From positions 30,333-94,332 of the forward strand of contig DATKUA010000037.1 of the NCBI GenBank assembly GCA_035530855.1: a stretch of 64,000 nucleotides of DNA, written 5' to 3'. This document shows, piece after piece, positions 1 through 64,000 of this stretch. Origin of the DNA: Acidobacteriota bacterium (GTDB lineage Bacteria; Acidobacteriota; DATKUA01). How positions within the stretch are numbered: the first letter of the stretch is position 1; every line of letters starts with the position of its first letter. The position numbers were made by a program, and so were the translations under genes. Below the pieces are notes generated by a model. That model saw only the letters and a program-made list of their open reading frames with translations, made no database searches and was not told where the DNA came from.

Positions 1-1375
1 TCTCCACATCACCGGAGAACGGTTGGCGCTCTACGAGCGGGTCTCCCCCGCCCTTGGCATGTGGATGCCGAACTTCATCTTCGGCCTCATGGCCATCCTC
101 TTGCTCTTCCTCCGCAGGAGAGCCGAGCTGAGGGTCCCGGGACTCGGCCAGTTTCTGCTGCGGATCAGGATGCCTGAGGACGAAACTCAGGAGGCTGCCG
201 AACCGGGAGGAAAACCGTCCGAAGCACGAATGCGGGCTAGCGAAACCCGCCGCCATGTCGAAGAACAGATCGGCCGAGCTTTCAATTTTCCGCTGATAAT
301 CGACCGCTATCTGATCAAGACATTCCTGATGGCTTTCCTGTTGGTTTTCGCGATCGTCTACGCGGTCTTCAGCCTGGTGAACTTTATCGACATCAACAAC
401 GATATCCAGAAGAACAATGTCGACCAGTCGATACTCATCGACTACTTCCAGTTCGTTGCGCCTGAAACAATCCGCTGGGTTTTGCCGATATCGACTCTAA
501 TGGGCACGATGATCTGCTTCGCACTGCTGAGCAAGAACTCCGAGGTCATCGCCTTCAAATCCAGCGGTGTAAGCATTTACCGTCTGTCCTTGCCGGTGAT
601 CTTCATGTCGTTGGTCATCAGCATTTTTGCCTTCTACAACAACGATTTCCTCATCCCGGCCACAGCGCCGCGGTTGGCTGAAATCAAGGGAATCATTCGT
701 GACCGTCCGGTGCAGACCACCCGCGATCCGAGTAACCGCTGGGTCCTGGGTGAGGAAAAGAACAGGATTTATCACTTTCAGCTCTACAACGAGGACGAGC
801 GCCGCCTGGAGGAACTGCACGTCTACGAGATTGATCCGGAGAGTTACCAACTCCGTCAACACGTCTATGTGAGGCAGGCCGTCTGGGGAGAAGACTCCTG
901 GGTAGCCGACAACGGCTGGATAACGCGTTTCAGCGAAACGACGCGCACTCCGGAGGAGATCACATCCACACGGGAGTTGCCGATTCCCGAGTATCCGACC
1001 TACTTCGGCCAGGAGATCAAGCCATCGGACCAGATGAACTATACCGAGCTCACCGACTACATCGGCACGCTTGACTCTTACGGTTTCTCGACCACCCGGG
1101 AAAATTTCGACCTCAACTGGAAGCTCAGTTTCCCGTTCCTGCCGCTAGTGATGACGCTTCTCGGACTGCCCTTTGCCTTCACCGCGGCCAAGCGTAGCGG
1201 CCCGATGACGGGCATCTCCATCTCCGTCGGTCTGGTGATTGTCTACTGGGGCATAATGAGCCTCTTCCGCGCCCTCGGGCAGACCGGCCTTCTGCCAGCT
1301 CTGCTGGCCGCCTGGGCCCCAAATATCGCTTTCCTGGGGATCGGTGCCCTGCTGTTTGCCACGCTGCGCAGTTAG
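1..1375 (+). CDS. LptF/LptG (YjgP/YjgQ) family LPS export permease. The frame is open from the window edge. The N-terminal snippet resembles the C-terminus of a paralogous LptF/G permease and runs in-frame into a complete LptG-like unit.
   Basis: An 'IIDRYLIKTFLMAFLL' start motif, multiple TM helices and a large periplasmic middle region mark the LptG-like unit. The C-terminal 'LLPALLAAWAPNIAFLGIGALLF' is echoed at the window start by 'SPALGMWMPNFIFGLMAILLLF'. No stop codon occurs from position 2 to 1375. Confidence 0.7.
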   Translation, partial: LHITGERLALYERVSPALGMWMPNFIFGLMAILLLFLRRRAELRVPGLGQFLLRIRMPEDETQEAAEPGGKPSEARMRASETRRHVEEQIGRAFNFPLIIDRYLIKTFLMAFLLVFAIVYAVFSLVNFIDINNDIQKNNVDQSILIDYFQFVAPETIRWVLPISTLMGTMICFALLSKNSEVIAFKSSGVSIYRLSLPVIFMSLVISIFAFYNNDFLIPATAPRLAEIKGIIRDRPVQTTRDPSNRWVLGEEKNRIYHFQLYNEDERRLEELHVYEIDPESYQLRQHVYVRQAVWGEDSWVADNGWITRFSETTRTPEEITSTRELPIPEYPTYFGQEIKPSDQMNYTELTDYIGTLDSYGFSTTRENFDLNWKLSFPFLPLVMTLLGLPFAFTAAKRSGPMTGISISVGLVIVYWGIMSLFRALGQTGLLPALLAAWAPNIAFLGIGALLFATLRS

Positions 1376-1483
1376 GCCCCGATCGCGCGGTCTCGGCGTA
1401 ACTTATTGATATGCAACAGATTACGCGAATTTTGCGCTCGCGGGTTGCACTGCTTTCGCGTCAACTTCTTTGCTGTCAACAGG

Positions 1484-2380
1484 TTACGAGCGTGGATGGC
1501 TTTTATCGTAGAGTCGGCGGAGCCGCTCGCGGCTGACCTCGGTGTAGATTTGGGTGGTGGTGATGTCGCTATGGCCCAACAGAGTCTGCACGCTACGCAG
1601 GTCGGCGCCGTGCTCCAGCAGATGGGTGGCGAAACAGTGGCGCAGGAGGTGGGGGTAAATCTTCTTCCTGATACCAGCCTTGCGCGCATACGAGCCGATC
1701 AGCACCCAAAAAGTCTTCCTCGAAATATGTCCGCCGCGGGAGGTTATAAATAGATAAGGAGACCTCTTATTCCCCAGTATCTCTTCCCTGCCCCCATCCA
1801 GATACGCTTTGACGTGGCGATAGGCCTCACCTCCCAACGGTACGATGCGCTCTTTGTCCCGCTTGCCGCGCACGTGAACGAAAGGCATCATGTCCGCCCG
1901 GATATCGTCCACCCGCAGCGAAACCAGCTCTGAGATTCTCAGGCCGGTGGCGTAGAGTGTTTCCAGCATGGCCTTGTCGCGCATTCCGAGGGCTCTGGAC
2001 GTGTCGGCGACCGAAAGTAGTGCCTCTACCTCTTTCTCGCTCAACACCTCCGGCAGCGACTTGGCTATGCGGGGAGCGGGGATCGTATCCGTGGGGTCCA
2101 CGTTGATCTCTTCCTCGCTGAGCAGGAACCTGTAGAACTGCCTTAGCGTCGAGAGGCAGCGAGCCGCCGATCTCGCTGACAGACCTCCCTGGCGCAGTTG
2201 CGTCAGCAAGTCAGAGATGTCATCCCGAGTTAAAACCTCAAGTGATTTGTCGATTTTCACGGCATAACCGAGGAGCTTTGCCAGATCCCTGCTGTAGGAA
2301 ACCACCGTGTTCTGCGAGAGTCCCCGCTCGGCGATCAGGTGATCGATGAACAGCTCGACAAGTCGTTCGTCAATCATCAT
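1484..2380 (-). CDS. xerD: Tyrosine site-specific recombinase XerD (XerC/XerD family)
   Basis: The N-terminal SAM-like domain has 'RGLSQNTVVSYSRDL'. The catalytic region has 'HLLRHCFATHLLEHGADLRSVQTLLGHSDITTTQIYTEV' with the RHRH-Y residues. Confidence 0.85.
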   Translation of the reverse strand: MMIDERLVELFIDHLIAERGLSQNTVVSYSRDLAKLLGYAVKIDKSLEVLTRDDISDLLTQLRQGGLSARSAARCLSTLRQFYRFLLSEEEINVDPTDTIPAPRIAKSLPEVLSEKEVEALLSVADTSRALGMRDKAMLETLYATGLRISELVSLRVDDIRADMMPFVHVRGKRDKERIVPLGGEAYRHVKAYLDGGREEILGNKRSPYLFITSRGGHISRKTFWVLIGSYARKAGIRKKIYPHLLRHCFATHLLEHGADLRSVQTLLGHSDITTTQIYTEVSRERLRRLYDKSHPRS

Positions 2381-2819
2381 TCCTGCGCTCGATAATGAAA
2401 GTTACAGGCCCCGAATTCACCAGCGCGACATCCATCATGGCCGCGAAGACACCCGTCTTAACGCTGATCCCCGCGGCCCTCAACTCGTCGCAGAAGAATT
2501 CGTAGAGCTCTTCGGCCACTGCGGGATCCGCAGCCTTGTCGAAGCTCGGCCTCCTGCCTTTGCGGACCCGCGCGGCCAGGGTGAACTGAGAGACCACGAG
2601 CGCCTCGCTGCTAATGTCCAGCAGCGAAAGGTTCATCTTGCGCTCGCCGTCGGCGAACGCTCTCAGCTCCGCGCACTTTCGCGCTCCCCAGGAAATGACC
2701 TGCTTATCATCTCCTCTCTCCACGGCGAGAAATAAAACCGCACCCTCGCCGATTTCCGAGTGCAACTTGTCATCGATCCTCACCGAAGCGCTCGACACCC
2801 TTTGATACACGATCTTCAT
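2370..2819 (-). CDS. dtd: D-aminoacyl-tRNA deacylase
   Basis: A 149-aa protein with 'MKIVYQRVSSASV' and 'SQFTLAA', typical of Dtd. It overlaps xerD by 11 nt and murJ by 4 nt, consistent with an operon. Confidence 0.88.
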   Translation of the reverse strand: MKIVYQRVSSASVRIDDKLHSEIGEGAVLFLAVERGDDKQVISWGARKCAELRAFADGERKMNLSLLDISSEALVVSQFTLAARVRKGRRPSFDKAADPAVAEELYEFFCDELRAAGISVKTGVFAAMMDVALVNSGPVTFIIERRNDD

Positions 2820-4498
2820 GCCTTGCCGTCCTGGGAAGTCGAGTCTCGCTCGGTTATCCGGCCAGGGGTGGTTTTATCTTTGCGGAACATCGATATCAGC
2901 TCGGGCAATTCGCGGCTGCGCAAGACTGCGCTGACGATCGAGAACAAGATCACGCCGGTGGCAATCGTTCCCAAAGTCAGGCCGATTTTTGCCCAACTGT
3001 TGTGCATCGAATCCAGACCAAGCCACCCCCCGGCCAACCAGCAGAATCCACCCATGACAGCAGAGGCGGAGACGATCTTGACCATCGATACGATAATCTG
3101 CCTGAGCCTTAAACTGCCATGCCGTCGGACGAATACTGCCAGCAGCAGAGTGACGTTGAGCGCCGCACCGCACGTTAATGCCAATGCGACACCCGAGTTT
3201 CCCATGTAAGCGCTAAGGATATAACAGAGTGTAATGTTAACGACCATGTCGCATGAGCTGATAATCACCGGGATGCGCATCTCCTTGAGCGCATAAAACG
3301 CCGGTGCCATCACCTTGATCAATGCGAAGAGGAACAAGCCGAGGCTGAAGAAGACGAGCGGGTCCGCAGTAAGCGCCAGAGAGCGTTCGTCAAACGCGCC
3401 TCGCTGGAAGACAATGCTGACGATCGGCTTGCGCAGGACAATCAGCCCGACCGCAGCCGGGATAGTGATGAAACCGACCACCCTGATGGCAAACGAGAGC
3501 GTCTGCCTCAAGTCTTCGATACGGCCGGCTGCAGCCTGCCTCGAGAGTAGCGGCAGGATCACCGTCGAAACTGATATCGCGAAGATCCCGAGTGTCAGCT
3601 CCATCAGGCGGTCGGAATAATAGATGCCTGAGGTCGCGCCCTCCTCGAGTCCTGTAAGCACGCGGGTGGCGATGAAGATATTGATCTGCGTGATGCCGAC
3701 CGCGAATACCCCCGGTACCATCAGCTTGAAAACCTGCCTGATTTCCGGATCGAGGAACGACACGCGGAAATTGAATTTCACTCCGAAGCGCCGCAGGAAT
3801 GGAAGCTGAAATAAGACCTGCGCGAGCCCGCCCAACAGCACCCCGATGGCGAAGCCGAACGCTGGGCTGGTGAACGTCGATGCGAAAGCCCAGCCGCAGA
3901 CGATGATGCTGATGTTGAACAGCACCGGTGTAAATGCCGGCGGGCCGAAGCTGCCGAATGAGTTGAGCACCGCCATCACAATCGCCGCGAGCCCGATCAG
4001 CGAGATATAAGGGAACATGATCTGATTAAGCTGGACAGTGAGCTCGATCTTGCCCGGCACCTGGTCGAACCCGCCTTTCTCGGTTATCAGGTCCACCAGC
4101 ACCGGCGAAAAAGCGACCCCCAACGCCGCAATCAAGAGGAGGATAAGTGCGAAGGTGCAGAAGAAGGTGCTCACGAAGCGCCACAGCCGTTGCTTGTCTC
4201 CTTGCTGCTCCACCTGTGCGAAAGTGGGAATGAAAGCCGCAGTCATTGCCCCCTCGCCCAAGAGCCTGCGGAGCATGTTGGGGATTACGTTGCCGACTCT
4301 GAAGGCATCCATGTGCATGCCGGTGCCCATCAACGCGGCCATCGACATATCCCTTACGAGACCGAAAATCCGGCTTGTGGCGGTCATGATGCTCATAATG
4401 CCGGCCGAGCGCAGCAGCCTGCGCTTGCCGTCCCTCTCATCCGCCTGTGCCGCGATCGACTCTGCACCGGTGGTTGTCGTATCCCCGCTCATCTCCAT
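2816..4498 (-). CDS. murJ: Lipid II flippase MurJ (MviN), MOP/MATE-like
   Basis: A 560-aa polytopic membrane protein. It starts 'SRIFGLVRDMSMAALMGTGMHMDAFRVGNVIPNMLRRLLGEGAMTAAFIPTF', the conserved MurJ N-terminus. Confidence 0.85.
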   Translation of the reverse strand: MEMSGDTTTTGAESIAAQADERDGKRRLLRSAGIMSIMTATSRIFGLVRDMSMAALMGTGMHMDAFRVGNVIPNMLRRLLGEGAMTAAFIPTFAQVEQQGDKQRLWRFVSTFFCTFALILLLIAALGVAFSPVLVDLITEKGGFDQVPGKIELTVQLNQIMFPYISLIGLAAIVMAVLNSFGSFGPPAFTPVLFNISIIVCGWAFASTFTSPAFGFAIGVLLGGLAQVLFQLPFLRRFGVKFNFRVSFLDPEIRQVFKLMVPGVFAVGITQINIFIATRVLTGLEEGATSGIYYSDRLMELTLGIFAISVSTVILPLLSRQAAAGRIEDLRQTLSFAIRVVGFITIPAAVGLIVLRKPIVSIVFQRGAFDERSLALTADPLVFFSLGLFLFALIKVMAPAFYALKEMRIPVIISSCDMVVNITLCYILSAYMGNSGVALALTCGAALNVTLLLAVFVRRHGSLRLRQIIVSMVKIVSASAVMGGFCWLAGGWLGLDSMHNSWAKIGLTLGTIATGVILFSIVSAVLRSRELPELISMFRKDKTTPGRITERDSTSQDGKA

Positions 4499-4582
4499 TC
4501 TATCCCGATCCCGATCCTTCGATTCGTGGAGTCGATTCTATTCTGCCAAAGCCCCGCCCGCAATTGTTTGGATAGAAAGCGC

Positions 4583-4611
4583 TTGACTTTACCGGCCACC
4601 TTATCTAAACT
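4583..4611 (+). promoter_or_regulatory. Sigma70-like promoter for rpsT: TTGACT, 17-nt spacer, TAAACT. A GGAG ribosome-binding site lies 10 nt before the ATG.
   Basis: The hexamers were read directly: TTGACT at 4583-4588 and TAAACT at 4606-4611 with a 17-nt spacer. The site sits in the divergent intergenic region between murJ and rpsT. Confidence 0.4.
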
Positions 4612-4644
4612 CCCGCCTGCTTTTTTGGAGATAAGAGGCAAATA

Positions 4645-4914
4645 ATGGCAAATATCAAGTCAGCAATGAAAAGGGACAAGCAGAACAAGGTTGCTCGCCT
4701 GAGAAACAGGCACTTCGTGAGCACTCTTCGAGGCGATATCAAGAAATTCCGCAAGCTTGTTGCCGAAGGTGACATCGAGGGCGCTCGCAAAAGCCTCGGG
4801 AGCACGTACTCCCGCATCGACAAGAGCATTCAAAAGGGAATTATTCACCGCAATCGAGCTGCCCGTTTGAAGTCTCGTCTCACTGCGAGCCTCAGCCGTT
4901 CCAGCGATTCCTAA
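4645..4914 (+). CDS. rpsT: 30S ribosomal protein S20
   Basis: 'MANIKSAMKRDKQNKVARLRNRHF...' is a canonical S20 N-terminus. The product is a basic 89-aa protein. Confidence 0.92.
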   Translation: MANIKSAMKRDKQNKVARLRNRHFVSTLRGDIKKFRKLVAEGDIEGARKSLGSTYSRIDKSIQKGIIHRNRAARLKSRLTASLSRSSDS

Positions 4915-5031
4915 TTTACCCTTCAACGCCCACCCACTACATAAAGCACTAGTTATCAGCATTTTATACTTCATGTAGTACTTTAATAGTATTTCTTTAA
5001 TAGTGGATCTTCATCTGTCGGCGTGCCGACT

Positions 5032-5859
5032 TCAAGCATGGCTTTGTTCTTTGATCTTGTCTATGGCTTCTTGCAGGGCCCTTATCATTTCTTCTGTGCT
5101 GGCCTCGCACTTCTTGAATTTCACGGTCACCGTAAAGGATTTGTCTTTTGCCGCATGGCGGTAGGTGGCCGGTTTTGGCTTTTCGCTTTTGAGGTGCGGC
5201 CTGGTCGCCCTGGCCTCTTCGCGCGAGATGCCCCTGCTGATTATGTTTTGGGTCAGATGCAGCATGTCTCCCGATGTGTCCTGCCGGGCGATTTGCAGCA
5301 GCATCGATTTCGCGCCGACTCCGTGGCTGCGGCAGAGCCTGCGGATATCCTCGGGTATCCTGGCAAGACTCATGGTTTCAGTGATCGAACTGCGTGACTT
5401 GCCTATCTTATTTGCAATGTCATCATGCGTGTAGCTGTACTTATCCTTGAGCTGCTGCAGGCCGTCGGCTTCCTCAAAGGGTGTCAGGTCTTTCCTCTGG
5501 AGGTTTTCAATTAGAGCGACTTCAAGCGTCTCGATGTCGTCGGCATCGCGAATGACGCAGGGGACGGCTTCCAAACCGATCTCACGGGCGGCGACGAAAC
5601 GTCGTTCTCCGGAGATTATCTGATACTTCTCGCCGTGCTTGCGCACGATAATGGGTTCGATGATGCCCTTCTCCTCGATCGAGCGCTTGAGGCCGGCAAG
5701 GTCACCCAGGGCAGTCCTTGGCTGCTCCTTGTTCGGTTCGATCTCATTAACCGGGATCTCCCTGCCGATCGGCTTGGGCAAGGGAGCGCTCAGGCTATCC
5801 ACATAATGCCTGTCGTGTCTCGGTTGAACCGTATCAGGAAGACCGCGACGCATTGACAC
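5032..5859 (-). CDS. parB: Chromosome partitioning protein ParB (Spo0J)
   Basis: It carries the ParB box 'IISGERRFVAAREIGL' and an HTH 'HDDIANKIGKSRSSITETMSLARIP'. It overlaps parA by 26 nt. Confidence 0.85.
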   Translation of the reverse strand: MSMRRGLPDTVQPRHDRHYVDSLSAPLPKPIGREIPVNEIEPNKEQPRTALGDLAGLKRSIEEKGIIEPIIVRKHGEKYQIISGERRFVAAREIGLEAVPCVIRDADDIETLEVALIENLQRKDLTPFEEADGLQQLKDKYSYTHDDIANKIGKSRSSITETMSLARIPEDIRRLCRSHGVGAKSMLLQIARQDTSGDMLHLTQNIISRGISREEARATRPHLKSEKPKPATYRHAAKDKSFTVTVKFKKCEASTEEMIRALQEAIDKIKEQSHA

Positions 5860-6607
5860 GTTCGATTACCTCCTCGCTAAGCTTTAAGTACTCCTCCGCA
5901 CTGATCGATTCGGGTGCGTGGCGGAAGATCGATAACCGGTAAGCCGGGCTTTCTTCCAGCCTCACCGATTTGCTGATCACGGTTGAAAATGCGGCGTCGC
6001 CGAATATCTGCCGCACACGGTTGACAGAATCCTGTCCCAACACCGTTCTGCGATCGTGAATCGTGACCAGTGCTCCGAGCAACCTGAGCCCCGGGTTGAA
6101 TCTCGCGCGGATTTTATCCACTGTATCGAGCAGATCGTCAGTGCCTTCGAGGCTGAGATAGGAGGATTGAATGGGGACGACCAGGTGCTGCGCCGCCACG
6201 AGGCAGTTGATGGTCAACATCCCGAGCGCCGGAGGAGTGTCGACCAGAATGAACTCGTATTCATTTATCAGCGGCGTGAGAATATCCTTCAACCTGAATT
6301 GCCCGTCGATTTCGGATACCAGGTCTCGCTCGACCTTGGCGAGTTCTATCTCCGACGGCAGGAGGTCGATGCCCTCTTCCTTGATCGAGATAATTGCGTC
6401 GCGAATATCGCATTCCTGACGAAAAACCGAGTAGATTGTCTTTCGTTCATTCCTTGTCTGCAAGAATGAAAGCGAGGAATGCCCCTGAGGATCCATATCG
6501 ACAAGCAGTGTCGACCGCTTCTTCAGGCCGCCGAGCGCTGCAGCCAGGTTGATTGCGGTCACAGTCTTGCCTACTCCGCCCTTTTGATTGGCTATTGTTA
6601 TTATCAA
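5834..6607 (-). CDS. parA: Chromosome partitioning ATPase ParA (Soj)
   Basis: The deviant Walker A 'IANQKGGVGKTVTAINLAAAL' and the 'LVDMDPQGHSS' motif identify ParA. Confidence 0.9.
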   Translation of the reverse strand: MIITIANQKGGVGKTVTAINLAAALGGLKKRSTLLVDMDPQGHSSLSFLQTRNERKTIYSVFRQECDIRDAIISIKEEGIDLLPSEIELAKVERDLVSEIDGQFRLKDILTPLINEYEFILVDTPPALGMLTINCLVAAQHLVVPIQSSYLSLEGTDDLLDTVDKIRARFNPGLRLLGALVTIHDRRTVLGQDSVNRVRQIFGDAAFSTVISKSVRLEESPAYRLSIFRHAPESISAEEYLKLSEEVIERVNASRSS

Positions 6608-6736
6608 GGCCTGTCCTTCCTTTTGTTCTTAATTTAAGACTAGGCAGAGAGTGTAGTCAAGCAGAAGAGACCAAATATTGAGTATTGAATGGTATTATGC
6701 ACCAGATATTGGGAGTTTGAGGCGCCTAAGCAGGGA

Positions 6737-7222
6737 TTACATTTTATATTTTCCGAATGCCTCGATGTCCAGATTATCCAGCCATTTTTTCAGTTTTTCT
6801 TTGTGTTCGGGATCATCCGACATCTCAAATCCGCTCGCTGCTTCGATCACTTGTGGATCTACGAAAATCGGGGATTCCGTTCTCAGGGCAATGGCAATGG
6901 CATCGCTGGGTCTGGAGTCTATCCGGAGTTCCTCTCCGTTTACCGTGAGGAAGATGTTCGCAAAGTATGTGCTGTTCTCCAGCTTGCTGATTTCAATTCT
7001 CTTTAGCTCGGCTCCGATTGTATCGAGGATGCTCTTTATCAGATCGTGAGTCATGGGGCGCGGCGTGGGCACGTCTTCTATCTTCAGGGCGATGGCATTT
7101 GCTTCAAAAAATCCAACCCAAATAGGGAGAACTTTCTTCCCATCAGTGTCCATCAGGACGATGATGGGCATCTCATTGATCGGGTCGATCAATAAACTCT
7201 TTATTTTCATTTCTATCAGCAT
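6737..7222 (-). CDS. Bifunctional nuclease family protein (BFN/DUF151)
   Basis: A 161-aa protein with 'PIIVLMDTDGKKVLPIWVGFFEANAIALKIEDVPTPRPMTHDLI', characteristic of DUF151. Confidence 0.65.
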   Translation of the reverse strand: MLIEMKIKSLLIDPINEMPIIVLMDTDGKKVLPIWVGFFEANAIALKIEDVPTPRPMTHDLIKSILDTIGAELKRIEISKLENSTYFANIFLTVNGEELRIDSRPSDAIAIALRTESPIFVDPQVIEAASGFEMSDDPEHKEKLKKWLDNLDIEAFGKYKM

Positions 7223-7271
7223 AATTTTCTCCCGGAATTATCAATCAATCTATGGCCGAGGATTCTAAGTG

Positions 7272-8621
7272 TCAAGAAGGCCCCATCAGCCTACCGCTGA
7301 GGCTGTGACTCCCCGCTTCGATTATCTCCACGGGTATTATCCGGCCGATCAAATCTTTCGATGCGGTGAGGTTTACAACGAGGTTGCCCTCCGTTCTGCC
7401 GCAAAGCTGCCCTCCTCCGTGCGCAGATTCGCCCTCGATAAGTACCGGCTGCGTCATACCGACCATCTTCCCGTGATTTTCTCTTTGTATCCGCTCTTGG
7501 AGTTGCTGCATGCGTTGCAGCCGTTCGACTTTAACCTCTCTCGCGACGTCATCATCAAGCTCTGCCGCTTTCGTGCCAGGCCTCGGCGAATATACGAAAG
7601 TGAAGAGATTCGAGAAACGAACTTCCGCTAATAAATCTAGAGATAACTTGAAGTCCGCTTCGTTTTCCCCCGGAAATCCGCAGATGAAGTCGCCGGATAC
7701 CGATACATTCTTCAAGTGTTTCTTTAATACTTTAACTTTGTTCAGGTAATCCATTCTCGTATATTTCCGGTTCATCGCTTTCAGAATGCTGTCGCTGCCG
7801 CTCTGGGGTGGAAGGTGTATTGCGTTGCAAATATTGTCATGTCGCGCCATCACCTCCGCCACACCCTCAGTGAAGTCTTTGGGATGCGATGTGATGAATC
7901 TAATTCTATCGATTCCACTGATCCGGGCTACATTGTCCAATAAACCGGCGAAGTCCATTCCGGAATTCTCATCATTGTAAGAGTTGACGTTCTGACCCAG
8001 AAGCTGGATTTCAACGTAGCCGTTTTCTGCAAGCCGCCGGACTTCCTCGAGGATATTTCCGGCAGGCCGGCTGATCTCTCTTCCCCTGACATGGGGCACG
8101 ATGCAATAGCTGCAAAAATTGTCGCAGCCTTCCATGATCGTTACATAGGCAACCGCCTTCGAACCGCGAACGAAAATTGCTGAATCGGACAAATTGCCTT
8201 CGAGTTCAACAAAGCTGACTCCCCCGCCCCCGCTCTCTCGTTTCTGTTTGAATTCCTGCAATAGTACGGGAAGTCTCGAAATCGCCCTCGTGCCAAGGAC
8301 GATATCAGTGTGCGGCGCGCGATCAAACAGCCGCTCTCCCTCGCGCTGGGCTATGCAGCCGCTCACACCCACGATCAGATCGGGATTTGAGCGCTTCAAC
8401 AGGCGTACCCTGCCTAGCTTGGTGAAAAGCTTCTGATCGGCCTTTTCCCTGACACTGCACGTGTTGAGGAAGATCACATCCGCCTCTTCCTCGCATTCTG
8501 CTGCTTGATAGCCGAGCGTTTCCAGGACTCCCGCCAGATGCTCGCTGTCGTGCACATTCATCTGGCATCCGAAGGTGTGGATGTAATATCTACCCGTTGC
8601 TGTTGTTTTGATGTCGGTCAT
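7272..8621 (-). CDS. miaB: tRNA-i6A37 methylthiotransferase MiaB (radical SAM MTTase)
   Basis: The N-terminal 'YYIHTFGCQMNVHDSE' is the MTTase domain with its Cys triad. A radical SAM CxxxCxxC block ('CDNFCSYCIVP') and a C-terminal TRAM domain follow. Confidence 0.9.
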   Translation of the reverse strand: MTDIKTTATGRYYIHTFGCQMNVHDSEHLAGVLETLGYQAAECEEEADVIFLNTCSVREKADQKLFTKLGRVRLLKRSNPDLIVGVSGCIAQREGERLFDRAPHTDIVLGTRAISRLPVLLQEFKQKRESGGGGVSFVELEGNLSDSAIFVRGSKAVAYVTIMEGCDNFCSYCIVPHVRGREISRPAGNILEEVRRLAENGYVEIQLLGQNVNSYNDENSGMDFAGLLDNVARISGIDRIRFITSHPKDFTEGVAEVMARHDNICNAIHLPPQSGSDSILKAMNRKYTRMDYLNKVKVLKKHLKNVSVSGDFICGFPGENEADFKLSLDLLAEVRFSNLFTFVYSPRPGTKAAELDDDVAREVKVERLQRMQQLQERIQRENHGKMVGMTQPVLIEGESAHGGGQLCGRTEGNLVVNLTASKDLIGRIIPVEIIEAGSHSLSGRLMGPS

Positions 8622-8709
8622 CGAAGCCTCATTCCCGATGTCTCGGAATACACTTTTACATTCTTAGCTCTAATTCGGTAAAAGGCCACCCCCCAGGACG
8701 GGGAGCGTT

Positions 8710-10392
8710 TCAATTACCTTGCGGATAATTTCTTGCTTGACTGAGCAGTTCTCTGGCATGCCTGCGTGTCACGTCGGTGATTTCCTCACCGCCAAGCATT
8801 CTGGCCAGCTCCTCAATTTGATCTTTACCCGAAAGAGGTTTCAAATCGACCAGTGTCCTTCCCTCTAACGCCTGCTTTATGACAGTCGAGTGATGTTGCG
8901 AATAGACTGCGATCTGAGGAAGATGGGTGATACAGATCACCTGCTGCGCGGCCGACAGCCGTTTCAGCTTGCGGCCGATAAACTCTGCAACACGGCCGCC
9001 GATGCCGGCGTCCACCTCATCGAAGATCGCCGTAAAGTGGCTTCGAGGCTCCACCGCGCATGATTTTATCGCCAGCATCAGGCGTGACATCTCGCCGCCA
9101 GAGGCTATCTTGGCAAGCGGTTTGAGCGCTTCGCCGGGATTGGGAGAGATGAGAAATGAAACCCTGTCCACACCGCTGCGAGTACGGCCTCGGGGATGCG
9201 GTTCCAGCGAAACGCTGAATACGGCCTTCTCCAAAGCCAGCTCCGACAAATGTTTCATTACCGCTTTTTCAAATTTCGTAACGGCTTTCTCCCGCGCGCT
9301 CCTCAGCGCCAGGGCTTCTCGCTGATATATTTGTAGCAGGTCTTCCAGATCCTTCCTCAGACTCTCCGCGCGTTCGTCGGCACCTCTCAGACCCTCCAGG
9401 CGGGACTTGGCTTGCTCGAGGTACCGCAGGACCTCTTCCGTCGTGTCGCCGTACTTCTTCTGCAAAGTACGAATCGTGTCCAGCCGCGACTCTATCTGCT
9501 CCAGGCGAGCAGGATCCGCCTCGATTCTCGAGAGGAAATCGCGCAGCGAATCGGCGGCGTCGTCCAGTTGATATCCAGCCGCCTCGATCTGGCCCTTCTT
9601 TTCGCGAAACGATTCGTCGAAGCGGGAAAGCTCGTCCACCAGCGAAACAACCTCAGCCAGTCTGCCCGTAATCGCATCCTCTCCGGCGTACAATGTTTGA
9701 AATGCGCGATCGCTCAGCTCTCTAAGCTTTTCTGCATTCCTAAGCAGATTGCGCTGCTGCAAGAGTTCTTTTTCTTCCTCCGGATCAAGCCTGGCCGATT
9801 CGATCTCCCTGATCTGGTGTTCGAGCAGATCGATCTCCCGCACGCGCTCTCGCTCGTTGGTGCTTACCGTGCTCAACTCCGCTTCCAATGCCTGAAGGCT
9901 GACGAAAATCTCCGAGACTTTATCGACCTGTTCCGAGCATCCGGCAAACGCATCAAGCAAAGCCAACTGTCCCTCAGCTCCGAGCAGCTCGTCACCCTCC
10001 CCCTGCCCGTGAATCGCCACCAGTAGAGCTCCGATTTCCCGGAGGGTCGAGACATTGACCTGGGTGTCGTTGATGTAAGCTTTGCTCACGCCGTCGGCGC
10101 GCAATCGCCGCCTCAAAATCAGCTCTCCACTGAACGTAAACCCTACATTATCAGCTATTTGCGAGATTTCAGAAGATTTTATGCCCGCAAATACCGCCTC
10201 CACTTTAGCTTCTTTGGCGCCCGTGCGGACAAGCTCTGACGATGCTCTGTAACCCAGAGCCAGGCCGAGGGAATCGATGATGATCGACTTGCCGGCCCCG
10301 GTTTCTCCCGTCAGCAGGTTCAGGCCCGGGCCGAACTCGACCTCGAGCTGATCGATAATCGCAACATTGGAAATATTGAGAGAATTCAGCAT
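8710..10392 (-). CDS. recN: DNA repair protein RecN
   Basis: 'LNISNVAIIDQLEVEFGPGLNLLTGETGAGKSIIIDSL' is the SMC-like Walker A. A long coiled-coil middle region and a C-terminal signature/Walker B region complete the protein. Confidence 0.9.
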   Translation of the reverse strand: MLNSLNISNVAIIDQLEVEFGPGLNLLTGETGAGKSIIIDSLGLALGYRASSELVRTGAKEAKVEAVFAGIKSSEISQIADNVGFTFSGELILRRRLRADGVSKAYINDTQVNVSTLREIGALLVAIHGQGEGDELLGAEGQLALLDAFAGCSEQVDKVSEIFVSLQALEAELSTVSTNERERVREIDLLEHQIREIESARLDPEEEKELLQQRNLLRNAEKLRELSDRAFQTLYAGEDAITGRLAEVVSLVDELSRFDESFREKKGQIEAAGYQLDDAADSLRDFLSRIEADPARLEQIESRLDTIRTLQKKYGDTTEEVLRYLEQAKSRLEGLRGADERAESLRKDLEDLLQIYQREALALRSAREKAVTKFEKAVMKHLSELALEKAVFSVSLEPHPRGRTRSGVDRVSFLISPNPGEALKPLAKIASGGEMSRLMLAIKSCAVEPRSHFTAIFDEVDAGIGGRVAEFIGRKLKRLSAAQQVICITHLPQIAVYSQHHSTVIKQALEGRTLVDLKPLSGKDQIEELARMLGGEEITDVTRRHARELLSQARNYPQGN

Positions 10393-10396
10393 TGTT

Positions 10397-11152
10397 TCAC
10401 AGCCCTGTCGGGAAATCGATAAATCCAGTCTCTACATTGAATTCATTCGCTATCAGATCCTGCAACGCCTTTACCCCAAGGGTCTCGGTAGCGTAATGTC
10501 CGGCAAAATAAAGATTTATCCCGCCTTCCTTCGCCACATGGAATGCGCTGTGGCTGTGCTCTCCGGTGATGAAGGCATCGCAGCGCTCATCAATCGCCTG
10601 AGGCAAGAGATCGGCGCCGCCTCCGGAAACGATGGCCACCTTCTCGACACGATCTTTACCGAAGGGGAGGAAAAGACATTTAGTTCCGATCGCGGAGTCT
10701 ATGCGTTCGCGTAATTCATCCCTCGTCAACTTGTCGGCTGCGTGCGCCAGCCTGCCGATGATCTCGCCATGGTATTCTCCGAACGGGCTCACATCTATCA
10801 GTCCCAAAAGCTCAGCAAGTTGGCTGTTGTTTCCGTATAACTCGTGAGAATCCAACGGCAGGTGGGCGGCATAGAGTCCGATGCCGGCGTCGAAGAGAAC
10901 CTTGAGGCGCTGGTAGTGAGCATCTACGGCAAGCTGGACATCCTTCCAGTAAAGACCGTGATGGACAATCAAGAGCTGCATGCCTTGCCGCGAAGCTTCC
11001 TCGAAGGTCTCGAGGGCGGCGTCGACCGCAAATCCGATCTTTTCGATCCTTTCAGGACACTGCACCTGCAATCCGTTTTGAGAGGCATCGGATATTTCAT
11101 CCAGCCTGAGAAGCTGGTTCAGATAGTCGACGAGCACTCTGCTTTCTACCAT
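10397..11152 (-). CDS. Nif3-family dinuclear metal-centre protein (YqfO/GTP cyclohydrolase 1 type 2 homolog)
   Basis: Nif3-family motifs are present: 'GLQVQCPERIEKIGFAVDAALETFEEASRQGMQLLIVHHGLYW' and 'GEHSHSAFHVAKEGGINLYFAGHYATE'. Confidence 0.8.
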   Translation of the reverse strand: MVESRVLVDYLNQLLRLDEISDASQNGLQVQCPERIEKIGFAVDAALETFEEASRQGMQLLIVHHGLYWKDVQLAVDAHYQRLKVLFDAGIGLYAAHLPLDSHELYGNNSQLAELLGLIDVSPFGEYHGEIIGRLAHAADKLTRDELRERIDSAIGTKCLFLPFGKDRVEKVAIVSGGGADLLPQAIDERCDAFITGEHSHSAFHVAKEGGINLYFAGHYATETLGVKALQDLIANEFNVETGFIDFPTGL

Positions 11153-11218
11153 CTCAACTCCGCTAAATCCTTGTGTGTCAACAGTAAATGTGAGATAATA
11201 GATTACTCATGCCGGTAA

Positions 11219-11956
11219 GTGAGCGTCAAGTGTTTTTCTAAAATGCGAATGACCGACAGGGCCGCGAAAAAAACCTACAGATCGGATTTCCTCTATATCA
11301 GCAACAGATTGTTGTTCGTCGCGGTTATCGCAGTTTTTTTCTTAATTATATCGATCTCATGCGCATCGGGGCGTAAATCAAGCTACCGCTCCGGAGGCGT
11401 CTATCACATTGTCAAGCCGGGCCAGAATCTTTACCGCATAGCGCTCACGTATGGTGTGCCCCTCAATCACGTCGCCAGAATCAATAGAATCAGCGATCCG
11501 AGCCAGATTGAATCGGGGCAGCGGATATTCATCCCCGGCGCAACCAAGACTCTCGAAGTTCCCATTATGGAAGCAGCCGTCCCTGCGTATGCCATGCTCC
11601 CTGCAGCGGGGACAATCACCAGCCTTTTCGGAGACCGTCGCTCCGGACACCACCACACAGGCATCGACATAGCGGCACCTAGAGGCTCTCCCGTGAAAGC
11701 AGTACTCCCGGGCAGGGTGATTTTCAGCGGCGTCATCAACGATTACGGGCGGACCGTCAAGATCAGCCATGAAAACGGCCTGATAACACTCTACGCCCAC
11801 ATTGGAAAAATACATGTTCGCAAAGGGCAGTTGGTGGATAAGGGCCAAACAATAGCCACCGTGGGTAACTCCGGCAGAACAAACGGCTATCACCTTCACT
11901 TCGAGGTCCGTCGCAGGAACGTCTGTATTGACCCGCTCACTCTACTGCGGCGATGA
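11219..11956 (+). CDS. LysM-domain M23 family metallopeptidase; lipoprotein-type signal peptide is possible
   Basis: The LysM domain is 'YHIVKPGQNLYRIALTYGVPLNHVARINRI'. The M23 motifs are 'HHHTGIDIAAPRGSPV' and 'GNSGRTNGYHLHFEV'. The exact start is uncertain. Confidence 0.85.
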   Translation: MSVKCFSKMRMTDRAAKKTYRSDFLYISNRLLFVAVIAVFFLIISISCASGRKSSYRSGGVYHIVKPGQNLYRIALTYGVPLNHVARINRISDPSQIESGQRIFIPGATKTLEVPIMEAAVPAYAMLPAAGTITSLFGDRRSGHHHTGIDIAAPRGSPVKAVLPGRVIFSGVINDYGRTVKISHENGLITLYAHIGKIHVRKGQLVDKGQTIATVGNSGRTNGYHLHFEVRRRNVCIDPLTLLRR

Positions 11957-11963
11957 TTCAGCT

Positions 11964-14600
11964 ATGGAGTTAATCACTTCCCACGGCAACGCCGACTTCG
12001 ATTCCTTTGCGGCCATGCTGGCCGCCGGCAAGCTTTATCCCGAGGCCAAGATGGTATTCTCGGGATCCAAGGAGACCGCGCTAACTGCATTTCTCGATAA
12101 CCCTTACTACGACTTTGACGAGATTCGGCTCAAAGACATAAATCCCGAGGAAGTCAGTCGCCTGATTCTAGTCGACGTCAGCCACAGTTCCAGGCTGGGC
12201 CCGATAGCTTACCTGCCTCATCGCAAGGGCGTGGAGGTAATCATCTACGATCATCACCCTGCGATGGAGAGCGACATAAAGGCCAGGAGGCGCTACGTCC
12301 GCCCCTACGGCGCCATCACCACCCTGTTCGTCCGCATCCTCCGCCGCCGCAAGATCCCCATCTCCAAGATGGAGGCGACGATTATGGCGATGGGGATCTA
12401 CGAGGACACCGGCTTTCTGACCTACCGCACGACTACTTCCGAGGATGTGCGCCAGGCAGCGTATCTCCTGGACAGTGGCGCCGACTTGTCGTTGATCTCC
12501 AACTTCCTCAAGCGCGAGCTGACCACTGAGCAGCTCTCGCTGCTCAACGAGCTGATCTCGAATGCCGACAAGCACTTCGTCAACGGAGTGCCTGTGGTGA
12601 TCTCGCAGGCCGAGCGGGAAAGCTTCATCAACGATGCCGCCGCAGTGATCCAGAAACAGGTCGACCTGCAGCGCTACCTGGTCTACATCGCGGTGATGCG
12701 CATGGGTGACAAGATTCATGTGATCGGCCGCAGCAGGCACCACCGGGTGGACATCGGCAAGGTGGTGACCGAATTGGGCGGCGGAGGCCACGCCACGGCG
12801 GCCTCAGCGGTGATCAGCGGTAAAACGCGGGTGCAGGTGATCGAACTGATACTCGACAAGATGCAAGAGCTGGTGGATCCCACGATTACCGCCGCGGACA
12901 TCATGAATCCGAATCCCCATGTCCTCGAGCCGGACACGCGCATTTCAGCGGCCAGAACCAGGATTGTCGACCTGAATATAAACTCCTTTCCGATAAAAGA
13001 AGGCGACACCGTAATTGGTTTGGTAACAAGGCAACTCCTCGATCGCGCCGCAGCGCACCGTCTCCGCGGAACGGTTCGGGAGGTGATGAACTCCGACCTT
13101 TCTTTGATTCGCCCCGAAGCGAGCGTTGAAGAGGTCGAAGAGCAGCTGATGGAAGGCACGCAGCGTTGCCTGCTTGTCGGCACAGATCCTTCGAACGTAG
13201 AGGGGATAATCACCAGGATGGATCTTTTCCGTCGGATCTACGTCGAGCGCCGCGATGCGAGGGAGCGCGACCATATAGAGCTCGTCAAACCGATGCGGGG
13301 CCATAACATCGACGAGATGCTGCGCAAGCGCCTCGATGCCAGGGTGATAACGGCATTGAAGCTCGCCTCGGTTGTAGCCGAATCACTGGACGAGAAGGTT
13401 TATCTGGTGGGCGGTATTGTCCGCGACCTGATCATGAACTACCCCAACAAGGATGTTGACCTGGTCGTCGAGGACGACGGCATAACCTTCGCTAAAAGCC
13501 TCGCCGAGAAATCGGGGGGGTACACAAGATCGCATGAACGTTTCGGAACCGCCGTAGTCATTTTCCCCGATGATTTCCGCCTTGATGTGGCAACTGCACG
13601 TAGCGAAAGCTACTCGTCACCGGGTGCCCTGCCACAGGTAAGCACCGGAAGCCTTCGAGCCGATCTTTATCGCAGGGATTTCACGATCAACGCACTGGCC
13701 GTCAGTCTTCTTCCCAAAGAATTCGGCAGGCTGATCGACTACTTCGGCGGTCTGCGAGACATACGCAATAAGAAAATCCGTGTGATGCACGGCCTGAGCT
13801 TTATCGACGATCCGACGAGAGCGCTGCGTGCCATCCGCTTCGCCAACCGTTTCGCTTTCGATATTACCGAGGGAACAAAGCAGCTTCTGATCGGCGCAAT
13901 GGAACGCCACATGCTGAAGCGGATTTCGGGGAAACGTCTCCACACCGAGTTCAGGTTAATATTCGAAGATCCGAGGCCCTTGCACGCCGTAGAGCTGTTG
14001 GAATACTACGGCGTCCTCCGCGAGATCCACCAAAAGATCAAACTCGACCGCTTCACAGCGAACTTGATACGGAAAATCGACGCGACACTAAGCTGGTTCC
14101 GTCTTGCTTATATCAGCGGGAACCCGAATCCGGTTCTGATGATCTATATGGCTCTGTTCGAGAAGCTTACTACGGCGGAGAGACGCCGGGTATGCAAGCG
14201 CCTACAGCTCAATCCGCAGATAACTGAAGTGCTTACAAGCTTCAAGCAGCACATGCGAAAGACTCTGGAGTTATTTCAGTCCCAGGATCATCCTCCCCCT
14301 TCCACCATCACCGATAACTTTGAAATCCTCCCGCTTGAAACAGTTCTTTTCATCCATTCATTTGCCAATCGCGAACCGGTCAGGCTCGCCGTCGTCAACT
14401 ATCTCACCAGTTACCATAAAGTCAGTCCCTCACTCCGCGGCGCCGATCTGATAAAGCTGGGGTGCGAGCCGGGTCCAAATTTCAGCGTGATTCTTCGCCG
14501 CTTGCGAAACGCACGCCTAGACGGCGATATCAGCAGTCGTGCCGATGAGATTAGCTTGGTAAAGAAGGAATTCCTCGATTCCGGTCCTCAGGAAAAATGA
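11964..14600 (+). CDS. Multidomain RNA-processing protein. It has an N-terminal DHH/DHHA1 phosphoesterase, a CBS-domain pair, and a C-terminal polyA-polymerase/CCA-adding nucleotidyltransferase head with its RNA-binding domain.
   Basis: The DHH motif is 'ITSHGNADFDSFAAM' and the DHHA1 motif is 'GGGGHATAASAV'. The nucleotidyltransferase signature is 'VYLVGGIVRDLIMNYPNKDVDLVVE...RDFTINALA'. I placed the start at the ATG 8 nt past the M23 peptidase stop. Confidence 0.8.
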   Translation: MELITSHGNADFDSFAAMLAAGKLYPEAKMVFSGSKETALTAFLDNPYYDFDEIRLKDINPEEVSRLILVDVSHSSRLGPIAYLPHRKGVEVIIYDHHPAMESDIKARRRYVRPYGAITTLFVRILRRRKIPISKMEATIMAMGIYEDTGFLTYRTTTSEDVRQAAYLLDSGADLSLISNFLKRELTTEQLSLLNELISNADKHFVNGVPVVISQAERESFINDAAAVIQKQVDLQRYLVYIAVMRMGDKIHVIGRSRHHRVDIGKVVTELGGGGHATAASAVISGKTRVQVIELILDKMQELVDPTITAADIMNPNPHVLEPDTRISAARTRIVDLNINSFPIKEGDTVIGLVTRQLLDRAAAHRLRGTVREVMNSDLSLIRPEASVEEVEEQLMEGTQRCLLVGTDPSNVEGIITRMDLFRRIYVERRDARERDHIELVKPMRGHNIDEMLRKRLDARVITALKLASVVAESLDEKVYLVGGIVRDLIMNYPNKDVDLVVEDDGITFAKSLAEKSGGYTRSHERFGTAVVIFPDDFRLDVATARSESYSSPGALPQVSTGSLRADLYRRDFTINALAVSLLPKEFGRLIDYFGGLRDIRNKKIRVMHGLSFIDDPTRALRAIRFANRFAFDITEGTKQLLIGAMERHMLKRISGKRLHTEFRLIFEDPRPLHAVELLEYYGVLREIHQKIKLDRFTANLIRKIDATLSWFRLAYISGNPNPVLMIYMALFEKLTTAERRRVCKRLQLNPQITEVLTSFKQHMRKTLELFQSQDHPPPSTITDNFEILPLETVLFIHSFANREPVRLAVVNYLTSYHKVSPSLRGADLIKLGCEPGPNFSVILRRLRNARLDGDISSRADEISLVKKEFLDSGPQEK

Positions 14601-14836
14601 CGACAATCCTGAAGGCCTCTATCGACGATTGCGACGACGAGTCAGGGCTTTATAACACTTTCCGATTCTCCGTGTTGCGAGTTCATCAAGATCCCATTAA
14701 GCGATTTGAATATCATCCTTCCCAAGGGGAACTGGCGTCTCAAGTTATAATTCACAGTCGTAAACATCGCCGCGTTTGCACACCACTACTCAACGCTATT
14801 TCGCGGGTAGGAATTGACCGCTGCACCGAGAAATGA
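14597..14836 (+). CDS. Hypothetical small protein (79 aa). It lies in a lower-GC segment and its reality is uncertain.
   Basis: Its ATG overlaps the upstream stop as ATGA. I recognise no motifs. The composition differs from neighbouring genes. Confidence 0.2.
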   Translation: MTTILKASIDDCDDESGLYNTFRFSVLRVHQDPIKRFEYHPSQGELASQVIIHSRKHRRVCTPLLNAISRVGIDRCTEK

Positions 14837-14987
14837 TTCATCAAGTTAGCCCCTGAGGCCTATTAATAAACGGTGATGACGTTCTCATGCCTCAGGCCTG
14901 GATACAAGATTTGCCCATCCTGCAAGTCCAAATTGTGTCATCCTCTTAACATATTCATTAATAACAAGTTAACTTGCTCAACGCCTC

Positions 14988-15016
14988 TTGTATCCTGATG
15001 CCCTGTGTGTTATATT
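14988..15016 (+). promoter_or_regulatory. Candidate sigma70-like promoter (TTGTAT, 17-nt spacer, TATATT) upstream of the DUF465 gene. A GGAGG ribosome-binding site lies at 15051-15055.
   Basis: The hexamers were read directly in the AT-rich intergenic region between 14837 and 15066. Confidence 0.35.
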
Positions 15017-15066
15017 TTCATTAAAGGTGTGTTTATACTCAAAACCCTGAAGGAGGTTCGGTATCA

Positions 15067-15291
15067 ATGACTAGCGCCGAAATCAAGGAAATCTTGTTGG
15101 AAAAGGACGCGAAGTTTAAGAAGCTTTACGAGAAACATCAGGGCTATGAAAGGCGCTTGGATCAACTTAATAAACGACCTTTTCTCTCCGCCGCGGAGGA
15201 TCGGGAAAAGATGGAAATCAAGAAGCAGAAACTGTTCCTCAAGGACCAGATGCAGTTTCACATTGAGAAGTATCGCAAAGACAACTCTTAA
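15067..15291 (+). CDS. DUF465 (YdcH-like) small coiled-coil protein
   Basis: The 74-aa protein 'EIKEILLEKDAKFKKLYEKHQGYERRLDQL...REKMEIKKQKLFLKDQM' matches the DUF465 pattern. Confidence 0.65.
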   Translation: MTSAEIKEILLEKDAKFKKLYEKHQGYERRLDQLNKRPFLSAAEDREKMEIKKQKLFLKDQMQFHIEKYRKDNS

Positions 15292-15331
15292 AGCATCGCT
15301 TTAACATAAGCCTGTAACCTGACGGGAGCTG

Positions 15332-16372
15332 GTGCTCCCGTTTTTGATGGTAAACGTCATGTCCAAAGAGGGTATTATCATTTCGGTGATCGGCTCCACT
15401 TCCCTCAAAGGAAAAGTTCTTCTCGATGAGCTTCCCGCAAGCGGTATCGAGTTAAAGGACATCAAACTTCTCGACGAAGAAAATCTGGTAGGTACTTTAT
15501 TAAAGTATGACGGCGGAGCTGAAATCGCCACTCGTACTACTTCTGAATCTCTGCAGGGAAGCGATCTGATTTTTCTCTGCGGTTCGGTGTCTCACTCTTC
15601 CGAGTGTCTGGAAATCATCGGCGATTCCCGTGTCCCGGTGATCGATCTGAGCGGATGCTCAGCCAGCGATGAAGGGACCGCGATGGCGACGGCGGACTTG
15701 CCGCTCGGCAGGCAACCGGGATGCAAAGTGGCCTTGCCGGAGTCCCTCGCCGTCGGCCTGGCGACCATTCTCAATGCCTGCCTGGGCGCCGGCGAAATCG
15801 AGCTGGCTTCGGCGACCTGTCTGGTCTCCGTTTCGGATATCGGGAAGAAAGGATCTGAATCGCTCCATTCCCAACTTGTGGAGTTGATGAATTTCGGCAA
15901 TGTCCCGCTGGATATTCTCGGCCGCCAACTAATATTTAACATTCACCCCTCCTTTGGAGAACCCGGCGCACAAGGTCGATCGACTTTCGAGGAGAAGATC
16001 GAGTCACAGGTGCGCCACCTTCTGCCGCAGAAGGATCTGCCTTTGGTGCTGAGCATTGCCAGGGTTCCTCTTTTCTTCGGGACGGCAGTATCTTTGTTCA
16101 TCAAGTTTAAGGGAGCTCTTTCAGAAAGCAGTTTGCGAGATGTATTGGGCTCAAACGCGATGATCGAGCTCTCCGATGCTGATTTGGAAGCTAACGAAAT
16201 ACCCAGCCCGCTCGATGCCAGCGACAAGCGCGTTTATCAAGTCGGCCGACTGATGGCCATGGGCGGTAAACCTTCAGCATTCCTCTTGTGGTTCGGTTTC
16301 GATAATATTCTTAGAGGCGCCGTGCTCGAGGCGATCGAACTGGCAAAGGAAATGCTTACCGCGACCAACTAG
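15332..16372 (+). CDS. Aspartate-semialdehyde dehydrogenase (Asd)-like protein, predicted to be catalytically inactive
   Basis: The Asd fold is recognisable: the C-terminal 'DNILRGAVLEAIELAK' matches the Asd C-terminus 'DNLLKGAAWNSVQIAE'. The NAD loop 'GATGAVG' is degenerate here as 'GSTSLKG'. The active-site 'NPNCST' block reads 'LPESLA' with no Cys, and the catalytic His block 'GHSES' reads 'GTAVS'. Confidence 0.6.
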   Translation: MLPFLMVNVMSKEGIIISVIGSTSLKGKVLLDELPASGIELKDIKLLDEENLVGTLLKYDGGAEIATRTTSESLQGSDLIFLCGSVSHSSECLEIIGDSRVPVIDLSGCSASDEGTAMATADLPLGRQPGCKVALPESLAVGLATILNACLGAGEIELASATCLVSVSDIGKKGSESLHSQLVELMNFGNVPLDILGRQLIFNIHPSFGEPGAQGRSTFEEKIESQVRHLLPQKDLPLVLSIARVPLFFGTAVSLFIKFKGALSESSLRDVLGSNAMIELSDADLEANEIPSPLDASDKRVYQVGRLMAMGGKPSAFLLWFGFDNILRGAVLEAIELAKEMLTATN

Positions 16373-17622
16373 TCGATTTCCTCCAGGCCGGATCCGCCAC
16401 GCGGCCGATAAAGAATATATGTGATTGTCTCTTCGCCGATCTTGCGGCTCACGACATCCTCGGAAATCTTCTTCTTCTCCGCAACAGGACTTTTCTTAGG
16501 CTGCCGCATGGTACGCTCTGCCGCTTTTGCTGGAGCCGGGCCGGCCTGATCAACCGCCAGTCTTTCGATCTCACTGGAAATGTCGGAAAGCGATGAAACC
16601 ACACCGCTCTTGTACAGCCTTATCCACGCCGCCAGCAGATCATCCTTGATCCGGTATTCCTTCTCTCTCGACTCTAAAATACCGACTGCAAGCAACCACT
16701 TGATGTAGTCCTTTGTCACGCCGAGACTGCGGTCCAACGCTTCTGCGACCGCTGTCAAGTTGATGCGGCTGGAATGCTGTTGCAGCGATGCCACGGCGGC
16801 AAGAAGTTGCCTGACTATCCCCTGCCCGCGCGATCGCTGGACAAGGTACTCATAGTGATATCTGCAAAGCAGTTCGAGTCTACCGCCGGGAGATAATTCC
16901 TCGACCGCTGCCTGCACCGGCCCCTTGTTTCCACGCGTTTCTAGATTCTTGATCAAGGCGACGATATAAGCCGGTGATCCGCAACATAAACGAGCCACAA
17001 TTCTTAGCTGATCAGCATCCAAGTCAAGATTGAAGCCGTCAGCAATTTCTTCAATAACCGTCTTGACGGCAGCGGGAATTGGAAAATGATCAACCGTTAT
17101 TCCCACCGAAGTCGCCGCCTCGAGGACTCGCGCAGGAAAGGCAGAACTCATCAAGACGTTTGAATCCGGGTAAAGTTCGAAGAAGCGTTTCAGAGTGTCT
17201 CCCTGCCCGGGATAGCTTTTGAGAACGGCTATTTCCGCCACCTCGTCGACGATCACCAGCGGAGCACGTCCGCTCGTTCTCGCCGCCGACTTGATCATCC
17301 CGAATAGCGTTTCAATTGCGTTGACGCTTGAATAATCCGTTCTTAAACCGGATGACTTCACACCGATTTGTTCCAGTGCATCAGCCGTGATATCCCGGCA
17401 TTTTTCGACGAAGAATTCCGGTGAGAAGCAGATTTGATCGAAGGGTAAGAATAAATTCAGGCATTCTTTCCGCTTTGCGATGTAACTGTTCAGAAATCTG
17501 AGCGAGTGTGTCTTTCCCCAACCGGGTCCACCGGACAGGAGGATCTGTGAGGCGCCTCTTCCCGCGGTACATATCTGTTCCCCAATTGCGCTGAGGAACT
17601 CTTTCCTCGATTCCATTGGCAA
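16369..17622 (-). CDS. P-loop NTPase (AAA/archaeal-ATPase-like) with a C-terminal winged-helix-like region and a basic tail
   Basis: Walker A is 'LLSGGPGWGKTHSL' and Walker B is 'LVIVDEVAEI'. The C-terminal 'LTAVAEALDRSLGVTKDYIKWLLAVGILE' looks like a winged HTH. The gene starts 29 nt after the hutU stop on the same strand. Confidence 0.6.
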   Translation of the reverse strand: MPMESRKEFLSAIGEQICTAGRGASQILLSGGPGWGKTHSLRFLNSYIAKRKECLNLFLPFDQICFSPEFFVEKCRDITADALEQIGVKSSGLRTDYSSVNAIETLFGMIKSAARTSGRAPLVIVDEVAEIAVLKSYPGQGDTLKRFFELYPDSNVLMSSAFPARVLEAATSVGITVDHFPIPAAVKTVIEEIADGFNLDLDADQLRIVARLCCGSPAYIVALIKNLETRGNKGPVQAAVEELSPGGRLELLCRYHYEYLVQRSRGQGIVRQLLAAVASLQQHSSRINLTAVAEALDRSLGVTKDYIKWLLAVGILESREKEYRIKDDLLAAWIRLYKSGVVSSLSDISSEIERLAVDQAGPAPAKAAERTMRQPKKSPVAEKKKISEDVVSRKIGEETITYILYRPRGGSGLEEID

Positions 17623-17650
17623 CGAGTTCTCGAGCGAAATGATCCGCCTC

Positions 17651-19336
17651 TCACTCAGGCATCATGGGAATCTTAACGCCGCGCTCCCTGGCAGTTCTTA
17701 TCGCCACTTGGTATCCGGCGTCCACGTGTCTCATCACCCCGGTGCCCGGATCGGTGGTGAGGACCCTCTCCAGTCTTTTGGCTGCTTCAGGAGTGCCGTC
17801 AGCGACAATTACCATGCCTGCATGAATGGACTTACCCATGCCCACGCCGCCGCCGTGATGAACGCTAACCCATGTTGCACCGCCGACAGCATTCAGCAAG
17901 GCATTGAGAATGGGCCAGTCAGCAACGGCATCGCTGCCGTCGCGCATTCCTTCGGTCTCCCTGTAGGGGCTTGCCACCGAACCCGAATCAAGATGGTCAC
18001 GCCCGATTACGATAGGAGCGCTGACCTTACCGGTCGCTACGAGCTCGTTGAATTTCAATCCCATTTTGGCGCGCTCACCGTAGCCAAGCCAGCAGATCCT
18101 GCACGGAAGTCCCTGAAACTTGACCTTCTCTCCGGCGAGCCTTATCCAGCGGCTGAGCGCCTCGTCTTCCGGGAAGGTTTCAAGCACGGCTTTGTCAGTC
18201 TCCGCGATATCCTTGGGGTCTCCACTCAAAGCCGCCCAGCGGAACGGTCCCTTGCCCTCGCAAAACAGCGGTCGGATGTACTCCAGAACAAATCCGGGGA
18301 AATCGAAGGCGTTCTCGACGCCTGCCTTTTTAGCTTGCCCGCGAATGTTGTTGCCATAGTCGAAGGTGATTGATCCCATTTTTTGCAGCTCGAGCATCGA
18401 AGTGACGTGTTCAGCGATTGTCCGCATCGACTCCTCGATGTAGGCGTCCGGGTCGCTCTTTCTCAGCTTTAGGGCTTCGGCATATGACATTCCGTTGGGT
18501 ACGTAGCCGTTGAGTTCATCGTGCGACGACGTCTGGTCGGTCAGGACTTCCGGCGTGATTCCGCGGCGGATCAACTCGCTGAGAAGATCAGCTGCGTTTC
18601 CCAGCCATCCAACGGAAACCGCTTCACCGGCTTCCTGGGCTCGCAGGGCTCGCTCAAGCGCTTTGTCGATGTCGCGCTCAATGTGGTCGAGATAACCGGT
18701 TTCCAGTCTCCGCTGAATCCTGTGCTCGTCAACCTCTGCAATCAACGCTGTTCCCAGGTTCATGGTGATAGACAGGGGCTGGGCTCCCCCCATCCCTCCG
18801 AGACCTCCACTGACCACCAGTTTTCCTCTAAGCGATCCGTCGAATTTACTTCTCGCCAGCTCGGCAAGCGTTTCATAAGTGCCCTGGAGGATTCCCTGAG
18901 TGCCGATGTAGATCCAACTGCCGGCCGTCATCTGGCCGAACATGATCAGGCCTTTCTTGTCGAGTTCTCTGAAGTGCTCCCAATTCGCCCAGTCGGGAAC
19001 CAGCAGCGAGTTAGCAATCAGGACTCTCGGAGCGTCGGGATGAGTGGTGAAGACTCCCACAGGCTTACCGCTCTGGACCAAGAGGGTTTCGTCATTACCA
19101 AGGTCGCGTAAAGATTTAATAATCGCGTCGTAGCATTCCCAATTACGGGCGGCTTTACCGCTGCCCCCGTAAACAATCAACTCGTCCGGATTCTCCCCTA
19201 CTTCGCGGTCGAGATTGTTCATCAGCATTCTCAGCGCCGCTTCCTGGCCCCAACCCTTGCAGCTTATCTCTGTTCCGCGCGGCGCTCGAATTTCGCGTTT
19301 TTCTGACATGGCAGGCCTCTTTCCTAAAGAATCCAA
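17651..19336 (-). CDS. hutU: Urocanate hydratase
   Basis: A 561-aa protein with '[16 protein letters not shown]', '[23 protein letters not shown]' and '[13 protein letters not shown]' (the NAD-binding GGxGGMGG motif). Confidence 0.92.
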
Positions 19337-19445
19337 TCAAGATTAGCACTCGCAGGAAGGTTAAATCAATCAAACTCAAAGGAGTACACAGCCTACTCGT
19401 GAAGATTCCTTCATCATAATAACGGGGAAATAATCTCAGACGGTT

Positions 19446-21404
19446 CTAGGGATGTACCCTTTTACGGAAAGCATCGATATTGCTTAACCAGCTGTTGAGA
19501 ATCTCAACCTTGGTGAGACTTTCTTTAGATACCTCTGGAGTTTCGGGTGAAGTCAGGAGTTGTTGCAATTCAGCTATCTTGTCTGCAAATTCCTGATTTT
19601 CCGGATCAGCATCGAGCAATTTCCGGTAGATATTCAACGCCTCTCTGTAATGGCCCTGTTGCTCGTAAATCTCCGCAGAAGTTCGGGTTGGCGGAGCTAC
19701 AGACTCTTCATCCTCCGCGGCCTCTTCCACAACTACAACAGCAGGCTCTTCCAGCTCGACTTCATGGGCCGTCGCAAGATCCTCCAATTCCTCTTTACCC
19801 TCTACCCCTTCCAGTACAAAGTCATCGCCCAGCTCAAATTCCAGGTCAGCCTCACTTTCGAGCTCCTCACGGGTTTGCTCTTCGAGGCTTTCCTCCAACG
19901 TACCGACCTGTATACCCTCAGGAGATTGTCCCTCTTTGACGATACAACTTCGATCAAGTTGGAGCTCTTCGGCCGGGAATTCACTCAGCTCTTCTTCGCT
20001 TAGTTGATCCAGCTCGATCACTTCGATACCCGGCGCTTCGTCTAAGAATTCAACTGTAAGGGATTCTTCCGTAATCTCTTCGCTTCCCTCGTCGGCGACA
20101 ACAATCCCTTCCAAATCTCCAACTTCTTCTATTGCTTCTACCTCTACCTCTGCCTCTGCCTCAATCAACTCTCCTTCAGCGGTTGTTATCTCCAGCTCTT
20201 CTCCAGCATCATCACTCACAGGCGGCTTCGGCAGATCTTCTTCAGTTTCCGGAACATCTTGCATCACGATTTCTTCGAGATCCCCCCCGACCTCAATATC
20301 ATCAAGTTCCAGACGAGGTCCCTGATCGTGCTCGTCAACGATGATATCCGGCGTCTCTTCATCGCTTGTGATCCCCTCCTCCACAGTTAAAACTTCCTGC
20401 TCTTCGTCCACTAACTCCTGAACACCCTCCTCACCAATCTCTAATTCAGCCGGTAATGGTATCTCAACACCTTCTATTTCAAGAGACTCCATGCCCTCCT
20501 GCTCTGTCTGCAGGATTCTGTCTTTTTTCTGCTCCTCAAGCAGTTTTTCCGTCTCTATTTCTTCTATCTCCTCAAGTGCCCTAACCTCATCGGCTTCTGC
20601 AATTATGGCTTCCTGATCCGGCGGCTCATCCTCTTCTGTCTTTATATCGAACGTTTTGACCGGTTCCTCTTCCTCCAAGCTGGCTCTTCTTGCCGGCTCC
20701 TCCTCACCGCCGAGAGATAATTCCAATTCTATCTCTTCCTCCCCTTCTTCCCGGTCGAGATCGAGTGAATCATCCTCCTTCTTCGATCCGCTTAAATCGA
20801 TCGGTTGGGGAGTAGGTTCAGTCAAGAAAACAGGTTCCTCCTCCGGCTCCCCTAAATCCGGATCCAGTTCTTCTCCTTCTTCAATCCAATCCAATGTCGA
20901 GCGCTGTAATAATTCCTCTCGTTCTAAATTCAGTTCGCCCTCGCCTGACATATCGACCGATTCAGGCGATGAACTTTCGGGCTGGTCCATTTTCTTTAAC
21001 AACAACTCGACCTCTTGGTCGCCCGGCCGTTGTTCTTTTACTTTCAGGAAGTGCTCTCGTGCACGATCGAAATCGCCGCTCTTCATGTAAAGCTCGCCAA
21101 TATATTTATTTGCCGTCGGATTGTCCGGATTCTTGTCCAACAAATCCTGCAGTGTGCTTCTGGCTTCGTCGTAATTCTTGATTTCAATCAGGCATCGGGC
21201 CAAAGTTATCAGCGCCGGTGGGTAGTCAGTGTGGTGTTTCAGACCTTCCTTGCAGATATAAATCGCTTCGTCGTACATCCTGCTCTTACGATATTCTTCT
21301 GCAAGTGGTAGGAATTTCCGCGAAGTCGGGTCCGCTGCGTACTCGTCTGAGAGAGTTTCCAGGCGTGGTGATAATTCGATTTCAGGTTCGTTCTCTTCCG
21401 CCAT
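19446..21404 (-). CDS. TPR-repeat protein with TPR units at both ends and a ~450-aa polyacidic (E/D/L-rich) low-complexity central region
   Basis: The N-terminal TPRs include 'YDEAIYICKEGLKHHTDYPPALITLARCLIEIKNYDEA'. The C-terminal TPR is 'AEIYEQQGHYREALNIYRKLLDADPEN'. The middle is dominated by E, D, L, I and V. Confidence 0.7.
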   Translation of the reverse strand: MAEENEPEIELSPRLETLSDEYAADPTSRKFLPLAEEYRKSRMYDEAIYICKEGLKHHTDYPPALITLARCLIEIKNYDEARSTLQDLLDKNPDNPTANKYIGELYMKSGDFDRAREHFLKVKEQRPGDQEVELLLKKMDQPESSSPESVDMSGEGELNLEREELLQRSTLDWIEEGEELDPDLGEPEEEPVFLTEPTPQPIDLSGSKKEDDSLDLDREEGEEEIELELSLGGEEEPARRASLEEEEPVKTFDIKTEEDEPPDQEAIIAEADEVRALEEIEEIETEKLLEEQKKDRILQTEQEGMESLEIEGVEIPLPAELEIGEEGVQELVDEEQEVLTVEEGITSDEETPDIIVDEHDQGPRLELDDIEVGGDLEEIVMQDVPETEEDLPKPPVSDDAGEELEITTAEGELIEAEAEVEVEAIEEVGDLEGIVVADEGSEEITEESLTVEFLDEAPGIEVIELDQLSEEELSEFPAEELQLDRSCIVKEGQSPEGIQVGTLEESLEEQTREELESEADLEFELGDDFVLEGVEGKEELEDLATAHEVELEEPAVVVVEEAAEDEESVAPPTRTSAEIYEQQGHYREALNIYRKLLDADPENQEFADKIAELQQLLTSPETPEVSKESLTKVEILNSWLSNIDAFRKRVHP

Positions 21405-21531
21405 CGCCTATCACTCCTTGATTTCTTATTTAAATTTTATATTTCCATTCTTCTGCAGTCAAATATTACTCCTAATTGCTTATAAGGGAGGGTTATTCCC
21501 CTCCCTTCAAAAGCATATGTTAACACTGGCC

Positions 21532-22932
21532 TCAGAAGGTTATCTTCATTACTTCGGTCGAACTGAGGCCGTTGGTATCGGTTACTATCAGTATGATCGT
21601 CAGCTCATCACCTGCAAGTGGCATATCGCCTGCTGAATCTCCGACAGTCAGGGTATTCGTTCTCTTGTCCGTCGAGACATCCTCTGTCACATCCACAGCC
21701 GGATTGCCTGCATTTGGGCTGTAGGTGACGGTCCAGGCATAGGTCAGCTCATCGCCGAAGGGAAGATCCGGATCATAGCTGTTCGCCGCCGAGAGGACGA
21801 ACACATTAACCCGGCCGGTTTCAGCTGTGCCAGAAATGAGGTTGATAACAGCCACAGGCGGTTTGTTAATCTTCACGGCAAGTGTGTCTCTGGTGTTGGC
21901 TGTCCTGGCCGTGAGTGTCGAATCATTCAAAATGTTCTGGACGAATGTTTCAGCCTCTCCATTGCTGTTAGTAATTACCTGATTCTGGGGGAAGTAGGCT
22001 CCTGAATCAGTAGACGAGAAAGTGACCTGGATGTTGGGAACCGGTTGTCCACCCGTTGTTTCCGACTTCACCGTGGCTCTTAACAGAATGGATGCATTGT
22101 TATTGATCAGCACCGGTTCTTTCAGAGTCGCGCCGTTTGTTCCGATGGCCTCCAGCGTGATCAACTTATCTTCTTCATTGGTAATTTCCACCAACTCCTT
22201 GGATTTCAAAGCGCCTGCCGTTGCCGAAATTGTTGCATCTCGTCCGATGTTGCGTATGAAGGTGCTCGCCTTGCCGTCGCCGTCGGTTTTCACTTTCTTA
22301 TTGTCGATCCGCGCGTTGCTGTCATTGCATGTGAACTCAACCCTGACATCGGAAAGCGGCTGGGCGCTCTTCGAAAGCACCGTTGCTTCCGCCTTCACCG
22401 TCAACGGAGCCGTTCCGCTCTCCGGATCAATCTTGAGAACGATGTCGCCGACGTCCTGGTCTTTCCTGACAAATTTGACATTTACGTTCGCTGAAGCCTC
22501 GTTGCCGAAGCGCGCGAGAATCGTAGCAACGACAGGCGTCTCATCGCTCAAGAGATAGAGCGAGGCCTGACCACCCGCTGTGTACACCTCGTAAGTCCTG
22601 GTCGGATTCTGGTCGTCAATCGGATCTATTCCGTTGAGGCTTAAATCGCCTGCATCGGCGGAAAAGCGAACCGGCAGATTATTGGGAGCCTGCTGCCCGC
22701 CCACGGTGCAGCTAGCGATGAGAAGAGTGGAGCTGATGCCGTCGGCAGGGATTTGACCGGGGTAAGCAGTGATGCTGACCGCCTTGGTTCCAGTGGGTGG
22801 TGGCTGGATCTTGGGTTGTGTCGGCGTCGGCGGATCATCAGGTGAGCATCCGCTGATCCCCGCGACCACAAGCATGGCCAGCATCAGAAGCAAGCTGTTC
22901 CTCGCACTGACTCTCATCTTATTTCCTCCCAA
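21532..22932 (-). CDS. Secreted lipoprotein with tandem bacterial Ig-like (Big) domains and a C-terminal PKD-like domain
   Basis: The lipobox is 'LVVAGISGC'. The body is β-rich and repetitive with T/S/N/V. The C-terminal 'NSYDPD...ELTYAWTV...TDTNGLSS' resembles PKD. It sits 63 nt downstream of the preceding lipoprotein gene on the pilQ strand. Confidence 0.6.
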   Translation of the reverse strand: MGGNKMRVSARNSLLLMLAMLVVAGISGCSPDDPPTPTQPKIQPPPTGTKAVSITAYPGQIPADGISSTLLIASCTVGGQQAPNNLPVRFSADAGDLSLNGIDPIDDQNPTRTYEVYTAGGQASLYLLSDETPVVATILARFGNEASANVNVKFVRKDQDVGDIVLKIDPESGTAPLTVKAEATVLSKSAQPLSDVRVEFTCNDSNARIDNKKVKTDGDGKASTFIRNIGRDATISATAGALKSKELVEITNEEDKLITLEAIGTNGATLKEPVLINNNASILLRATVKSETTGGQPVPNIQVTFSSTDSGAYFPQNQVITNSNGEAETFVQNILNDSTLTARTANTRDTLAVKINKPPVAVINLISGTAETGRVNVFVLSAANSYDPDLPFGDELTYAWTVTYSPNAGNPAVDVTEDVSTDKRTNTLTVGDSAGDMPLAGDELTIILIVTDTNGLSSTEVMKITF

Positions 22933-22995
22933 TCGGGAGCCGAGGCCCCCTATGCTCTCTCGGGCTGTTTGCCTCTATCGATCGATATAGCTTCG

Positions 22996-23547
22996 TCAAT
23001 CCGCCCAGTTGGTGAATTCGATTGAAATCTGACCTTTGGCGTACACGCGGTCGCCTTCGATCGTCTTCCCGTCGAATTCCACGATTACGTCGCATTTGAT
23101 GCTGATGTAATTTGTGCTGCGCTCGTAGCCATAGAAGATCAAGTCGCTGATGGGGAACTGACCCTTCATCGTTGCCGGTACGATCGCAAATCCTTCGATC
23201 GTCAGCACGCCCTGAGCAGGAACCTTGTACGATACCGCCGAGCGAAACGTCTGGGGCTTGTCGGACCCGCCGTCTATCCTGTTGAAGCTTACCGTGATCG
23301 ATTCGATGATCACGTCCGCCCATGTAAGGCTACTCAGGCCGCCCGGATTCTTGAGATCGCTGTTAAGCTCGATATCAATGGCGTCGCCTGGAATCGTACC
23401 GTTGGAGCTCATGGTGTCCCCAAACGGTTCTGATGCGGGATTGATCGAGGCCACCGTGAGGATTACCTGCCCCTTCTCTTCGCCGGAGCACGACACAAAG
23501 AGAGCTGCGGCTGCAAATATTGTCAGCAGTAATACCTTCCTCGTCAT
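22996..23547 (-). CDS. Small lipoprotein of unknown function (183 aa) immediately downstream of pilQ
   Basis: The signal and lipobox are 'LLLTIFAAAALFVSCSGE'. It starts 11 nt after the pilQ stop. I recognise no family. Confidence 0.5.
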   Translation of the reverse strand: MTRKVLLLTIFAAAALFVSCSGEEKGQVILTVASINPASEPFGDTMSSNGTIPGDAIDIELNSDLKNPGGLSSLTWADVIIESITVSFNRIDGGSDKPQTFRSAVSYKVPAQGVLTIEGFAIVPATMKGQFPISDLIFYGYERSTNYISIKCDVIVEFDGKTIEGDRVYAKGQISIEFTNWAD

Positions 23548-23558
23548 TGTAAAAGCCC

Positions 23559-26500
23559 CTAATTAATGATTTTCGGTGAGATGAAGATCAACAACTCGGT
23601 GTTCTGAATTCTTTCAAGCCGGTTTCGGAAGAGCCTGCCGATGAGCGGCAACTTACTGAGAAACGGCGTCCTCTCGTAGGTGAGGTTGTTGGAGATCTCC
23701 AGAACGCCTCCGATTACCGCTACGCCGCCGTCCTTGACCAGCACGGTGCTGGTGGCGGCGCGCTTCTGAATGGTGAAACCTGCTGCGGTGGCGATACCGA
23801 GCGAGCTCTTGTCGACTACCAGGTCGAGGATCACCGTGGAATCGGAGGTGATGTGCGGCGTGACTTCAAGCTTCAATGTCGCCTCACGCCACCTGATACC
23901 GACGGTGTTGTTCTGAACCACCTGGAATGGGACCTCGACACCGCTCTTGATCTCTGCCCGGGCGTTGTTTTGTGCGCTGATCCTCGGCCGGCTCAACACC
24001 CTAACCTTCTTCTCGCTCTCGGCTGCCGTAAGGATTACGTCGAGTATGAACGATCCGCTGATATTGGCGAACGATCCGACAATGGAACTGCTTACGGAGT
24101 TGGCAGGCAGGTTAACAGCGAACGGGACCAGACCCGCCCCCGACAAGTTAGCGCCGGCACCCGCAATCGTCACCTGGTTCGGAAACACGAGGCCCGTCGA
24201 AGAGCCGTATTCCGACGTCGCGGAGCCGCGGAAGCCGTATTGGAGGCCGAACTCGTTGATAAAGTCCCTGGTAGTCTCGACGATCCTGGCCTCTACGATA
24301 ACCTGCTTAGTCGGTATATCTAGCGCATCGATCAGCCTTAGATGTTCTTCAACCTTGGACGGGATGTCGGCAATGACAAGAGTGTTGGTTCGTTGATCGA
24401 CAACTACTTCGCCCTTGCTGCTCAGGTTACGCCGGATCAGATTTGCCAGAGCATCAGCTTTGGCATAGTTGATCGGCTTGGCTATATGGCGCAACGGCAC
24501 AGCCAGAGCCCTCTGTTCGATCAGATTGCGCCTCTCTTCCGCTTCAGTAGCTAACCTTGAGCGGCTGGCGATCCTGATAACATTACCCTCCTCGACCTTG
24601 CCGAGACCGTAGTAGTCGAGGATGATATCGAGCGCCTGATCCCATGGTAGATCGCGAAGGCTGATAGTGACGCTGACTGGCTGCACCGAGGGATCGACGA
24701 CGAAATTCTTGTCCGTCATCTGCCCAAGCAGCAAAACCAGAGCCCTGAGATTGATAGTCTCGAACTCGAGGCTCACGTTTTTTCCGTAGTATTGCCTTTC
24801 CGCGCTGGTGATCTCTTTGATCTGGAAGAAATCGCTGCTACCGGCCGTGCGTTCCTGCGGGCTTGAGATTTCTTTCTGTCTAGGTTCCTTGGACGAAAAT
24901 GTCTTCGGTTTGCTGGCGGCCGGACGTTCAACCTTGCTTGGCTGAAGATTGTCAGGATACTGATTGTTGAAAAGGCTGAGATTTTCGCTTATCGGCTCCT
25001 CCGTGCTTCCAGAGTTGTCAGTTGGAGTCTCAACATGGGTAACGGTCGGTTCATTAATTTCGGAGGGTTCTTCCCGGATAGCTTCTTCAACGGGGGCTGT
25101 GGAATCGTTGACCATCTTTGCTTCTTCGGCCGGAGCTTGCCCGTTGCTCCCCTCTAGGTTCTCTACTTCAGGAATTGTTTCAGTCTCAGCCTCGGTTGTA
25201 ACGCTATTTTCAGGAGATCGCGATTCAGAGAGCTGCTTCTCCTCAGCTACTTCTGCTACCGGCGAGATTTCCTCATCGTCGGCCTGAGTTTCAATCGCAT
25301 CTTCTTCCGGTTCAGCAGTGATCGATTCCTCCTGGGCTTCAATCTCCGGCGCCTGCGCTTCAGCTTCAGTTTCCGGAGTGGGCTCAGTTTCAATGATTTC
25401 TGCTACCGTTTCCATCTCCGTAGCGAGTTCAATGGGCTCTACCTCAATTTCCTCATCCTCCTGCGCCTGCTCATCAACCACGCTCTCGGGGACTTCCGGC
25501 GCAGGATCGTCTTCTCCGGCTACGGCCTTGGCAACGTCCGTGAGTTCTGCTTCAGCTAAATTCGGCTCGACAACCGGTTCTTCAGTTTCACTGACCGCTT
25601 CAGCTAGCTCTTCCTTGGCCTCGACCTGCGGCTCGACTGCGTCGCCGAAGAGCAGCACGAGGTCGTTACCCCTTTCCAGGACTGCCGGCTGCGAACCATC
25701 AATCAGATCGAGCACGACACGGCTGATCGGATATGGATCGACAGCGAACTGCGCCGAGCGCACTGAACTAAAGAATTGCGAGCCGGTTGCGTCACTCTTG
25801 CGCGCAAGCAGGTTGGACGCGCCGTGGAAATCAACTACGAATCGAGGCGGTTTTCCAACCGGCACGACTCGATACAATTCTCTGTCAATCGGACGGTCAA
25901 ACGAGATGATCACAGCGGAATCGTCTGCTTTTTCGCGCACGGCAAGGTTGACCATGTTGTAGTGAACCACGGGATTTAGGCGGTATTTCAGCGCAGCATC
26001 CGTTACAGCGTCATCCACCTCAGCCTGGCTCCCGCCGCCGTTCTTTTCCACGCCACCCGCGTTTTTCGCGATCTCTACCTCTTCAACTTCCGTTTCCGCT
26101 TTATCCAGTTCATTTCCACTCTCAGTATCCACAGGCTCCGAATCGGCCTCCATCGGATCATTCTCTGCTACTTGTTCAATACCTCGCCCGTCCGCGACAT
26201 CGTAGAATTCAACAAAAAGCCTTCGACCTTTAGGCGTGATCTTGTATTTCTTATCTGGATAATGTCGGATAGAAATAGCCGTGACTTCCTCGGCAGCCGG
26301 CGTCAGCCTGTTGCTTACTTTTATACTGTCGATCGAATTAGATCCGATTGTAATACCGGGAGCGATGGCGCTGATATCAGCCTTTTCCGTCTCGATGACG
26401 AGAGTCGTCTGCCCTTCGGAATATGCTTTGTATGTGAACGGAAGATTGGCCCTGATAACCAATCTGCTGCTGTTGGTGCTCTCCAGATACTGCAGATCAA

Positions 26501-26618
26501 CTATTCGCAGCGCCAGCTCAGAGTCGCTTTCCCCCAAGGGAGCAGCTATAACCGGTGATAATGCCGCCAGTAAAACTGCGACAGTGAGCGTTACCCTGAT
26601 GAACATAGCACCCTCCAT
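23559..26618 (-). CDS. pilQ: Type IV pilus secretin PilQ (AMIN, AMIN, long acidic linker, N0/N1, secretin)
   Basis: The C-terminal secretin domain is 'VLSRPRISAQNNARAEIKSGVEVPF...ERTPFLSKLPLIGRLFRNRLERIQNTELLIFISPKII'. Two AMIN-like β-domains lie near the N-terminus. The total length is 1019 aa. Confidence 0.88.
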   Translation of the reverse strand: MEGAMFIRVTLTVAVLLAALSPVIAAPLGESDSELALRIVDLQYLESTNSSRLVIRANLPFTYKAYSEGQTTLVIETEKADISAIAPGITIGSNSIDSIKVSNRLTPAAEEVTAISIRHYPDKKYKITPKGRRLFVEFYDVADGRGIEQVAENDPMEADSEPVDTESGNELDKAETEVEEVEIAKNAGGVEKNGGGSQAEVDDAVTDAALKYRLNPVVHYNMVNLAVREKADDSAVIISFDRPIDRELYRVVPVGKPPRFVVDFHGASNLLARKSDATGSQFFSSVRSAQFAVDPYPISRVVLDLIDGSQPAVLERGNDLVLLFGDAVEPQVEAKEELAEAVSETEEPVVEPNLAEAELTDVAKAVAGEDDPAPEVPESVVDEQAQEDEEIEVEPIELATEMETVAEIIETEPTPETEAEAQAPEIEAQEESITAEPEEDAIETQADDEEISPVAEVAEEKQLSESRSPENSVTTEAETETIPEVENLEGSNGQAPAEEAKMVNDSTAPVEEAIREEPSEINEPTVTHVETPTDNSGSTEEPISENLSLFNNQYPDNLQPSKVERPAASKPKTFSSKEPRQKEISSPQERTAGSSDFFQIKEITSAERQYYGKNVSLEFETINLRALVLLLGQMTDKNFVVDPSVQPVSVTISLRDLPWDQALDIILDYYGLGKVEEGNVIRIASRSRLATEAEERRNLIEQRALAVPLRHIAKPINYAKADALANLIRRNLSSKGEVVVDQRTNTLVIADIPSKVEEHLRLIDALDIPTKQVIVEARIVETTRDFINEFGLQYGFRGSATSEYGSSTGLVFPNQVTIAGAGANLSGAGLVPFAVNLPANSVSSSIVGSFANISGSFILDVILTAAESEKKVRVLSRPRISAQNNARAEIKSGVEVPFQVVQNNTVGIRWREATLKLEVTPHITSDSTVILDLVVDKSSLGIATAAGFTIQKRAATSTVLVKDGGVAVIGGVLEISNNLTYERTPFLSKLPLIGRLFRNRLERIQNTELLIFISPKIIN

Positions 26619-27175
26619 TATTGGCGCATCCTGACCGTCAACGGTTCGTATTTAACGTCCGGCTGGCCGCTTACCTTAGGTCCCACACGCTCCAGCTTCT
26701 GCAAGAACTTGACGTACTTGCCGTCAAAGCTGATCTCAACTATCCGCCCGTCGTACGCTTCGTCTCCTACCGCAACGATGAACAACTTGTTGTCCGGGGC
26801 ACGAAACATTGAGGTCACTTTCGTGCTTTCCTTCCAGATCGCCATCAGCGTCAGTTGATTGATGTCATACCTGCCGAAACCCGACTGCGGGCGCGGTTTT
26901 TCGCTGATCTCGTAAGTTGCCGCGGTACTCTGCTGCTGACGCTGAGCCCTGATAAAGGGATCCTGGCGTTTCGTGGTGTCGGAGAGAACCTGCAGCACAA
27001 ACCGCTCGATCTGCTTTGCCGATTTCAGCTCCGCAGGTCTGCGGATCTGCTTCTTTGCCGTCTCTTGTGCAGATACCGGCGCGGCCAGCAGCAAGACAAG
27101 GCAAACCGAAAGCGCTGCCGCCAGGAAGGCAAAAATTAAGCTCTTCGAGGCTTCTCCCGTGTGCATACGCATCAT
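26618..27175 (-). CDS. pilP: Type IV pilus assembly lipoprotein/periplasmic protein PilP
   Basis: It has a signal/TM segment, 'DPFIRAQ', and a C-terminal β-domain 'KLFIVAVGDEAYDGRIVEISFDGKYVKFLQKLE'. Its position between pilO and pilQ fits PilP. Confidence 0.65.
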   Translation of the reverse strand: MMRMHTGEASKSLIFAFLAAALSVCLVLLLAAPVSAQETAKKQIRRPAELKSAKQIERFVLQVLSDTTKRQDPFIRAQRQQQSTAATYEISEKPRPQSGFGRYDINQLTLMAIWKESTKVTSMFRAPDNKLFIVAVGDEAYDGRIVEISFDGKYVKFLQKLERVGPKVSGQPDVKYEPLTVRMRQ

Positions 27176-27810
27176 TCGCCCTCCTCCTCGAGCTCTCCCT
27201 CTTCCTCGGGCCGGTAGACATATGAGGCTATCTTGAAACTGGCTGTCACGGGATAGCGGTCACCCTGCATCTTCGATTCCGCGGTGCGCGTCAACTGAAG
27301 ATCGTAAATGTGTACGACCAGGTCCTTGCGTACCAGGCCATCGAAAAAGCGCATGAAATCAAGCGTTCTGCCTCGCGTCTCAAGGCTGACCACTCTCTCG
27401 AAATACTGGTCGTGTTCAGTTGTGTCGCTAGCCCTGTAGCTGTCGAGCACGATGTCGTAATCGCGAGCTATCTCCTCGATGAAGCGTTTTACGCGGACAT
27501 CGTCCTTCTCCGAGGGGAACACTTTCTCCAACAGCACAAGGTCTGTCCGGATCTGCTCGATCTCGAACTCCAGCTCTTCCTTGCGGCTTTCTTCGGGTTT
27601 GTACTTACGGATCTCGTCGCGGATGTTGTTGAGCCGGCTCTCCATATTCCTGACTTCCTCGACCTCGGCCGAATAGATGAACTGGTAGAAGACCCAACCC
27701 AGCACGGCGCAAAGACCCGCTACGATCAGTAACTGTCCCCAATACGGGAGTTCCTGCAAGTTCATGCTAGCCTCCCGCCTCGCCCTCGGCGCTCCCCTGC
27801 CCCTCCTCAC
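27172..27810 (-). CDS. pilO: Type IV pilus assembly protein PilO
   Basis: It has a single N-terminal TM ('YWGQLLIVAGLCAVLGWVFYQFIY'), a coiled coil, and a C-terminal PilO fold. It overlaps pilP and pilN at their junctions. Confidence 0.75.
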   Translation of the reverse strand: MRRGRGAPRARREASMNLQELPYWGQLLIVAGLCAVLGWVFYQFIYSAEVEEVRNMESRLNNIRDEIRKYKPEESRKEELEFEIEQIRTDLVLLEKVFPSEKDDVRVKRFIEEIARDYDIVLDSYRASDTTEHDQYFERVVSLETRGRTLDFMRFFDGLVRKDLVVHIYDLQLTRTAESKMQGDRYPVTASFKIASYVYRPEEEGELEEEGE

Positions 27811-28381
27811 CCGCGAGAGAGGAGAGGGGATGGAAGGCGATGTTTATTTCGAACTTGTTCCCCGTCGCGCTCACGATGTCGACGCCTGTTACCAGCACCT
27901 CGGCCGCAAGTTCGTCGAGAAACCTGTTCAGGTTTTCGTCCGTTGCCTCGCCCTTCACAGTGAATTCGAGCATACTCTCGGATTCGGAGGTTTTCTGTCT
28001 GATCTCGTCGATTATCACGTCAGGCCTGTTCTGTTGCGCTATATAGAGGTAAAAAACGGCATACAGCGGTGTGCGGAGGTTGTTCTTCAGATCGCTGAGC
28101 ACATCGAGCCGCAGAGCGAGCTTCTCACGCTCAAGCTCCAGGCGATCAACAAGCTCCTTGATGCTCTTGAGGCGTTCCCTTTCTGCCGACGCCGCCCTGG
28201 TCTGAGTGTCAAGATCCGCCTTCCTGCCCTGGATGTCGAACCACAGCCACGCCCCCACCGCCACCGTCAGCAGGAAGATTGCGAGGAAGCCCAGTTGTTT
28301 TACTGTTTCCGAAGGAGCCGCCTTCGCTGCCGGCCTTCGCTCCTTGCGGCGTTCTCTGCGGAGCAGGTTGATGCGGATCAT
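27767..28381 (-). CDS. pilN: Type IV pilus assembly protein PilN
   Basis: The N-terminal 'IRINLLRRERRKER' is the PilN INLLP-type motif. A TM segment and a coiled coil follow. Confidence 0.8.
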   Translation of the reverse strand: MIRINLLRRERRKERRPAAKAAPSETVKQLGFLAIFLLTVAVGAWLWFDIQGRKADLDTQTRAASAERERLKSIKELVDRLELEREKLALRLDVLSDLKNNLRTPLYAVFYLYIAQQNRPDVIIDEIRQKTSESESMLEFTVKGEATDENLNRFLDELAAEVLVTGVDIVSATGNKFEINIAFHPLSSLAGEEGQGSAEGEAGG

Positions 28382-29445
28382 CAGTCTTCCTCCACGCGGA
28401 CAGACAGTCCAACGGCTACCGTGAAGTTGACCGCCTGGTCGCGGATGTACTCGACGTCAAACTGTTTGGAGTTAACGCTTATGTTGCGGAAAGGATCCAT
28501 CACCTCAACTGCCGTGTTGAGTCGCGCGCCGAGCAGGTCCACCAGCCCCGGCGTGCTGGCGGCGCCGCCGCTGACCAGCACCCGATCCAGGGTTCCGATT
28601 TCGGAGCTGCCGAGGTAGAAGTCGAAGGTCTTGGCGATCATTTCGACCACCTCCTCGGTTGCTCGATCGAGCACCGGGACCACCGCATCCGGGGATGCGC
28701 CCTCCACATCGAAGCCGCGCTTGGCGTCCTCGGCCTGCTCGACTCCCAGGCCGAGACTGCGCTGTAATGCTTCGGTGTGGCGATTGCCGCCTGTCATGAT
28801 GTCTCTCCAGAAGGAGGTCTTCCCCCGCTCGATAATATTGATGCTGGTGACGCTCGCACCGATATTTACCAAGCCTATGCTCTCTTCCTTGAGATCGGGA
28901 TAGTTGATTTCGAAGCAGTTCTGAATCGCGAACACGTCCACATCGACAAGCACTGTGCTCTTGCCGACCTGGCTGATGACGCTGGTGTAGTCGTTAACCT
29001 TCTCTTTCTTTACGGCGACGAGAACCACATCCATCGAGCCCTCTTCCTGCGCGTCGCCGAGCGGATGGTAATCGACCATCACCTCGTCAATCTCGAACGG
29101 AATGTACTGCTCCGCTTCCCACTGGATCGAATCCTTCAGTTCGCTTTCGCTCATCTGGGGTACTGTAATCTTCTTGATGATTACCGAATTACCCGCCAAC
29201 GAGATCGCGACATCACCTATCCTACTTTTCAAATCGCGCAGCAGTCGATCAAGTACATCGATCACGGCCACCGAGTCGATGATGTCGCCCTCGACAATCA
29301 CTTGGGGCGCAACGGGCTCAAGGGCAATCTTCTCCAGATCATAGGAGATATTGGCTCCTTTGCCGGAATGCTTCAGGAGGACCGCTTTGATCGCGTGCGA
29401 TCCAATATCGATCCCGAGAAACCTTTTCCGCCTTCCAAAAAACAT
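28381..29445 (-). CDS. pilM: Type IV pilus assembly ATPase-fold protein PilM (actin-like)
   Basis: 'LGIDIGSHAIKAVLL' is the actin/FtsA-like phosphate-1 motif. I placed the start at the internal ATG ('MFFGRRKRF') because a GGAGGG ribosome-binding site lies 5 nt upstream. The longer ORF in the track would overlap the HTH gene. Confidence 0.85.
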   Translation of the reverse strand: MFFGRRKRFLGIDIGSHAIKAVLLKHSGKGANISYDLEKIALEPVAPQVIVEGDIIDSVAVIDVLDRLLRDLKSRIGDVAISLAGNSVIIKKITVPQMSESELKDSIQWEAEQYIPFEIDEVMVDYHPLGDAQEEGSMDVVLVAVKKEKVNDYTSVISQVGKSTVLVDVDVFAIQNCFEINYPDLKEESIGLVNIGASVTSINIIERGKTSFWRDIMTGGNRHTEALQRSLGLGVEQAEDAKRGFDVEGASPDAVVPVLDRATEEVVEMIAKTFDFYLGSSEIGTLDRVLVSGGAASTPGLVDLLGARLNTAVEVMDPFRNISVNSKQFDVEYIRDQAVNFTVAVGLSVRVEED

Positions 29446-29473
29446 ATGCCCTCCGGTTGCTGCCGCCCCCCCT

Positions 29474-29671
29474 TTACCGCCTCTTAACCTGTTCCGCCGG
29501 AATGCGCCTGTTCTTATACTCAAGGCATTGCTTCACGTGCTTCTCAGACCAGATGCGGTAATTTTTGTAGTCTCGGTCGGGTTCGTTGATGATCCCTTTC
29601 TTTAGCCAGCTATAAATTGTCTTCTTCGACACACCGACCTTCTCCGCAACTTCAGAAGTTGTATAGGCCAC
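29474..29671 (-). CDS. Small excisionase/MerR-type HTH DNA-binding protein (HTH_17-like), 65 aa, immediately upstream of pilM
   Basis: 'YTTSEVAEKVGVSKKTIYSWLKKGII' is a canonical HTH. It has a GTG start with a GGGAGGG ribosome-binding site 8 nt upstream. The gap to pilM is 28 nt. Confidence 0.6.
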   Translation of the reverse strand: MAYTTSEVAEKVGVSKKTIYSWLKKGIINEPDRDYKNYRIWSEKHVKQCLEYKNRRIPAEQVKRR

Positions 29672-30050
29672 TATGCGCCCTCCCGCGGGCTTAACCCGCT
29701 AGCCTAGAGGATAACGCTTCTCTCGACTTACCTATTTGGCACTTGTCGAGAACCAACTTATATCGATGTCTATACTCAAGGATGGAAGTCATAATACTAG
29801 AGTGTACTGCCTGCAAGGGGGGAAGTCAACGATTCCAAGCCGTAACTTACTGATATTATTGAAGTTACAGCATCTTGCGGAAATGTCCATCGGGCGCCAC
29901 TAGATATTGTAGAATTTACTTTCAAAAATAACTAGATCTCGCCCCCGCCCAAAATCACCAGAGAGGGGATACCCGAAAATATTTCTACAATTTACTTTAA
30001 GTGAGCTCGCTCTGGCGCACCGCCGAGCCAAACTGTATACTCACCGACCT

Positions 30051-31166
30051 ATGAAATTCGAGATCACAGGACAAGACGGCACGACCGCGGCGCGCTGCGG
30101 TTTGCTCTCAACCGCCCACGGCTCCGTGCAGACGCCGGTGTTCATGCCTGTCGGCACTCAGGGCTCCGTCAAGGCGATGGATCCGGAAATCCTGCGAGAT
30201 CTCGGCTGCGAAATCATCCTGGGCAATACCTACCACCTTTCCATGCGCCCCGGAGTCGAGCTCATCGAATCGCTGGGTGGGCTTCACAGCTTCGTCGGTT
30301 GGACGGGATCAATCCTGACCGACAGCGGCGGCTTTCAGATCTACAGCATGAGCGGTCGACACAAGGTCAGTGAGGAGGGCGTGGGTTTCCAGTCGCACAT
30401 CGACGGTGCAAAACACGTCATATCACCCGAGGACTGCGTCCGAATTCAGCAGGGCTTTGGCAGCGACATCATCATGGTCCTCGATCACTGCCTACCCTAC
30501 CCCTCATCCCTGCCTCTGACGAAGGAAGCGATGGAGTTGACCTGCCGCTGGGCCAAGCGAAGCGCTGAAGAACATCGCCGTCTCGGATCGGAGCTCGCCT
30601 TGTTTGCCATCCAGCAGGGAGGCTTCGACAAGGACCTGCGCCGCATTTGTTCCGAGCGTCTGACCGATATCGGTTTTGACGGGTACGCCGCCGGGGGTCT
30701 CAGCGTCGGCGAGCCACGCGACCTATTCACTCAGACCGCTTCCCTCGCCGTCGAGATGCTGCCGGAGGACAAACCTCGATACCTGATGGGTGTGGGGCCG
30801 CCCGAGGACCTGCTCGAGATGATCGGCCTGGGTTTCGACATGTTCGACTGTGTGATGCCGACGCGCTCGGCCCGCACAGGCCTGCTTTTCACTTCGCGCG
30901 GCAAACTGGTGATCAAGCACACCCGCTATCGCGACGATCCCCGCCCGCTTGATCCCGACTGCGGGTGCTCGGTCTGCAGCAGGTTCAGCCGTGCTTACCT
31001 GCGCCATCTCTTCGTCTCCGGAGAGATCCTCAGCTCGATTCTTAACACGCACCACAATCTGCATTTTTTCCTCAATCTGATGGCCGGAGCCCGCGACGCC
31101 GTCAGGGCGGGGGAATTCGATAGTTACAGGAAGAGTTTTTTAGCTGGATATAATGAGGGAGTTTGA
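30051..31166 (+). CDS. tgt: Queuine tRNA-ribosyltransferase
   Basis: It has 'TPVFMPVGTQGSVK', 'DSGGFQ', and the zinc site 'CGCSVCSRFSRAYLRHL'. Confidence 0.92.
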   Translation: MKFEITGQDGTTAARCGLLSTAHGSVQTPVFMPVGTQGSVKAMDPEILRDLGCEIILGNTYHLSMRPGVELIESLGGLHSFVGWTGSILTDSGGFQIYSMSGRHKVSEEGVGFQSHIDGAKHVISPEDCVRIQQGFGSDIIMVLDHCLPYPSSLPLTKEAMELTCRWAKRSAEEHRRLGSELALFAIQQGGFDKDLRRICSERLTDIGFDGYAAGGLSVGEPRDLFTQTASLAVEMLPEDKPRYLMGVGPPEDLLEMIGLGFDMFDCVMPTRSARTGLLFTSRGKLVIKHTRYRDDPRPLDPDCGCSVCSRFSRAYLRHLFVSGEILSSILNTHHNLHFFLNLMAGARDAVRAGEFDSYRKSFLAGYNEGV

Positions 31167-31315
31167 GCGTTCAACGCCTCATTGTCCGTCGGCAATTTTG
31201 CATCAAATCGCAAGGGAATCACGCCCGCTCATGCCTTGACACGCTTGGGGAAATAGGGCACTCTACGACACCGTTTTAATGCGGATTTCCCGCATAACAG
31301 AACAAGGAAAAGAAG

Positions 31316-31684
31316 ATGATGAATCTGACAGACAAACTGGTTGGAACGGTCCTACAAGTCGCGATGGCGCCGTCGGGCGAGGACGGTGGCGGCGGCCTGG
31401 TTTCCATGCTCGTGCTGATGGGTGTCCTCGTCGCGATCTGGTATTTCCTGATCATCGGTCCGGAACGCAAGCGCAAGAAGCAGATGCAGGAAATGATCAA
31501 CCAGCTCAAGCCCGGCGACAAAATCGTTACGGTGGGCGGTATTCACGGCACTGTTTCCGGTCTCACCGAAAAGACTGTGGTTGTGCGCGTTGCCGAGCAA
31601 GTGAAAATCGAGATTAGCAGGCAGGCGGTCGGCACGGTTATCCGTCCCGAGGGACAGGAGACGGCCGTTGCCAACAAGGAGTGA
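31316..31684 (+). CDS. yajC: Preprotein translocase subunit YajC
   Basis: 'LVLMGVLVAIWYFLIIGPERKRKKQMQEMINQLKPGDKIVTVGGIHGTV' matches YajC. The start may be the internal ATG at 31364. Confidence 0.85.
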   Translation: MMNLTDKLVGTVLQVAMAPSGEDGGGGLVSMLVLMGVLVAIWYFLIIGPERKRKKQMQEMINQLKPGDKIVTVGGIHGTVSGLTEKTVVVRVAEQVKIEISRQAVGTVIRPEGQETAVANKE

Positions 31685-31693
31685 GGTTCTGCG

Positions 31694-33370
31694 ATGAAAC
31701 GTTTGCCGTGGGGCCGCATTTTATTCATCCTCTTGATTATTGCAATTTGTGCACTAATCCTCGCATTCAAGCCCATCGTTTACGGCCTCGACTTACAGGG
31801 CGGATCGCATCTGCTGATCCGGATCCATGCCGACGAGGCTGTCGAAAGCGAAGTGGATGATGTATTCGCGGCCGTAAGAAACGCCCTTACAGAAGAAAAT
31901 ATCGCGATCGAGAACGCCAACGATTCGATCATTTTCGATCAAGATATCCTTAATGGATCCCCCTCCTACAAGCAGCTGGCCGACATCGAAAACGAGCGCC
32001 CCTTTATAGAATTCACTCTAACAAGCGCATCAGCAATGACTGCTGCCCAGGAGGCAATCCGCAAGCGTGTGGTTATCGGAGGCCAGGGTAACTGGGACAT
32101 GACCGTTGCCGGGCGAACGATCCGGCTCGATCTTCGCACCGATGCGATCAACAACATCAGGTCCACGACCGTCGAAAACGTTCGGCGATCGATCTCCTAC
32201 CGCATCGACCAGCTCGGTGTCGCTGAGCCGAACATCGTGATTCAAGGCGATCCGACGACCTCGCAGAGAATCCTGATCCAGCTACCAGGGGTTGGAGATC
32301 CCGAGGAGGCGAAGCGCCGTATTCGCACTCCTGGCAAGTTGGAATTCCGCATGGTCGTTTACAATGCTTCAGGCCAGCCATATGAAGCAGTGACCCGTGA
32401 TGACCTGCTTGCTCAATTGGGAGGGGAAGTTCCTGCGGGGACCGAAATGGTACCTGAGTACGAAGAGACCGAGGCCGAAGCCAAGGGCCGCACCCGCGTC
32501 CCTGTACAATGGTATCTACTCAATAAAGAAGCGCCGGTAAACAGCAGCCATCTGGTCGATGCGGAAAAGGGTCGTGACGAGACCAACAATTACACGATCC
32601 ACTTCTCTCTGAACGCAGAGGGCGGCGAGCGCATCCGCTTACTCAGCCGTGCGAACGTCAACAAGCTGTTGGGTACGGTGCTCGACGATGAGGCAATTGT
32701 CGTGGCCAGAATTGAGAGCGAGCTCGGCTCGGAAAGCCGAATCACCGGTCGCTTCACCAGCGACGAAGCCGACAGGCTGGCCTGGCTGCTGAGGACCGGA
32801 TCAGTCCCAACCTCGATGCATTTCGAGGAAGAACGTTCTGTGGGGCCATCCCTGGGAGCGGACTCCATCAGGCTCGGGGTCAACGCTTCGCTCTGGGGGA
32901 TGTTGTTGGTCGCTGTTTTCATGATCCTCTACTATCGCTTCTCCGGCATTCTCGCGCTCTCCGTTCTAGCGTTGAACATCGTGCTGATAATCGCCTTCCT
33001 GGCCTGGTTCGGTGCAGTCCTGACGCTGCCCGGCATCGCGGGGATCATCCTCACCATCGGCATGGCGGTCGACGCCAACGTGCTGATCTTCGAGCGCATT
33101 AAAGAGGAGATCCGCCTCGGCAGGACCATTGCCAGCTCGATCGACGGCGGTTTCAAATCAGCTTTCGGCACAATCTTCGACGCCAACGTGACCACTCTGA
33201 TAGCTGCAGTGTTCCTCTTTCAGTTCGGAACCGGACCGCTTCGCGGCTTCGCCACCACGATCACGATCGGCATTCTCGCGTCGATGTTCACCGCGATCTT
33301 TGTCGCCCGCGTAATCTTCGACTCCATTCTGATGTTGAAGCGCCGGCAGATGACAAAACTGAGCATCTAG
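31694..33370 (+). CDS. secD: Protein translocase subunit SecD
   Basis: It has an N-terminal TM, a large periplasmic domain, and six C-terminal TM helices with 'GIAGIILTIGMAVDANVLIFERIKEE'. Confidence 0.9.
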   Translation: MKRLPWGRILFILLIIAICALILAFKPIVYGLDLQGGSHLLIRIHADEAVESEVDDVFAAVRNALTEENIAIENANDSIIFDQDILNGSPSYKQLADIENERPFIEFTLTSASAMTAAQEAIRKRVVIGGQGNWDMTVAGRTIRLDLRTDAINNIRSTTVENVRRSISYRIDQLGVAEPNIVIQGDPTTSQRILIQLPGVGDPEEAKRRIRTPGKLEFRMVVYNASGQPYEAVTRDDLLAQLGGEVPAGTEMVPEYEETEAEAKGRTRVPVQWYLLNKEAPVNSSHLVDAEKGRDETNNYTIHFSLNAEGGERIRLLSRANVNKLLGTVLDDEAIVVARIESELGSESRITGRFTSDEADRLAWLLRTGSVPTSMHFEEERSVGPSLGADSIRLGVNASLWGMLLVAVFMILYYRFSGILALSVLALNIVLIIAFLAWFGAVLTLPGIAGIILTIGMAVDANVLIFERIKEEIRLGRTIASSIDGGFKSAFGTIFDANVTTLIAAVFLFQFGTGPLRGFATTITIGILASMFTAIFVARVIFDSILMLKRRQMTKLSI

Positions 33371-33379
33371 AGGCAAAAA

Positions 33380-34648
33380 ATGAAGCTTTTACATGGTACA
33401 AAGATAGACTTCCTCGGCAAGAAATGGTTAGCTCTCGGACTGTCTGCGATCCTGACTGTCATATGCATCGTCTATGTGGCTCTCTACGGTCTGCATTTGG
33501 GTATCGATTTCGCAGGGGGAAACCTGATCCACCTCAAATTCCAGGAGGCACCCAAAATCAAGGAGATTCGTCAAACTCTCGCCACTGTCGGCTACGGCAA
33601 GGCCACCCTTCAGGCCGACATCCAGCGCAACGAGGTAATGATCAGGGTTGAGCGTGCGACGACGGAAGAAGGCAGCAACGGTGCGGCACAGGAACAAATA
33701 GTCGATCGCGTTCTTAATGCACTGACCAGTTCCGAGAACCAGAAGCTGACGGAAGAAGGCAAGTATGACATTAATCTTGTCGGCGTTGAAAGAATCACCG
33801 GAATTCTGATGGAAAAGGATCCTCTCGGCTATCAGAGCGAAGAAGACCTTCCCCCAACCATGACTCCGCAGCGCTATGCTCGTACGAAGTACGAGCCCTT
33901 GGCTAAGGCACTGATCGACGAATACCGCGAATCGAAAGACAGTGGGATTTTTACGCAAAAGGATTTTGATGACGCGCTAGCCGCCCTGCCCGTGGAGCGC
34001 AACCGCGAAGCCTTTGAAGCGGCCTTGCGCGAAGCGACCTTCCTCGGCTCTTTCAGCGTGATCAGGACCGAAATGGTAAGCGCCGTAGTTGGCGGAGAGT
34101 TGGCTGAGCAAGCCCTGTGGGCAGTCATCTTCTCTCTTGGAGGCATCCTGGTCTACATTTGGTTCCGCTTCAATCCACGCTTCTCCGTGGCGGCAATCAT
34201 CGCCACAGTGCACGACACGATCTGCACCGTGTGTATCTTCACGATGGTCGGGCGCGAGTTTAATCTTCCCATCGTCGCCGCAGTGTTGACCATCGTCGGT
34301 TACTCGCTCAACGATACGATCGTCATTTTCAGCCGCATTCGCGAGAACCTCAATATCAGACGCCGGGAAGCCAAGGAGGATTATGAGGGAGTGCTCAATG
34401 ACAGTATCAATCAGACGCTCAGCAGAACTCTCCTTACCTCTGGCACCACGCTTATCGTCGTAGTCTTCCTCTTCTTTATGGGCGGATCTGTGATCAACGA
34501 CTTTGCCTTTACCATGATTATCGGCATCGTCGTGGGCACCTATTCGTCGATCTTCGTCGCCAGCCCGGTGCTTTCGATCTGGCAGAAGATCACCGGAACC
34601 GCCGGCGGAGCCCTTGCGAAAACACAACACGCCAAAGTCGGCAGATAA
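33380..34648 (+). CDS. secF: Protein translocase subunit SecF
   Basis: 'IDFAGGNLIHLKF' and 'VHDTICTVCIFTMVGREFNLPIVAAVLTIVGYSLNDTIVIFSRIREN' match SecF. Confidence 0.9.
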   Translation: MKLLHGTKIDFLGKKWLALGLSAILTVICIVYVALYGLHLGIDFAGGNLIHLKFQEAPKIKEIRQTLATVGYGKATLQADIQRNEVMIRVERATTEEGSNGAAQEQIVDRVLNALTSSENQKLTEEGKYDINLVGVERITGILMEKDPLGYQSEEDLPPTMTPQRYARTKYEPLAKALIDEYRESKDSGIFTQKDFDDALAALPVERNREAFEAALREATFLGSFSVIRTEMVSAVVGGELAEQALWAVIFSLGGILVYIWFRFNPRFSVAAIIATVHDTICTVCIFTMVGREFNLPIVAAVLTIVGYSLNDTIVIFSRIRENLNIRRREAKEDYEGVLNDSINQTLSRTLLTSGTTLIVVVFLFFMGGSVINDFAFTMIIGIVVGTYSSIFVASPVLSIWQKITGTAGGALAKTQHAKVGR

Positions 34649-34670
34649 CTCCCCGCTACTTGACAACAAA

Positions 34671-34705
34671 AAAGCCGCCCGAGTTGCTTCGGGCGGCTTT
34701 TTCAA
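34671..34705. terminator. Bidirectional rho-independent terminator between secF (+) and the HEAT-repeat gene (-)
   Basis: A GC-rich stem AGCCGCCCGA/TCGGGCGGCT has a 6-nt loop. It is flanked by an A-run upstream and TTTTTC downstream, so both strands are U-rich after the stem. Confidence 0.7.
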
Positions 34706-34720
34706 AAAATTCTAATTATC

Positions 34721-36358
34721 TTACCGAGTTTGCTCCCTAGCCAGGCTTAGGGCTTTCGCCCGCTCGGGATCGGTCTTCGCGATTAGCTGGAGATAATAAT
34801 TGGCGAGGACTACGTCCTTCTCTCTCTTGTACAACTCCTCAAGCCGCTTCAAGCGCTCTTCACCGAGGATGCGATCGAGCCGCCGAACAATAAACATCTT
34901 GATTCTGAGGTCCGGCGTTTCCTCGAGAATTTCAATAAAGACATCCTGAACTTCCGGCAACTCAACCACAGGCGTCAAGCCTGCCACCAGCTCGGCGGTG
35001 ACCAAGGTAGGTGGTAGCTCGGGCATCTTGAGCATTCCCAAGAGCTCGACCCGGATTTCGGGGATCTCCACGTGGGTCGAGAGAACGCGTATCGCCGACG
35101 AAGTCAGTCTGATCTCGCTCTTGTTTTCGAGCGTGACCTCGAGGATCGCCTTTCGCACATCTTCATCCTGGACGGAGTCGGAGAGTATATTCATAGCGGC
35201 GATCCTGACGCTGACACTGGGATCGGATTTCAGAGTCTTGACAACAAGTTTCTTGACCTTCGGGTCATGCACTTTCGCGGCTATCAGGTTCAAGGCGTGC
35301 AGGCGGATGGTGGGCGCAGGATTCTCAATCAACGATTCCACCAACACATTCTCCTCCTCGATTCTTATCTTTGTCCGGCCCCGAATTCCGTTCATCAATG
35401 CGTACTTGATCGTCGGATTCGGCTCACTTTCGATCCTGCTGACGATTTCGTCTGTCACCTGCTGGCCGGCACCCCTCAAACTCAATCCATCGACCACACT
35501 GATAAGTACCAACGGATCGCTCTCGGTTCTGATCACGCTGACGAATGCTTTCGCGACATCCACATCCTCGAGGTGGGGAGTGAGCGCAGTAGCAGCTGTC
35601 ATTTTTACGAGGCTGTTGCGGTCGGTGGTCAGAGCGTGCGAGAGGGCTCTCCTAACCTCTTCGTTACCCGACATTCCTGCCAGAACCGAGGCGGCCGTCA
35701 TGCGGACGATGTCGTTTCGCGACGTCTCCAGGGCCAGCGCGAGGGCCTGCCTCACCTCATTATCCTGCCGGCGGTTGGCTAACAGACTTGCGATCCTGAT
35801 CTGCTGGAATTGGTCGCCTCCTTCAAGCCCCTTTATGAGCACGAATTTGCCGCTCCAATCACCTACTTCCGCGAGGCTTATTGCCGATTGGACCGCATAG
35901 TAATTGCCGGAGCCGGTCTGCATTTGTTTTACAAGGAAATTATCGTATTCGTCCCCTTTGGTTCGTCGCAGAACTCTGGCGAGATCCATGGCGCGTTCCA
36001 TCGCCCTGCGGTAGGCGTTGCTGCTCCGGTAGTTATCCAACAACTGCTTGTAGCGGCTGAACGCCTGCTGTTTCTGCCCCAAATACTCACGGCAATAACC
36101 CAGATAAAAGAGAGCATCGTCCGCCCGGTGGCTCCCGGGAAACGCCGCCAGAAACGATTCGAATTTCTCTGCAGCCTCAGCGAATCTGTGGCTAAGGAGT
36201 AGTTGACGGGCCTCAATGTAGGCCTGCAGCCCCGGATCCTGATCCGAGACGAGAGTAAAACGAATCTCTTCTGCTGCCGCTGAGATTGCGAAAACGACGA
36301 TGATTAGAACCATGATATGCGGTATCGCTCTGCGCATCGCCGTCACCTCTCTATCCAC
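34721..36358 (-). CDS. Exported HEAT/PBS-lyase-like repeat protein with an N-terminal TPR-like region
   Basis: It has an N-terminal hydrophobic signal or anchor. Repeated 'xxVRxxAAxALxxxxxxE' HEAT-like units recur throughout, for example 'NDIVRMTAASVLAGMSGNEEVRRAL' and 'SVSVRIAAMNILSD'. It overlaps the upstream anti-sigma gene by 16 nt. Confidence 0.6.
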   Translation of the reverse strand: MDREVTAMRRAIPHIMVLIIVVFAISAAAEEIRFTLVSDQDPGLQAYIEARQLLLSHRFAEAAEKFESFLAAFPGSHRADDALFYLGYCREYLGQKQQAFSRYKQLLDNYRSSNAYRRAMERAMDLARVLRRTKGDEYDNFLVKQMQTGSGNYYAVQSAISLAEVGDWSGKFVLIKGLEGGDQFQQIRIASLLANRRQDNEVRQALALALETSRNDIVRMTAASVLAGMSGNEEVRRALSHALTTDRNSLVKMTAATALTPHLEDVDVAKAFVSVIRTESDPLVLISVVDGLSLRGAGQQVTDEIVSRIESEPNPTIKYALMNGIRGRTKIRIEEENVLVESLIENPAPTIRLHALNLIAAKVHDPKVKKLVVKTLKSDPSVSVRIAAMNILSDSVQDEDVRKAILEVTLENKSEIRLTSSAIRVLSTHVEIPEIRVELLGMLKMPELPPTLVTAELVAGLTPVVELPEVQDVFIEILEETPDLRIKMFIVRRLDRILGEERLKRLEELYKREKDVVLANYYLQLIAKTDPERAKALSLAREQTR

Positions 36359-37194
36359 AGCATGGGATTGGTCTTCCTCGCATCCCTGAGGCTCACAACC
36401 CTGGTCCTGAGCTGGTTGAGCCTGTCGAGAAGGTTGCGATCCTGTATGCCTCTCTGCAACGCCTCGATTTCGAACCAGATATCATCTTCACCGCCTTCGA
36501 TGCCGGCGATCTCGCCCACGAACAACTCGAGCTCATTGAAGATCGGTTCGATCTCGATAAAGCGGGGATCGTTGATACTCTCGCGCAGGAGCGAAATCTC
36601 GCTGAGTATCTCGCTCCCCGCCGCCCTGCTGCGTGAAACCAATTCGTTGTTTGAACTCCACTCCTGCGGATCGAGATCCATGAAGTTGCTTATCAGGGTG
36701 CTGGAGCGCTCTAAGGAGGAGTCGGCTACTTCGAAGAAATAATCTCTTTTGCTCTCTTCTATCTCCCTTTCGTACGGCAGGGTAATCGGCGTTTCGTCAG
36801 CCTCATATCGCGCGCCAGAATCTTCAATCCTCTGTTCGCTAATGATTCTTCCGATGAAGATCCCGATAATCAGCATCGCAGCGACAATCACAATCTGCAG
36901 CGCCGGCCTCCAGTTCCAGACCGCGGGGGCTTTCTCACGCCTGCTATTTGCAGTCCGCTCTTCTCTCTCGCGTCGCTGAAATTCAGGCCATACTTTGCGC
37001 CAGAACTCCGGGCCGGGATCCTCAGCCAGCCTGGCTTCGGAAACCACTCCCAGCGTCTCCTGAAGCTCGTTGTATTCTCGCGCCAGTTCCTCGTCGGCGG
37101 CCAGAGCCTCTTCCAATTCGCGCATGGCGACTGGATCGGCCTCGCCGAAGAGCGCCGAGACCATCAAATCTTGCAGTTTATGATGCTTGCTCAT
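36343..37194 (-). CDS. Putative anti-sigma factor (single-pass membrane protein)
   Basis: It overlaps the ECF sigma gene by 17 nt. It has an N-terminal cytoplasmic helical region, one TM ('LQIVIVAAMLIIGIFIGRII'), and an acidic periplasmic domain. Confidence 0.55.
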   Translation of the reverse strand: MSKHHKLQDLMVSALFGEADPVAMRELEEALAADEELAREYNELQETLGVVSEARLAEDPGPEFWRKVWPEFQRREREERTANSRREKAPAVWNWRPALQIVIVAAMLIIGIFIGRIISEQRIEDSGARYEADETPITLPYEREIEESKRDYFFEVADSSLERSSTLISNFMDLDPQEWSSNNELVSRSRAAGSEILSEISLLRESINDPRFIEIEPIFNELELFVGEIAGIEGGEDDIWFEIEALQRGIQDRNLLDRLNQLRTRVVSLRDARKTNPMLWIER

Positions 37195-37780
37195 CAGCCA
37201 CTCCTGACCCTTTTTTGACCAGTGGCAAAAGCACCTTCCTCATCTTCTGTACCGCCCGGTAGATATTCGTCTTTACTGTCGCTTCGGAGCTCTTGGTTGC
37301 GGCAGCGATCTCGCGTATCGAGAGCTGCGCAATGTGCTTCATTGCGAATGCCGTCCGCTGCGATTCCGGAAGCTCATCCATCGTGCGGCTCACCAAAGTG
37401 GAAATCTGCTCCGATGCCAGATTGCGCTCCGGATTACCCTTGGCATCGGGATTTTCCATCAGGTCGAAAACCTCCGTACCATCTTTATCGATCTCCGGCG
37501 CGGCTTCCTTTCTGCGGCGGCGTCTCAAATCGATTGATTTGTTGAAGGCTATCCTTAAAACCCAGGAGCCGAAGCCCTCCGGATGGCGCAGCCGATCGAT
37601 CGATCTCAAAGCCTGCAGCAGAGTATCCTGCAGCAGGTCCTCGGCATCGTGATGGTTGCCGACCACGCTGAGCACCGTGTAATAAATTTTCCGCTTGTAG
37701 CGCTCGGCAAGGAGCTGGAACGCCTCGATCTCATTGTTGCGCGCTCTGTCCACAAGCTCAGCGACGGTTGGTGCCATCAA
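37178..37780 (-). CDS. ECF-type RNA polymerase sigma factor (sigma-70 family, group 4)
   Basis: Region 2 is 'YKRKIYYTVLSVVGNHHDAEDLLQDTLLQALRSIDRLRHPEGFGSWVLRIAFNKSIDLRR'. Region 4 is 'ESQRTAFAMKHIAQLSIREIAAATKSSEATVKTNIYRAVQKMR'. Confidence 0.85.
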   Translation of the reverse strand: MMAPTVAELVDRARNNEIEAFQLLAERYKRKIYYTVLSVVGNHHDAEDLLQDTLLQALRSIDRLRHPEGFGSWVLRIAFNKSIDLRRRRRKEAAPEIDKDGTEVFDLMENPDAKGNPERNLASEQISTLVSRTMDELPESQRTAFAMKHIAQLSIREIAAATKSSEATVKTNIYRAVQKMRKVLLPLVKKGSGVADEQAS

Positions 37781-37903
37781 CCATTTCCTCCGCTAGTAAT
37801 ATAGTCGTGCGGGCAGGCCGAAAGTTTACAAGATAATTATCATTTGTCGTTAATAATACGATGGGAGGCAGCCGGTGGTTTCGTCAAAGATTGTGGCAGG
37901 AAG

Positions 37904-38335
37904 TCAAACAGCTTCTTCAACCAGGTCGCTCAATTCGAGGCGTTTGCAGTCTCCCCAAAGGCGCTCAAGATCATAGAACTCCCGCGATTGCGAGATGAAC
38001 ACATGGACAATGATGTCGCCGTAATCCATCAGGATCCAGGTCCCCGAGGTCATCCCCTCGACATGCCTCGGCTTTACTTTCATCTCTACCAGGCGGTCCG
38101 AGATCGACTCGGCTATGGTTTTGGTCTGCCTGGGATTCTGTCCCTCGCAGATGAAAAAATAGTCTGCGATACTGCTCTTCTCGCCAACCTTGAGGGCGAC
38201 GATGTCGAACGCCTTCTTTTCGCTCGCGCTTTCAGCTATAGCCTTCAGTTTGTCTTCAGTGTCGACGGCCGCTTGATTCAAAAGACTCCTCCTGTCTAAC
38301 AAGCTCCGGCTGTTCTTCTTTCTTTTGACGGTCAA
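37904..38335 (-). CDS. rsfS: Ribosomal silencing factor RsfS (Iojap-like)
   Basis: 'KKAFDIVALKVGEKSSIADYFFICEGQNPRQTKTIAESI...DYGDIIVHVF' matches RsfS. The start is probably an internal TTG near 38285, because the longest ORF overlaps the obg 3' end. Confidence 0.78.
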   Translation of the reverse strand: MTVKRKKNSRSLLDRRSLLNQAAVDTEDKLKAIAESASEKKAFDIVALKVGEKSSIADYFFICEGQNPRQTKTIAESISDRLVEMKVKPRHVEGMTSGTWILMDYGDIIVHVFISQSREFYDLERLWGDCKRLELSDLVEEAV

Positions 38336-39323
38336 GGATGGACAGCAGTTCCATCAACATTTCCTTTACACCAGATCCAGTCGCTGCCGAGATCACGAAA
38401 AAAGGCCTCTTCCGCTCCGCCGCCGCCGCCCGCAGATTTGCTATCCGTTCTTGCGGCGGATTGAGATCAGCTTTATTCGCCGCTACCACCTGGGGCTTCT
38501 CCGCGAGAGCGGCTTGGAACTGTCTGAGTTCCGCATCAATCGAGTCCATGGTCTCGACCGGGTCGCTTTCATTATCGCTGCCCACATCTACGATATGAAG
38601 CAGGACCTTTGTCCTCTCGATGTGGCGGAGGAATTTGTGACCCAGCCCGGCGCCTTCGTGTGCGCCCTCGATCAGACCCGGGATATCAGCAACGACGAAG
38701 CTCCGATTCCCGACAATTACCACCCCGAGCACAGGCACCCTTGTAGTGAATGGATAATCGGCAATCTTGGGCCTCGCCGCGGATATGGTGGCTGTCAGAG
38801 TGCTCTTGCCGGCATTGGGTTGGCCGATTATACCCACGTCAGCCAAGAGTTTAAGCTCCAGCTCAATCTCGCGCCTGACGCCCTCGCCCCCGGGCTGCGC
38901 CTTTCTTGGCGCGCGGTTGCGGGAAGTCGCGAAACAGGCATTGCCGAGTCCGCCTTTGCCGCCCTGCGCCGCGACAACCCTATCTCCATCGCCGTCAAGG
39001 TCGGCCAGGATCTCGCCAGTGACCACGTCGCGAACGATCGTCCCCGCGGGCACCCTGACGATTACATCTTCTCCCTCAGCACCAGCCCTCCTCCCACCGG
39101 AGCCATGCTGTCCCCTATCCGCTTTAATCAGGGCGTTCGCGCGTATATGGCTTAAGGTGGTCAATTGCGAGGTGGCCTCGAGAATAACGTGTCCGCCGCG
39201 GCCGCCGTTTCCGCCGTCGGGACCGCCTCGAGGCACGAACTTCTCACGTCGGAAGCTGACGCATCCGCGGCCGCCGTCTCCTGCACGCGCTGTAAACTTA
39301 AGCTGATCAAGAAACTCGCTCAA
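38256..39323 (-). CDS. obg: GTPase Obg/CgtA
   Basis: The Obg fold begins 'FLDQLKFTARAGDGGRGCVSFRREKFVPRGGPDGGNGGRGGHVIL'. The G-domain has 'GQPNAGKSTL', 'DIPGLIEGA' and 'NKADL'. Confidence 0.92.
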   Translation of the reverse strand: MSEFLDQLKFTARAGDGGRGCVSFRREKFVPRGGPDGGNGGRGGHVILEATSQLTTLSHIRANALIKADRGQHGSGGRRAGAEGEDVIVRVPAGTIVRDVVTGEILADLDGDGDRVVAAQGGKGGLGNACFATSRNRAPRKAQPGGEGVRREIELELKLLADVGIIGQPNAGKSTLTATISAARPKIADYPFTTRVPVLGVVIVGNRSFVVADIPGLIEGAHEGAGLGHKFLRHIERTKVLLHIVDVGSDNESDPVETMDSIDAELRQFQAALAEKPQVVAANKADLNPPQERIANLRAAAAERKRPFFVISAATGSGVKEMLMELLSILDRQKKEEQPELVRQEESFESSGRRH

Positions 39324-39467
39324 GATTCCTCATCCGAGGGTGCTGTTGTTACCGATGCATTGACAATATGGTACCACAGATTATCGCCCCAGGCTCACAC
39401 AACTATGCGGGAATACACGTGTACCAGCCTTTTCACGGGCTGGGAGGATGTCCGGAGCGAGCGTACG

Positions 39468-39722
39468 CTACTCGGGAACTACGGTTACGAACTTGCCCAT
39501 GCGGCCTTTGTTAACGAATTGAATATGGCCGTCAACGCGCGCAAAAAGAGTGTCGTCCTTGCCACGGCCTACGTTGAGTCCGGGCTTGAGGACTGTACCA
39601 CGTTGGCGGACGATGATCGACCCGCCGCGGACAAACTCTCCACCGAACCGCTTGACACCCAGAAACTGGGGGTTGCTGTCGCGGCCGTTCCGGGAGCTTC
39701 CCTGTCCTTTTTTATGGGCCAT
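39468..39722 (-). CDS. rpmA: 50S ribosomal protein L27
   Basis: '[43 protein letters not shown]' is the canonical L27 N-terminus. Confidence 0.92.
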
Positions 39723-39725
39723 TTG

Positions 39726-40280
39726 CTATTCCTTCTTCTTCGGCTCAGCCTTCTTTTTGGCGGCTGCCGTCTTTGCCGGTGCCTTCTTCGTAGTCGCCTT
39801 TTTCGCCGGCGCTTTCTTAGCAGGCTTCTCAGCCTTTACAGGCTTGGCTGCGGCCTTCTTTACAGGTTTGTCAGGCTTTACTACAGCTTTCTTTGCAGGC
39901 TTCTCAGCCTTTGCTGGCTTGGCTGCGGCCTTCGGCTTTGCAGCTCCGGCTGCCTTACCGCCAATGCTTTCGATCTCCACCAGCAACTTTTTCTGGCGAT
40001 GACCTTGGGTCTTCTTGTAACCCTTGCGCTTCTTCTTCTTGAAGACAACAACCTTGTCGTCCTTCGCAATACTCACGACTCGGCCGGTCACGCTGGCACC
40101 GCTCACCGTCGGTGTCCCTACCTTTATGGCATCGCCTTCCTGCAGCAGAAGCACTTCGGAGAATGTAACCTCGGCGCCTTCTTCAACGTCGAGCAGTTCC
40201 ACGCTGATCCTGTCGCCCTGTTTTACCCGGTATTGCTTGCCGCCGGTGCTGATTACCGCTTGATTTTCCTGCTTTTCCAT
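39726..40280 (-). CDS. rplU: 50S ribosomal protein L21 with an ~80-aa Ala/Lys/Pro-rich C-terminal extension
   Basis: The N-terminal ~103 aa ('[23 protein letters not shown]...[14 protein letters not shown]') match L21. The tail '[29 protein letters not shown]...' is histone-H1-like low complexity. Confidence 0.85.
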
Positions 40281-40302
40281 GTCAACTCTCTCAGTTAGCG
40301 AG

Positions 40303-40373
40303 CGGCACTAAATATCACCCCCGGCGTGGTATGTCAAGAGCGGAAGCGAATCCGACGGCTTGATTTAGTGCCG
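40303..40373 (-). promoter_or_regulatory. Structured 5' leader of the rplU-rpmA operon: an 11-bp inverted repeat enclosing ~50 nt. It is a candidate ribosomal-protein autoregulatory leader.
   Basis: CGGCACTAAAT at 40303-40313 pairs with ATTTAGTGCCG at 40363-40373. The structure lies 23 nt upstream of the rplU start codon on the minus strand. Confidence 0.3.
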
Positions 40374-40444
40374 TCTTAAAATATAATCCATATTTACTGA
40401 ATAGTAAGAAATCATTACTCTTTTTCAACGGTTAAGGAGGAACC

Positions 40445-41770
40445 ATGGAATATCCCTTTCTCGAGGTTCCGCTCTTGGGTGGAGGCTTGCTGATCGGCGT
40501 GATCGCGATCGTTCACGTCTTCGTCAGCCATTTCGCCGTCGGCGGCGGCCTGTATCTCGTGCTGACGGAGCTCAAGGGCTACCGGGAGAAGAACGAGGCA
40601 ATCATCAACTATGTAAAGAAACACTCGATTTTCTTCATTCTCCTGACGCTGGTCTTTGGGGCCGTCACCGGAGTGGGCATCTGGTTTTCCATCGGGCTGG
40701 TTCATCCGATGGGAACCTCGGCGTTGATCCACGCCTTCGTTTGGGCCTGGGCTATCGAGTGGGTCTTCTTCTTCATCGAGATCGCAGCGGCTTTCATCTA
40801 CTACTACTCCTGGGACCGCGTAAACCGGAAAACCCACCTGGCAATCGGCTGGATCTACTTCGGCTCGGCATGGATGAGCCTGGTAATCATCAACGGCATC
40901 CTGACCTTCATGCTGACACCCGGCGCCTGGCTGCAAACGCACGCCTTCTGGGACGGGATATTCAATCCGACATTCTTCGTGTCGGTGCTGATCAGGACTG
41001 CGGTTGCCGTCATTCTCGCCGGACTCTACGGCCTTTTGACCGCCGCCTGGATCAAGGGCGACGACGATAACCGCGCTTTGATGATCAGGTACAATTCCAA
41101 ATGGCTGCTTTTCGGTTTTCTCTTCCTGGCGATTGTGGGGCCGTTCTTCGTTACCAGTATTCCGCCGTTGGCGCGCCACATCAGCATGGGAGGCGCCGCA
41201 GCGGTTACGCTTTTCGCCGCCGCTTCTGTTGCTTTCTCGGCTTTGATAGCGATTTTCACCTACTTCGGGCCTTACAGGCAGCCGCGCCAATTTTCAGTCA
41301 GCTTCGCCCTGCTGTTCATGATCCTGGGATTGATGGTAACCGGCGTGACCGAGTGGACCCGGGAGGCGGTGCGCAAGCCGTTTATCATCTACGACTATAT
41401 GTACTCGAATGGCTTACCGGGGGAGTTCTATCCCGATTCCGAAGCTATCCTGGCTAAATACCAGGCGGAGGGATTGCTGCCCAATTACAAGTGGTCGACT
41501 GTCGGTGAAGTCCGTGAAGACAATATCATGGAAGCCGGCCGGGAACTTTTCCGCATCCAGTGCGAGCAGTGCCACACCGTCGGCGGCTACAACGGCATCA
41601 AGCCGTTGGTATTCGGCTGGAGCCCGGTGCGGCTCTTCCGCGAAGTTCCCGACATCCACAATCTCAAGCCCTATATGCCTCCGAGCTACGGCCGCGAGGA
41701 GGAGCACCGCGCCCTTGCGCTATGGCTGAAATCGCTCAATGAGGAGCCCGAAGTGGAGGTGAAGCAATGA
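40445..41770 (+). CDS. Cytochrome bd oxidase subunit I (CydA)-like membrane protein with a C-terminal fused mono-haem cytochrome c domain (CXXCH) and no long Q-loop
   Basis: I compared it with E. coli CydA from memory. 'HVFVSHFAVGGGLY' aligns with the 'MYHFLFVPLTLG' haem-ligand region. 'LVFGAVTGVGIWFSIG' aligns with 'FALGVATGLTMEFQFG'. 'AIEWVFFFIEIAAAFIYYYSWDRV' aligns with '[25 protein letters not shown]'. The C-terminal soluble domain carries 'CEQCH' and a downstream Met. Confidence 0.7.
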   Translation: MEYPFLEVPLLGGGLLIGVIAIVHVFVSHFAVGGGLYLVLTELKGYREKNEAIINYVKKHSIFFILLTLVFGAVTGVGIWFSIGLVHPMGTSALIHAFVWAWAIEWVFFFIEIAAAFIYYYSWDRVNRKTHLAIGWIYFGSAWMSLVIINGILTFMLTPGAWLQTHAFWDGIFNPTFFVSVLIRTAVAVILAGLYGLLTAAWIKGDDDNRALMIRYNSKWLLFGFLFLAIVGPFFVTSIPPLARHISMGGAAAVTLFAAASVAFSALIAIFTYFGPYRQPRQFSVSFALLFMILGLMVTGVTEWTREAVRKPFIIYDYMYSNGLPGEFYPDSEAILAKYQAEGLLPNYKWSTVGEVREDNIMEAGRELFRIQCEQCHTVGGYNGIKPLVFGWSPVRLFREVPDIHNLKPYMPPSYGREEEHRALALWLKSLNEEPEVEVKQ

Positions 41771-42897
41771 GCTGGTTATTTACCGCGCTTCAGGTGCTGC
41801 CGCAGGCCGATCCGCTACCGCTCCCAGCCAGTCCCTGGATCTTCCTTTTCCTCCTGCACCTGACGTTCTCCCTGCATCTGATCGCCATGAATCTTACCAT
41901 CGGCGGCTCTCTTCTACTGACTGCCTCTTCGTTCCGCCGCTCGGAAAACTTGGAGAAACTCAGCGGATTTTTATCCAAGTTCCTGCCGTTCTCCCTGTCT
42001 TTCACGATCACTCTCGGCGTGGCGCCGTTGTTGTTCATACAGGTGCTCTACGGCCAGCTTTTCTTCACCACCTCGATTCTGATGGGCTGGTGGTGGCTGA
42101 TGATCCTGCTGTTCCTGATGATCGCCTATTACAGCCTCTATCTTTACCAGCACAAGCGGGACAAGTGGCCGATCGTTAGAACCTGGGCGCCGTTGATCAG
42201 TGTGGTGCTGATGGTGATCATAGCGCTGTTGTTCGTGATGAACTTCAAGCTGCTTTGCCGCTTTGCCGAGTGGAAAGAGATCTACACTAGCGGCGCGTCG
42301 GGCTGGTTTCTCAATTTCGGCCATCCCCTGGTCTTCCCCACCTGGATCCACCACCTCCTCGCTGCGGTAGCCATCGGTGGCATTCTCTTGATCCTCCACG
42401 GCTGGGGTCGCCGGAGCAGGGATCTGTCTTATGCGGACTGGGCGGCACGGACGGGTGGAATCATGTTCGTCGTGCCGACTTTTATCCAATTCGCTGCCGG
42501 TTACTGGATGCTGAAAGTGCTGCCGCACCAATTGCTTAAGGCCTACATGTTCGGCAGCGTTTTTGAGACCGCCATTTTGTTCATCGGCATGGCCACGGGA
42601 ACACTGGCCGCGCTGCTGATCGCCTGGGTTGCCTGGAAGAGGCGTTACGGCTGGCCCGTCCTGATTTCGCTGGTCCTGATCGCGGCGACCACGGCGCTGA
42701 TGGTGATTAAGAGGGCCATGGTTCGTGAAGCTTTGCTGGCCGATCTCAAGGGATTCGACATCTCGGCTATGCCTGTTGCGCCGCAGTGGGATACCATCGC
42801 CATTTTCGCTGTGCTACTTGTCGGCGGTCTAGCCGTCGTGGGCTGGATGCTCTACGTCCTTTTCCGCGGTAAAAAGGATGTCGACGAGGCGGCATAA
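41767..42897 (+). CDS. Polytopic membrane protein, probable second subunit (CydB-equivalent) of the bd-like oxidase
   Basis: Its start overlaps the upstream stop as ATGA. It has ~9 predicted TM helices and several Trp/His in the helices. I see no recognisable motif beyond this context. Confidence 0.45.
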   Translation: MSWLFTALQVLPQADPLPLPASPWIFLFLLHLTFSLHLIAMNLTIGGSLLLTASSFRRSENLEKLSGFLSKFLPFSLSFTITLGVAPLLFIQVLYGQLFFTTSILMGWWWLMILLFLMIAYYSLYLYQHKRDKWPIVRTWAPLISVVLMVIIALLFVMNFKLLCRFAEWKEIYTSGASGWFLNFGHPLVFPTWIHHLLAAVAIGGILLILHGWGRRSRDLSYADWAARTGGIMFVVPTFIQFAAGYWMLKVLPHQLLKAYMFGSVFETAILFIGMATGTLAALLIAWVAWKRRYGWPVLISLVLIAATTALMVIKRAMVREALLADLKGFDISAMPVAPQWDTIAIFAVLLVGGLAVVGWMLYVLFRGKKDVDEAA

Positions 42898-42914
42898 AAA
42901 CTTGGATCTCTTGC

Positions 42915-42970
42915 AGGCCGGCTTCAATCTCGCGAGTAGAACTTTGATGGAGGCCGGCCTTTCTTTTTAT
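42915..42970 (+). terminator. Candidate rho-independent terminator after the bd-like oxidase operon
   Basis: AGGCCGGC at 42915-42922 pairs with GCCGGCCT at 42953-42960 around a long loop. TTCTTTTTAT follows directly. Confidence 0.45.
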
Positions 42971-43044
42971 AAGCTCGAGCGTCTACTATGACTTGCGAGC
43001 CGAGCCAGGCACCCCTATAATCGCCGCACTCTGGAGGGCGAGAA

Positions 43045-44340
43045 ATGGCATTTGCGGAGGTAAGAGAACTCAAGGAACACGTCGGCCGGGAAATCACCGT
43101 TCGAGGCTGGCTCTACAACAAGCGCAAGGGAGGCAAAATACGCTTCCTGGTCGTGCGCGACGGCACCGGCTTGGTCCAGTGCGTCGTCAGCAAGGGCGAC
43201 GTCACCGATGAGGTCTTTGCCCTCACCGACATATTGACCCAGGAGTCCTCACTCAAGGTCACCGGAATCGTGCATGAGGATCCCCGCTCGCCCGGCGGTT
43301 ACGAGTTGTCCGTTACCAACATCGAGGCTGTAACGATATCCGACGAGTACCCGATCACTCCCAAGGAACACGGCGCCGAGTTCCTGCTCAACCACCGTCA
43401 CCTATGGATCCGCTCGAGCCAACAGCACGCCATTCTGCGCGTTCGGCACGCGCTGATCCGGGCCTGCCGCAACTACTACGACGACCGCGGCTACACGCTG
43501 GTCGACTCGCCGATGTTGACACCCGCCGCCTGCGAGGGCACCACGACACTTTTCGAGACCGATTATTTTGGTGAGAAAGCGTATCTGACCCAGAGCGGCC
43601 AGCTATATTCCGAGTCCACCTGCATGAGCTTTGGCAAGGTCTACTGCTTCGGGCCGACCTTCCGCGCTGAGAAAAGCAAGACACGCCGCCACCTCACCGA
43701 GTTCTGGATGATCGAGCCGGAAATCGCCTGGATGGAATTCGACGAACTGATGGATCTTTGCGAAGACTTTGTCAGCGAGATCATCAAGGAAGTCATTGAG
43801 CGCTGCCGCCCCGAACTCGAGTTGCTCGAGCGGGATATCGACAAGCTCGCCGCCGCCACGGAGCGTCCCTACCCGCGTATCTCGTACGACGATGCGATCA
43901 AGAAACTCCAGGCCGCCGGCAACAAGATCGAATGGGGCGGCGATTTCGGTGCTCCCGATGAAACTGTATTGACACAGGACGAAAGCAGGCCTGTGCTTGT
44001 GCACCGCTGGCCTGAAGAGATCAAGGCATTCTACATGGAGCCCGATCCCGAGAATCCAAAGCTCATTCTCGGAGTCGACGTGCTTGCCCCGGAAGGCTAC
44101 GGCGAGATCATCGGCGGCAGCCAGCGCATCGGCGATCCTGATTTGCTGTTGAAGCGACTGGAGAAACACAACCTCCCGCTCGAGGCGTTCCGCTGGTACC
44201 ACGACATCCGCCGCTACGGCGGTGTACCCCACAGCGGCTTCGGCATGGGAATCGAACGCGTCGTCACCTGGATCTGCGGTATCCACCATCTGAGGGAGAC
44301 AATCCCTTTCCCCAGAACAATAAATCGCATTTATCCTTGA
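43045..44340 (+). CDS. asnS: Class II aminoacyl-tRNA synthetase of the Asn/Asp(archaeal-type) subfamily, most likely asparagine--tRNA ligase
   Basis: It is 431 aa long with an N-terminal OB anticodon-binding domain. Motif 2 is '[21 protein letters not shown]'. 'GGSQRI' and motif 3 '[10 protein letters not shown]' are present. The length and GGSQR favour AsnRS over bacterial AspRS. Confidence 0.75.
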
Positions 44341-44422
44341 TTCCGCACTATCTTCAGGCTTGCCGGGTAATCCCGTGCTGAAGTAGACTATCCCCAATAA
44401 ATCCTGATCCCTGGAGGTTGTC

Positions 44423-46234
44423 ATGCGTCCAACAAGAGTTGTGACCCCGGTAATATCTTTTTTACTGGTCTTTGCGTTTATTGCGTCGGCGACTGAGAGA
44501 ACCACGGCCGAGGCTGTACCATTTGAGAAATACCTTCCCGATTCGACGATGATGGTTTTATCGGTAACCGATGTCGGAGCGCTGCGGGATCAATTATCCG
44601 ATCCCAAACTCCAGAGAATTTTCGAGTTGGTGGGACTAAGCTCCATCCTGGATGAATTCCATAACACAATCGCCGAGGAATTCAGCGACGAGACGGGGAT
44701 GGATCCTGCGGCGATGCTCGATGCTCTGACAGGAGATATCACGCTGGCCTTTCTCGACAGCAGCTTCATGGAATTGCCGCCGAAGATCGTGGTCTTCGCC
44801 AAGGTCGATCCCGAGCGCTTCCCCTTTCAAGAACTCGTTGATCTGGCAATTAAACAGGAAGGGGAAGACAGCGCTGAATTCCAGGATATGGGCGGCGTGC
44901 CAGTCCTAGTAGTCGGCAAGCAAGCCGCGTTCGCACAAAAAGGCGATCATGTCTTTCTCGCCTCGAGTCCCGACGCGATGCGCGCTGCATTAAAGCCCGA
45001 GAAGGCCCTCGCCGATTCGCCGATGTTCAGCCGCCATCGTGAAATGACCAAGATGTCCAGCGGCGTAGTGGCCTACGTAAACGTCGCCATGTTCCTCGAG
45101 CGGCTCAAGCCATTCCTGCCTTCGCCGGACAGCGAGAAAGGCCGGGAAGTCGATTTGTTCTTCGAAATGTTCGGCCTCAAGCAAATCACTTCGGTTTCAT
45201 TGATGGCGTCATTTAAGGAAAACGAGCCTTTCCGCCTCTTTATTCATGCACCGGGGTACAACGGAATAATCACGAAGTTTCTCTCTGATGAGCCAGTGGG
45301 CTTTGAATGTGCCGGCTACGTCCCGGCGGACTTCGAATCTTATTTCGCCATCTCCATCAGAAAGCCATCCGATATTTTTACCACCATCCTAGAGATTGCG
45401 GAGCAATTCAATCCTGCAATGAAGGCCGCCGATTTCGACGCCAACATCAAGCCGATAGAAGATGAGCTCGGCATTTCATTTAGAGACGATTTGATTGCGC
45501 CGCTGGGGACCAGAATCGGGGCTGGTGTGTGGCTCGATCCCGAAGCGGAGATGAATATCTTCGCCGGGCCGGAAGAGATCTTCAACTTCTTCCGCTTTGA
45601 GGTCTTTCTCACGCTAGACGATCCCGATCGATTTCTCACTGCAATGCAGGCGATCGCTGCAGCCAGCAACGGCATGCTTGCCGTCGAAAACTATCGCAGC
45701 GCGACCATTTTCTCAGCGCAGCCTCCGACGATGCCTTTCTCAGTCGATTTTGCAGTACACGGTAACAGCTTGTTGTTCTGCCTCGGCACCGAGCTGTTGA
45801 AAAACATCATTGACGCGACCGAATCGGGCAACACTCTCGACACAAGTACAGAGTTCAAAGAACGAACCGCACGCGTGTCTGATAATGCCTGGTACATTTC
45901 TTACACTTCCGACGCGTACTTGCAGAAATTTATCCGCGGATTCTTCAAACAAATTCTCATGATAAAGAGCGGTGACGAGGACAGCGCCTCGACGCTCATT
46001 GAAGCCATCCTGGATTTCACCGGGGAGCACACAGGAGGCGTTGCGTTTTCCTTCGCTGCCGCCGATGGGCTTTATTTTGAGGCCCTGATGCCGATGCGAG
46101 CCGGCATAGCCATGTTCCCTGTTTATTACTCTTGGTTCACTCTTGGATCACTTGATGAGGAGATCGACTGGGAACTTCAAGAAGAAGAGGAACCTGAGGG
46201 CGCGGAACCACCTGGGGTCCTTGAACCGAGGTAG
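44423..46234 (+). CDS. Secreted protein of unknown function (603 aa) with a cleavable signal peptide and an acidic C-terminal tail
   Basis: The signal peptide is 'VVTPVISFLLVFAFIASATERTTAEA'. I recognise no catalytic motifs. The tail is 'DEEIDWELQEEEEPEGAEPPGVLEPR'. Confidence 0.55.
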   Translation: MRPTRVVTPVISFLLVFAFIASATERTTAEAVPFEKYLPDSTMMVLSVTDVGALRDQLSDPKLQRIFELVGLSSILDEFHNTIAEEFSDETGMDPAAMLDALTGDITLAFLDSSFMELPPKIVVFAKVDPERFPFQELVDLAIKQEGEDSAEFQDMGGVPVLVVGKQAAFAQKGDHVFLASSPDAMRAALKPEKALADSPMFSRHREMTKMSSGVVAYVNVAMFLERLKPFLPSPDSEKGREVDLFFEMFGLKQITSVSLMASFKENEPFRLFIHAPGYNGIITKFLSDEPVGFECAGYVPADFESYFAISIRKPSDIFTTILEIAEQFNPAMKAADFDANIKPIEDELGISFRDDLIAPLGTRIGAGVWLDPEAEMNIFAGPEEIFNFFRFEVFLTLDDPDRFLTAMQAIAAASNGMLAVENYRSATIFSAQPPTMPFSVDFAVHGNSLLFCLGTELLKNIIDATESGNTLDTSTEFKERTARVSDNAWYISYTSDAYLQKFIRGFFKQILMIKSGDEDSASTLIEAILDFTGEHTGGVAFSFAAADGLYFEALMPMRAGIAMFPVYYSWFTLGSLDEEIDWELQEEEEPEGAEPPGVLEPR

Positions 46235-46257
46235 AGGAAGTAACCAATTTGACTTTA

Positions 46258-46293
46258 AGAGCCGGACTTCGCTCCGGCTTTTCTTTCATTTTA
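46258..46293 (+). terminator. Rho-independent terminator
   Basis: The stem AGCCGGA/TCCGGCT has a 6-nt loop and is followed by TTTCTTTCATTTT. Confidence 0.6.
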
Positions 46294-46318
46294 GCCAATA
46301 CCCGCAGCCGAAGTTATA

Positions 46319-47695
46319 ATGCTACCGATGCGTGAAACCGGCAAGGAAAGCTCGAAGCAATACCGTCTCAAGGTCGGCCTCTGCAGCCTGGGGTGCGCCA
46401 AGAACCAGGTCGATTCCGAGGTGATGCTCGGTAAACTACGCGACGCCGGATTCTCGATTGTAGACGATCCTTCATTTGCCGACGCCATCGTTGTCAACAC
46501 GTGCGCCTTCATCGACGATGCCAAACAGGAATCGATCGATACAATCCTGGAGATGGCGCAATACAAGGATGGCGGCAATTGCCGTCGTCTGGTGGTAGCC
46601 GGCTGCCTCAGCCAGCGCTACCGCGCGGAGATCGTCAAGGCGATTCCTGAAATCGATGCCTGCCTGGGAATAGACGAGCTGGACAAGATAGCCGACGCCT
46701 GCAGGGGTAGTTTTCAACCTGTCGCGGAAACACCACCACTGCCGTTGCGACTCGATTGCGCCACCCAGGAGAGAGTGCTCATCTCCCCCAGTCATTACGC
46801 TTACCTGAAAATCTCCGACGGTTGCGACCACCGCTGCAGCTTCTGTGTCATCCCAAAAATCAGGGGAAAGTACAGAAGCAGGCAACCGCAAGACGTCGTT
46901 GCCGAGGCAGAAAAGCTGATCGGTAAAGGCGTCAAAGAGTTGATTCTCGTGGCCCAGGACCTCGGACGCTACGGCCGGGACATAGGCATGGAAGACGGCC
47001 TTGTCTCCCTGGTTGAACAATTGGTCCGCCTCGACGGCCTCTCCTGGCTGCGCCTTCTTTACGTCTATCCCGAGGGAATCAGCCCGCGCCTGATTGAATT
47101 AATTGCCTCGGAGGAGAGGCTTGTCCCCTACCTCGACATTCCTCTGCAACATGCCTCAGCGAGGGTACTCAAGAGCATGAGCCGCGGCGGCAGCGGCGAA
47201 AAGGCGCTACAAAAAATAAGCGCTTTGAGAGAGGCCGTTCCTGAAATTGCGATAAGGACATCGCTGATCGTCGGCTTCCCAACCGAGGAAGAAAGGGATT
47301 TCGAAGAGTTACTCGATTTTGTAGCAGCTGCGCGGTTCGATCACCTAGGGGCCTTCGCTTACTCACACGAAGAAGGCTCCGACGCGCACGAACACTTCGA
47401 GGACCGATGGCCGCCGGAAATCAAGGGTGAACGCCGCAACCGCGTGATGGCGCTGCAAAGCAAAATTTCGCTCGAAAAAAACCATGCCAGAATCGGCAGC
47501 AGATCTCCCTGCATCATCGACGGCCTGCACCCGGATAGTGAGATGCTGCTGGCCGGCAGGTTGCCCACGCAGTCTCCCGATGCCGACGGCATCGTGATCA
47601 TCAACGAAGGATCGGCTCGTCCCGGCGAGATAGTTTCGGTGGAGATTACCGAGGCGCACCCTTATGATCTGGTCGGGAGGATTGTCGATGACTGA
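46319..47695 (+). CDS. rimO: Ribosomal protein S12 methylthiotransferase RimO
   Basis: The N-terminal MTTase domain is 'VGLCSLGCAKNQVDSE...NTCAFI'. The radical SAM block is 'CDHRCSFCVIP'. A C-terminal TRAM domain follows. The start may be the ATG at 46331. Confidence 0.85.
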   Translation: MLPMRETGKESSKQYRLKVGLCSLGCAKNQVDSEVMLGKLRDAGFSIVDDPSFADAIVVNTCAFIDDAKQESIDTILEMAQYKDGGNCRRLVVAGCLSQRYRAEIVKAIPEIDACLGIDELDKIADACRGSFQPVAETPPLPLRLDCATQERVLISPSHYAYLKISDGCDHRCSFCVIPKIRGKYRSRQPQDVVAEAEKLIGKGVKELILVAQDLGRYGRDIGMEDGLVSLVEQLVRLDGLSWLRLLYVYPEGISPRLIELIASEERLVPYLDIPLQHASARVLKSMSRGGSGEKALQKISALREAVPEIAIRTSLIVGFPTEEERDFEELLDFVAAARFDHLGAFAYSHEEGSDAHEHFEDRWPPEIKGERRNRVMALQSKISLEKNHARIGSRSPCIIDGLHPDSEMLLAGRLPTQSPDADGIVIINEGSARPGEIVSVEITEAHPYDLVGRIVDD

Positions 47696-48287
47696 AATTC
47701 CTGATCGTTTATCCATAACCGACTGGCTGTCCCTTATCTGGGCGACGTGGTTCGGCAGCGGTCTCTTGCCGCTCATGCCGGGCACTTGGGGGACTATCGC
47801 CGCAATTCCATTGGTTGCGATTCTCGTGCTGCTGCTCGCGCCGTTGCATTACATCGTAGCTGTGTTCGCGCTGCTGTTGATCTCGATCCCGCCGGCTGCC
47901 CGAACCGCGCATCTCTACCGAACCCACCCCGCGATTATGAAGCTTAATCCACACTCGAAGCGCGTCTTCGAGAGCGATGCTCTGCAGCAATACATCAAGG
48001 ATCCCGAGAGCCAGAAGAAAGATCCCGGCATGATTGTGATCGACGAGGTCGTCGGCTATGCCGTGGCGATGATCGCTCTGCCGCCTTCCATCTCGGCTTT
48101 CGCTCTCGCCTTCGTCCTCTTCCGTTGTTTCGACATAGTCAAGGTCGAGCCGGGTAAACTGCTGGAACGTGTGGGGGGGGGCGTCGGCATCATCCTCGAC
48201 GATGTCGCCGCAGGCGCTTACGCCTGTTTGCTGAGCCATGCGTTCCTATGGCTGTGGGGAGCGGTAAACCTGCCTGTATTACCATGA
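47688..48287 (+). CDS. pgpA: Phosphatidylglycerophosphatase A with a ~45-aa insertion
   Basis: 'WFGSGLLPLMPGTWGTIAAIPL' and 'MIVIDEVVGY' are PgpA signatures. The start ATG overlaps the rimO stop as ATGA. Confidence 0.75.
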   Translation: MTEIPDRLSITDWLSLIWATWFGSGLLPLMPGTWGTIAAIPLVAILVLLLAPLHYIVAVFALLLISIPPAARTAHLYRTHPAIMKLNPHSKRVFESDALQQYIKDPESQKKDPGMIVIDEVVGYAVAMIALPPSISAFALAFVLFRCFDIVKVEPGKLLERVGGGVGIILDDVAAGAYACLLSHAFLWLWGAVNLPVLP

Positions 48288-49558
48288 CTAACGCGGAATT
48301 AATCGCCGTCGGATCGGAACTGCTGACACCTTACCGCAGCGATACCAACACGCTCTGGCTGACCGATCAGTTGAACCAGGCCGGCGTGCGCGTGACCCGG
48401 AAACATGTCATCGGTGACGACCGGATCGCCCTGGCTGAACTGTTCGTTGACGCCGGCCGCAGGGCCGACATCGTCATAGCTTGCGGCGGCCTCGGCCCCA
48501 CATTCGACGACATAACCCGCGAAGCCCTCGCCGACGCTCTCGGCCTCGAAATGGAGTTCAAGCAAGACGCCTGGCAGTGGATTTGCGATCGCTACGGCGC
48601 GCGGGGTAGAACGCCGACCGAGAACAACAAGCGCCAGGCGATGGTGCCTGTCGGCGCGCAATATGTGAAAAACGAAGTCGGTACTGCACCGGGACTTCTG
48701 CTGAGGCTGGACGGGGTGATCTACGAATTGCTGCCGGGGCCTCCCATCGAAATGACCTTCATCTTCAATGCCCTCAAAGAGAACCTCTTCTCCGCGATCG
48801 ACGTGAAACCCGTATTTAAGAGAATCTTCAAGATGGTTGGCGTTCCGGAAAGCGCCGTAGACGATAAGCTCGGTGACTTTCCGTTGCCCGAAGGTATGGA
48901 GTGGTCGATCCTGGCGGCCTACGGTCAAGTTGAAATACACTTCAGCTATGCCGCCGGGAGCGCGTCTGAGGCCGATGTTGTCTTCGCGCAAACCGGGAAA
49001 GAAATCTTGTCCCGCTTCGGTAACTTCGTCTTCGGAACCGACGACGAAACGCTCGAATCAGTTGCCGGTGATTTGCTCCGGACTAACGGCCACACGATCG
49101 CCGTGGCCGAGTCATGTTCCGGGGGTTGGCTCGCCAAGCGCCTGACCGACGTGCCGGGCAGCAGCGATTATTTCCTTCAGGGTGTTGTCACCTACTCGAA
49201 CGCAGCGAAGACGAGGCTGCTGGGGGTGAAGGAGGAGACGCTGGTAAAACACGGCGCGGTCAGCAAGGCGACTGCTCTGGAGATGGCTCAGGGGGTGAAA
49301 GAGCGCAGCACTGCGAACGTGGGCGTCGGCATCACGGGGATCGCAGGGCCTGACGGTGGCACTGAGGAGAAACCGGTAGGGCTTGTCTACATCGCCGCCA
49401 TCGCCGCGGACGGCGGCGAGTGCTGCCACGCGTTCCTCTTCCCCGGCGACCGCGACAAGATCCGTTATCAAGCGACGCAGATGGCTCTAGCCATGGTCCG
49501 CATGCCTTACGTGGGGGGCGAATTCGATTCTATTTACATTCTGGATCGCGATGATTGA
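48284..49558 (+). CDS. cinA: CinA-family protein (competence/damage-inducible; NMN amidohydrolase PncC domain at the C-terminus)
   Basis: The MoCF-biosynthesis-like N-domain is 'AELIAVGSELLTPYRSDTNTLWL'. The C-terminal CinA domain is 'AVAESCSGGWLAKRLTDVPGSSDYFLQGVVTYSNAAK'. Confidence 0.85.
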   Translation: MTNAELIAVGSELLTPYRSDTNTLWLTDQLNQAGVRVTRKHVIGDDRIALAELFVDAGRRADIVIACGGLGPTFDDITREALADALGLEMEFKQDAWQWICDRYGARGRTPTENNKRQAMVPVGAQYVKNEVGTAPGLLLRLDGVIYELLPGPPIEMTFIFNALKENLFSAIDVKPVFKRIFKMVGVPESAVDDKLGDFPLPEGMEWSILAAYGQVEIHFSYAAGSASEADVVFAQTGKEILSRFGNFVFGTDDETLESVAGDLLRTNGHTIAVAESCSGGWLAKRLTDVPGSSDYFLQGVVTYSNAAKTRLLGVKEETLVKHGAVSKATALEMAQGVKERSTANVGVGITGIAGPDGGTEEKPVGLVYIAAIAADGGECCHAFLFPGDRDKIRYQATQMALAMVRMPYVGGEFDSIYILDRDD

Positions 49559-49665
49559 ATCGCCGCTCTTGGCAATGGGCGGCTCCAATGGCATATTGCA
49601 TAATTGAGTCAGCATGTTCACCGAGCATACGATCCTCGTTGCCAGGCAGTATCAGGAGGTTTTGA

Positions 49666-50307
49666 GTGGAATCGATCGAAATCGCAGTCATTGCAGTTGC
49701 TTACCTGCTGGGATCCATACCCTTCGGTATCATATTCTACTGGCTGTTCCGCAGAGGCGATGTCAGAGCGGTCGGCAGCAAGAACATCGGGGCTACCAAC
49801 GTGGCGCGAACCGCGGGCGTTGTGCCGGGCCTGCTGACGTTGGTGGGCGATATACTCAAGGGATATCTTGCTGTCGCACTCTGTTTCATCGTGGGGTTGC
49901 AACCCGACAGCTGGGCAATAGCCCTGGCCGTGCTGTTCGCTCTCGCGGGCCACATGTTTCCTGTCTGGCTGTTGTTCAGGGGGGGTAAAGGAATCGCCAC
50001 CGGCCTCGGCGTCTTCCTCGGCCTGGCCTGGCCTGTGGCTTTGATTGCACTGGGGATATTTATTCTCTGCGTTGTGTTTACGCGTATCGTCTCGTTGAGC
50101 TCGCTGATCTCCACAGCATCTTTCGTATTCCTGATGTTCGCGTTGGCCCCATGGTTCGCCATCACGCTCAATCTGCAGATCGGAGCATTGTTGGGCGGCC
50201 TACTGATATTTATCAAACATTATGCGAACATCGGAAGGCTTCTCACTGGAAGCGAGAAGAAATTCGGTCTGGCTAAGAAGGATGAGAAGGCTGCCGGGGA
50301 AGCATGA
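49666..50307 (+). CDS. plsY: Glycerol-3-phosphate acyltransferase PlsY
   Basis: 'YLLGSIPFGIIFYWLFRRGDVRAVGSKNIGATNVAR' matches PlsY. It has a GTG start with an AGGAGG ribosome-binding site. Confidence 0.9.
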   Translation: MESIEIAVIAVAYLLGSIPFGIIFYWLFRRGDVRAVGSKNIGATNVARTAGVVPGLLTLVGDILKGYLAVALCFIVGLQPDSWAIALAVLFALAGHMFPVWLLFRGGKGIATGLGVFLGLAWPVALIALGIFILCVVFTRIVSLSSLISTASFVFLMFALAPWFAITLNLQIGALLGGLLIFIKHYANIGRLLTGSEKKFGLAKKDEKAAGEA

Positions 50308-51332
50308 TGATAATATCAGTTATCGGGGGGGGAAGCTGGGGAACGGCATTAGCCAACTTCCTGGCAGGGCTGAATCACGACGTCCGTCTATGGGCTCTTG
50401 AACCCGAAATCGTTGATGACATCCGTAACAATCAGGCCAACTCGGTCTTCCTGCCGGGTGTAGTCCTGAATGAATCGATTAGGGCGACAACCAACTTCAA
50501 GACCGCGCTCTCCGGCACAGAACTGGTGCTCTCGGTAGTTCCTACACAATTCGTCCGCTCGGTGCTTGTCCGGATGCGGGACTTCTTGCCCCAGAACGTA
50601 ATCATGGTAAGCGCGAGCAAGGGTATTGAAAACACGACGCTTTGCCGGGTCACAGAGATATTTAAGGATGAGCTCCGCGGGAGGGTCGGCGCAAGCAGAA
50701 TCCTGGTTCTCGCCGGCCCCAGTTTCGCGAAAGAAGTGGCCCGCTCCCAACCTACCGCCGCCGTCATTGCCGGCAAGGACATCAATCTCGCAGCCAAAAT
50801 CCAGCATGAGTTCTCCTCCGATCTCTTCCGGCTCTACACAAGCGACGACTTAATCGGTCTCGAAATCTGCGGAGCGATCAAAAACGTAATCGCTCTGGCG
50901 AGCGGCGCCTGTACCGGCCTCGGCCTGGGCGACAACTCCCGCGCGGCGCTCATCACCCGCGGCATCGCCGAAATCGCCAGGCTGGTCACGAAGATGGGCG
51001 GTCGCAGCCAAACCGTTGCGGGGCTGGCCGGAGTCGGCGATATGGTGCTTACCTGCACCAGCACGACCAGCCGTAACTTCAGTTTCGGCTACAGGCTGGG
51101 CCGCGGCGAGAAGCCGCAAAACATAACAGATTCGATGCGGATGATTGCGGAGGGGGTGAAAACCTCCATCTCGGCAGTCGCGCTTGCCGAGCGCGAGGGT
51201 GTCGAAATGCCGATCTGCCAAGCCATCTACGCTGTTATCTACGAAGGCCTGCCTCCTCTCGAGGCCGTGCGTCAGTTGATGACGCGCGGTTTGAGGCACG
51301 AATGGGAACCCGAACCGGGAGAAGTGCCATGA
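50304..51332 (+). CDS. gpsA: NAD(P)H-dependent glycerol-3-phosphate dehydrogenase
   Basis: 'ISVIGGGSWGTALANFL' is the Rossmann motif. 'GAIKNVIALASG' is also present. Confidence 0.9.
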   Translation: MMIISVIGGGSWGTALANFLAGLNHDVRLWALEPEIVDDIRNNQANSVFLPGVVLNESIRATTNFKTALSGTELVLSVVPTQFVRSVLVRMRDFLPQNVIMVSASKGIENTTLCRVTEIFKDELRGRVGASRILVLAGPSFAKEVARSQPTAAVIAGKDINLAAKIQHEFSSDLFRLYTSDDLIGLEICGAIKNVIALASGACTGLGLGDNSRAALITRGIAEIARLVTKMGGRSQTVAGLAGVGDMVLTCTSTTSRNFSFGYRLGRGEKPQNITDSMRMIAEGVKTSISAVALAEREGVEMPICQAIYAVIYEGLPPLEAVRQLMTRGLRHEWEPEPGEVP

Positions 51333-52105
51333 AGCATATGTTGCTGTTAAGCCTGGCTTTCATCCTCGCCCTTGGCACCGCCTGTGGTAGCGGCGGTCAG
51401 TTGAAGAGCGATTCCGCCGATAGCTTCGCCTTCCACTACAACCTTGGCATGGCTTCGTTCGAAAAGGGTGATTATCGGTCAGCAATCAAACACTTCGAGC
51501 GCTCGATCAGAATCAATCCCAACGTGGCTCGAACCCACAACGAGCTGGGGATGTGCTTCCTTTTCCTCAAGGAAAACGCCAAGGCAGTGCCGCACTTCGA
51601 GCGTGCTTTGGAAATCGACCCATCCTTCGGCGAAGTCCACAACAACATCGGTATCTCTCTTTTCGGGCTGGGCCGCTACGAAGAAGCCGAAATGCATTTC
51701 CAGGCAACGCTGGCTTCGCCGGATTACGGCACGAAATTCATCCCCTTGTACAATCTGGGCAACCTGTATCAGAATTTGGGGCGCTATGACGACGCGATCG
51801 CCATTTATGAGCGCGCCCTGGAGGACGAAGAGAGGATTACAGTCGAGTATCGGATAAACATTCACCATCAGCTAGGCAATTGCCTGCTGGCCATTAGCCG
51901 CTACCGCGAGGCCTACGAACACTATGAGCTCGTTTTGGTTCTGAATCCAAGGCTGGTCGAGGCTGCTTTCAATGCAGGCGTGGCTTCCTTCAACTACGGG
52001 GATTTTGCCACCGCAAGGATGATGTTTTCAAAGGCAATCTCCGTTGCGCCGGGCAGCGAGTGGGAAAAGCGAGCCAGGGAGTATCTCGGCAAGATGGAGC
52101 GTTGA
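51329..52105 (+). CDS. TPR-repeat lipoprotein (~258 aa)
   Basis: The lipobox is 'LAFILALGTACGSG'. Five to six TPR units follow, for example 'YNLGMASFEKGDYRSAIKHFERSIRINPN'. The start overlaps the gpsA stop as ATGA. Confidence 0.6.
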   Translation: MKHMLLLSLAFILALGTACGSGGQLKSDSADSFAFHYNLGMASFEKGDYRSAIKHFERSIRINPNVARTHNELGMCFLFLKENAKAVPHFERALEIDPSFGEVHNNIGISLFGLGRYEEAEMHFQATLASPDYGTKFIPLYNLGNLYQNLGRYDDAIAIYERALEDEERITVEYRINIHHQLGNCLLAISRYREAYEHYELVLVLNPRLVEAAFNAGVASFNYGDFATARMMFSKAISVAPGSEWEKRAREYLGKMER

Positions 52106-52109
52106 GTCA

Positions 52110-53054
52110 ATGGCGTTCTGGAGCCGCAAGAAGGATAAGGGAGAGGGATCGAGTAGTCTCAGCCGTGGGCTCGAAAAAACCCGCAAGGGGATTTTCGGCC
52201 GCATCGGCGATCTCCTGCGCGGAGCCCGCAAGCTCGATGACGACCTCCTCGAAGAGCTTGAGGAAATACTGATCGGCAGCGATGTCGGTGTCGGCACGTC
52301 GATGGAAATTGTCGGGGAATTGCGCGAGAAAGCCCTGGATGAAAAACAATTCGATCCCGAAGCTATCCGTCAGATGATCCAGACTCATATCGCAGGAATT
52401 CTGGATGAGGCATCGGCGCAGGCTGAGGTCACCCAGGGTAAACCCCATGTGATTCTGGTGGTTGGGGTCAACGGTACCGGCAAGACAACCTCCATCGGCA
52501 AGCTTGCACACCGCCACTCCAGGGAAGGCAAAAAAGTCATCCTCGCCGCCGCCGACACTTTCAGAGCCGCGGCGATCGAGCAGCTTCAGATCTGGGCCGA
52601 CCGCAGCGGAGCCGAAATCATCAAGCACAAATCCCAGGCCGACCCCGCAGCGGTTGTATTCGACGCCCTGGCAGCCGCCAAATCCAGAGTGGCCGACATG
52701 GTGATCATTGATACCGCCGGCAGGCTTCACACGAAGCACAACCTGATGAACGAACTTGATAAGATACGCCGCATCATCGAGCGCGAGATCGAGGGAGCAC
52801 CGCACGAGGTGCTGCTGGTGCTCGACGCCACCACCGGACAGAACGGCCTCGTGCAAGCTGAGGAGTTTATGAAATTCTCGGGACTGACGGGCATCGTGCT
52901 CGCCAAGCTCGACGGCACCGCCAAAGGCGGCGTCGTCATCGCCATCACCAAGAAGATGAATCTTCCCATCCGCTATGTCGGCGTCGGCGAGCAGATAGAA
53001 GACCTGGTGGACTTCGATCCCGAAGATTTCGCGGCCAGCCTCTTCGAGGAATGA
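52110..53054 (+). CDS. ftsY: Signal recognition particle receptor FtsY
   Basis: An N-terminal helical bundle precedes the SRP GTPase domain. The G-motifs are 'GVNGTGKTTSIGKLA', 'DTAGRL' and 'AKLDGTAKGG'. Confidence 0.88.
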   Translation: MAFWSRKKDKGEGSSSLSRGLEKTRKGIFGRIGDLLRGARKLDDDLLEELEEILIGSDVGVGTSMEIVGELREKALDEKQFDPEAIRQMIQTHIAGILDEASAQAEVTQGKPHVILVVGVNGTGKTTSIGKLAHRHSREGKKVILAAADTFRAAAIEQLQIWADRSGAEIIKHKSQADPAAVVFDALAAAKSRVADMVIIDTAGRLHTKHNLMNELDKIRRIIEREIEGAPHEVLLVLDATTGQNGLVQAEEFMKFSGLTGIVLAKLDGTAKGGVVIAITKKMNLPIRYVGVGEQIEDLVDFDPEDFAASLFEE

Positions 53055-53082
53055 CGTACCAGAGCTCAAATAAGCTGTCTCA

Positions 53083-53781
53083 ATGCCTAAACCACTGAAC
53101 GAAACCTACGATGCCTCCTGGCGGCCATTCGTCCACATAAAGGCCGGAATGAGCCTCGACGGCCGGATCGCCACCGCGGCGGGAAAAAGCCAGTGGATCA
53201 CATCAGAGGAAGCACGGATTTATGCGCACACCCTGCGTGATCGCTACGATGCGATACTAGTCGGCATTGGAACGGTCCTCGCCGACGATCCGCAGCTCAA
53301 TGCGAGGCTCGAAGGCAAAGAAAGCCGTATACACCGCATCATCGTCGACAGCAGCCTTAGAACGCCTGAAAACGCGAGACTCTTCAGCGTGGACGCCGGC
53401 GGGAAAATATTCATCGCGACCTTGGAAAAGGCCGATGAAAAGAGAGCGAGCGCGTTGGAAGCCGCAGGGGCCGTAATAATCCATTGCCCCGAGGATCGCG
53501 GCAAGGTAGACCTGCAACATCTGCTCAAAGAGTTGAGGGCGCTGGAGATCCGCAGCCTGATGGTCGAAGGCGGGGGCGAGATGATTGCCTCGTTCATGCG
53601 CCAAAGGCTGGCCGACAAGGTAACTTTCGTTTTTGCACCGTTGATCATCGGCGGGCGAAACTCGATTCCCGTTGTCGGGGGTGACGACATCGAAGACCTG
53701 GACGAGGCGCTCAGGCTCGATAATATTCGCAGCTTCCCGCTGGGCCCGGATATAGCCATCGAGTGCTATCTGAGGCGTTAG
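53083..53781 (+). CDS. ribD: Riboflavin-pathway pyrimidine reductase (RibD C-terminal reductase domain only, with no deaminase domain)
   Basis: 'VHIKAGMSLDGRIATAAGKSQWITSEEARIYAHTLRDRYDAILVGIGTVLADDPQLN' is the dihydrofolate-reductase-like RibD C-domain. At 232 aa there is no room for a CMP/dCMP-type deaminase zinc motif. Confidence 0.75.
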   Translation: MPKPLNETYDASWRPFVHIKAGMSLDGRIATAAGKSQWITSEEARIYAHTLRDRYDAILVGIGTVLADDPQLNARLEGKESRIHRIIVDSSLRTPENARLFSVDAGGKIFIATLEKADEKRASALEAAGAVIIHCPEDRGKVDLQHLLKELRALEIRSLMVEGGGEMIASFMRQRLADKVTFVFAPLIIGGRNSIPVVGGDDIEDLDEALRLDNIRSFPLGPDIAIECYLRR

Positions 53782-53850
53782 GGACTATATTTATATCAAG
53801 CTACGGGCTATTCTAATCAGGTCCTCTTACCATTGATATCGGAGCCTGCA

Positions 53851-55053
53851 ATGGCGTTTTTAACTGTAGACGAGGCCGTCAAGAAGTTTCGCGAAGGTCG
53901 GATGCTGATCATTGTCGACGACGGCAACGAAGAAAACGAGGGCAACCTCTGCATCGCGGCCGAACACATTTCGCCGGAGACGCTGAACTTCATGTCGAAA
54001 AACGGCCGCGGCCTCATCTCCGTCGCCATGACTCCCGAGCGCCTCGACGAGTTGGAGATTCCCTTGATGGTCAACGGCAGCGACGGCAAGCGCGGCAGCG
54101 CTTTTTGCGTGTCGGTGGAAGCGTCTCGGGAAAGCACCTCCGGGATGAGCGCTTTCGACCGAGCCAAGACGATCAAGGAATTGATCAATCCCGACTCCTC
54201 TTCAACGGATTTCCTGCGCCCGGGTCATGTATTCCCACTTCGTTGCCGCAAGGGAGGAGTGCTGGAGCGCGCCGGAGCAAGCGAGGTGTCGATCGACCTG
54301 GCCCGTACTGCAGGCTTAATTCCGGCGGCTGTCCTATGCGAAATCATCAACGACGACGGAACCATGGCACACCTGCCGCAACTGCAGGAATTCGCGAAAA
54401 AACACGATCTGGAAATAGTGGTCATCGCCGATGTCATCCGCCACCGGATGTTGCACGAGACCCTCGTCCGACGCGTCGCTACACCTCGCCTGCCTACCGA
54501 GTCAGGCGATTTCACTCTAATTGTTTATGAGAACGAGCTCGACAATTACAACCACCTCGCGTTGTTCAAAGGTGACTGCGCCGGCGATGAGCCATGCCTC
54601 GTTCGCGTGCACTCAGAATGCCTCACTGGCGATATATTCGGGTCTCTGCGGTGTGACTGCGGCCCACAACTCCACCATGCTTTGGAAAAGATCGATAAGG
54701 AAGGCCGCGGTGTGCTGCTCTACCTGCGCCAGGAGGGACGGGGTATCGGGCTGGTCAACAAGATGAGAGCTTACGAACTCCAGGACCAGGGATTGGATAC
54801 GGTCGATGCGAATCTCAACCTCGGCTTCGCCGACGACCAAAGGGATTACGGCATCGGCGCCCAAATCCTGTTCGATCTCGGCGTTCGTAGGATGCGCCTG
54901 ATGACGAACAATCCCCGCAAATTCGTCGCACTCTCGGGTTATGGTCTCGAGATTACCGAACGCGTACCGATCGAGATCGAGCCAGGTGAGCACAACATCA
55001 ATTATCTAACGACCAAAAAAAAGCGTCTGGGGCACTTTCTAAAGGAAGTCTGA
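53851..55053 (+). CDS. ribBA: Bifunctional 3,4-dihydroxy-2-butanone-4-phosphate synthase / GTP cyclohydrolase II
   Basis: '[19 protein letters not shown]' is the DHBP synthase signature. The GCH-II zinc site is '[15 protein letters not shown]'. Confidence 0.9.
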
Positions 55054-55096
55054 AGCACGCGCATCTACAACCTCAGGGCCTTTCTGATGAATGGCG

Positions 55097-55125
55097 TTTA
55101 CTACTTGGCCGTCGCTTTCTATAAT
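55097..55125 (+). promoter_or_regulatory. Candidate promoter for the fabZ-lpxA-lpxI operon: a weak -35 TTTACT, a 17-nt spacer, and a perfect -10 TATAAT
   Basis: The hexamers were read directly 33 nt upstream of the fabZ ATG. A GGGAGAAG ribosome-binding site follows. Confidence 0.35.
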
Positions 55126-55157
55126 GCCCGCCATGTAAATAAAGGCTGGGAGAAGAG

Positions 55158-55625
55158 ATGAATAAGAATGCTGTGGAGGGTTGGGCGGAGATTCTGGATG
55201 CGCTTCCCCATCGTTATCCCTTTCTACTGGTAGACCGGATAACCGCCGTGGAAGAGAACAAACGGATCGAGGGCTACAAAAACGTCAGCTTCAACGAGCC
55301 TTTTTTTCAGGGTCACTTTCCCGGAGAGCCCGTGATGCCGGGAGTGTTGATCGTCGAAGCGATGGCCCAGGTCGGCGCCATGCTGCTCAAGCGAGTCGTA
55401 CCCGATTACAAGAAAAAGCTGATAATGTTTCTCGGCCTGGATAATGTCCGCTTCAGAAAGCCCGTGCGGCCGGGAGACCGCCTCGATATAGCAGTCGAGA
55501 TTACCCGGCCTTCATTGAAGGCCGCGCGCCTGGAGGGTAGAGCCTCGGTGAACGGCGAGGAGGCGGCCAGGGCGACCATGCTCGCGACTGTGGTTGATCG
55601 CATCATCAAGGAGGAACAGCAGTGA
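55158..55625 (+). CDS. fabZ: 3-hydroxyacyl-ACP dehydratase FabZ
   Basis: 'LPHRYPFLLVDRI' and 'FFQGHFPGEPVMPGVLIVEAMAQ' match FabZ. Confidence 0.92.
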   Translation: MNKNAVEGWAEILDALPHRYPFLLVDRITAVEENKRIEGYKNVSFNEPFFQGHFPGEPVMPGVLIVEAMAQVGAMLLKRVVPDYKKKLIMFLGLDNVRFRKPVRPGDRLDIAVEITRPSLKAARLEGRASVNGEEAARATMLATVVDRIIKEEQQ

Positions 55626-56395
55626 AACAGCACCCAACCGCGATAGTGGATCCAGGAGCGGATATAGCCGATGACGTCGCGATCGGCCCGTTCAGCATCA
55701 TCCACGCGGGAGCGGTTATCGGCTCCGGTTGTGTGATCGAGAGCCACGTAGTCATCCACGGTTCCGCAAGGATCGGTAGCGGCAACCGCTTCCATCAGGC
55801 TTGCGCGATCGGGGACCTGCCGCAGGATTTCAGCTTCGACGGCGAACCGACAATCGTGATCATCGGTCAAAACAACACATTCAGAGAATTCTGCACCATC
55901 CATCGAGGAACAGCCAACGGCCGCGGGGAGACGGTTATCGGGAACAACAACTATTTCATGGCCTATGCGCACATCGCCCACGATTGCATCGTCGGCAACA
56001 ACACGATTTTCGGCAACGCCGGCAGCATTGCAGGCCATGTGCTCATCGAAGACCACGCGACGGTCGGGCCTTTCTGCGGCGTGCACCAGTACTGTCGTGT
56101 CGGCGCGCATGGCTGGATGGGCGCCTACAGCGTTGCCACCAAGGATGTCCTCCCCTACTCCAAGACCGTCGGCAACCGGGCCAGAGTTTTCGGGCCGAAT
56201 CTCGTCGGCCTGCAGCGCAAGGGTCTTTCCACTGATGCGATCAAAAGCATCAGGCGGGCCTATAGGTTCCTTTTCCAGAGCAAGCTGAACACAACACAGG
56301 CACTGGAAATGATCGAGGAGGAGATTGTCGGCTGCCCCGAGGTGGACTACATGGTGCAATTCATCCGCTCCTCGAAGCGGGGAATTATTAAGTGA
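55622..56395 (+). CDS. lpxA: UDP-N-acetylglucosamine O-acyltransferase LpxA
   Basis: It has left-handed β-helix hexapeptide repeats and 'NNNYFMAYAHIAHDCIVGNNTIFGN'. The C-terminal helical domain is 'GLSTDAIKSIRRAYRFLF'. Confidence 0.9.
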   Translation: MKQHPTAIVDPGADIADDVAIGPFSIIHAGAVIGSGCVIESHVVIHGSARIGSGNRFHQACAIGDLPQDFSFDGEPTIVIIGQNNTFREFCTIHRGTANGRGETVIGNNNYFMAYAHIAHDCIVGNNTIFGNAGSIAGHVLIEDHATVGPFCGVHQYCRVGAHGWMGAYSVATKDVLPYSKTVGNRARVFGPNLVGLQRKGLSTDAIKSIRRAYRFLFQSKLNTTQALEMIEEEIVGCPEVDYMVQFIRSSKRGIIK

Positions 56396-57238
56396 ATGTC
56401 ACCTACCCGACAAAATCCTGACGTCGTCGGTTTGATCGCCGGAGGCGGGGGGCTGCCTGCAATCGTGGCTCTCGAAGCCCTCCGTCAAGGCAAAACACTT
56501 GTGATTGCGGGACTGAAAGGATTCGTCGACAGCGACCTCAGGCAGCATAGCGAGGCTTTCCGTGTTATCGATCCCGGTAATCTCAGAGATTGCATTTCAT
56601 TCCTCAAGGATGCCGGCGCTAAAGAGGTGGTTTTTTGCGGTCAAATAGACCATCGCGAGATATTTGCTCGGCGGCAATTCGATGATCTTATGGCCTCAAT
56701 CATCGCTCAGGCTGACAACCGTGCCGATTCCCTCCTCGGGCGTATAGCCGAGACGGTGGAGCAACACGGCCTGCGGGTTGCCGCTCTGCGAAATTACCTC
56801 GGCCTAAATTTGGCAGGTGAGGGTGTGCTCGGAAAAATCGCACCCGATGAGTCATCTCAGCGCGATCTGGAATTCGGCTGGCCTCTTGCCATGGAATTAG
56901 CTGAGCTGAATATCGGCCAGGCCATCATGGTAAAAAGCGGCGTGGTCATCGCCGTGGAAGCGGCGGAAGCCACAGACAGGATGATCGCTCGCGGCGGCGA
57001 GTTGGCGGGTCCCGGCGCCGTGATTATCAAACTTCCACGAAAGGACAAGGATCCTCGATTCGATATACCAGCGGTCGGGAGCGAGACGATAGCATCCATG
57101 TTTAAAGCCGGTGTCAAACTGTTGGCTTTTGCCGCGGGTAATACGATCCTCATCGATCCCGAAGAGTTCCTGGCCGCTGCGGACAAGGCAGGAATCGCAG
57201 TTGTGTCAAAGATTCTTGAATGGGAGCGTGGATCTTGA
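56396..57238 (+). CDS. lpxI: UDP-2,3-diacylglucosamine hydrolase LpxI (DUF1009)
   Basis: The N-terminal 'VGLIAGGGGLPAIVA' and the C-terminal 'DIPAVGSETIASMFKAGVKLLAFAAGNTILID' are DUF1009/LpxI-like. Its position directly after lpxA is where lpxI sits in alphaproteobacteria. Confidence 0.72.
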   Translation: MSPTRQNPDVVGLIAGGGGLPAIVALEALRQGKTLVIAGLKGFVDSDLRQHSEAFRVIDPGNLRDCISFLKDAGAKEVVFCGQIDHREIFARRQFDDLMASIIAQADNRADSLLGRIAETVEQHGLRVAALRNYLGLNLAGEGVLGKIAPDESSQRDLEFGWPLAMELAELNIGQAIMVKSGVVIAVEAAEATDRMIARGGELAGPGAVIIKLPRKDKDPRFDIPAVGSETIASMFKAGVKLLAFAAGNTILIDPEEFLAAADKAGIAVVSKILEWERGS

Positions 57239-58164
57239 GCCCGGTAAAGATCGGCGTTGTCGGCGTCGGCGGATTCGGCCGCCATCATCCACGGATTCTC
57301 TCGGAGATCGGTGGATTCGATCTGGCGGGCATCTATGATCTCGACGGCGAGCGCGCAGCCGAGGTGGCTCAGATGACCGGCTCCAAGGTGTTTCCAAGCT
57401 TGGGAGCCCTTCTCGATGCAGTCGAAGCCGTCTGTATCATCGTCCCCACCAGCCGGCACGCTGATGTGGCTGTCGAGGCCCTCAAAGCGGGAAAACACGC
57501 TTTCGTCGAAAAACCGATTGCATCCAACCTCGCTGAGGCGGACAGGATCATTGAGGCTGCGGAGGTAGCGGGAAAGAAACTGGCCGTCGGGCAGATAGAG
57601 CGCTTCAACCCGGCGTTTTCAGCGGCGACAAAGGGATTCTCGGGACTCCGTTTCCTCAGGGCTGAGCGCCTCGGTGTCTGGGTCGGCACCAACATCGATG
57701 TCGACATCGTCATCGACCTGATGATCCACGATATCGACCTCCTGGTCGCCCTCGACGGATCGCCCGCCTCGGATATCCGGGCAGATGGCACGCCGGTATT
57801 GGCCAACAACGCCGACATCGCAAATGCCAGAATCGAGCTGGAATCGGGAGCCGTGGCGGTCCTCGATGCCAGCCGCATCTCCAAACAGAGACACCGGATG
57901 CTGCGCCTCTACTCGGACAACGAGTACATCTCGATAGACATGCTTAACCGCAAGGCGTATTCAGCCCGCAAGCGGGTTGAGGAGGAACGCGATATCATTT
58001 CCGGCGAAGAAATCACCATCCCTGACAAGGAACCGCTGAAAGAAGAGCTGGAGGCGTTTCTTGACTTGATTAAAAACAGGCCGAGCCCGATCGCCGGCGG
58101 AATCGCGGCCAGGCATTCCTTAGACCTCGCATTACGTGTGTCGGAAGTAATCAGAAGCAAATGA
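57220..58164 (+). CDS. Gfo/Idh/MocA-family NAD(P)-dependent oxidoreductase, a possible UDP-GlcNAc 3-dehydrogenase (GnnA-like)
   Basis: The Rossmann motif is 'IGVVGVGGFGRHH'. 'EKPIASNLAEADRIIEAAE' is typical of Gfo/Idh/MocA. It overlaps lpxI by 19 nt and the downstream hydrolase by 4 nt. Confidence 0.72.
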   Translation: MGAWILSPVKIGVVGVGGFGRHHPRILSEIGGFDLAGIYDLDGERAAEVAQMTGSKVFPSLGALLDAVEAVCIIVPTSRHADVAVEALKAGKHAFVEKPIASNLAEADRIIEAAEVAGKKLAVGQIERFNPAFSAATKGFSGLRFLRAERLGVWVGTNIDVDIVIDLMIHDIDLLVALDGSPASDIRADGTPVLANNADIANARIELESGAVAVLDASRISKQRHRMLRLYSDNEYISIDMLNRKAYSARKRVEEERDIISGEEITIPDKEPLKEELEAFLDLIKNRPSPIAGGIAARHSLDLALRVSEVIRSK

Positions 58165-59264
58165 GTGGAATCGGTCTTGCAGCGTTGGAACGGGAAATCG
58201 ATACGCTGTTATGCGGCGGTGCTTTTCCCGGATGCGTTGTCCTAATCGCTCGAAACGGGGAAATCGTCTATAACCAAGCCTTCGGAGACAGTGTTGCCTT
58301 ACCCCGGAAGATTAAGGCGAGGGTCGAGACTATTTACGACACCGCCTCCCTGACGAAACCGTTGATTACCACGGCGCTTACCCTGCATCAAATCGAGGAG
58401 AAAGAGATCGGTTTCGACACTACCCTTGGCGAGCTTATCGATGGCTGCCCTGAGGACAAGCGATTCATAACTGTAACCGACCTACTGACTCACAGATCAG
58501 GCATTGTCGCCTGGTATCCGCTCTTCGCATTTGGCGACGATCTGGAATCTTACGTCGAAAGCATCTTAAGTTTGCCGCTTGCTGTGCCGCCCCGAAAGGA
58601 AACGATCTACAGTTGCCCCGGTTTTGTGGTTTTGGCTTACATCATCGAAAGCATAGCCGGCAAGCGTTTTGCCGACTTGGCAAACGAATTGATTATCTCA
58701 CCGCTTAATCTCAAGCGGACATCCCTCGGGCGCCCCGCCTTTCCCCTCGAGGAGATCGCCGCGACGGAGGACGGCAGCCACATCGAGCGAGAGATGAGCC
58801 AGCCTTACGGCGTCACCTTCGTCTTCCGCGATGGAATCATCTGGGGTGAAACCCACGACACGAATTCCCATGTTGTCGGGGGCAGCGCTGGAAATGCCGG
58901 CCTTTTTACCACTGCGGCTGAAGCGTTCATTTTGACGGAGCAGTGGGGGCCGCGCTCAAAACTCTTTAAGCAGGAGACACTTGCGGGAATCAGCGAAAAT
59001 CTCACTCCATTCGGACCGCAGCACAGAAGCCTCGGCTGGCAGCTGGCCTCGAGCCCCGATTGCAGCGCCTGCTCAGGGCTCTCGCGGAACTCCATCGGTC
59101 ACACCGGTTTCACCGGCTGTAGCATATGGTTCGACCGCGAGTTGGATTTTATTTTCGCCCTCTTCACCAACAGGATTCACCCGCAGGCGAGCAAGGCCGA
59201 CATGGTCGTGATCAGGCGGCGGCTCTGCAATCTGGCCTTGCAGGCATTACCTGCTGAGGGCTGA
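58161..59264 (+). CDS. Serine hydrolase of the beta-lactamase/transpeptidase fold (class C beta-lactamase / esterase-like)
   Basis: 'ETIYDTASLTKPLITTAL' is the S-x-x-K active-site motif. 'HRSG' and a C-terminal 'IGHTGFTGCSIWFD' are present. It is the last gene of the lpx operon. Confidence 0.7.
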   Translation: MSGIGLAALEREIDTLLCGGAFPGCVVLIARNGEIVYNQAFGDSVALPRKIKARVETIYDTASLTKPLITTALTLHQIEEKEIGFDTTLGELIDGCPEDKRFITVTDLLTHRSGIVAWYPLFAFGDDLESYVESILSLPLAVPPRKETIYSCPGFVVLAYIIESIAGKRFADLANELIISPLNLKRTSLGRPAFPLEEIAATEDGSHIEREMSQPYGVTFVFRDGIIWGETHDTNSHVVGGSAGNAGLFTTAAEAFILTEQWGPRSKLFKQETLAGISENLTPFGPQHRSLGWQLASSPDCSACSGLSRNSIGHTGFTGCSIWFDRELDFIFALFTNRIHPQASKADMVVIRRRLCNLALQALPAEG

Positions 59265-59299
59265 TACGGCCCACTGGTTTCTTACAGGCCGCTGTACGA

Positions 59300-61327
59300 C
59301 TATTGTTGCACGTCTATCGCCACTTCCAGTTTCCGCACTGTTGAACCCTTGGCAACTCTGACCGGAAGTTCCAACCGGCTGTCGCTGACAAAGCACAACG
59401 CTTCCTCGCCTTCGCGGCAATAGTAAATCGTGTAGTCAATCAACAGGCTTCCCTCGCCCTCCTTGAGCTGCAGAGCCAGGCTCGCTGGAAAATCAGGGTG
59501 CTTCAAACGCACCGGTAAGCCGCCGCCGATCGATAAGGTTCCGGGCTCTGCAATGTCGATGGAGATTGAGGTCGGGCCGAGATCATTCAATTTGTATCCA
59601 GGTTCCATCAGCAGCGAGAACTTCAACTCTATTTCTCCGGGTGCGACCATCCGGGCTGGCAGCTTCCTTGCCGTAATGTCTTTGGCGTTGCTCGCGGGCT
59701 TGAGCTTCTCTATATCGCGGATTAAGAGTGTTTCCACCTGACGCGTGGCAAGATCCGCGACCCTGATGAGATGGTTGTTTGTATCGGCAATGTAGAGCTT
59801 GCCGTTGGCGATGCTCAGCCCACCCGGCTCGTCGAAGGTTGCTTGCGCTCCATCGGCCATACCCTCCTCACCGGTACCCGCAAAGGAGGTAACTCTTTTC
59901 CCGGGTATGTCTATTTTGCGGATCTTGTTGTTGTAAGTATCAGCGACATAGAGCGAATCCTGATAGAAAGCAACACCGAGTGGATGCTGGAATCGCGCCG
60001 TGTCCCCGACTCCGTCCACATCGCCGAAATCGAAAAGATCGCCGCCGGCGATCGTTTCGACAGCACCTGCCCGATCGAGATCAGCTGAGCGTATCGAGCT
60101 GATCTCGCTGTCGGCGAAATAGAGTTTCACTCCATCCGTTGTCAAGCCGGACGGTTGGGCCAGCGCTGCCTGCAGCAACGGCCCGTCGATACGTGCTTCA
60201 CGACCTGATCCGGCATACGGTTTGACGTAATTCGAGGCAAGGTCCATCACCCAAAGCTGATGCGAACCGGCCATGGCTATGTAGAGCGACCCGCCGACGA
60301 TCTGCAGATCCCATGGAGAGTTGAGCGGCGTTTCCCTGCCGGGTCCGTGCTCGTTGAAAGAGCGTGCCTGGTTTCCGGTTCCCGCCAGGGTTTCGACATT
60401 GCGGCTGGGGAGATCCGCAACGCGTATTGCATGATTTTCGGTGTCGGCGACATAGAGTTTATCCCCTTTGACGGCCAGGCCTTGCGGATGGTTGAATGCC
60501 GCCTTGTCGAAGCCGCCATCCTCGAATCCGGGCCTGCCGCCGCCGATGACGTACATCACCGCGTTGTTTTCCAGCGAGAGGACGATGATCCGATTATTGT
60601 TGCTGTCGGAGACAAACAAGCGGTTGCCCCGTTGATCGGCCAGGACCTTGCCGGGGAAACTGAGGATGCTCGAGGGCACGGAATCCCTTTCCGAGACCAA
60701 CTCTATCGGCGTGCGATCAAGCTCCCCCCTGGCGTCCCAATAGGCGATCATCTCGCCCAGGAATTTATCGAAGGCATCGAAGACGCCCTCTCCCGATTTA
60801 TAGCCGACCACCTTGCCGCGGGGATCGATCACCAAAATCGTCGGCCAGGAGCGCACGGCAAAGCTACGCCAGACCTCCAGCCGGCTGTCGTTGACCACGG
60901 GATGCTCGATCTCGTAGCGCAGGATTGCCTGGCGAATATTGTCGGTATCTTTTTCATTGTCGAATTTCGCCGAGTGCACTCCGATAACCACAAGCTCCTC
61001 GGCATACTTCTCCTCCAGCTTCTTCAGGTCGGGGATGATGTGCATGCAGTTGATGCAGCAGTATGTCCAGAAGTCGAGCATAACTATCTTGCCCCGTAAG
61101 TCGGCGAGACTCAGCCTCCGGCCCGTGTTGAGCCATTCAAGATCTCCCGGAAAATCGGGAGCGGTTATCTTGCCTTCGAATTTTTCCACCGCAATGCCGT
61201 CCTTTCCTTCGATACTGCAACCGGCCGAGGCAAACAGTAGAAAACCTGTTGCCAACGCCGCAAGCGCGACTACCGGGAGAAGAGTCGATTGTCTGGTTTT
61301 CGAATCAACGTTTATTGTTTTTTGCAT
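59300..61327 (-). CDS. Secreted lipoprotein with a thioredoxin-like (redoxin) domain followed by a six-blade NHL-repeat β-propeller (NHLRC2-like)
   Basis: The lipobox is 'LFASAGCS'. The redox motif is 'WTYCCINCMH'. NHL blades are 'NNRIIVL', 'LYVADTENHAIRV', 'LYFADSEISSIRS', 'LYVADTYNNKIRKI' and 'LYIADTNNHLIRVADL'. Confidence 0.75.
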   Translation of the reverse strand: MQKTINVDSKTRQSTLLPVVALAALATGFLLFASAGCSIEGKDGIAVEKFEGKITAPDFPGDLEWLNTGRRLSLADLRGKIVMLDFWTYCCINCMHIIPDLKKLEEKYAEELVVIGVHSAKFDNEKDTDNIRQAILRYEIEHPVVNDSRLEVWRSFAVRSWPTILVIDPRGKVVGYKSGEGVFDAFDKFLGEMIAYWDARGELDRTPIELVSERDSVPSSILSFPGKVLADQRGNRLFVSDSNNNRIIVLSLENNAVMYVIGGGRPGFEDGGFDKAAFNHPQGLAVKGDKLYVADTENHAIRVADLPSRNVETLAGTGNQARSFNEHGPGRETPLNSPWDLQIVGGSLYIAMAGSHQLWVMDLASNYVKPYAGSGREARIDGPLLQAALAQPSGLTTDGVKLYFADSEISSIRSADLDRAGAVETIAGGDLFDFGDVDGVGDTARFQHPLGVAFYQDSLYVADTYNNKIRKIDIPGKRVTSFAGTGEEGMADGAQATFDEPGGLSIANGKLYIADTNNHLIRVADLATRQVETLLIRDIEKLKPASNAKDITARKLPARMVAPGEIELKFSLLMEPGYKLNDLGPTSISIDIAEPGTLSIGGGLPVRLKHPDFPASLALQLKEGEGSLLIDYTIYYCREGEEALCFVSDSRLELPVRVAKGSTVRKLEVAIDVQQ

Positions 61328-61453
61328 TATCCTACGTACCTTTTAGAGTTACCTCCGGCATCATTGCTTGTTGATACGAGGAATATCTGCTTTATAGTCC
61401 GGCTGGACTGGAATGGTTCTTACACGGATCGGTAGGGATCAGCAACAATCCGC

Positions 61454-62614
61454 TTAGAGATTTTCCTTTTGATCGGAACCGGCAACGCAGACGCGGTCGC
61501 GTCCTTCTCCCTTTGCACGATAAAGTGCTTTATCAGCCAGAGAAATAAGAGTGTCTAGCGAAACGAAGCTCTTACCGGTCTCCGCAGTGCCGGCGATACC
61601 GAAACTCGCGGTATAACGCAGCACACCGCCCGCCTCAAGCTGAACGGGATCAGTTTTGATAGCTTTGCGTAATCTCTCGGCAATGTTTACAGCTTCCTGG
61701 ATGCCGGTGTCGGGCAGCAATAACAAGAATTCCTCGCCACCCCATCGCCCCAGCCAGTCATAGGGCCTGATGTTTTCTAAAACCACGCTTGCCGCCTTCC
61801 GAAGCACGTCGTCACCGGCAAGGTGACCGCTGGTATCATTAATCTGTTTGAAGTGGTCCAGGTCCATCATGACCACGCTGAGTGCGCCGCCGCGTTCAGC
61901 CCTGCAGAGCTCTGCCTCCGCGTTCCTGGTAATCGCTCTCCTGTTGAGCACGCCGGTCAGCAGGTCGTAATCCGCCATGTTCTGCTGGTGCGCATAAGCT
62001 TCTTTTAACCGGTTCTCCAAATCCTTCTGCTGCGAAATATCGAAGAACAACTCCAGCAAATGTCTCTTGCCGTTAATGTCGAGAGGCACCACAGATTTGA
62101 GGATCGGCACCTCTTCGCCCTTCGCCGTTACCAATAAGCGCTCGGAACAGTCCGCCTCCTGCCCCAGATCGGTCATCGGGCAATACCCCTCCTCCGCAGG
62201 GCACAGATACTTGTGGCAGACTTCTCCGATGACCTTGCGCTTCGGCGCCTTGAAAGTTTCCAGTGCAGCCTTGTTGGCCTCGATAATCCGGTGATTCTCG
62301 GGATCGACGATGACGATGCCAGCTGGAATGGTGTGCATTATCCTGAGGGATTTCTCCCAGACTTCATGCATAGCGCCGGTTTGGTATCTAATCTCCTTCT
62401 TTGTCAGGCTGGCAATAACGATAGCGATCACGCTTCCCACGACAAGCAATGCAATGAAAACCTGCAGCCAAACCGGGGATAGAAAATCCTGACCTCCGCC
62501 GAGTAGATTCGACGACACAATAATGCCGACGGCCACAAGCAGAATGAATTCGAGTGCGATAATCCAGGCTGTGAGTTTAAGTCTAAAATTCATCTTCGCC
62601 GGGCTCCAACTCAT
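61454..62614 (-). CDS. Membrane-anchored PAS-GGDEF diguanylate cyclase
   Basis: It has two N-terminal TM helices and a PAS-like region with paired cysteines. The GGDEF domain has 'RWGGEEFLLLL' (an intact GGEEF active site) and the inhibitory-site-like 'RAER'. Confidence 0.8.
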   Translation of the reverse strand: MSWSPAKMNFRLKLTAWIIALEFILLVAVGIIVSSNLLGGGQDFLSPVWLQVFIALLVVGSVIAIVIASLTKKEIRYQTGAMHEVWEKSLRIMHTIPAGIVIVDPENHRIIEANKAALETFKAPKRKVIGEVCHKYLCPAEEGYCPMTDLGQEADCSERLLVTAKGEEVPILKSVVPLDINGKRHLLELFFDISQQKDLENRLKEAYAHQQNMADYDLLTGVLNRRAITRNAEAELCRAERGGALSVVMMDLDHFKQINDTSGHLAGDDVLRKAASVVLENIRPYDWLGRWGGEEFLLLLPDTGIQEAVNIAERLRKAIKTDPVQLEAGGVLRYTASFGIAGTAETGKSFVSLDTLISLADKALYRAKGEGRDRVCVAGSDQKENL

Positions 62615-62687
62615 CGGCAGAGAGAATCAAGCAATTTACCCCGCTTCGATGCTGGATTTATATCAGTTGAAGAGACCAACTCCCACA

Positions 62688-64000
62688 TTAACCGATTTTC
62701 GAAAGCACCGTTTTGTCTACCTTTGCGGCCATCAACTCTACTTTCGCACGAATGCCGGCGGCCTCCTCGGCAGCATCCTTCTTATACTCCGAGTCCTCGA
62801 GGCCGGGGAGGTTGATCAGGACGTTGTAGGAGGCTCCGATTGCACAAGTTAGAATGCATTGTGCCGCGACACCGGCATCGCTGACGCTGTTTACATTGCC
62901 AATCTCCGCAATGCGCCCGGCCAGTTCCAGTGCTTCGGGAGCCTTGCGCAGCACCTCCATCGGCACCATTACCGCTCCCTTGCCGGCTTCCTCGATAGCC
63001 GCTCCGCGGGCGGCCTTCTCCTCATCGCTCTTCTTGGGCAATCTCATCGCGGTCATCACAGCATCGAAAGCCTCGCTGTCGCGGTCAACCGCCTTGACAA
63101 AGAAGTCCTTTAACGCCTGGGCCTTTTCGGCAATCTCAACTACTTCATCCCAGACTCCCTTGTAATCATTCTTGCCGTGCGTGAGGTTGGCAACCATCGA
63201 CGCCAGGGCGGAACCGAGCGCGCCGCAGAGCGCGGCTACGCTGCCTCCGCCGGGAACCGGCGAATCTATCGATATTTCATCGACTAAATCGACGACGCTG
63301 CGCCCGACAAGATTGCCTACCTTTTCCACACGGTATTCGACAATCTTGTCATCGGCGTTGAACGGCGACACTTCGCTCAGCCCCAAGCTTATTGCAGCTA
63401 TCTCAATCAGCTCGCGCTCGGGCACCCCTGTGCTCTTACCCTGTTGCTTGAGGAAGTAGTGCCCAGCCTCCAGCATGGCCGCCTTCGGGATCAATCCGAC
63501 CAGCTCACATCCGGTAACCCGCAAACCCTTCTCAGCAGCCAGTTTACGCACTGCCTCAAACACGAGGTGAGGCGGCGTTACTTTGTAATTGGTGAAGTTA
63601 ATAGAAATCTGCGCGCGTCTGTACTCATCGATGTACCAGCCAATCGCCTTACAGTGTTGGAACATGCCGTCCTGGCGTACCTTATTGCCGTCGGCATCGC
63701 GGACGAATTTGCCGTCTTCATCGCGCTGCCACCGCCCGCGCTCCCTGATGGTTATTGCAATGTCATGCACCAGGTCGCGGTCGCGCGTGTTGAGGTTGAT
63801 GTTGTAGGCGATGAGGAACTCGCGCGCCCCGATTGCGGTCGCCCCTGCGCCGGAATTAAATTCGGCTGGGCCGAAGTCGGGCTTCCACTCCGGATCCTTC
63901 AGCTTCTTCGGTAGCCCCTCGTACTCGCCCGATCTGACATCAGCCAAGTTGCGGCGTTCCGGCCGACTGGCAGCGTTCTCATACAGATAGACCGATATTC
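62688..64000 (-). CDS. ftcD: Glutamate formimidoyltransferase / formimidoyltetrahydrofolate cyclodeaminase (FtcD-like), 5'-truncated at the window edge
   Basis: 'VRSGEYEGLPKKLKDPEWKPDFGPAEF...GATAIGAREFLIAYNINL' aligns with mammalian FTCD '[27 protein letters not shown]...GATATGARKFLIAFNINL'. The C-terminal cyclodeaminase domain has 'PGGGSVAAL'. The frame stays open upstream of the annotated TTG through to the window end ('...YLYENAASRPERRNLADV'). Confidence 0.8.
   Translation of the reverse strand, partial: ISVYLYENAASRPERRNLADVRSGEYEGLPKKLKDPEWKPDFGPAEFNSGAGATAIGAREFLIAYNINLNTRDRDLVHDIAITIRERGRWQRDEDGKFVRDADGNKVRQDGMFQHCKAIGWYIDEYRRAQISINFTNYKVTPPHLVFEAVRKLAAEKGLRVTGCELVGLIPKAAMLEAGHYFLKQQGKSTGVPERELIEIAAISLGLSEVSPFNADDKIVEYRVEKVGNLVGRSVVDLVDEISIDSPVPGGGSVAALCGALGSALASMVANLTHGKNDYKGVWDEVVEIAEKAQALKDFFVKAVDRDSEAFDAVMTAMRLPKKSDEEKAARGAAIEEAGKGAVMVPMEVLRKAPEALELAGRIAEIGNVNSVSDAGVAAQCILTCAIGASYNVLINLPGLEDSEYKKDAAEEAAGIRAKVELMAAKVDKTVLSKIG

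Follow-up and report, generated by a model that had tools for sequence, protein, structure and literature searches.

Metagenomes commonly encode paralogs of aspartate-semialdehyde dehydrogenase (ASADH or Asd; EC 1.2.1.11) that lack the nucleophilic cysteine, and such proteins, E. coli Usg among them, were recognized decades ago. Usg (USG-1, b2319; NF005957/PRK08040) is a 337-residue Asd-fold protein encoded in the arrangement pdxB-usg-truA-dedA. It reads AVPDSLT at the nucleophile motif, where Asd has NPNCST, and has lost the phosphate-binding Arg102 (IDSSGLFA), while the dinucleotide loop (GATGAVG) and the general-base histidine (VFYGHAQ) are retained; Cys135, His274, Arg102, and Gln162 are given here in E. 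coli Asd numbering. A P. aeruginosa protein of known structure, described as “USG-1 protein homolog” or probable Asd (PDB 2hjs; NF004224/PRK05671), is likewise without the catalytic histidine (VFFGDS) and Arg102; it keeps GATGSVG and has a cysteine that is offset from the canonical site by one residue toward the N terminus (SSPCAVA). A 2025 review judged the USG branch to be non-functional from the loss of catalytic residues in its sequences, with nothing more known of it (PMC12041015), and a paper on Salmonella usg repeats the annotation only.

The DUF465 family (PF04325), which includes E. coli YdcH and H. pylori HP1242, comprises small helical proteins to which no function has been assigned (PMC11836899). 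SMc03999, a DUF465 gene, is upregulated in phosphatidylcholine-deficient S. meliloti (PMC8343143), and ydcH is upregulated in E. coli expressing mcr-1 (bioRxiv 10.1101/434548), which hints, weakly and circumstantially, at a response of DUF465 genes to disturbed phospholipids or membranes. Our literature search returned nothing on DUF465 function. The searchable literature reports no link between DUF465 and either Asd-like genes or psd/pssA, and the same search found no described operon that combines psd, pssA, and an Asd-like gene.

Here, we analyze a 64-kb stretch of DNA (the window) in which an Asd-like gene, AsdL, follows a DUF465 gene. Both open reading frames had been reported in a first-pass annotation, and both are present. 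The DUF465 gene (15067..15291, plus strand) encodes a YdcH/HP1242-like protein of 74 residues that is predicted to be helical. A Shine-Dalgarno-like GGAGG, read off the sequence, lies 10 nt 5′ of its start codon (15052..15056, plus strand). The Asd-like gene follows on the same strand (15359..16372) and encodes 337 residues (MSKEG...) from an ATG. The 346-residue product proposed earlier corresponds to a reading frame that does exist from an alternative GTG (15332..16372, plus strand), but ATG 15359 is the likelier start, because all homologs begin there and GTG 15332 sits within a conserved hairpin. No Shine-Dalgarno match upstream of this ATG is as strong as the GGAGG of the DUF465 gene. Neighbors of the Asd-like gene include a DHH-CBS-PolyA_pol gene, the DUF465 gene, an AAA-type ATPase gene, and a urocanase gene. 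The 64-kb window contains no further asd or argC gene, and neither psd nor pssA was detected in it by tblastn and HMM searches.

Fold and catalytic positions of the Asd-like protein

Profile and structure comparisons agree on the Asd fold that the first-pass annotation had assigned. The protein passes the Pfam Semialdhyde_dhC threshold (41.8 bits against a cutoff of 26, E = 1.7e-10) and falls below that of the Pfam NAD-binding domain (20.6 bits against 26). NCBIfam Asd models reach at most 115.7 bits (E = 3e-33, residues 15-340), and HMMER matches to PDB sequences extend down to 5e-19. An AlphaFold (AF2) model has a pLDDT of 76.5 and a pTM of 0.77, with a Rossmann-like N-terminal domain in which the segment 103-119 is modeled at low confidence. 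Foldseek aligns this model to Asd structures with E = 4e-19, TM scores of 0.65-0.73, and a probability of 1.00. The protein thus keeps the two-domain Asd fold, an N-terminal Rossmann domain plus an α/β dimerization domain, with homology to Asd along its full length. Its scores nevertheless lie far below every equivalog cutoff for Asd or Usg: 82.0 bits against 324.2 for TIGR01296 and 97.3 against 223 for NF011456 (both ASADH), 90 against 273 for NF005957 (E. coli Usg), and 115.7 against 284 for NF004224 (the Pseudomonas type, PDB 2hjs). Judged by these profiles, the protein has the fold of Asd but is not rightly called an Asd.

Three independent alignments, made with HMMER against PDB sequences, with MAFFT on 158 sequences, and with BLASTP against E. 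coli Usg, were used to examine the catalytic positions (numbered in the 337-residue form). The three motif changes noted earlier, GSTSLKG, LPESLA, and GTAVS, are all present and align to the corresponding Asd motifs. The dinucleotide loop, GxxGxxG in Asd, reads G12-S-T-S15-L-K-G18, with serine in place of the middle glycine. The nucleophile motif NPNCST becomes LPESLA, which places Ser129 at Cys135 and Glu128 at Asn134, and the general-base motif FYGHSxx becomes FFGTAVS, which places Thr242 at His274; none of the alignments puts a Cys/His pair at these positions, in agreement with the absence that had been proposed. Two further losses accompany these changes, namely Arg102, replaced by alanine, and Gln162, replaced by Val156. 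Since the nucleophile, the general base, Arg102, Gln162, and the canonical loop are all gone, the protein is, on its sequence, incapable of thioester-based reduction of aspartyl phosphate.

These losses are fixed throughout the clade to which the window protein belongs. The Cys135 position is occupied by Ser, Thr, Ala, or Pro, the His274 position by Thr, Ala, Val, Ser, Ile, Tyr, or Phe, and the middle glycine of the loop is Ser or Thr in every member. In part of the wider family, the first loop glycine is gone as well (Asn, Asp, or Ser). The equivalents of Asd substrate-binding residues are not conserved in the clade either: the Arg267 position holds Arg, Leu, Met, Gln, Ile, or Tyr, and the first glutamate of EExK is aromatic or aliphatic. 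We considered and rejected the idea that substrate-binding residues kept from Asd recognize phosphoserine or the head group of PS, because this variability leaves binding of a serine- or aspartate-like head group unsupported at the level of residues. The appeal of that idea lies in the likeness of phosphoserine to aspartyl phosphate.

Compared with bona fide ASADH, represented by V. cholerae Asd2 (2qz9/2r00), the window protein aligns collinearly over its full length, shares the two-domain architecture, and retains the structural motifs FN, (R)VP(V/L)F, and DN(I/L)xxG; it differs in the absence of Cys135, His274, Gln162, Arg102, and the middle glycine of the loop. E. coli Usg shares 28% identity with it over the full length (E = 2e-27). 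The two proteins have in common the exchange of cysteine for serine and of asparagine for an acidic residue (ALPESLA in the window protein), the loss of Arg102 (IDLSGCSA), and a GRQL(A/I)FN motif. They differ in the glycine loop and the histidine, both of which the window protein lacks, in gene context (DUF465-hairpin-AsdL in the window), and in placement, as a neighbor-joining tree puts Usg in a different sub-clade. The best match of known structure is 2hjs, at 5.3e-19 by sequence and 4e-19 by Foldseek (TM 0.69), with an identity of ~23%. An inactivated Asd paralog is therefore not in itself new, contrary to what the first-pass annotation had implied: Usg already reads AVPDSLT, 2hjs has no catalytic histidine, the USG branch has been called non-functional (PMC12041015), and among 155 cluster representatives retrieved with a profile of the clade, the nucleophilic cysteine is absent from 141 and kept in 14.

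Conservation of the gene, its DUF465 partner, and the spacer

The Asd-like gene has a dN/dS of ~0.13, compared with 0.03 for the neighboring urocanase gene, and evolves approximately three to four times faster than the latter (dN of 0.175 versus 0.056). It is under purifying selection and is not decaying, which bears out the earlier description of a conserved though inactivated paralog. Its reading frame is full length and intact in at least eight lineages at 33-73% identity, and 58 alignment columns are invariant among eight clade members. Several invariant residues lie outside the ASADH set (Asp39, Tyr50, Cys74, Cys83, Cys141, His170, His196, and Glu211), and Arg297 is invariant as well. Asp39, at the end of strand β2, is kept in the clade together with the outer loop glycines, Gly12 and Gly18.

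The DUF465 gene passes the PF04325 threshold (31.4 bits against a cutoff of 25), as had been suggested for the gene preceding the Asd-like one, and its closest match of known structure is H. pylori HP1242 (1zhc, E = 0.005). The protein aligns without gaps to orthologs from nine other loci, including those that contain psd, and matches an HMM built from the orthologs at 1e-30 to 1e-37; its dN/dS, measured against locus L001, is 0.12. The window gene shares its family with YdcH and HP1242, and its pairing with an Asd-like gene has no precedent in the literature searched. This pairing, the co-occurrence that the first-pass annotation had proposed to look for in other genomes, is found in all eight distinct lineages of the clade, down to 33% identity, with the DUF465 gene always immediately 5′ of the Asd-like gene and a constant spacer of 63-90 nt.

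The spacer contains a terminator-like hairpin (15321..15345, plus strand) that consists of (C)GGGAGC, a loop, and GCTCCC(G) followed by a T-run and ends ~14 nt before ATG 15359. Its fold energy is -16.9 kcal/mol (z = -4.2). An identical stem sequence with the T-run is present in all eight distinct orthologous spacers. A single copy of the core pattern is present in the window, where 0.04 are expected, and the five related loci with an exact match carry it solely in the spacer between the DUF465 and Asd-like genes. Rfam contains no family for the hairpin. The only Rfam match, to Actino-pnp, is sub-threshold and lies elsewhere (14567-14633, E = 0.35). A generic promoter and terminator scan of the window returned nothing significant and missed the hairpin. 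The element could be a plain terminator that makes the DUF465 and Asd-like genes separate transcription units; the gap of ~14 nt between hairpin and start codon, which leaves no room for a promoter, argues against separate units.

PHP-type relatives and the psd-pssA context

Profile searches and the tree identify a group of “xPHPxA” Asd-like proteins as the nearest out-group to the window clade. Both share the loop G-x-[ST]-[ST]-L-x-G and the motifs LLD...GTLTEY and Q-L-x-F-N. At the positions of Asn134 and Cys135, the “xPHPxA” proteins have His-Pro, and they carry an “FH” motif, many with the canonical histidine, where the window protein has Glu-Ser and Phe-Phe. Their public annotations read “Asd/ArgC dimerization domain-containing protein”, “hypothetical protein”, or “aspartate-semialdehyde dehydrogenase”. 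The last of these labels, borne by several such proteins, is almost certainly wrong. In a neighbor-joining tree, which is rough and drawn from a biased sample, the window clade falls inside the PHP-type group, and the rare, extra-degenerate clade of which the window protein is a member is thus probably nested within this Acidobacteriota-associated group. Narrower scans of genome contigs and of metagenome contigs yielded two loci each, and every one of these repeats a lineage already known; the window-type clade is rare, and the co-occurrence counts rest on eight lineages of this type and four of the PHP type.

Gene context in these relatives is the most informative observation on the locus, and one that the first-pass annotation had missed. 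In all four PHP-type lineages whose context was examined (the contig of a further relative, P0013, is too short), psd and pssA lie immediately upstream of the Asd-like gene. The coding regions of pssA and the Asd-like gene overlap by 4-17 nt at three of these loci and are separated by 9 nt at the fourth. An orthologous DUF465 gene stands ahead of psd at two of the three loci where this region is visible (L011 and L013), such that psd and pssA are placed between the DUF465 and Asd-like genes. L013 also has a urocanase gene downstream, as in the window, which argues for one orthologous locus. Window-type loci, in which the protein has LP(E/D)SL and FF/FY-G/S-T motifs, differ in that neither psd nor pssA flanks any of the eight; a link to lipid synthesis is thus one of descent and not of present context.

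Candidate roles of the DUF465-AsdL pair

Catalytic loss, purifying selection, and pairing with DUF465 in eight of eight lineages together make a non-catalytic role the most economical. This much of the earlier proposal for the protein stands; its more specific wording, “regulatory or scaffolding”, is still something that we infer. We give roughly an even chance that the Asd-like protein is functional and, without being an ASADH, belongs to the Cys-less Usg-like radiation, with a non-catalytic accessory or regulatory role tied ancestrally to phosphatidylethanolamine synthesis. The ancestral protein would have been a soluble, probably dimeric, non-catalytic partner of the phosphatidylserine synthase/decarboxylase step or of wider envelope lipid homeostasis, with DUF465 as a small adaptor or partner. 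In the nearest out-groups, the ortholog closes a (DUF465)-psd-pssA-AsdL operon. In the window lineage, psd and pssA would have departed, and DUF465 and AsdL would have remained side by side. The hairpin would then act as a partial terminator or attenuator that keeps AsdL lower, or regulated, relative to DUF465 with its strong ribosome-binding site. A more specific version, doubtful though credible, holds that the Asd-like and DUF465 proteins form a new accessory or regulatory module of PS/PE synthesis, a soluble partner pair of PssA and Psd. Its origin would lie in Acidobacteriota-related bacteria, and after psd and pssA had relocated, it would have survived as two genes with a conserved attenuator hairpin of their own.

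The invariant residues outside the ASADH set also bear on whether the protein is still an enzyme with another chemistry, using a remodeled cleft (Ser129, Cys74, His170, His196, and Glu211, possibly with Asp39 binding a nucleotide) on a lipid-related or amino-acid substrate. The conserved “PHP” and “FH” histidines of the relatives, at or beside the old active site, resemble re-tooling rather than decay, and tight coupling to pssA is typical of pathway enzymes; retention of Asp39 and the outer loop glycines would allow some nucleotide binding and hence chemistry. However, the histidines are gone in the window clade (LPESLA and FFGT), the dinucleotide loop is degenerate and, in some members of the wider family, lacks even its first glycine, the presumed substrate contacts Arg and Glu vary, the psd-pssA pathway has no missing reaction, and the sequence-based verdict of the 2025 review was “non-functional” (PMC12041015). 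We consider this reading unlikely. It is quite improbable that the protein instead senses dinucleotides or redox state in the manner of NmrA/Rex, as an inactive dehydrogenase that can still bind NAD(P)(H) and signals redox state to a partner such as DUF465 or a membrane enzyme. Sensors of this type have precedents among other dehydrogenase folds, and an acidic residue at the end of β2 is typical of NAD ribose recognition; the invariant Asp39, Gly12 and Gly18, and the Rossmann-like N-terminal domain of the model are consistent with such a role. Against it stand the clade-wide replacement of the middle glycine by Ser or Thr, the sub-threshold score for the NAD-binding domain, and the low confidence of the model in the N-domain segment 103-119.

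A connection to type IV pilus or FimV-like polar machinery is suggested by the downstream genes and is very improbable. An acidic TPR protein (19446-21404) and a pilMNOPQ cluster lie 3-13 kb downstream of the Asd-like gene; PilQ/P/O/M genes occupy 23559-29523, and a Big_1 protein is also encoded. Synteny joins the TPR, Big_1, and PilQ/P/O/M genes to the Asd-like gene not only in the window but also in L001, L002, L017, and L018. Among solved structures, the P. aeruginosa USG-1 homolog matches best, and a usg-like gene presumably adjoins fimV in Pseudomonas. Yet synteny inside one lineage is a weak sign of common function, the pilus genes run along the other strand with urocanase and in some cases the ATPase gene in between, and PHP-type loci L011 and L016 have psd-pssA and pnp/rpsO or lptE/holA as neighbors and no pilus genes. 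We set this link aside on these grounds. Loss of every ASADH catalytic residue and the rate of evolution relative to urocanase would also fit an evolutionary relic that has no specific function and is transiently maintained. This is extremely improbable and already contradicted by the conservation data, namely the full-length frame in at least eight lineages, a dN/dS of 0.13 with many invariant positions, and the conserved partner gene and spacer element.

What is new at this locus is a rare, extra-degenerate clade of Asd-like proteins, its pairing with DUF465 and a conserved spacer hairpin, and the terminal place that its relatives take in psd-pssA operons. The locus and its relatives provide two testable associations, an obligate DUF465 partner with a spacer element and a position at the end of the psd-pssA operon. 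If the lipid link is not true, the window protein simply adds another degenerate protein to an orphan paralog group that is already known. If it is true, the link would give a role to two orphan families, the Usg-like proteins and DUF465, and reveal an additional player in how an important phylum of soils and sediments makes phosphatidylethanolamine. A module of PS/PE synthesis, should this reading hold, would be the first functional handle on the “dead Asd” proteins of the Usg type, which have been known for decades.

Fold and active-site positions of the Asd-like protein

The window encodes, in the same direction, a 74-residue DUF465 protein (15067-15291, + strand; Pfam DUF465 31.4 bits, cutoff 25) preceded at 10 nt by a strong GGAGG ribosome-binding site, and an Asd-like protein, here termed AsdL. 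The nearest solved relative of the DUF465 protein is HP1242 of H. pylori (1zhc, E = 0.005). The Asd-like reading frame is open already from GTG 15332 (346 aa); because all homologues start at the equivalent of ATG 15359 (MS...) and GTG 15332 falls inside a conserved hairpin, we take 15359-16372 (+ strand, 337 aa) as the gene. No further Asd/ArgC-family ORF is present in the 64-kb window.

The Asd fold assigned in the first-pass annotation is real. AsdL matches Pfam Semialdhyde_dhC (41.8 bits, E = 1.7e-10), the NCBIfam Asd models (best 115.7 bits, E = 3e-33), and PDB sequences (E as low as 5e-19), and its AlphaFold model (pLDDT 76.5, pTM 0.77) matches Asd structures with TM 0.65-0.73 at probability 1.00. 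The homology is full length and far above chance. The NAD-domain Pfam model remains sub-threshold (20.6 vs 26), and all curated equivalog cutoffs are failed widely (82 vs 324, 97 vs 223, 90 vs 273, and 116 vs 284 bits).

Catalytic positions were read from three independent alignments (HMMER against PDB sequences, BLASTP against E. coli Usg, and MAFFT of 158 sequences), which are concordant. The GxxGxxG loop reads GSTSLKG, with Ser15 in place of the middle Gly. Of the E. coli Asd residues, Arg102 is replaced by Ala, Asn134 by Glu128, Cys135 by Ser129, Gln162 by Val156, and His274 by Thr242 (337-aa numbering). The three alignments bear out the motif changes originally noted in the NAD loop, nucleophile, and His block, the nucleophile change being precisely Cys to Ser. 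Judged from these residues, thioester-based ASADH chemistry would be impossible for the window protein. Eight close relatives (43-99% identity) have 58 invariant columns in common, and the dN/dS of AsdL against a 73%-identical orthologue is 0.13 (dS 1.3, near saturation), compared with 0.03 for the neighboring urocanase and 0.12 for DUF465. These values and the invariant columns exclude a decaying pseudogene and show that the protein is under selection.

Among solved structures the best match is 2hjs, a “USG-1 protein homolog” from P. aeruginosa, in which Asp replaces the His and Arg102 is missing. E. coli Usg, obtained by retrieving and translating usg, is 28% identical to AsdL over the full length and reads AVPDSLT where Asd has NPNCST, a P-(D/E)-S-L change common to the ALPESLA of the window protein; unlike AsdL, it retains GATGAVG and the His. 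Searching exhaustively with a profile of the clade alignment returned 3781 cluster representatives at E <= 1e-3, including 148 at E <= 1e-30. Among 155 tabulated sequences (the best 150 of these representatives plus earlier matches), Cys is kept in only 14 and together with His in 13, His-Pro occupies the Asn-Cys positions in 44, and the middle loop Gly persists in only 56. Dead-looking Asd paralogues are therefore abundant; their public labels are often “aspartate-semialdehyde dehydrogenase”, “hypothetical protein”, or “Asd/ArgC dimerization domain-containing protein”. The first-pass reading of a dead Asd thus stands as to inactivity but not as to novelty, given the same substitution in E. 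coli Usg and the His loss in 2hjs. The window gene adds a new and more strongly degenerate form to the Usg-like group, which is known but functionally orphan.

In a rough NJ tree, the window clade (P0001-P0011; motifs GSTSxKG, LP(E/D)SL, QLIFNIHP, and FF/FY-G/S-T) groups with an intermediate set (P0012-P0017). Both are nested within a large group marked by xPHPxA, a G-x-[ST]-[ST]-L-x-G loop, and an FH motif, which is distinct from the sub-clade of E. coli Usg and whose members with source names are Acidobacteriota (e.g., “Acidobacteria bacterium” and Candidatus Acidoferrum). Members of the window clade are rare: scans of genomes and metagenomes yielded only duplicates of two known lineages.

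Association with DUF465 and with psd-pssA

DUF465 lies directly upstream of AsdL in the window and in seven other distinct lineages, at identities down to 33% and with a constant spacer of 63-90 nt. The conserved wider block comprises NIF3, LysM-M23, DHH-CBS-PolyA_pol, DUF465, AsdL, an ATPase in some lineages, urocanase, an acidic TPR protein, Big_1, and pilQPONM; an “uncultured Acidobacteriota” MAG encodes a relative at 47% identity that shares ten-gene synteny with the window. AsdL is genetically tied to DUF465.

Four distinct lineages of xPHPxA-bearing relatives have psd (phosphatidylserine decarboxylase) and pssA (CDP-alcohol phosphatidyltransferase) preceding the Asd-like gene, with pssA/AsdL coding overlaps of 4-17 nt in three and a 9-nt gap in the fourth; the truncated upstream ORF of one locus (L015) is psd (5.5e-49). 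These relatives are operon partners of PssA and Psd. An orthologous DUF465, of the same length as that of the window and aligning without gaps, stands ahead of psd in two of the three loci where that region is visible, and one psd-type locus (L013) also has urocanase downstream. The window contains neither psd nor pssA. The simplest history starts from a single DUF465-psd-pssA-AsdL locus, with loss of psd and pssA from it in the lineage of the window; alternatively, both genes were inserted in the other lineages.

The gene just before the DUF465 promoter region (11928-14600, + strand), conserved in synteny across all window-type loci, encodes an 890-aa fusion of DHH, DHHA1, two CBS, a PolyA_pol head, and an RNA-binding domain, in which a CCA-adding/poly(A) polymerase family enzyme is joined to a DHH phosphoesterase. 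A 79-aa ORF overlapping its stop (14597-14836, + strand) has no family match; at its position no gene is called in L001 or L002, and L009 encodes a GNAT acetyltransferase instead. The ORF is probably not a real gene, in which case the non-coding stretch ahead of DUF465 is ~460 nt long. Convergent with AsdL and overlapping its stop codon by 4 nt is a 417-aa P-loop ATPase gene (16369-17622, - strand; weak AAA_22/AAA_16 matches, ATPase_2/NACHT for the L010 orthologue), present in the window, L001, L010, and L017, probably in L008 and L009, and absent in L002 and L018. The hutU-like urocanase (17651-19336, - strand), 92% identical to its L001 orthologue, is a conserved neighbor in window-type loci and in L013; no other hut genes occur among the pair's immediate neighbors (10397-29523). 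A type IV pilus assembly cluster lies within 19446-29523 (- strand): pilM (28381-29523), a 204-aa ORF without Pfam match in the pilN position (27767-28381), pilO, pilP, and pilQ, a 1019-aa secretin (23559-26618). Next come a 183-aa ORF and a Big_1 protein, and then a 652-aa protein whose extremely acidic, E/D-rich center is flanked by terminal TPRs. This last protein recalls FimV-type organizers and is a candidate analogue. The psd-pssA-AsdL operon runs on into lptE-holA in L016 (7023-8707) and adjoins pnp-rpsO-truB-(DHH)-rbfA in L011 (6984-11481), which places a pseudouridine synthase gene near an Asd-like gene, a loose and possibly coincidental echo of usg-truA in E. coli.

A conserved hairpin in the DUF465-AsdL spacer

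The spacer carries a hairpin, (C)GGGAGC-loop-GCTCCC(G)-TTTTT (15321-15345; -16.9 kcal/mol, z = -4.2), found in all eight distinct spacers with invariant stem sequence and variable loop. The window contains one copy of the pattern (0.04 expected), and in five related loci matching it exactly the pattern is confined to this spacer. It has no Rfam match. A sub-threshold Actino-pnp RNA match at 14567-14633 (+ strand; 20.6 bits vs gathering score 47.7, E = 0.35) is most likely chance. We read the hairpin as a partial terminator or attenuator; since it ends ~14 nt before the start codon, AsdL expression must rely on read-through or on a promoter within DUF465. Conservation of sequence beyond structure makes recognition by a protein possible, either of the RNA or of a palindrome in the DNA. 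None of the psd-type loci carries the exact motif; L013 has a different hairpin and T-run after DUF465, and L011 has DUF465 overlapping psd.

Possible role of AsdL

With moderate to low confidence, we propose that AsdL acts, in soluble and probably dimeric form, as an accessory protein or regulator without catalytic function, that it may work together with DUF465, and that its ancestral link would be to phosphatidylethanolamine synthesis or to the homeostasis of envelope lipids. DUF465 genes may respond to phospholipid or membrane perturbation, as weakly hinted by SMc03999 in PC-deficient S. meliloti (PMC8343143) and ydcH in mcr-1 E. coli (bioRxiv 10.1101/434548). Residue-level support for head-group binding was sought and not found, the equivalents of Arg267 and the first Glu being variable within the clade. 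A re-tooled enzyme and a dinucleotide sensor both remain live alternatives to a non-catalytic accessory, as the window clade has an invariant Asp at the end of β2 and conserved Cys and His residues elsewhere. The value of the window gene lies in its associations with DUF465, the hairpin, and psd-pssA, which make the role of dead Asd paralogues an experimentally specific question.

Follow-up and report, generated by a model that had tools for sequence, protein, structure and literature searches.

PilF of P. aeruginosa, PilW of Neisseria and Tgl of M. xanthus are outer-membrane lipoproteins that the type IV pilus secretin PilQ requires for its localisation and multimerisation; these TPR pilotins are all-alpha, and their genes mostly lie apart from pilQ. 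In type II and type III secretion systems, the pilotins (GspS/PulS/AspS, ExsB/YscW, MxiM/InvH) are also small lipoproteins, some of them beta-rich and often encoded beside the secretin gene, which is the usual arrangement in both systems. To our knowledge, nearly everything learned about the type IV pilus secretin derives from work on Proteobacteria, Myxococcus and Thermus/Deinococcus. We know of no study of the pili of Acidobacteriota, which count among the most abundant bacteria in soil, and of no secretin cap and belt described outside Deinococcus.

In Deinococcus radiodurans, the secretin complex (PDB 8CO1) carries two lipoproteins, the cap DR_0940/GspT and the belt DR_1364/GspP, both of which are beta-rich, the cap having 208 aa with a Cys20 and the belt being Ig-like (PMC10828601). 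Their genes lie in other operons rather than beside the secretin gene, whereas in the locus described here two lipoprotein genes follow directly after pilQ. Further accessory periplasmic proteins that interact with PilQ of the T4aP secretin are TsaP and SlkA/SlkB (PMC13392014). TsaP has a LysM domain and the Slk proteins are soluble plugs; neither is a lipoprotein of the fold discussed below.

The pilMNOPQ Locus and Its 3′ Extension

The locus lies on the minus strand of a 64,000-nucleotide stretch of Acidobacteriota DNA (the window) and comprises eight ORFs, which encode a 65-aa HTH protein, PilM, PilN, PilO, PilP and PilQ, a 183-aa lipoprotein and an Ig-like lipoprotein of 461 or 466 aa, depending on the start codon. 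A preliminary description had set out a pilM-N-O-P-Q cluster with three additional genes on the same strand, and all eight ORFs were found where it had placed them, as were the gaps of 28 nt between the HTH gene and pilM, 11 nt between pilQ and the 183-aa ORF, and 63 nt between the latter and the 466-aa ORF.

PilM (28381..29445, 354 aa from the ATG at 29445) matches PF11104 at 1.2e-70 and TIGR01175 at 1.6e-74 (251 bits, cut-off 133). PilQ (23559..26618, 1019 aa) matches TIGR02515 at 5e-104 (348.7 bits, curated cut-off 284), so that both these proteins of the type IVa pilus PilMNOPQ subcomplex pass their model cut-offs. PilQ has an ordinary rather than a lipoprotein-type signal peptide, a long acidic linker, and STN/N0, Secretin_N and Secretin domains over residues 612 to 1019; among solved chains, M. 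xanthus PilQ (3jc8, 2e-84) is the closest to it. PilP (26618..27175, 185 aa) matches PF04351 at 1.5e-6, and its ORF shares 4 nt with the end of pilO. PilO, a 212-aa ORF when read from a GTG (27172..27810), is assigned from PF04350 (1.4e-5) and the ORF layout, and more likely starts at the ATG at 27765, 1 nt past the pilN stop. A Pfam search with PilN (27767..28381, 204 aa) gave no match. The assignment of PilN comes from its position, from the N-terminus MIRINLLRRE followed by a hydrophobic segment, which is the INLL(P) motif and single transmembrane segment of PilN proteins, and from a BLASTP match (3e-6) to the Pfam-positive PilN of another locus (L006). The region is best read as a type IVa pilus operon, pilMNOPQ, that is extended at its 3′ end by conserved genes.

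The first gene of this extension (22996..23547) encodes the 183-aa protein with the lipobox LFVSC, in which the lipid-bearing residue is Cys20. The protein has no match in Pfam, NCBIfam or PADLOC, and a Pfam search of 67 members of its family likewise returned none. By sequence comparison, it founds an unannotated family that falls into about 211 clusters at 50% identity; almost all of these are lipoproteins of 180 to 215 aa (typically ~190 aa), and ten positions are invariant or close to it (C20, R90, D92, G94, P98, P132, L136, G140, G160 and G165). AlphaFold2 models the protein as a seven-stranded beta-sandwich (pLDDT 94.5) on a short tether, with about seven residues separating the lipid Cys from the first strand.

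The second gene (21532..22932 when read as a 466-aa ORF from the TTG at 22932) more likely starts at the ATG at 22917, which follows a GGGAGGA, to give a 461-aa protein and a 78-nt gap to the 183-aa ORF. The protein has the lipobox ISGC, a Pro-rich linker, Big_1-type domains (PF02369, 4.4e-18) and a C-terminal PKD-like Sde0182_C domain (PF21027, 1e-5). Both lipoprotein ORFs are real genes, since many genomes conserve their protein sequences, and the small one also folds with the confidence given above.

Conservation of the Gene Order

The neighbourhood of the small lipoprotein gene was followed across genomes in a scan by motif pattern, and the counts below refer to the matches listed (at least 101 loci), a biased sample in which nearly all matches are Acidobacteriota. 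A PilQ-type secretin ORF lies directly upstream on the same strand in all 101 listed GTDB loci with upstream DNA. The same holds for 15 further metagenome or MAG loci picked across the family, down to a profile E of 6e-6, and the adjacency extends to relatives that are only 22 to 30% identical. Over the 111 loci measured among the matches listed, the lipobox Cys codon lies a median of 81 nt past the pilQ stop; the intergenic gaps are therefore only about 5 to 30 nt (11 nt in the window).

The Ig-like lipoprotein gene comes next downstream in 101 of 103 loci among the matches listed, and 51 of 53 have, after it and in the same orientation, a homologue of a cytoplasmic TPR protein. Acidobacteriota (mostly Thermoanaerobaculia), Ca. 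Schekmanbacteria and CSSED10 all keep this order of pilQ, small lipoprotein, Ig-like lipoprotein and usually TPR gene; the two lipoprotein genes after pilQ were seen again in more than a hundred genomes, which belong to at least three phyla. The outer flanks vary by lineage, with hutU in the window's clade and aroQ-efp elsewhere on one side, and the HTH gene or rpmB upstream. Because the flanks differ in this way, the adjacency of pilQ and the lipoprotein genes is not mere local synteny.

Housekeeping genes follow pilQ in many bacteria, as aroK-aroB do in Pseudomonas, and here aroQ and efp follow the module in CSSED10 and Schekmanbacteria. The lipoprotein genes could in the same way be envelope genes unrelated to the pilus that ride on the pilMNOPQ transcript. 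Against this, the more than 115 members examined all adjoin pilQ and none lies elsewhere, and the position is kept while the other flanks change. This explanation is accordingly very improbable.

A check proposed at the outset was whether the three additional genes stay linked to pilMNOPQ in related genomes. They do so for both lipoproteins, as no loss of the link to pil genes was seen, the small gene following pilQ wherever this could be checked and the Ig-like gene following in the listed fraction given above. The linkage does not extend to the HTH gene, which is confined to the window's clade (5 of 33 listed loci). A secretin- or pilus-related role of the lipoprotein pair, also suggested at the outset, is well supported by the gene order.

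Accessory Subunits, Pilotin or Adhesin

The preferred reading, to which a probability of roughly 0.55 is given, is that the two lipoproteins are accessory parts that stabilise or decorate PilQ, encoded in a conserved 3′ extension of its operon. The small lipoprotein would be made together with PilQ through translational coupling and would bind the secretin as a membrane-anchored accessory subunit, the contact surface being formed by conserved loop residues (R-x-D-G-G-x-x-x-P, P132, L136 and G140). The Ig-like lipoprotein, on its long Pro-rich tether, would add a second, more distal layer, and both together would stabilise or decorate the PilQ multimer.

A more specific form of this reading is that both lipoproteins are permanent, stoichiometric, ring-forming subunits of PilQ, equivalent to the Deinococcus cap and belt in an evolutionary or functional sense. 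This form is somewhat less probable than not. Structural comparison leaves the likeness to the Deinococcus lipoproteins tentative for the preferred reading as well. An 8CO1 lipoprotein is among the structural matches of the 183-aa model, but it is one of many sandwich-fold matches, and which of the two lipoproteins was matched is uncertain. TRAP-alpha, ApaG, Spo0M and TMEM106B match the fold at equal or higher scores, which makes the sandwich a generic one. 8CO1 is not among the best 50 Foldseek matches, and family profiles searched against PDB sequences gave no match, 8CO1 included. Furthermore, the Ig-like protein is a multi-domain Big_1/PKD protein, whereas its putative Deinococcus counterpart has a single IPT/TIG domain.

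The small lipoprotein might instead be a non-TPR pilotin that takes PilQ monomers to the outer membrane by the Lol pathway and afterwards dissociates or remains only loosely attached, in the manner of ExsB/YscW, MxiM or AspS. It would resemble PilF, PilW and Tgl in its small size and in its putative partner PilQ, and differ from them in being all-beta and adjoining pilQ. A small lipoprotein encoded beside the secretin gene, in strict linkage to it, is what a pilotin of the type II and type III kind would look like, and PilQ, having an ordinary signal peptide, is not self-piloting. The idea of a new pilotin, raised in the preliminary description, is nonetheless weakened, because the window also encodes a PilW/Tgl-like TPR lipoprotein outside the locus (51302..52105, plus strand). 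This 267-aa protein has the lipobox LGTAC and matches PilW (TIGR02521) at 1.6e-29 and Tgl at 1e-25, in both cases under the cut-off (PilW 103 bits, cut-off 154), which makes it a candidate for a conventional pilotin of the PilW/PilF/Tgl type. A lipoprotein signal is present in the 183-aa, 461-aa and 267-aa proteins, and an all-alpha TPR fold of about six repeats fits only the last of these. It had been said that neither lipoprotein resembles a TPR pilotin or TsaP, and this is borne out: one is all-beta, the other Ig-like, and Pfam and NCBIfam searches with the string's nine proteins gave no match to LysM, the domain that TsaP has. Since a PilW/Tgl-like protein is encoded elsewhere in the window, the proposed arrangement resembles the Deinococcus cap and belt more than a transient pilotin, and a pilotin role for the 183-aa protein is unlikely.

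Lipoproteins can also be substrates of a secretin, as is pullulanase, which is exported by the type II system. One or both proteins could be surface-exposed adhesins or cargo, reliant on the pilus machinery; the Ig-like lipoprotein, for instance, might be displayed on the surface or exported via PilQ, with the small lipoprotein as its partner or chaperone. Domains of the Big_1 and PKD types are characteristic of adhesins, invasin and intimin among them; the tether is long and Pro-rich; and lineages differ widely in how many Ig domains the protein has (182 to about 760 aa), as is typical of surface proteins. However, the variation concerns the further Ig/PKD domains, whereas an N-terminal Big_1-like domain is the first after the lipid anchor at this position in 101 of the 103 listed loci. 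Conservation of this domain and of the gene position across phyla is more readily expected of a machine component than of an adhesin that evolves fast, and sorting signals and partner transport genes are absent, so that an adhesin or cargo role is decidedly unlikely.

As an unannotated, pilQ-linked family with a confidently predicted fold, the small lipoprotein stands out clearly as a candidate for a new partner of the secretin. Should it bind PilQ, it would represent a third solution to the assembly or stabilisation of a secretin, after TPR pilotins and S-domain pilotins; this would suggest that the cap and belt of Deinococcus are no oddity, and the gene would serve as a marker for annotating such pilus machines. 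If both proteins are ring subunits, the architecture would be widespread (Acidobacteriota, Schekmanbacteria, CSSED10 and perhaps other phyla) and absent from the proteobacterial models.

The Upstream HTH Gene

The gene at the head of the operon (29474..29671) starts with a GTG after the Shine-Dalgarno sequence GGGAGGG. Its 65-aa product matches PF00376 (4.5e-10; 39.6 bits, cut-off 28.2), the excisionase domain TIGR01764 (31.3 bits, cut-off 28.8), PF12728 (HTH_17), PF13411 and PADLOC mad1. It consists of a MerR/excisionase-type helix-turn-helix domain alone and aligns to residues 2 to 48 of the MerR regulator 4ua1. It shares the N-terminal winged HTH of MerR regulators but lacks their coiled-coil dimerisation helix and effector domain, and the full-length MerR, CueR and ZntR models score far under their cut-offs. 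The winged HTH/HTH_17 domain is common to BldC-like MerR relatives that consist of the DNA-binding domain only and to excisionases (Xis/AlpA).

The five loci with an HTH gene upstream of pilM, among the 33 listed that show this region, are the window and its four closest relatives (L001 to L004). The protein is about 85 to 90% identical in these relatives, far above the neighbouring small lipoprotein at only 57 to 66%. In the two with full-length pilM calls (L002 and L004), the gene lies 21 to 34 nt upstream of pilM. Inside a non-coding block, some 130 nt ahead of the HTH gene, a promoter scan found a sigma-70-like site by consensus match only (TTGACT-17 nt-TACACT, 29801..29829, minus strand). 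The tgt/HTH intergenic block with this putative promoter is almost invariant in an alignment of the window, L001, L002 and L004. Its 17-nt spacer differs from the 19 to 20 nt typical of MerR targets.

These features suggest that the gene is a clade-specific addition heading the operon, which its product probably regulates as a transcription factor. Passing the TIGR01764 cut-off and matching HTH_17 and PADLOC mad1 would also fit the leftover excisionase of a mobile element with no part in pilus regulation. No integrase or repeat was found near the gene and no tRNA gene in the window, its neighbours being tgt and pilM; moreover, its position, identity and promoter region are conserved in the relatives, and its best solved matches are DNA-binding domains of the MerR family. 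A remnant of this kind is therefore quite improbable.

The Downstream TPR Gene

About 15 nt past the stop of the Ig-like lipoprotein gene lies a stable hairpin (GGGAGGGG-loop-CCCTCCC, 21490..21515, minus strand), with an MFE of -24.1 kcal/mol and a z of -3.9 over the 66-nt stretch 21470-21535. It is without a clear U tract, and may be a terminator. The region's best promoter-like site in the promoter scan (TTGACT-17-TAAAAT, 21462-21434) comes after it.

Directly next downstream is a gene absent from the preliminary description (19446..21404, minus strand), which encodes a presumably cytoplasmic 652-aa TPR protein (TPR_19, 1.6e-26). It is a conserved neighbour of the module and may be a separate transcription unit. 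The protein has TPR repeats at both ends and a roughly 430-aa acidic region between them, which recalls the cytoplasmic part of FimV/HubP, where an acidic region is likewise flanked by TPR motifs and the gene lies near pilus genes. The match to the C-terminal TPR motif of FimV (TIGR03504) is weak (5e-4) and under the cut-off. Unlike FimV/HubP, the protein has no LysM domain, signal peptide (lipoprotein type included) or transmembrane segment. Its homologues in all lineages also lack a signal peptide, and those in other lineages are only 226 to 350 aa long.

Gene Organization of the Pilus Locus

Nine densely packed genes occupy 19.4-29.7 kb of the window, all on the minus strand: a gene for a 65-aa HTH protein (29474-29671), pilM (28381-29445), pilN (27767-28381), pilO (27172-27810), pilP (26618-27175), pilQ for a PilQ-type secretin (23559-26618), genes for a 183-aa lipoprotein (22996-23547) and an Ig-like lipoprotein (21532-22932), and a gene for a 652-aa TPR protein (19446-21404). 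PilM, PilO, PilP, and PilQ match Pfam and NCBIfam models above their curated cut-offs, and PilN is identified from its MIRINLL motif and its resemblance to a PilN that has a Pfam match. The pil genes adjoin or overlap by 1-4 nt, and the nearest solved secretin to the window PilQ is that of M. xanthus. The likelier start of the Ig-like gene is the ATG at 22917, which is preceded by GGGAGGA. The ORF coordinates confirm the layout of the preliminary description, including its gaps of 28 nt before pilM, 11 nt after pilQ, and 63 nt between the two lipoprotein genes; the TPR gene was absent from that description.

A cysteine in the hydrophobic N-terminus of PilP (LSVC) makes a poor lipobox, and further on comes a probable signal-peptidase I site (VSA-QE). 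Judged by these signals, the window PilP may not be a lipoprotein, unlike proteobacterial PilP.

A New Lipoprotein Family

The 183-aa lipoprotein is identical to HUX06137.1, which places the window in an Acidobacteriota MAG, and has no match in Pfam, NCBIfam, or PADLOC. A word-indexed search returned only 15 close relatives, while 211 clusters reached E<=1e-3 when a profile was run against 1.84 billion cluster representatives; almost all are 180-215 aa long, with a signal peptide and a lipobox cysteine near position 20. A profile built from the more distant members added 291 further proteins, all unnamed or named "hypothetical protein." Scanning 67 family members against Pfam gave no meaningful domain, two stray matches at E of about 0.01 being noise. 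Across 168 full-length members, C20, R90, D92, G94, P98, P132, L136, G140, G160, and G165 show little or no variation, and the core of the family carries the motif Y-x-V-x-[YF]-x-R-x-D-G-G-x-x-V-P. The 183-aa protein and its homologues form a new lipoprotein family that, along with a partner Ig-like lipoprotein, is strictly coupled to pilQ in at least three phylum-level lineages among the members of assigned taxonomy.

Seven members of the family alignment (P0073, P0074, P0076, P0120, P0139, P0144, and P0145) form a subfamily in which a Cys-rich C-terminus, F-C-x-x-C-G-G-C, replaces the window-type end F-A/T-N/D-W-A-D. This tail may serve as a metal-binding or disulfide site.

Linkage to pilQ Across Genomes

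Relatives with 57-66% identity retain the whole string from the HTH to the TPR gene. This alone proves little, because the housekeeping flanks tgt, yajC, secDF, and hutU are retained as well, and the informative cases are the distant members. In four CSSED10-type contigs (25-31% identical), pilMNOPQ precedes genes for two lipoproteins, of 190 aa and of 182-286 aa (the latter of PKD/Ig type), and for a TPR protein of 226-247 aa; aroQ, pepP, and efp come after the TPR gene, and rpmB, not an HTH gene, lies upstream. The same order is found on a Ca. Schekmanbacteria contig, where the second lipoprotein position is held by a Big_1 protein; ahead of the TPR gene, this contig has an inserted ferredoxin gene. 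Family members found at E=1e-28, 1e-8, and 6e-6 each lie directly 3′ of a secretin gene, and upstream of a fourth distant member, on a 783-nt contig, 23 residues finish in the secretin C-terminal motif LLIFITPRVIKL.

GTDB species genomes were also scanned with a manually built degenerate DNA pattern encoding Y.V.[YF].R.D[GT]G..VP, which captures no more than roughly a quarter of family members and biases the survey accordingly. The scan gave at least 120 loci; among the matches listed, a family member is present at 108 and the other 12 arose by chance, and all but one of the 108 are from Acidobacteriota, mostly Thermoanaerobaculia. In each of the 101 listed loci with upstream DNA, the ORF immediately upstream, in the same orientation, is a PilQ homologue, and in 101 of the 103 listed loci with enough downstream sequence the next gene encodes a lipoprotein whose first domain is Big_1-like. 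Downstream genes were counted with iterated HMMs. Over 111 loci (the scan loci listed, the assembly-derived loci, and the window), the median separation between the pilQ stop and the lipobox Cys codon is 81 nt, so that only about 5-30 nt lie between the two genes. The loss of linkage in related genomes that would have contradicted the earlier proposal is thus clearly not seen for the two lipoproteins, either in distant genomes or at the scan loci listed. Chance synteny is rejected as the cause of the linkage.

Predicted Fold and Proposed Role of the Lipoproteins

AlphaFold2 gave no usable model of the 183-aa protein from the single sequence (pLDDT 43) but a confident one with a 67-sequence alignment (pLDDT 94.5, pTM 0.82). 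The latter model comprises a signal helix, a tether of about seven residues after Cys20, a seven-strand beta-sandwich, and two short helices. Family profiles searched against PDB sequences returned only signal-peptide-level noise and no relative, and the Ig-like lipoprotein likewise has no sequence relative in the PDB.

The secretin complex of Deinococcus radiodurans (8CO1) is PilQ-type and bears two lipoproteins: a cap subunit (DR_0940/GspT) of 208 aa with its lipid cysteine at position 20, and an Ig-like belt subunit (DR_1364/GspP) of 155 aa, of which 95 residues are modelled (PMC10828601). The 183-aa model aligns with a lipoprotein chain of 8CO1 (Q3) over 99 residues, a moderate fold match among many others to sandwich folds; 8CO1 is not listed in the Foldseek top 50 for the model. 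The matched chain is more likely the cap protein, since the 99 aligned residues compare with 95 modelled in the belt. In both systems a PilQ would be accompanied by a sandwich lipoprotein of about 200 aa and an Ig-like lipoprotein, a parallel between the window pair and the cap and belt that is suggestive but weakly supported.

The preliminary description had also considered that the lipoproteins might be pilotins. A 267-aa TPR lipoprotein is encoded on the plus strand at 51302-52105, between gpsA and ftsY and 22 kb from pilQ. In NCBIfam its top two hits, PilW (1.6e-29, almost full length, under the equivalog cut-off) and Tgl (1e-25), both fall short of the curated cut-offs; it is probably a conventional pilotin. 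Its presence makes the pilotin reading of the 183-aa protein less likely and favors a further secretin partner, probably structural. The earlier interpretation of the locus is supported in part, the secretin-associated pair by gene order. From the gene order, lipoprotein signals, short tether, conserved loops, and moderate fold match, we infer that the lipoproteins would act as membrane-anchored accessory subunits of the PilQ secretin. Secretin accessory lipoproteins are already known as a kind; the lipoprotein family itself is new.

The TPR Gene and Operon Limits

Of 53 loci among the matches listed, 51 have a TPR homologue downstream in the same orientation, and the TPR proteins lack a signal peptide in every lineage. 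The 652-aa protein was for this reason rejected as a PilF-type pilotin. It is a cytoplasmic protein with a highly acidic middle region of about 430 aa and a weak likeness to the FimV C-terminal TPR motif; homologues in other phyla, 3′ of the pilQ-lipoprotein module, are 226-350 aa long and lack the acidic insert.

On the coding strand from the HTH gene to the end of the Ig-like gene, no terminator-like site was found beyond weak, chance-level consensus matches. A stable hairpin (21490-21515) follows the Ig-like gene (-24 kcal/mol for the 66-nt stretch around it, z -3.9), and the top-scoring promoter-like site in this region sits ahead of the TPR gene. Given these two features, the TPR gene may be its own transcription unit, in agreement with the ferredoxin gene that intervenes in Schekmanbacteria.

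The HTH Gene and Its Leader

The HTH gene, which the preliminary description had counted among the linked genes, occurs only in the window and its four closest relative loci (L001-L004), that is, in 5 of the 33 loci, among the matches listed, for which sequence upstream of a complete pilM is available, and was rejected as part of the conserved module. Within this clade the protein shows about 85-90% identity, far more than the lipoprotein, and the distance to pilM is 21-34 nt in L002 and L004. Its best matches are MerR DNA-binding domains; the remainder of a MerR protein is absent, as is any mobile-element context. About 70 nt of the tgt/HTH intergenic region (29672-30050) are almost invariant in four relatives whose proteins are about 60% identical, and the region holds a promoter-like site, TTGACT-17-TACACT. 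Sequence identity, restriction to one clade, and the near-invariant leader together mark the HTH gene as genuine, under constraint, and specific to this clade, where it heads the operon.

Rfam gave no match in the window, this intergenic region included, and RNAalifold on four leaders gave no convincing consensus structure. The region also contains a conserved block, AGTATGATGACTTCCATCCTTGAGTATAGACA, potentially a mini-ORF without a leader (M-T/S-S-I-L-E/V-Y...), a hairpin TCTCGAC...GTCGAGA, and two upstream AAAGTAAATT-nTAnAA boxes (29997-29975 and 29922-29901).

Other Genes in the Window

Near secDF, three consecutive genes (34721-37780, minus strand) encode a 200-aa ECF sigma factor, a putative anti-sigma factor of 283 aa, and a HEAT/TPR protein of 545 aa, and together make up a putative envelope-signalling module. 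Pilus function is often under cyclic di-GMP control, and a gene for a PAS-GGDEF diguanylate cyclase lies at 61454-62614 on the minus strand.

Follow-up and report, generated by a model that had tools for sequence, protein, structure and literature searches.

Which reaction is catalysed by the product of a gene pair that public annotation describes as a 'cytochrome ubiquinol oxidase subunit I' followed by a 'hypothetical protein'? The pair lies in a 64-kb stretch (the window) of contig DATKUA010000037.1 from the MAG of an Acidobacteriota bacterium. An initial annotation, made from the sequence alone, had read the locus as a cytochrome bd-like oxidase of the OR-C type with a c-type haem domain fused to the CydA-like subunit. 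Only three enzyme superfamilies reduce O2 to water, the cytochrome bd oxidases among them, and, to our knowledge, all structures and assays of the bd superfamily so far come from its quinol-oxidising branch. The initial annotation held the OR-C enzymes to be biochemically unstudied, and our literature search likewise found no biochemical study (purification, assay) of them.

The locus is laid out as follows.

40360..40387, + strand: promoter-like site TTGATT-16 nt-TATAAT, 10/12 matches in a consensus scan only, with its function inferred.
40434..40440, + strand: Shine-Dalgarno sequence AAGGAGG, 4 nt 5' of the gene 1 ATG, from sequence reading.
40445..41770, + strand: gene 1, 441 aa, the OR-C1a-type CydA-like subunit (NCBI HUX06154.1, 'cytochrome ubiquinol oxidase subunit I').
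41756..41761, + strand: Shine-Dalgarno-like GAGGTG within the end of gene 1, 5 nt 5' of the gene 2 ATG, from sequence reading.
41767..41770, + strand: ATGA start/stop overlap of the two genes, from the ORF list and sequence reading.
41767..42897, + strand: gene 2, 376 aa, the OR-C1b-type partner, a 9-TM diverged CydA paralogue without a haem c motif (HUX06155.1, 'hypothetical protein').

Both reading frames and their overlap are where the initial annotation had placed them. The junction reads ...AAGCAATGAGC..., with the ATG at 41767 overlapping the TGA at 41768-41770, and this overlap suggests translational coupling of the two genes. The promoter-like site falls inside the 164 bp that separate the divergently oriented rplU and gene 1. 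The flanking genes in the window are of housekeeping type (L21/L27/Obg/RsfS, an ECF sigma factor, AsnRS, RimO, PgpA, pil genes and parAB). We found no functional partner genes in the neighbourhood of gene 1 and gene 2, either in the window or in 80 related loci. A gene 2-type partner adjoins the gene 1-type gene in 72 of these 80 loci; neighbour clustering produced no other recurrent neighbour in more than 12 of them, and all such neighbours were downstream, on the same strand and in related genomes. The two genes probably make up a self-contained two-gene operon of the OR-C1 type within the cytochrome bd superfamily.

The membrane part of gene 1 and its conserved positions are these.

40481..41368, + strand: membrane domain, aa 13-308, eight TM helices with the CydA fold (AlphaFold2, Foldseek, PF01654).
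40514..40516, + strand: His24, the counterpart of H19 in E. coli CydA, which is the axial ligand of the di-haem active site; 133/133 sequences.
40757..40780, + strand: Glu105 to Glu112, corresponding to E. coli E99/E107 of the proton pathway; each 134/134, from alignments and Murali Table S6.
41363..41380, + strand: motif E307-A-V-R310-K-P312 where TM8 reaches the periplasm, proposed to correspond to E. coli E445-x-x-R448-x-P450.

The proposal that gene 1 corresponds to the N-terminal half of CydA was borne out. PF01654 (CydA) matched gene 1 with E=9.5e-14 and 51.2 bits (cut-off 26.2), and the GAVTGVG helix, the AIEW...WDR block and His24 are all in the protein. The match is limited to residues 17-231, that is, to profile positions 6-222 of 418. 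The AlphaFold2 model (pLDDT 86.3) contains eight TM helices (residues 13-47, 51-86, 88-121, 128-157, 177-201, 207-238, 241-277 and 285-308). A Foldseek search with this model returned CydA chains as all of its top 10 hits (E 1.5e-6 to 2.1e-4), and the model matched the CydA chains of all solved bd oxidases. The turn between TM6 and TM7 takes about 3 residues in the model, so the Q-loop is absent, as initially annotated.

In bd oxidases, H19, E445, E99 and E107 define the O2 site and the proton channel. We counted conservation over 134 gene 1-like and 124 gene 2-like sequences, with denominators that vary by position. A direct comparison of the profile with the single E. coli CydA sequence mapped only TM2-4 of gene 1; for the residue mapping we relied on N-cap motifs of the helices, on HMMER alignments against 5DOQ and on the alignment of the gene 1 and gene 2 profiles. 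Gene 1 H24 aligned with H21 of G. thermodenitrificans and is the same as H24 of the OR-C1a reference. E105 and E112 aligned with E101/E108 of G. thermodenitrificans and E99/E107 of E. coli, and have the shorter, G. thermodenitrificans-type spacing. Around the end of TM8, E303, R306, E307, R310 and P312 are each present in 134 of the 134 sequences, and E307..R310..P312 aligned with E378..R381..P383 of G. thermodenitrificans in a weak second HMMER domain. We confirmed the motif E445-x-x-R448-x-P450 in the sequence of E. coli CydA, where E445 is the haem b595 ligand. From the motif and the weak alignment, it is plausible that E307 is the equivalent of E445, a position marked absent ('-') for OR-C1a in the study that defined this family (bioRxiv 10.1101/2021.01.16.426971).

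None of the 134 sequences had a histidine at the H186 position; the corresponding residue, I183 (P175+8), is L, I, V, M or F across the family. Gene 1 M248 is conserved in only 72 of 134 sequences. This residue and gene 2 M261 (45/124) align with each other and were considered as M393 equivalents; both are poorly conserved, and we do not claim them as ligands. The set of haem b ligands named in the initial annotation is thus kept in part: gene 1 has the H19 equivalent and, as an OR-C1a protein should, lacks counterparts of H186 and M393.

These observations bear on the reading that public annotation implies, a canonical quinol-oxidising cytochrome bd (CydAB). The PF01654 match and the NCBI name of gene 1 agree with it, but the match covers only the part of the profile given above, the Q-loop is missing, gene 1 has 8 TM helices rather than 9, H186-position and M393 ligands are lacking, gene 2 has no match to CydB (PF02322) even at E<=1, and a haem c domain is found instead. 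We rejected this reading as highly improbable.

Beyond TM8, gene 1 continues into a second domain.

41438..41734, + strand: C-terminal periplasmic class I cytochrome c domain, aa 332-430, from PF13442 in relatives, PDB profile matches and topology.
41561..41575, + strand: CXXCH haem c attachment motif C373-E-Q-C376-H377; 133/133 sequences.
41675..41677, + strand: Met411 (YMPP), candidate sixth haem c ligand; 130/130 sequences.

A single CXXCH and a candidate Met ligand had been noted at the outset, and both are conserved throughout the covering sequences. The motif is the sole CXXCH among ORFs of at least 80 aa in the six frames of the window. Gene 1 shows the class I cytochrome c pattern of an N-terminal helix, CXXCH, a distal Met and a C-terminal helix. 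Its own PF13442 score is 24.2 bits, just below the cut-off of 27; all 52 aligned relatives matched both PF01654 and PF13442, with a best PF13442 E-value of 2.1e-22. The domain profile searched against the PDB matched c-type cytochromes only, with CcoP at 2.1e-8. Because the number of TM helices is even (8) and the charges follow the positive-inside rule (K+R per loop of 5, 3, 4 and 2 on the cytoplasmic side and 0, 0, 0 and 1 on the periplasmic side), the CXXCH domain is placed in the periplasm and not in the cytoplasm. The tail of gene 1 is therefore predicted to be a periplasmic cytochrome c domain that carries haem c. It resembles CcoP and class I cytochromes c (PF13442) in its CXXCH and distal Met; unlike in CcoP, the domain is fused to a bd-type and not a haem-copper membrane subunit.

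Two histidines of the partner subunit are of interest.

41875..41877, + strand: gene 2 His37, which aligns with H24 of gene 1 and H19 of E. coli; 124/124 sequences.
42349..42351, + strand: gene 2 His195, at the helix register that H186 (haem b558 ligand) has in E. coli CydA; 121/124 sequences.

The AlphaFold2 model of gene 2 (pLDDT 90.9) has 9 TM helices, the number first given for it. The accompanying description as an unrelated-looking protein did not stand. No Pfam or NCBIfam family matched gene 2. It shares its fold with the canonical bd subunits and is closer to CydA than to CydB; the two proton-channel glutamates and a haem c motif are lacking. Judged from sequence and fold, gene 2 is a diverged CydA paralogue in CydB's place, the OR-C1b partner listed in the 2021 paper on the family.

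The profile of gene 2 compared with E. coli CydA gave E=0.076, too weak for mapping. The N-cap Pro of TM5 precedes His195 by 8 residues. Gene 2 may itself hold b-type haem through His37 and His195. As a tentative extension, which we see as possible but rather doubtful, the haem sites could be split across the subunits: the histidine that binds low-spin haem b558 in all canonical CydA proteins is missing from gene 1 and would be kept in the partner as His195, and OR-C1 would be a heterodimer with four or five haems whose formerly 'silent' CydB position is redox-active, for example with electrons passing from c to b (partner) to the di-haem site. The acceptor in anaerobes might be other than O2.

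In isolated cases the partner is fused to CusF/SCO1 or carries a fused haem c domain of the Tll0287 type, a hint at further cofactor chemistry. A copper site in gene 2 (HxxxM, conserved Met residues, the CusF/SCO1 fusion) was considered and set aside: its support is a single fused representative, and in the solved CydA structures the distance between H19 and H186 is too great for both to belong to one site. We also saw apparent gene 1-gene 2 fusions, of which P0313 is seemingly in-frame and P0361 and P0367 are seemingly frameshift artefacts; they are weak evidence.

The OR-C1 family, made up of OR-C1a and OR-C1b, was defined by phylogenomics (Murali, Gennis & Hemp 2021; bioRxiv 10.1101/2021.01.16.426971). 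All ten listed OR-C1a signature residues (H24, E105, E112, S145, H131, L153, Y119, Y121, V77 and W80) are present in gene 1 at the reference numbering, in line with the OR-C-type branch initially suggested; this residue match to Table S6 serves here as a surrogate for clade phylogeny. The gene pair fits OR-C1a/OR-C1b of Murali et al. It shares with OR-C1 the 8-TM subunit a, the lack of a quinol site, the C-terminal periplasmic CXXCH, the adjacent haem-c-free paralogue, and Acidobacteriota among the hosts. The same authors described a haem-c-free 'hypothetical' OR-C1b beside a monohaem OR-C1a in Thermoanaerobaculum, Hydrogenobacter and D. vulgaris DP4 (bioRxiv 10.1101/2021.01.16.426971). We found nothing essential that differs from OR-C1, and the locus is a typical monohaem member. 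Gene 2 was modelled with 9 TM helices, whereas the paper gives 8 for OR-C1b (bioRxiv 10.1101/2021.01.16.426971). What looks like an addition to the 2021 paper is E307 as the likely E445 equivalent and a b558-type histidine register in gene 2.

Compared with canonical CydAB (E. coli bd-I, 6RKO; G. thermodenitrificans, 5DOQ/5IR6), the fold of both subunits and the pseudo-symmetric heterodimer are alike, and gene 1 keeps the equivalents of H19, E99, E107, S140, H126 and probably E445. On the other hand, gene 1 lacks the Q-loop and the haem b558 ligands, TM9 is replaced by the cytochrome c domain, and cytochrome c, not quinol, is the presumed donor. CydAA' (qOR4a/qOR4b, Caldivirga maquilingensis) is, as far as we know, the only partly characterised bd enzyme with a CydA paralogue as its second subunit. 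There too, subunit II duplicates CydA, with the H19 equivalent kept and the channel glutamates lost; however, subunit I of Caldivirga keeps the quinol site and the haem b558 ligands and has no haem c, so the likeness is one of architecture and not of membership. The OR-N 'bd-like' oxidases of Nitrospirota and Nitrospinota likewise have no quinol site, presumably rely on cytochrome c, occur as a/b paralogue pairs and are uncharacterised. They differ in having 10-14 TM helices and an H186 equivalent in the a subunit, in belonging to a different clade, and in having haem c or Rieske/cytochrome b partners encoded by genes of their own.

We consider it probable (roughly 0.6) that the locus encodes an O2 reductase fed by periplasmic cytochrome c through the fused haem c, with no quinol oxidation. 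Under this mechanism, gene 1 would have retained TM1-8 of CydA and carry a His/Met-ligated class I cytochrome c where the canonical TM9 stands. A periplasmic c-type cytochrome or other periplasmic donor would reduce the fused haem c, from which electrons would move on to the membrane-embedded b/d-type haems. O2 would be reduced to water at the di-haem site (H24, E307), with cytoplasmic protons reaching the active site through the E105/E112 pathway, together with S145 and H131. The resulting charge separation would generate membrane potential without quinol oxidation at the OR-C1 enzyme.

No other c-type cytochromes, donor cytochromes or oxidases, haem-copper oxidases included, were found in the 64-kb window; the absence of an encoded candidate donor there stands against the cytochrome c-fed reading. 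In the related loci, a nearby CXXCH ORF (a candidate donor) occurred in only 8 of 80.

The same proteins could alternatively serve as a transmembrane electron conduit between periplasmic cytochromes c and the quinone pool, working as a cytochrome c:quinone or quinol:cytochrome c oxidoreductase, with a quinone site or b-haems in subunit b and no terminal reductase. This is improbable, as H24, E307 and the glutamate-lined proton channel are kept in every covering sequence, octahaem forms included, which would be unexpected for a plain conduit, and subunit a has no quinol-site features (Q-loop, H186/M393).

The OR-C1 module was found in at least 587 species representatives (counted by the cytochrome-c-fused subunit), and the partner subunit was matched by 2,743 protein clusters at 50% identity. 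Its hosts include strict anaerobes (Desulfovibrio, Thermodesulfovibrio, Sulfurospirillum) as well as aerobes (Chitinophaga, Lysinibacillus, Hydrogenobacter) (bioRxiv 10.1101/2021.01.16.426971). Chitinophaga pinensis (Cpin_6091), Lysinibacillus sphaericus and D. vulgaris are genetically tractable carriers, as is Sulfurospirillum multivorans. In S. multivorans cells adapted to fermenting pyruvate under anoxia, the orthologue SMUL_0150 was 39.5-fold up (PMC6242987). This induction is the sole expression datum that we found for OR-C1. It does not point to aerobic respiration and, like the strict-anaerobe hosts, stands against the O2-reductase reading.

Both observations agree with a reading in which the architecture is the same and the acceptor is not respiratory O2: the enzyme, supplied with electrons from the periplasm, could shield anaerobic or microaerophilic metabolism by scavenging O2, NO or peroxide, or it could reduce another small oxidant. 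Canonical bd oxidases do serve in O2 and NO detoxification (PMC10839748). Still, the conserved di-haem ligands and proton channel are the same as for O2 reduction, and the two readings cannot be told apart from sequence alone; the presence of the family in aerobes also speaks against this alternative, which we regard as rather unlikely.

The locus does not represent a new type of system; as a compact and clean monohaem example it could suit expression work, with E307 and the mapping of the partner H37/H195 as concrete targets for mutagenesis. The routine mis-annotation of such pairs as 'ubiquinol oxidase subunit I' and 'hypothetical protein' distorts the metabolic reconstructions of MAGs, including the Acidobacteriota genome studied here. 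The OR-C branch is widespread in aerobes and strict anaerobes, and it appears to draw on the periplasmic cytochrome c pool.

Gene 1 (the CydA-like subunit with a fused haem c domain) and gene 2 (its overlapping downstream partner) were found exactly at the coordinates given in the initial annotation, with the ATGA overlap that it had described:

40360-40387, + strand: sigma-70-like site TTGATT-16-TATAAT in the divergent intergenic region upstream (consensus match)
40434-40440, + strand: Shine-Dalgarno-like sequence AAGGAGG ahead of gene 1
40445..41770, + strand: gene 1, ORF of 441 aa (GenBank HUX06154.1)
41756-41761, + strand: Shine-Dalgarno-like sequence GAGGTG ahead of gene 2
41767..42897, + strand: gene 2, ORF of 376 aa (GenBank HUX06155.1)

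The next gene, asnS, has its own promoter-like site ahead of its start, again a consensus match. Since such sites precede both the pair and asnS, genes 1 and 2 look like a separate transcription unit, as far as consensus matches indicate. The flanking genes are housekeeping ones. The minus strand upstream carries rplU, rpmA, obg, rsfS plus an ECF sigma/anti-sigma pair; asnS, a DUF3352 protein gene, rimO and pgpA follow downstream, and the more distant genes include riboflavin genes, murJ, parAB and pil genes. No further respiratory genes were found in the 64-kb window besides the pair, and its sole CXXCH motif (ORFs of at least 80 aa, all six frames) was in gene 1.

Some of the surrounding genes have features of their own. 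Ribosomal protein L21 (39726-40280, minus strand) has 184 aa, compared to roughly 100 aa for bacterial L21, with a long C-terminal tail rich in Lys, Ala and Pro. In the ECF sigma cluster (34721-37780, minus strand), about 2.7 kb upstream of the gene 1/gene 2 operon and on the opposite strand, the ends of the 200-aa sigma factor and of a 283-aa putative anti-sigma protein, which has no Pfam match, overlap, and a 545-aa HEAT/TPR-repeat protein lies 16 nt downstream of them. A type IV pilus assembly cluster (23559-29523, minus strand) includes PilM, PilO-like and PilP-like proteins and a 1,018-aa PilQ-type secretin. There are also two UPF0004/radical-SAM/TRAM methylthiotransferase paralogues of the MiaB/RimO type (7272-8621, minus strand; 46319-47695, plus strand) and a 674-aa protein (59300-61327, minus strand) that joins an N-terminal thioredoxin-like/AhpC-TSA domain to NHL repeats.

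The CydA homology claimed for gene 1 was borne out by the Pfam match to PF01654 (CydA), with E=9.5e-14, over the curated cut-off, and restricted to residues 17-231. The cytochrome c family PF13442 scored 24.2 bits, slightly below its 27-bit cut-off; this is not a concern, because all 52 aligned relatives of gene 1 matched both families (best E 2.1e-22 for PF13442 and 4.4e-19 for PF01654). The solved structures matched by a profile of the C-terminal domain were c-type cytochromes only: CcoP (2.1e-8), bc1 cytochrome c subunits, c552 and c6.

The AlphaFold2 model of gene 1 (pLDDT 86.3, pTM 0.83) shows eight TM helices and, C-terminally, a helical domain. In Foldseek, the top ten matches were CydA chains, covering every solved bd oxidase, and CydB came next. 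At the canonical CydA Q-loop site the model has a TM6-TM7 turn of roughly three residues, in agreement with the missing Q-loop reported initially. Lys and Arg residues number 5, 3, 4 and 2 in the cytoplasmic loops and 0, 0, 0 and 1 in the periplasmic segments. From the eight helices and these charges, an outside position is predicted for both the N-terminus and the cytochrome c domain, rather than the cytoplasmic placement of the CXXCH domain that the initial annotation had named as counting against its reading.

Residue conservation was counted in 134 gene 1-like sequences, from the 52-row alignment and 80 genomic loci. E105, E112, Y119, N150, N174 and R184 were invariant (134/134), as were E303, R306, E307, R310 and P312 in the TM8 region. 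H24 and C373/C376/H377 were kept in 133/133 sequences and M411 in 130/130; C373/C376/H377 and M411 are the single CXXCH and the candidate Met ligand first noticed in the soluble tail. H131 was present in 127 of the 134, and S145 in 129 with Thr in the remainder. HMMER and hhalign aligned H24, E105 and E112 with H21, E101 and E108 of the bd oxidase of G. thermodenitrificans, and E105, E112, H131 and S145 with E. coli E99, E107, H126 and S140.

In gene 1, I183 takes the place of E. coli H186, eight residues past the TM5 N-cap proline; His was found there in 0 of the 134 sequences, which always have L, I, V, M or F. The aligned Met248 was present in only 72 of the 134. The gene 1 subunit has therefore lost the haem b558 site. 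Among the haem b ligands named initially, the H19 equivalent (H24) is kept and the equivalents of H186 and M393 are absent. The invariant E307-x-x-R310-x-P312, at the periplasmic end of TM8, has spacing identical to E445-x-x-R448-x-P450 of E. coli (checked against the bd-I structure, 6RKO) and to E378..R381..P383 of G. thermodenitrificans, on which it falls in a weak second HMMER domain. From this motif, we infer that E307 is the E445 equivalent.

Gene 2 had no Pfam or NCBIfam match and had been described as unrelated-looking. However, a profile of 54 of its relatives could be aligned with that of the gene 1 family along 285 columns (hhalign, probability 97.8%, E=9.6e-13), and the gene 1 and gene 2 HMMs cross-matched each other's ORFs in the fetched loci at 1e-6 to 1e-16. 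By these results, gene 2 is instead a diverged CydA paralogue. The two channel glutamates are absent from it, with L114 and Y121 in those columns. No CXXCH was found in the 72 gene 2-like ORFs from related loci or in gene 2 of the window, whose protein has a single Cys.

Among 124 gene 2 sequences, H37 (in the column of gene 1 H24 and E. coli H19) and Q92 (in that of E. coli E74) were kept in all 124, H195 in 121, and R316 and R320 were near-invariant. H195 is located eight residues past the TM5 N-cap proline, in the motif [D/E]-P-T-x-x-P-R-x-L-H, and so matches the H186 register of E. coli and G. thermodenitrificans. With H195 and H37 kept, the partner may carry haem rather than serve as a silent CydB-like scaffold. 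Also conserved in gene 2 are H37-x3-M41, M312 and M361. Two relatives of gene 2 carry extra C-terminal modules after an added hydrophobic or lipobox segment: CusF and SCO1/SenC copper-chaperone domains in P0321, and a Tll0287-like domain with a CLTCH motif in P0265.

Both exact proteins are in GenBank, from an Acidobacteriota MAG. Gene 1 is named there 'cytochrome ubiquinol oxidase subunit I', with the quinol site missing, and gene 2 'hypothetical protein', in fact a CydA-fold subunit; the public annotation of the pair at 40445-42897 is misleading. A quinol oxidase, as annotated, is very improbable, since this reading is contradicted by the absence of the Q-loop, of the b558 ligands and of CydB.

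Of the first 600 pattern matches (one-genome-per-species contigs), at least 587 encoded a relative of gene 1; Acidobacteriota, Ignavibacteria/Bacteroidota, Armatimonadota, Methylomirabilota and Bacillota are among their sources. Clustered at 50%, the gene 2 family comprises 2,743 representatives. A gene 2-like ORF adjoined the gene 1 homologue in 72 of the 80 fetched loci. The eight others included L045, L050, L053 and L063, where the match runs to the contig end, and L028, L043, L046 and L049, from Fervidibacter or related Armatimonadota. In F. sacchari, whose genome is complete, the ORF next downstream of the gene 1 homologue has 340 aa and is not gene 2-like. Locus L058 likewise has no gene 2-like ORF following the gene 1 homologue, but has one about 1.3 kb upstream of it. 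No other neighbour recurred in more than 12 of the 80 loci, and a CXXCH ORF was nearby in only 8.

Variants were also observed among the related loci. Besides dihaem forms of gene 1, there are octahaem homologues (~880 aa, eight CXXCH) at L060, L065, L075, L077, L078, L079, L082 and L083, where the gene 2-like ORF precedes the gene 1 homologue, in reversed order; L060 and L077, the two long forms that were inspected, keep all active-site and channel residues. Tandem gene 1-like copies followed by one gene 2-like gene were found at L005 (197-3910; 54% identity between the copies) and L010 (7980-11726), with all key residues kept in both copies. The protein P0313 (798 aa) is apparently an in-frame natural fusion of a gene 1-like part (8 TM and CXXCH) with a gene 2-like part; such a fusion would fit the topology and speak for physical association of the subunits. 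Two further long forms, P0361 and P0367, look like products of frameshifts and include Arg-rich junk.

The bd superfamily has been split into qOR, OR-C and OR-N (Murali, Gennis and Hemp, bioRxiv 10.1101/2021.01.16.426971). In that classification, OR-C1a is an 8-TM CydA without the quinol site and with a C-terminal periplasmic haem c portion, and OR-C1b is its adjacent paralogue; the presumed donor is cytochrome c. Their Table S6 gives for the OR-C1a reference H24, E105, E112, S145, H131, L153, Y119, Y121, V77 and W80, together with F183 for H186 and '-' for both M393 and E445. Gene 1 has 10/10 of these residues at the same numbers, and I183 compared to F183 at the H186 position. Table S7 of the same work lists many monohaem OR-C1a genes and, with consecutive gene identifiers, OR-C1b genes that lack haem c and are labelled 'hypothetical protein'; examples come from Thermoanaerobaculum, Hydrogenobacter thermophilus and D. 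vulgaris DP4. By this match of residues and architecture, the pair is very probably an OR-C1 enzyme, and the locus appears to be a typical OR-C1a/OR-C1b pair, as the initial OR-C-type assignment had proposed. Modestly new would be E307 as a putative E445-type ligand, at a position marked absent in the published table, and the b558-type histidine (H195), plus H37, apparently kept in the partner.

The analyses establish the architecture, the predicted topology, the conservation of ligand and proton-channel residues, and the linkage of the two genes. In the mechanism that we propose, with a probability of about 0.6 for the whole including O2 as acceptor, electrons would enter from a periplasmic c-type cytochrome at the fused His/Met haem c of gene 1 and pass to a di-haem site with H24 and E307 as its ligands. 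There O2 would be reduced with cytoplasmic protons delivered via E112/E105, and charge would be separated as in canonical bd oxidases, with no quinol oxidation at the OR-C1 enzyme. It is rather unlikely that the same enzyme serves as a scavenger of O2, NO or peroxide, or uses another acceptor in anaerobes; a conduit of electrons between cytochrome c and quinone is more doubtful still.

In the literature up to mid-2026, we found no purification, spectroscopy, structure or genetics of an OR-C enzyme, as the initial annotation had also held, and papers after the OR-C classification only cite it. The sole functional or expression hint found for the family is proteomic: SMUL_0150 of Sulfurospirillum multivorans, listed as OR-C1a in Table S7 (10.1101/2021.01.16.426971), was 39.5-fold more abundant in cells adapted to pyruvate fermentation (PMC6242987, Table 2) and about 8-fold higher in fermentative than in respiratory conditions, and a NosL-family protein rose together with it (PMC6242987).

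The initial observation is confirmed and its interpretation supported, with the nature of gene 2 as the one correction. The locus adds a member to a family that is already known, defined bioinformatically and biochemically uncharacterised. It would not surprise a specialist; it is of interest as an experimental target and for the correction of annotation.
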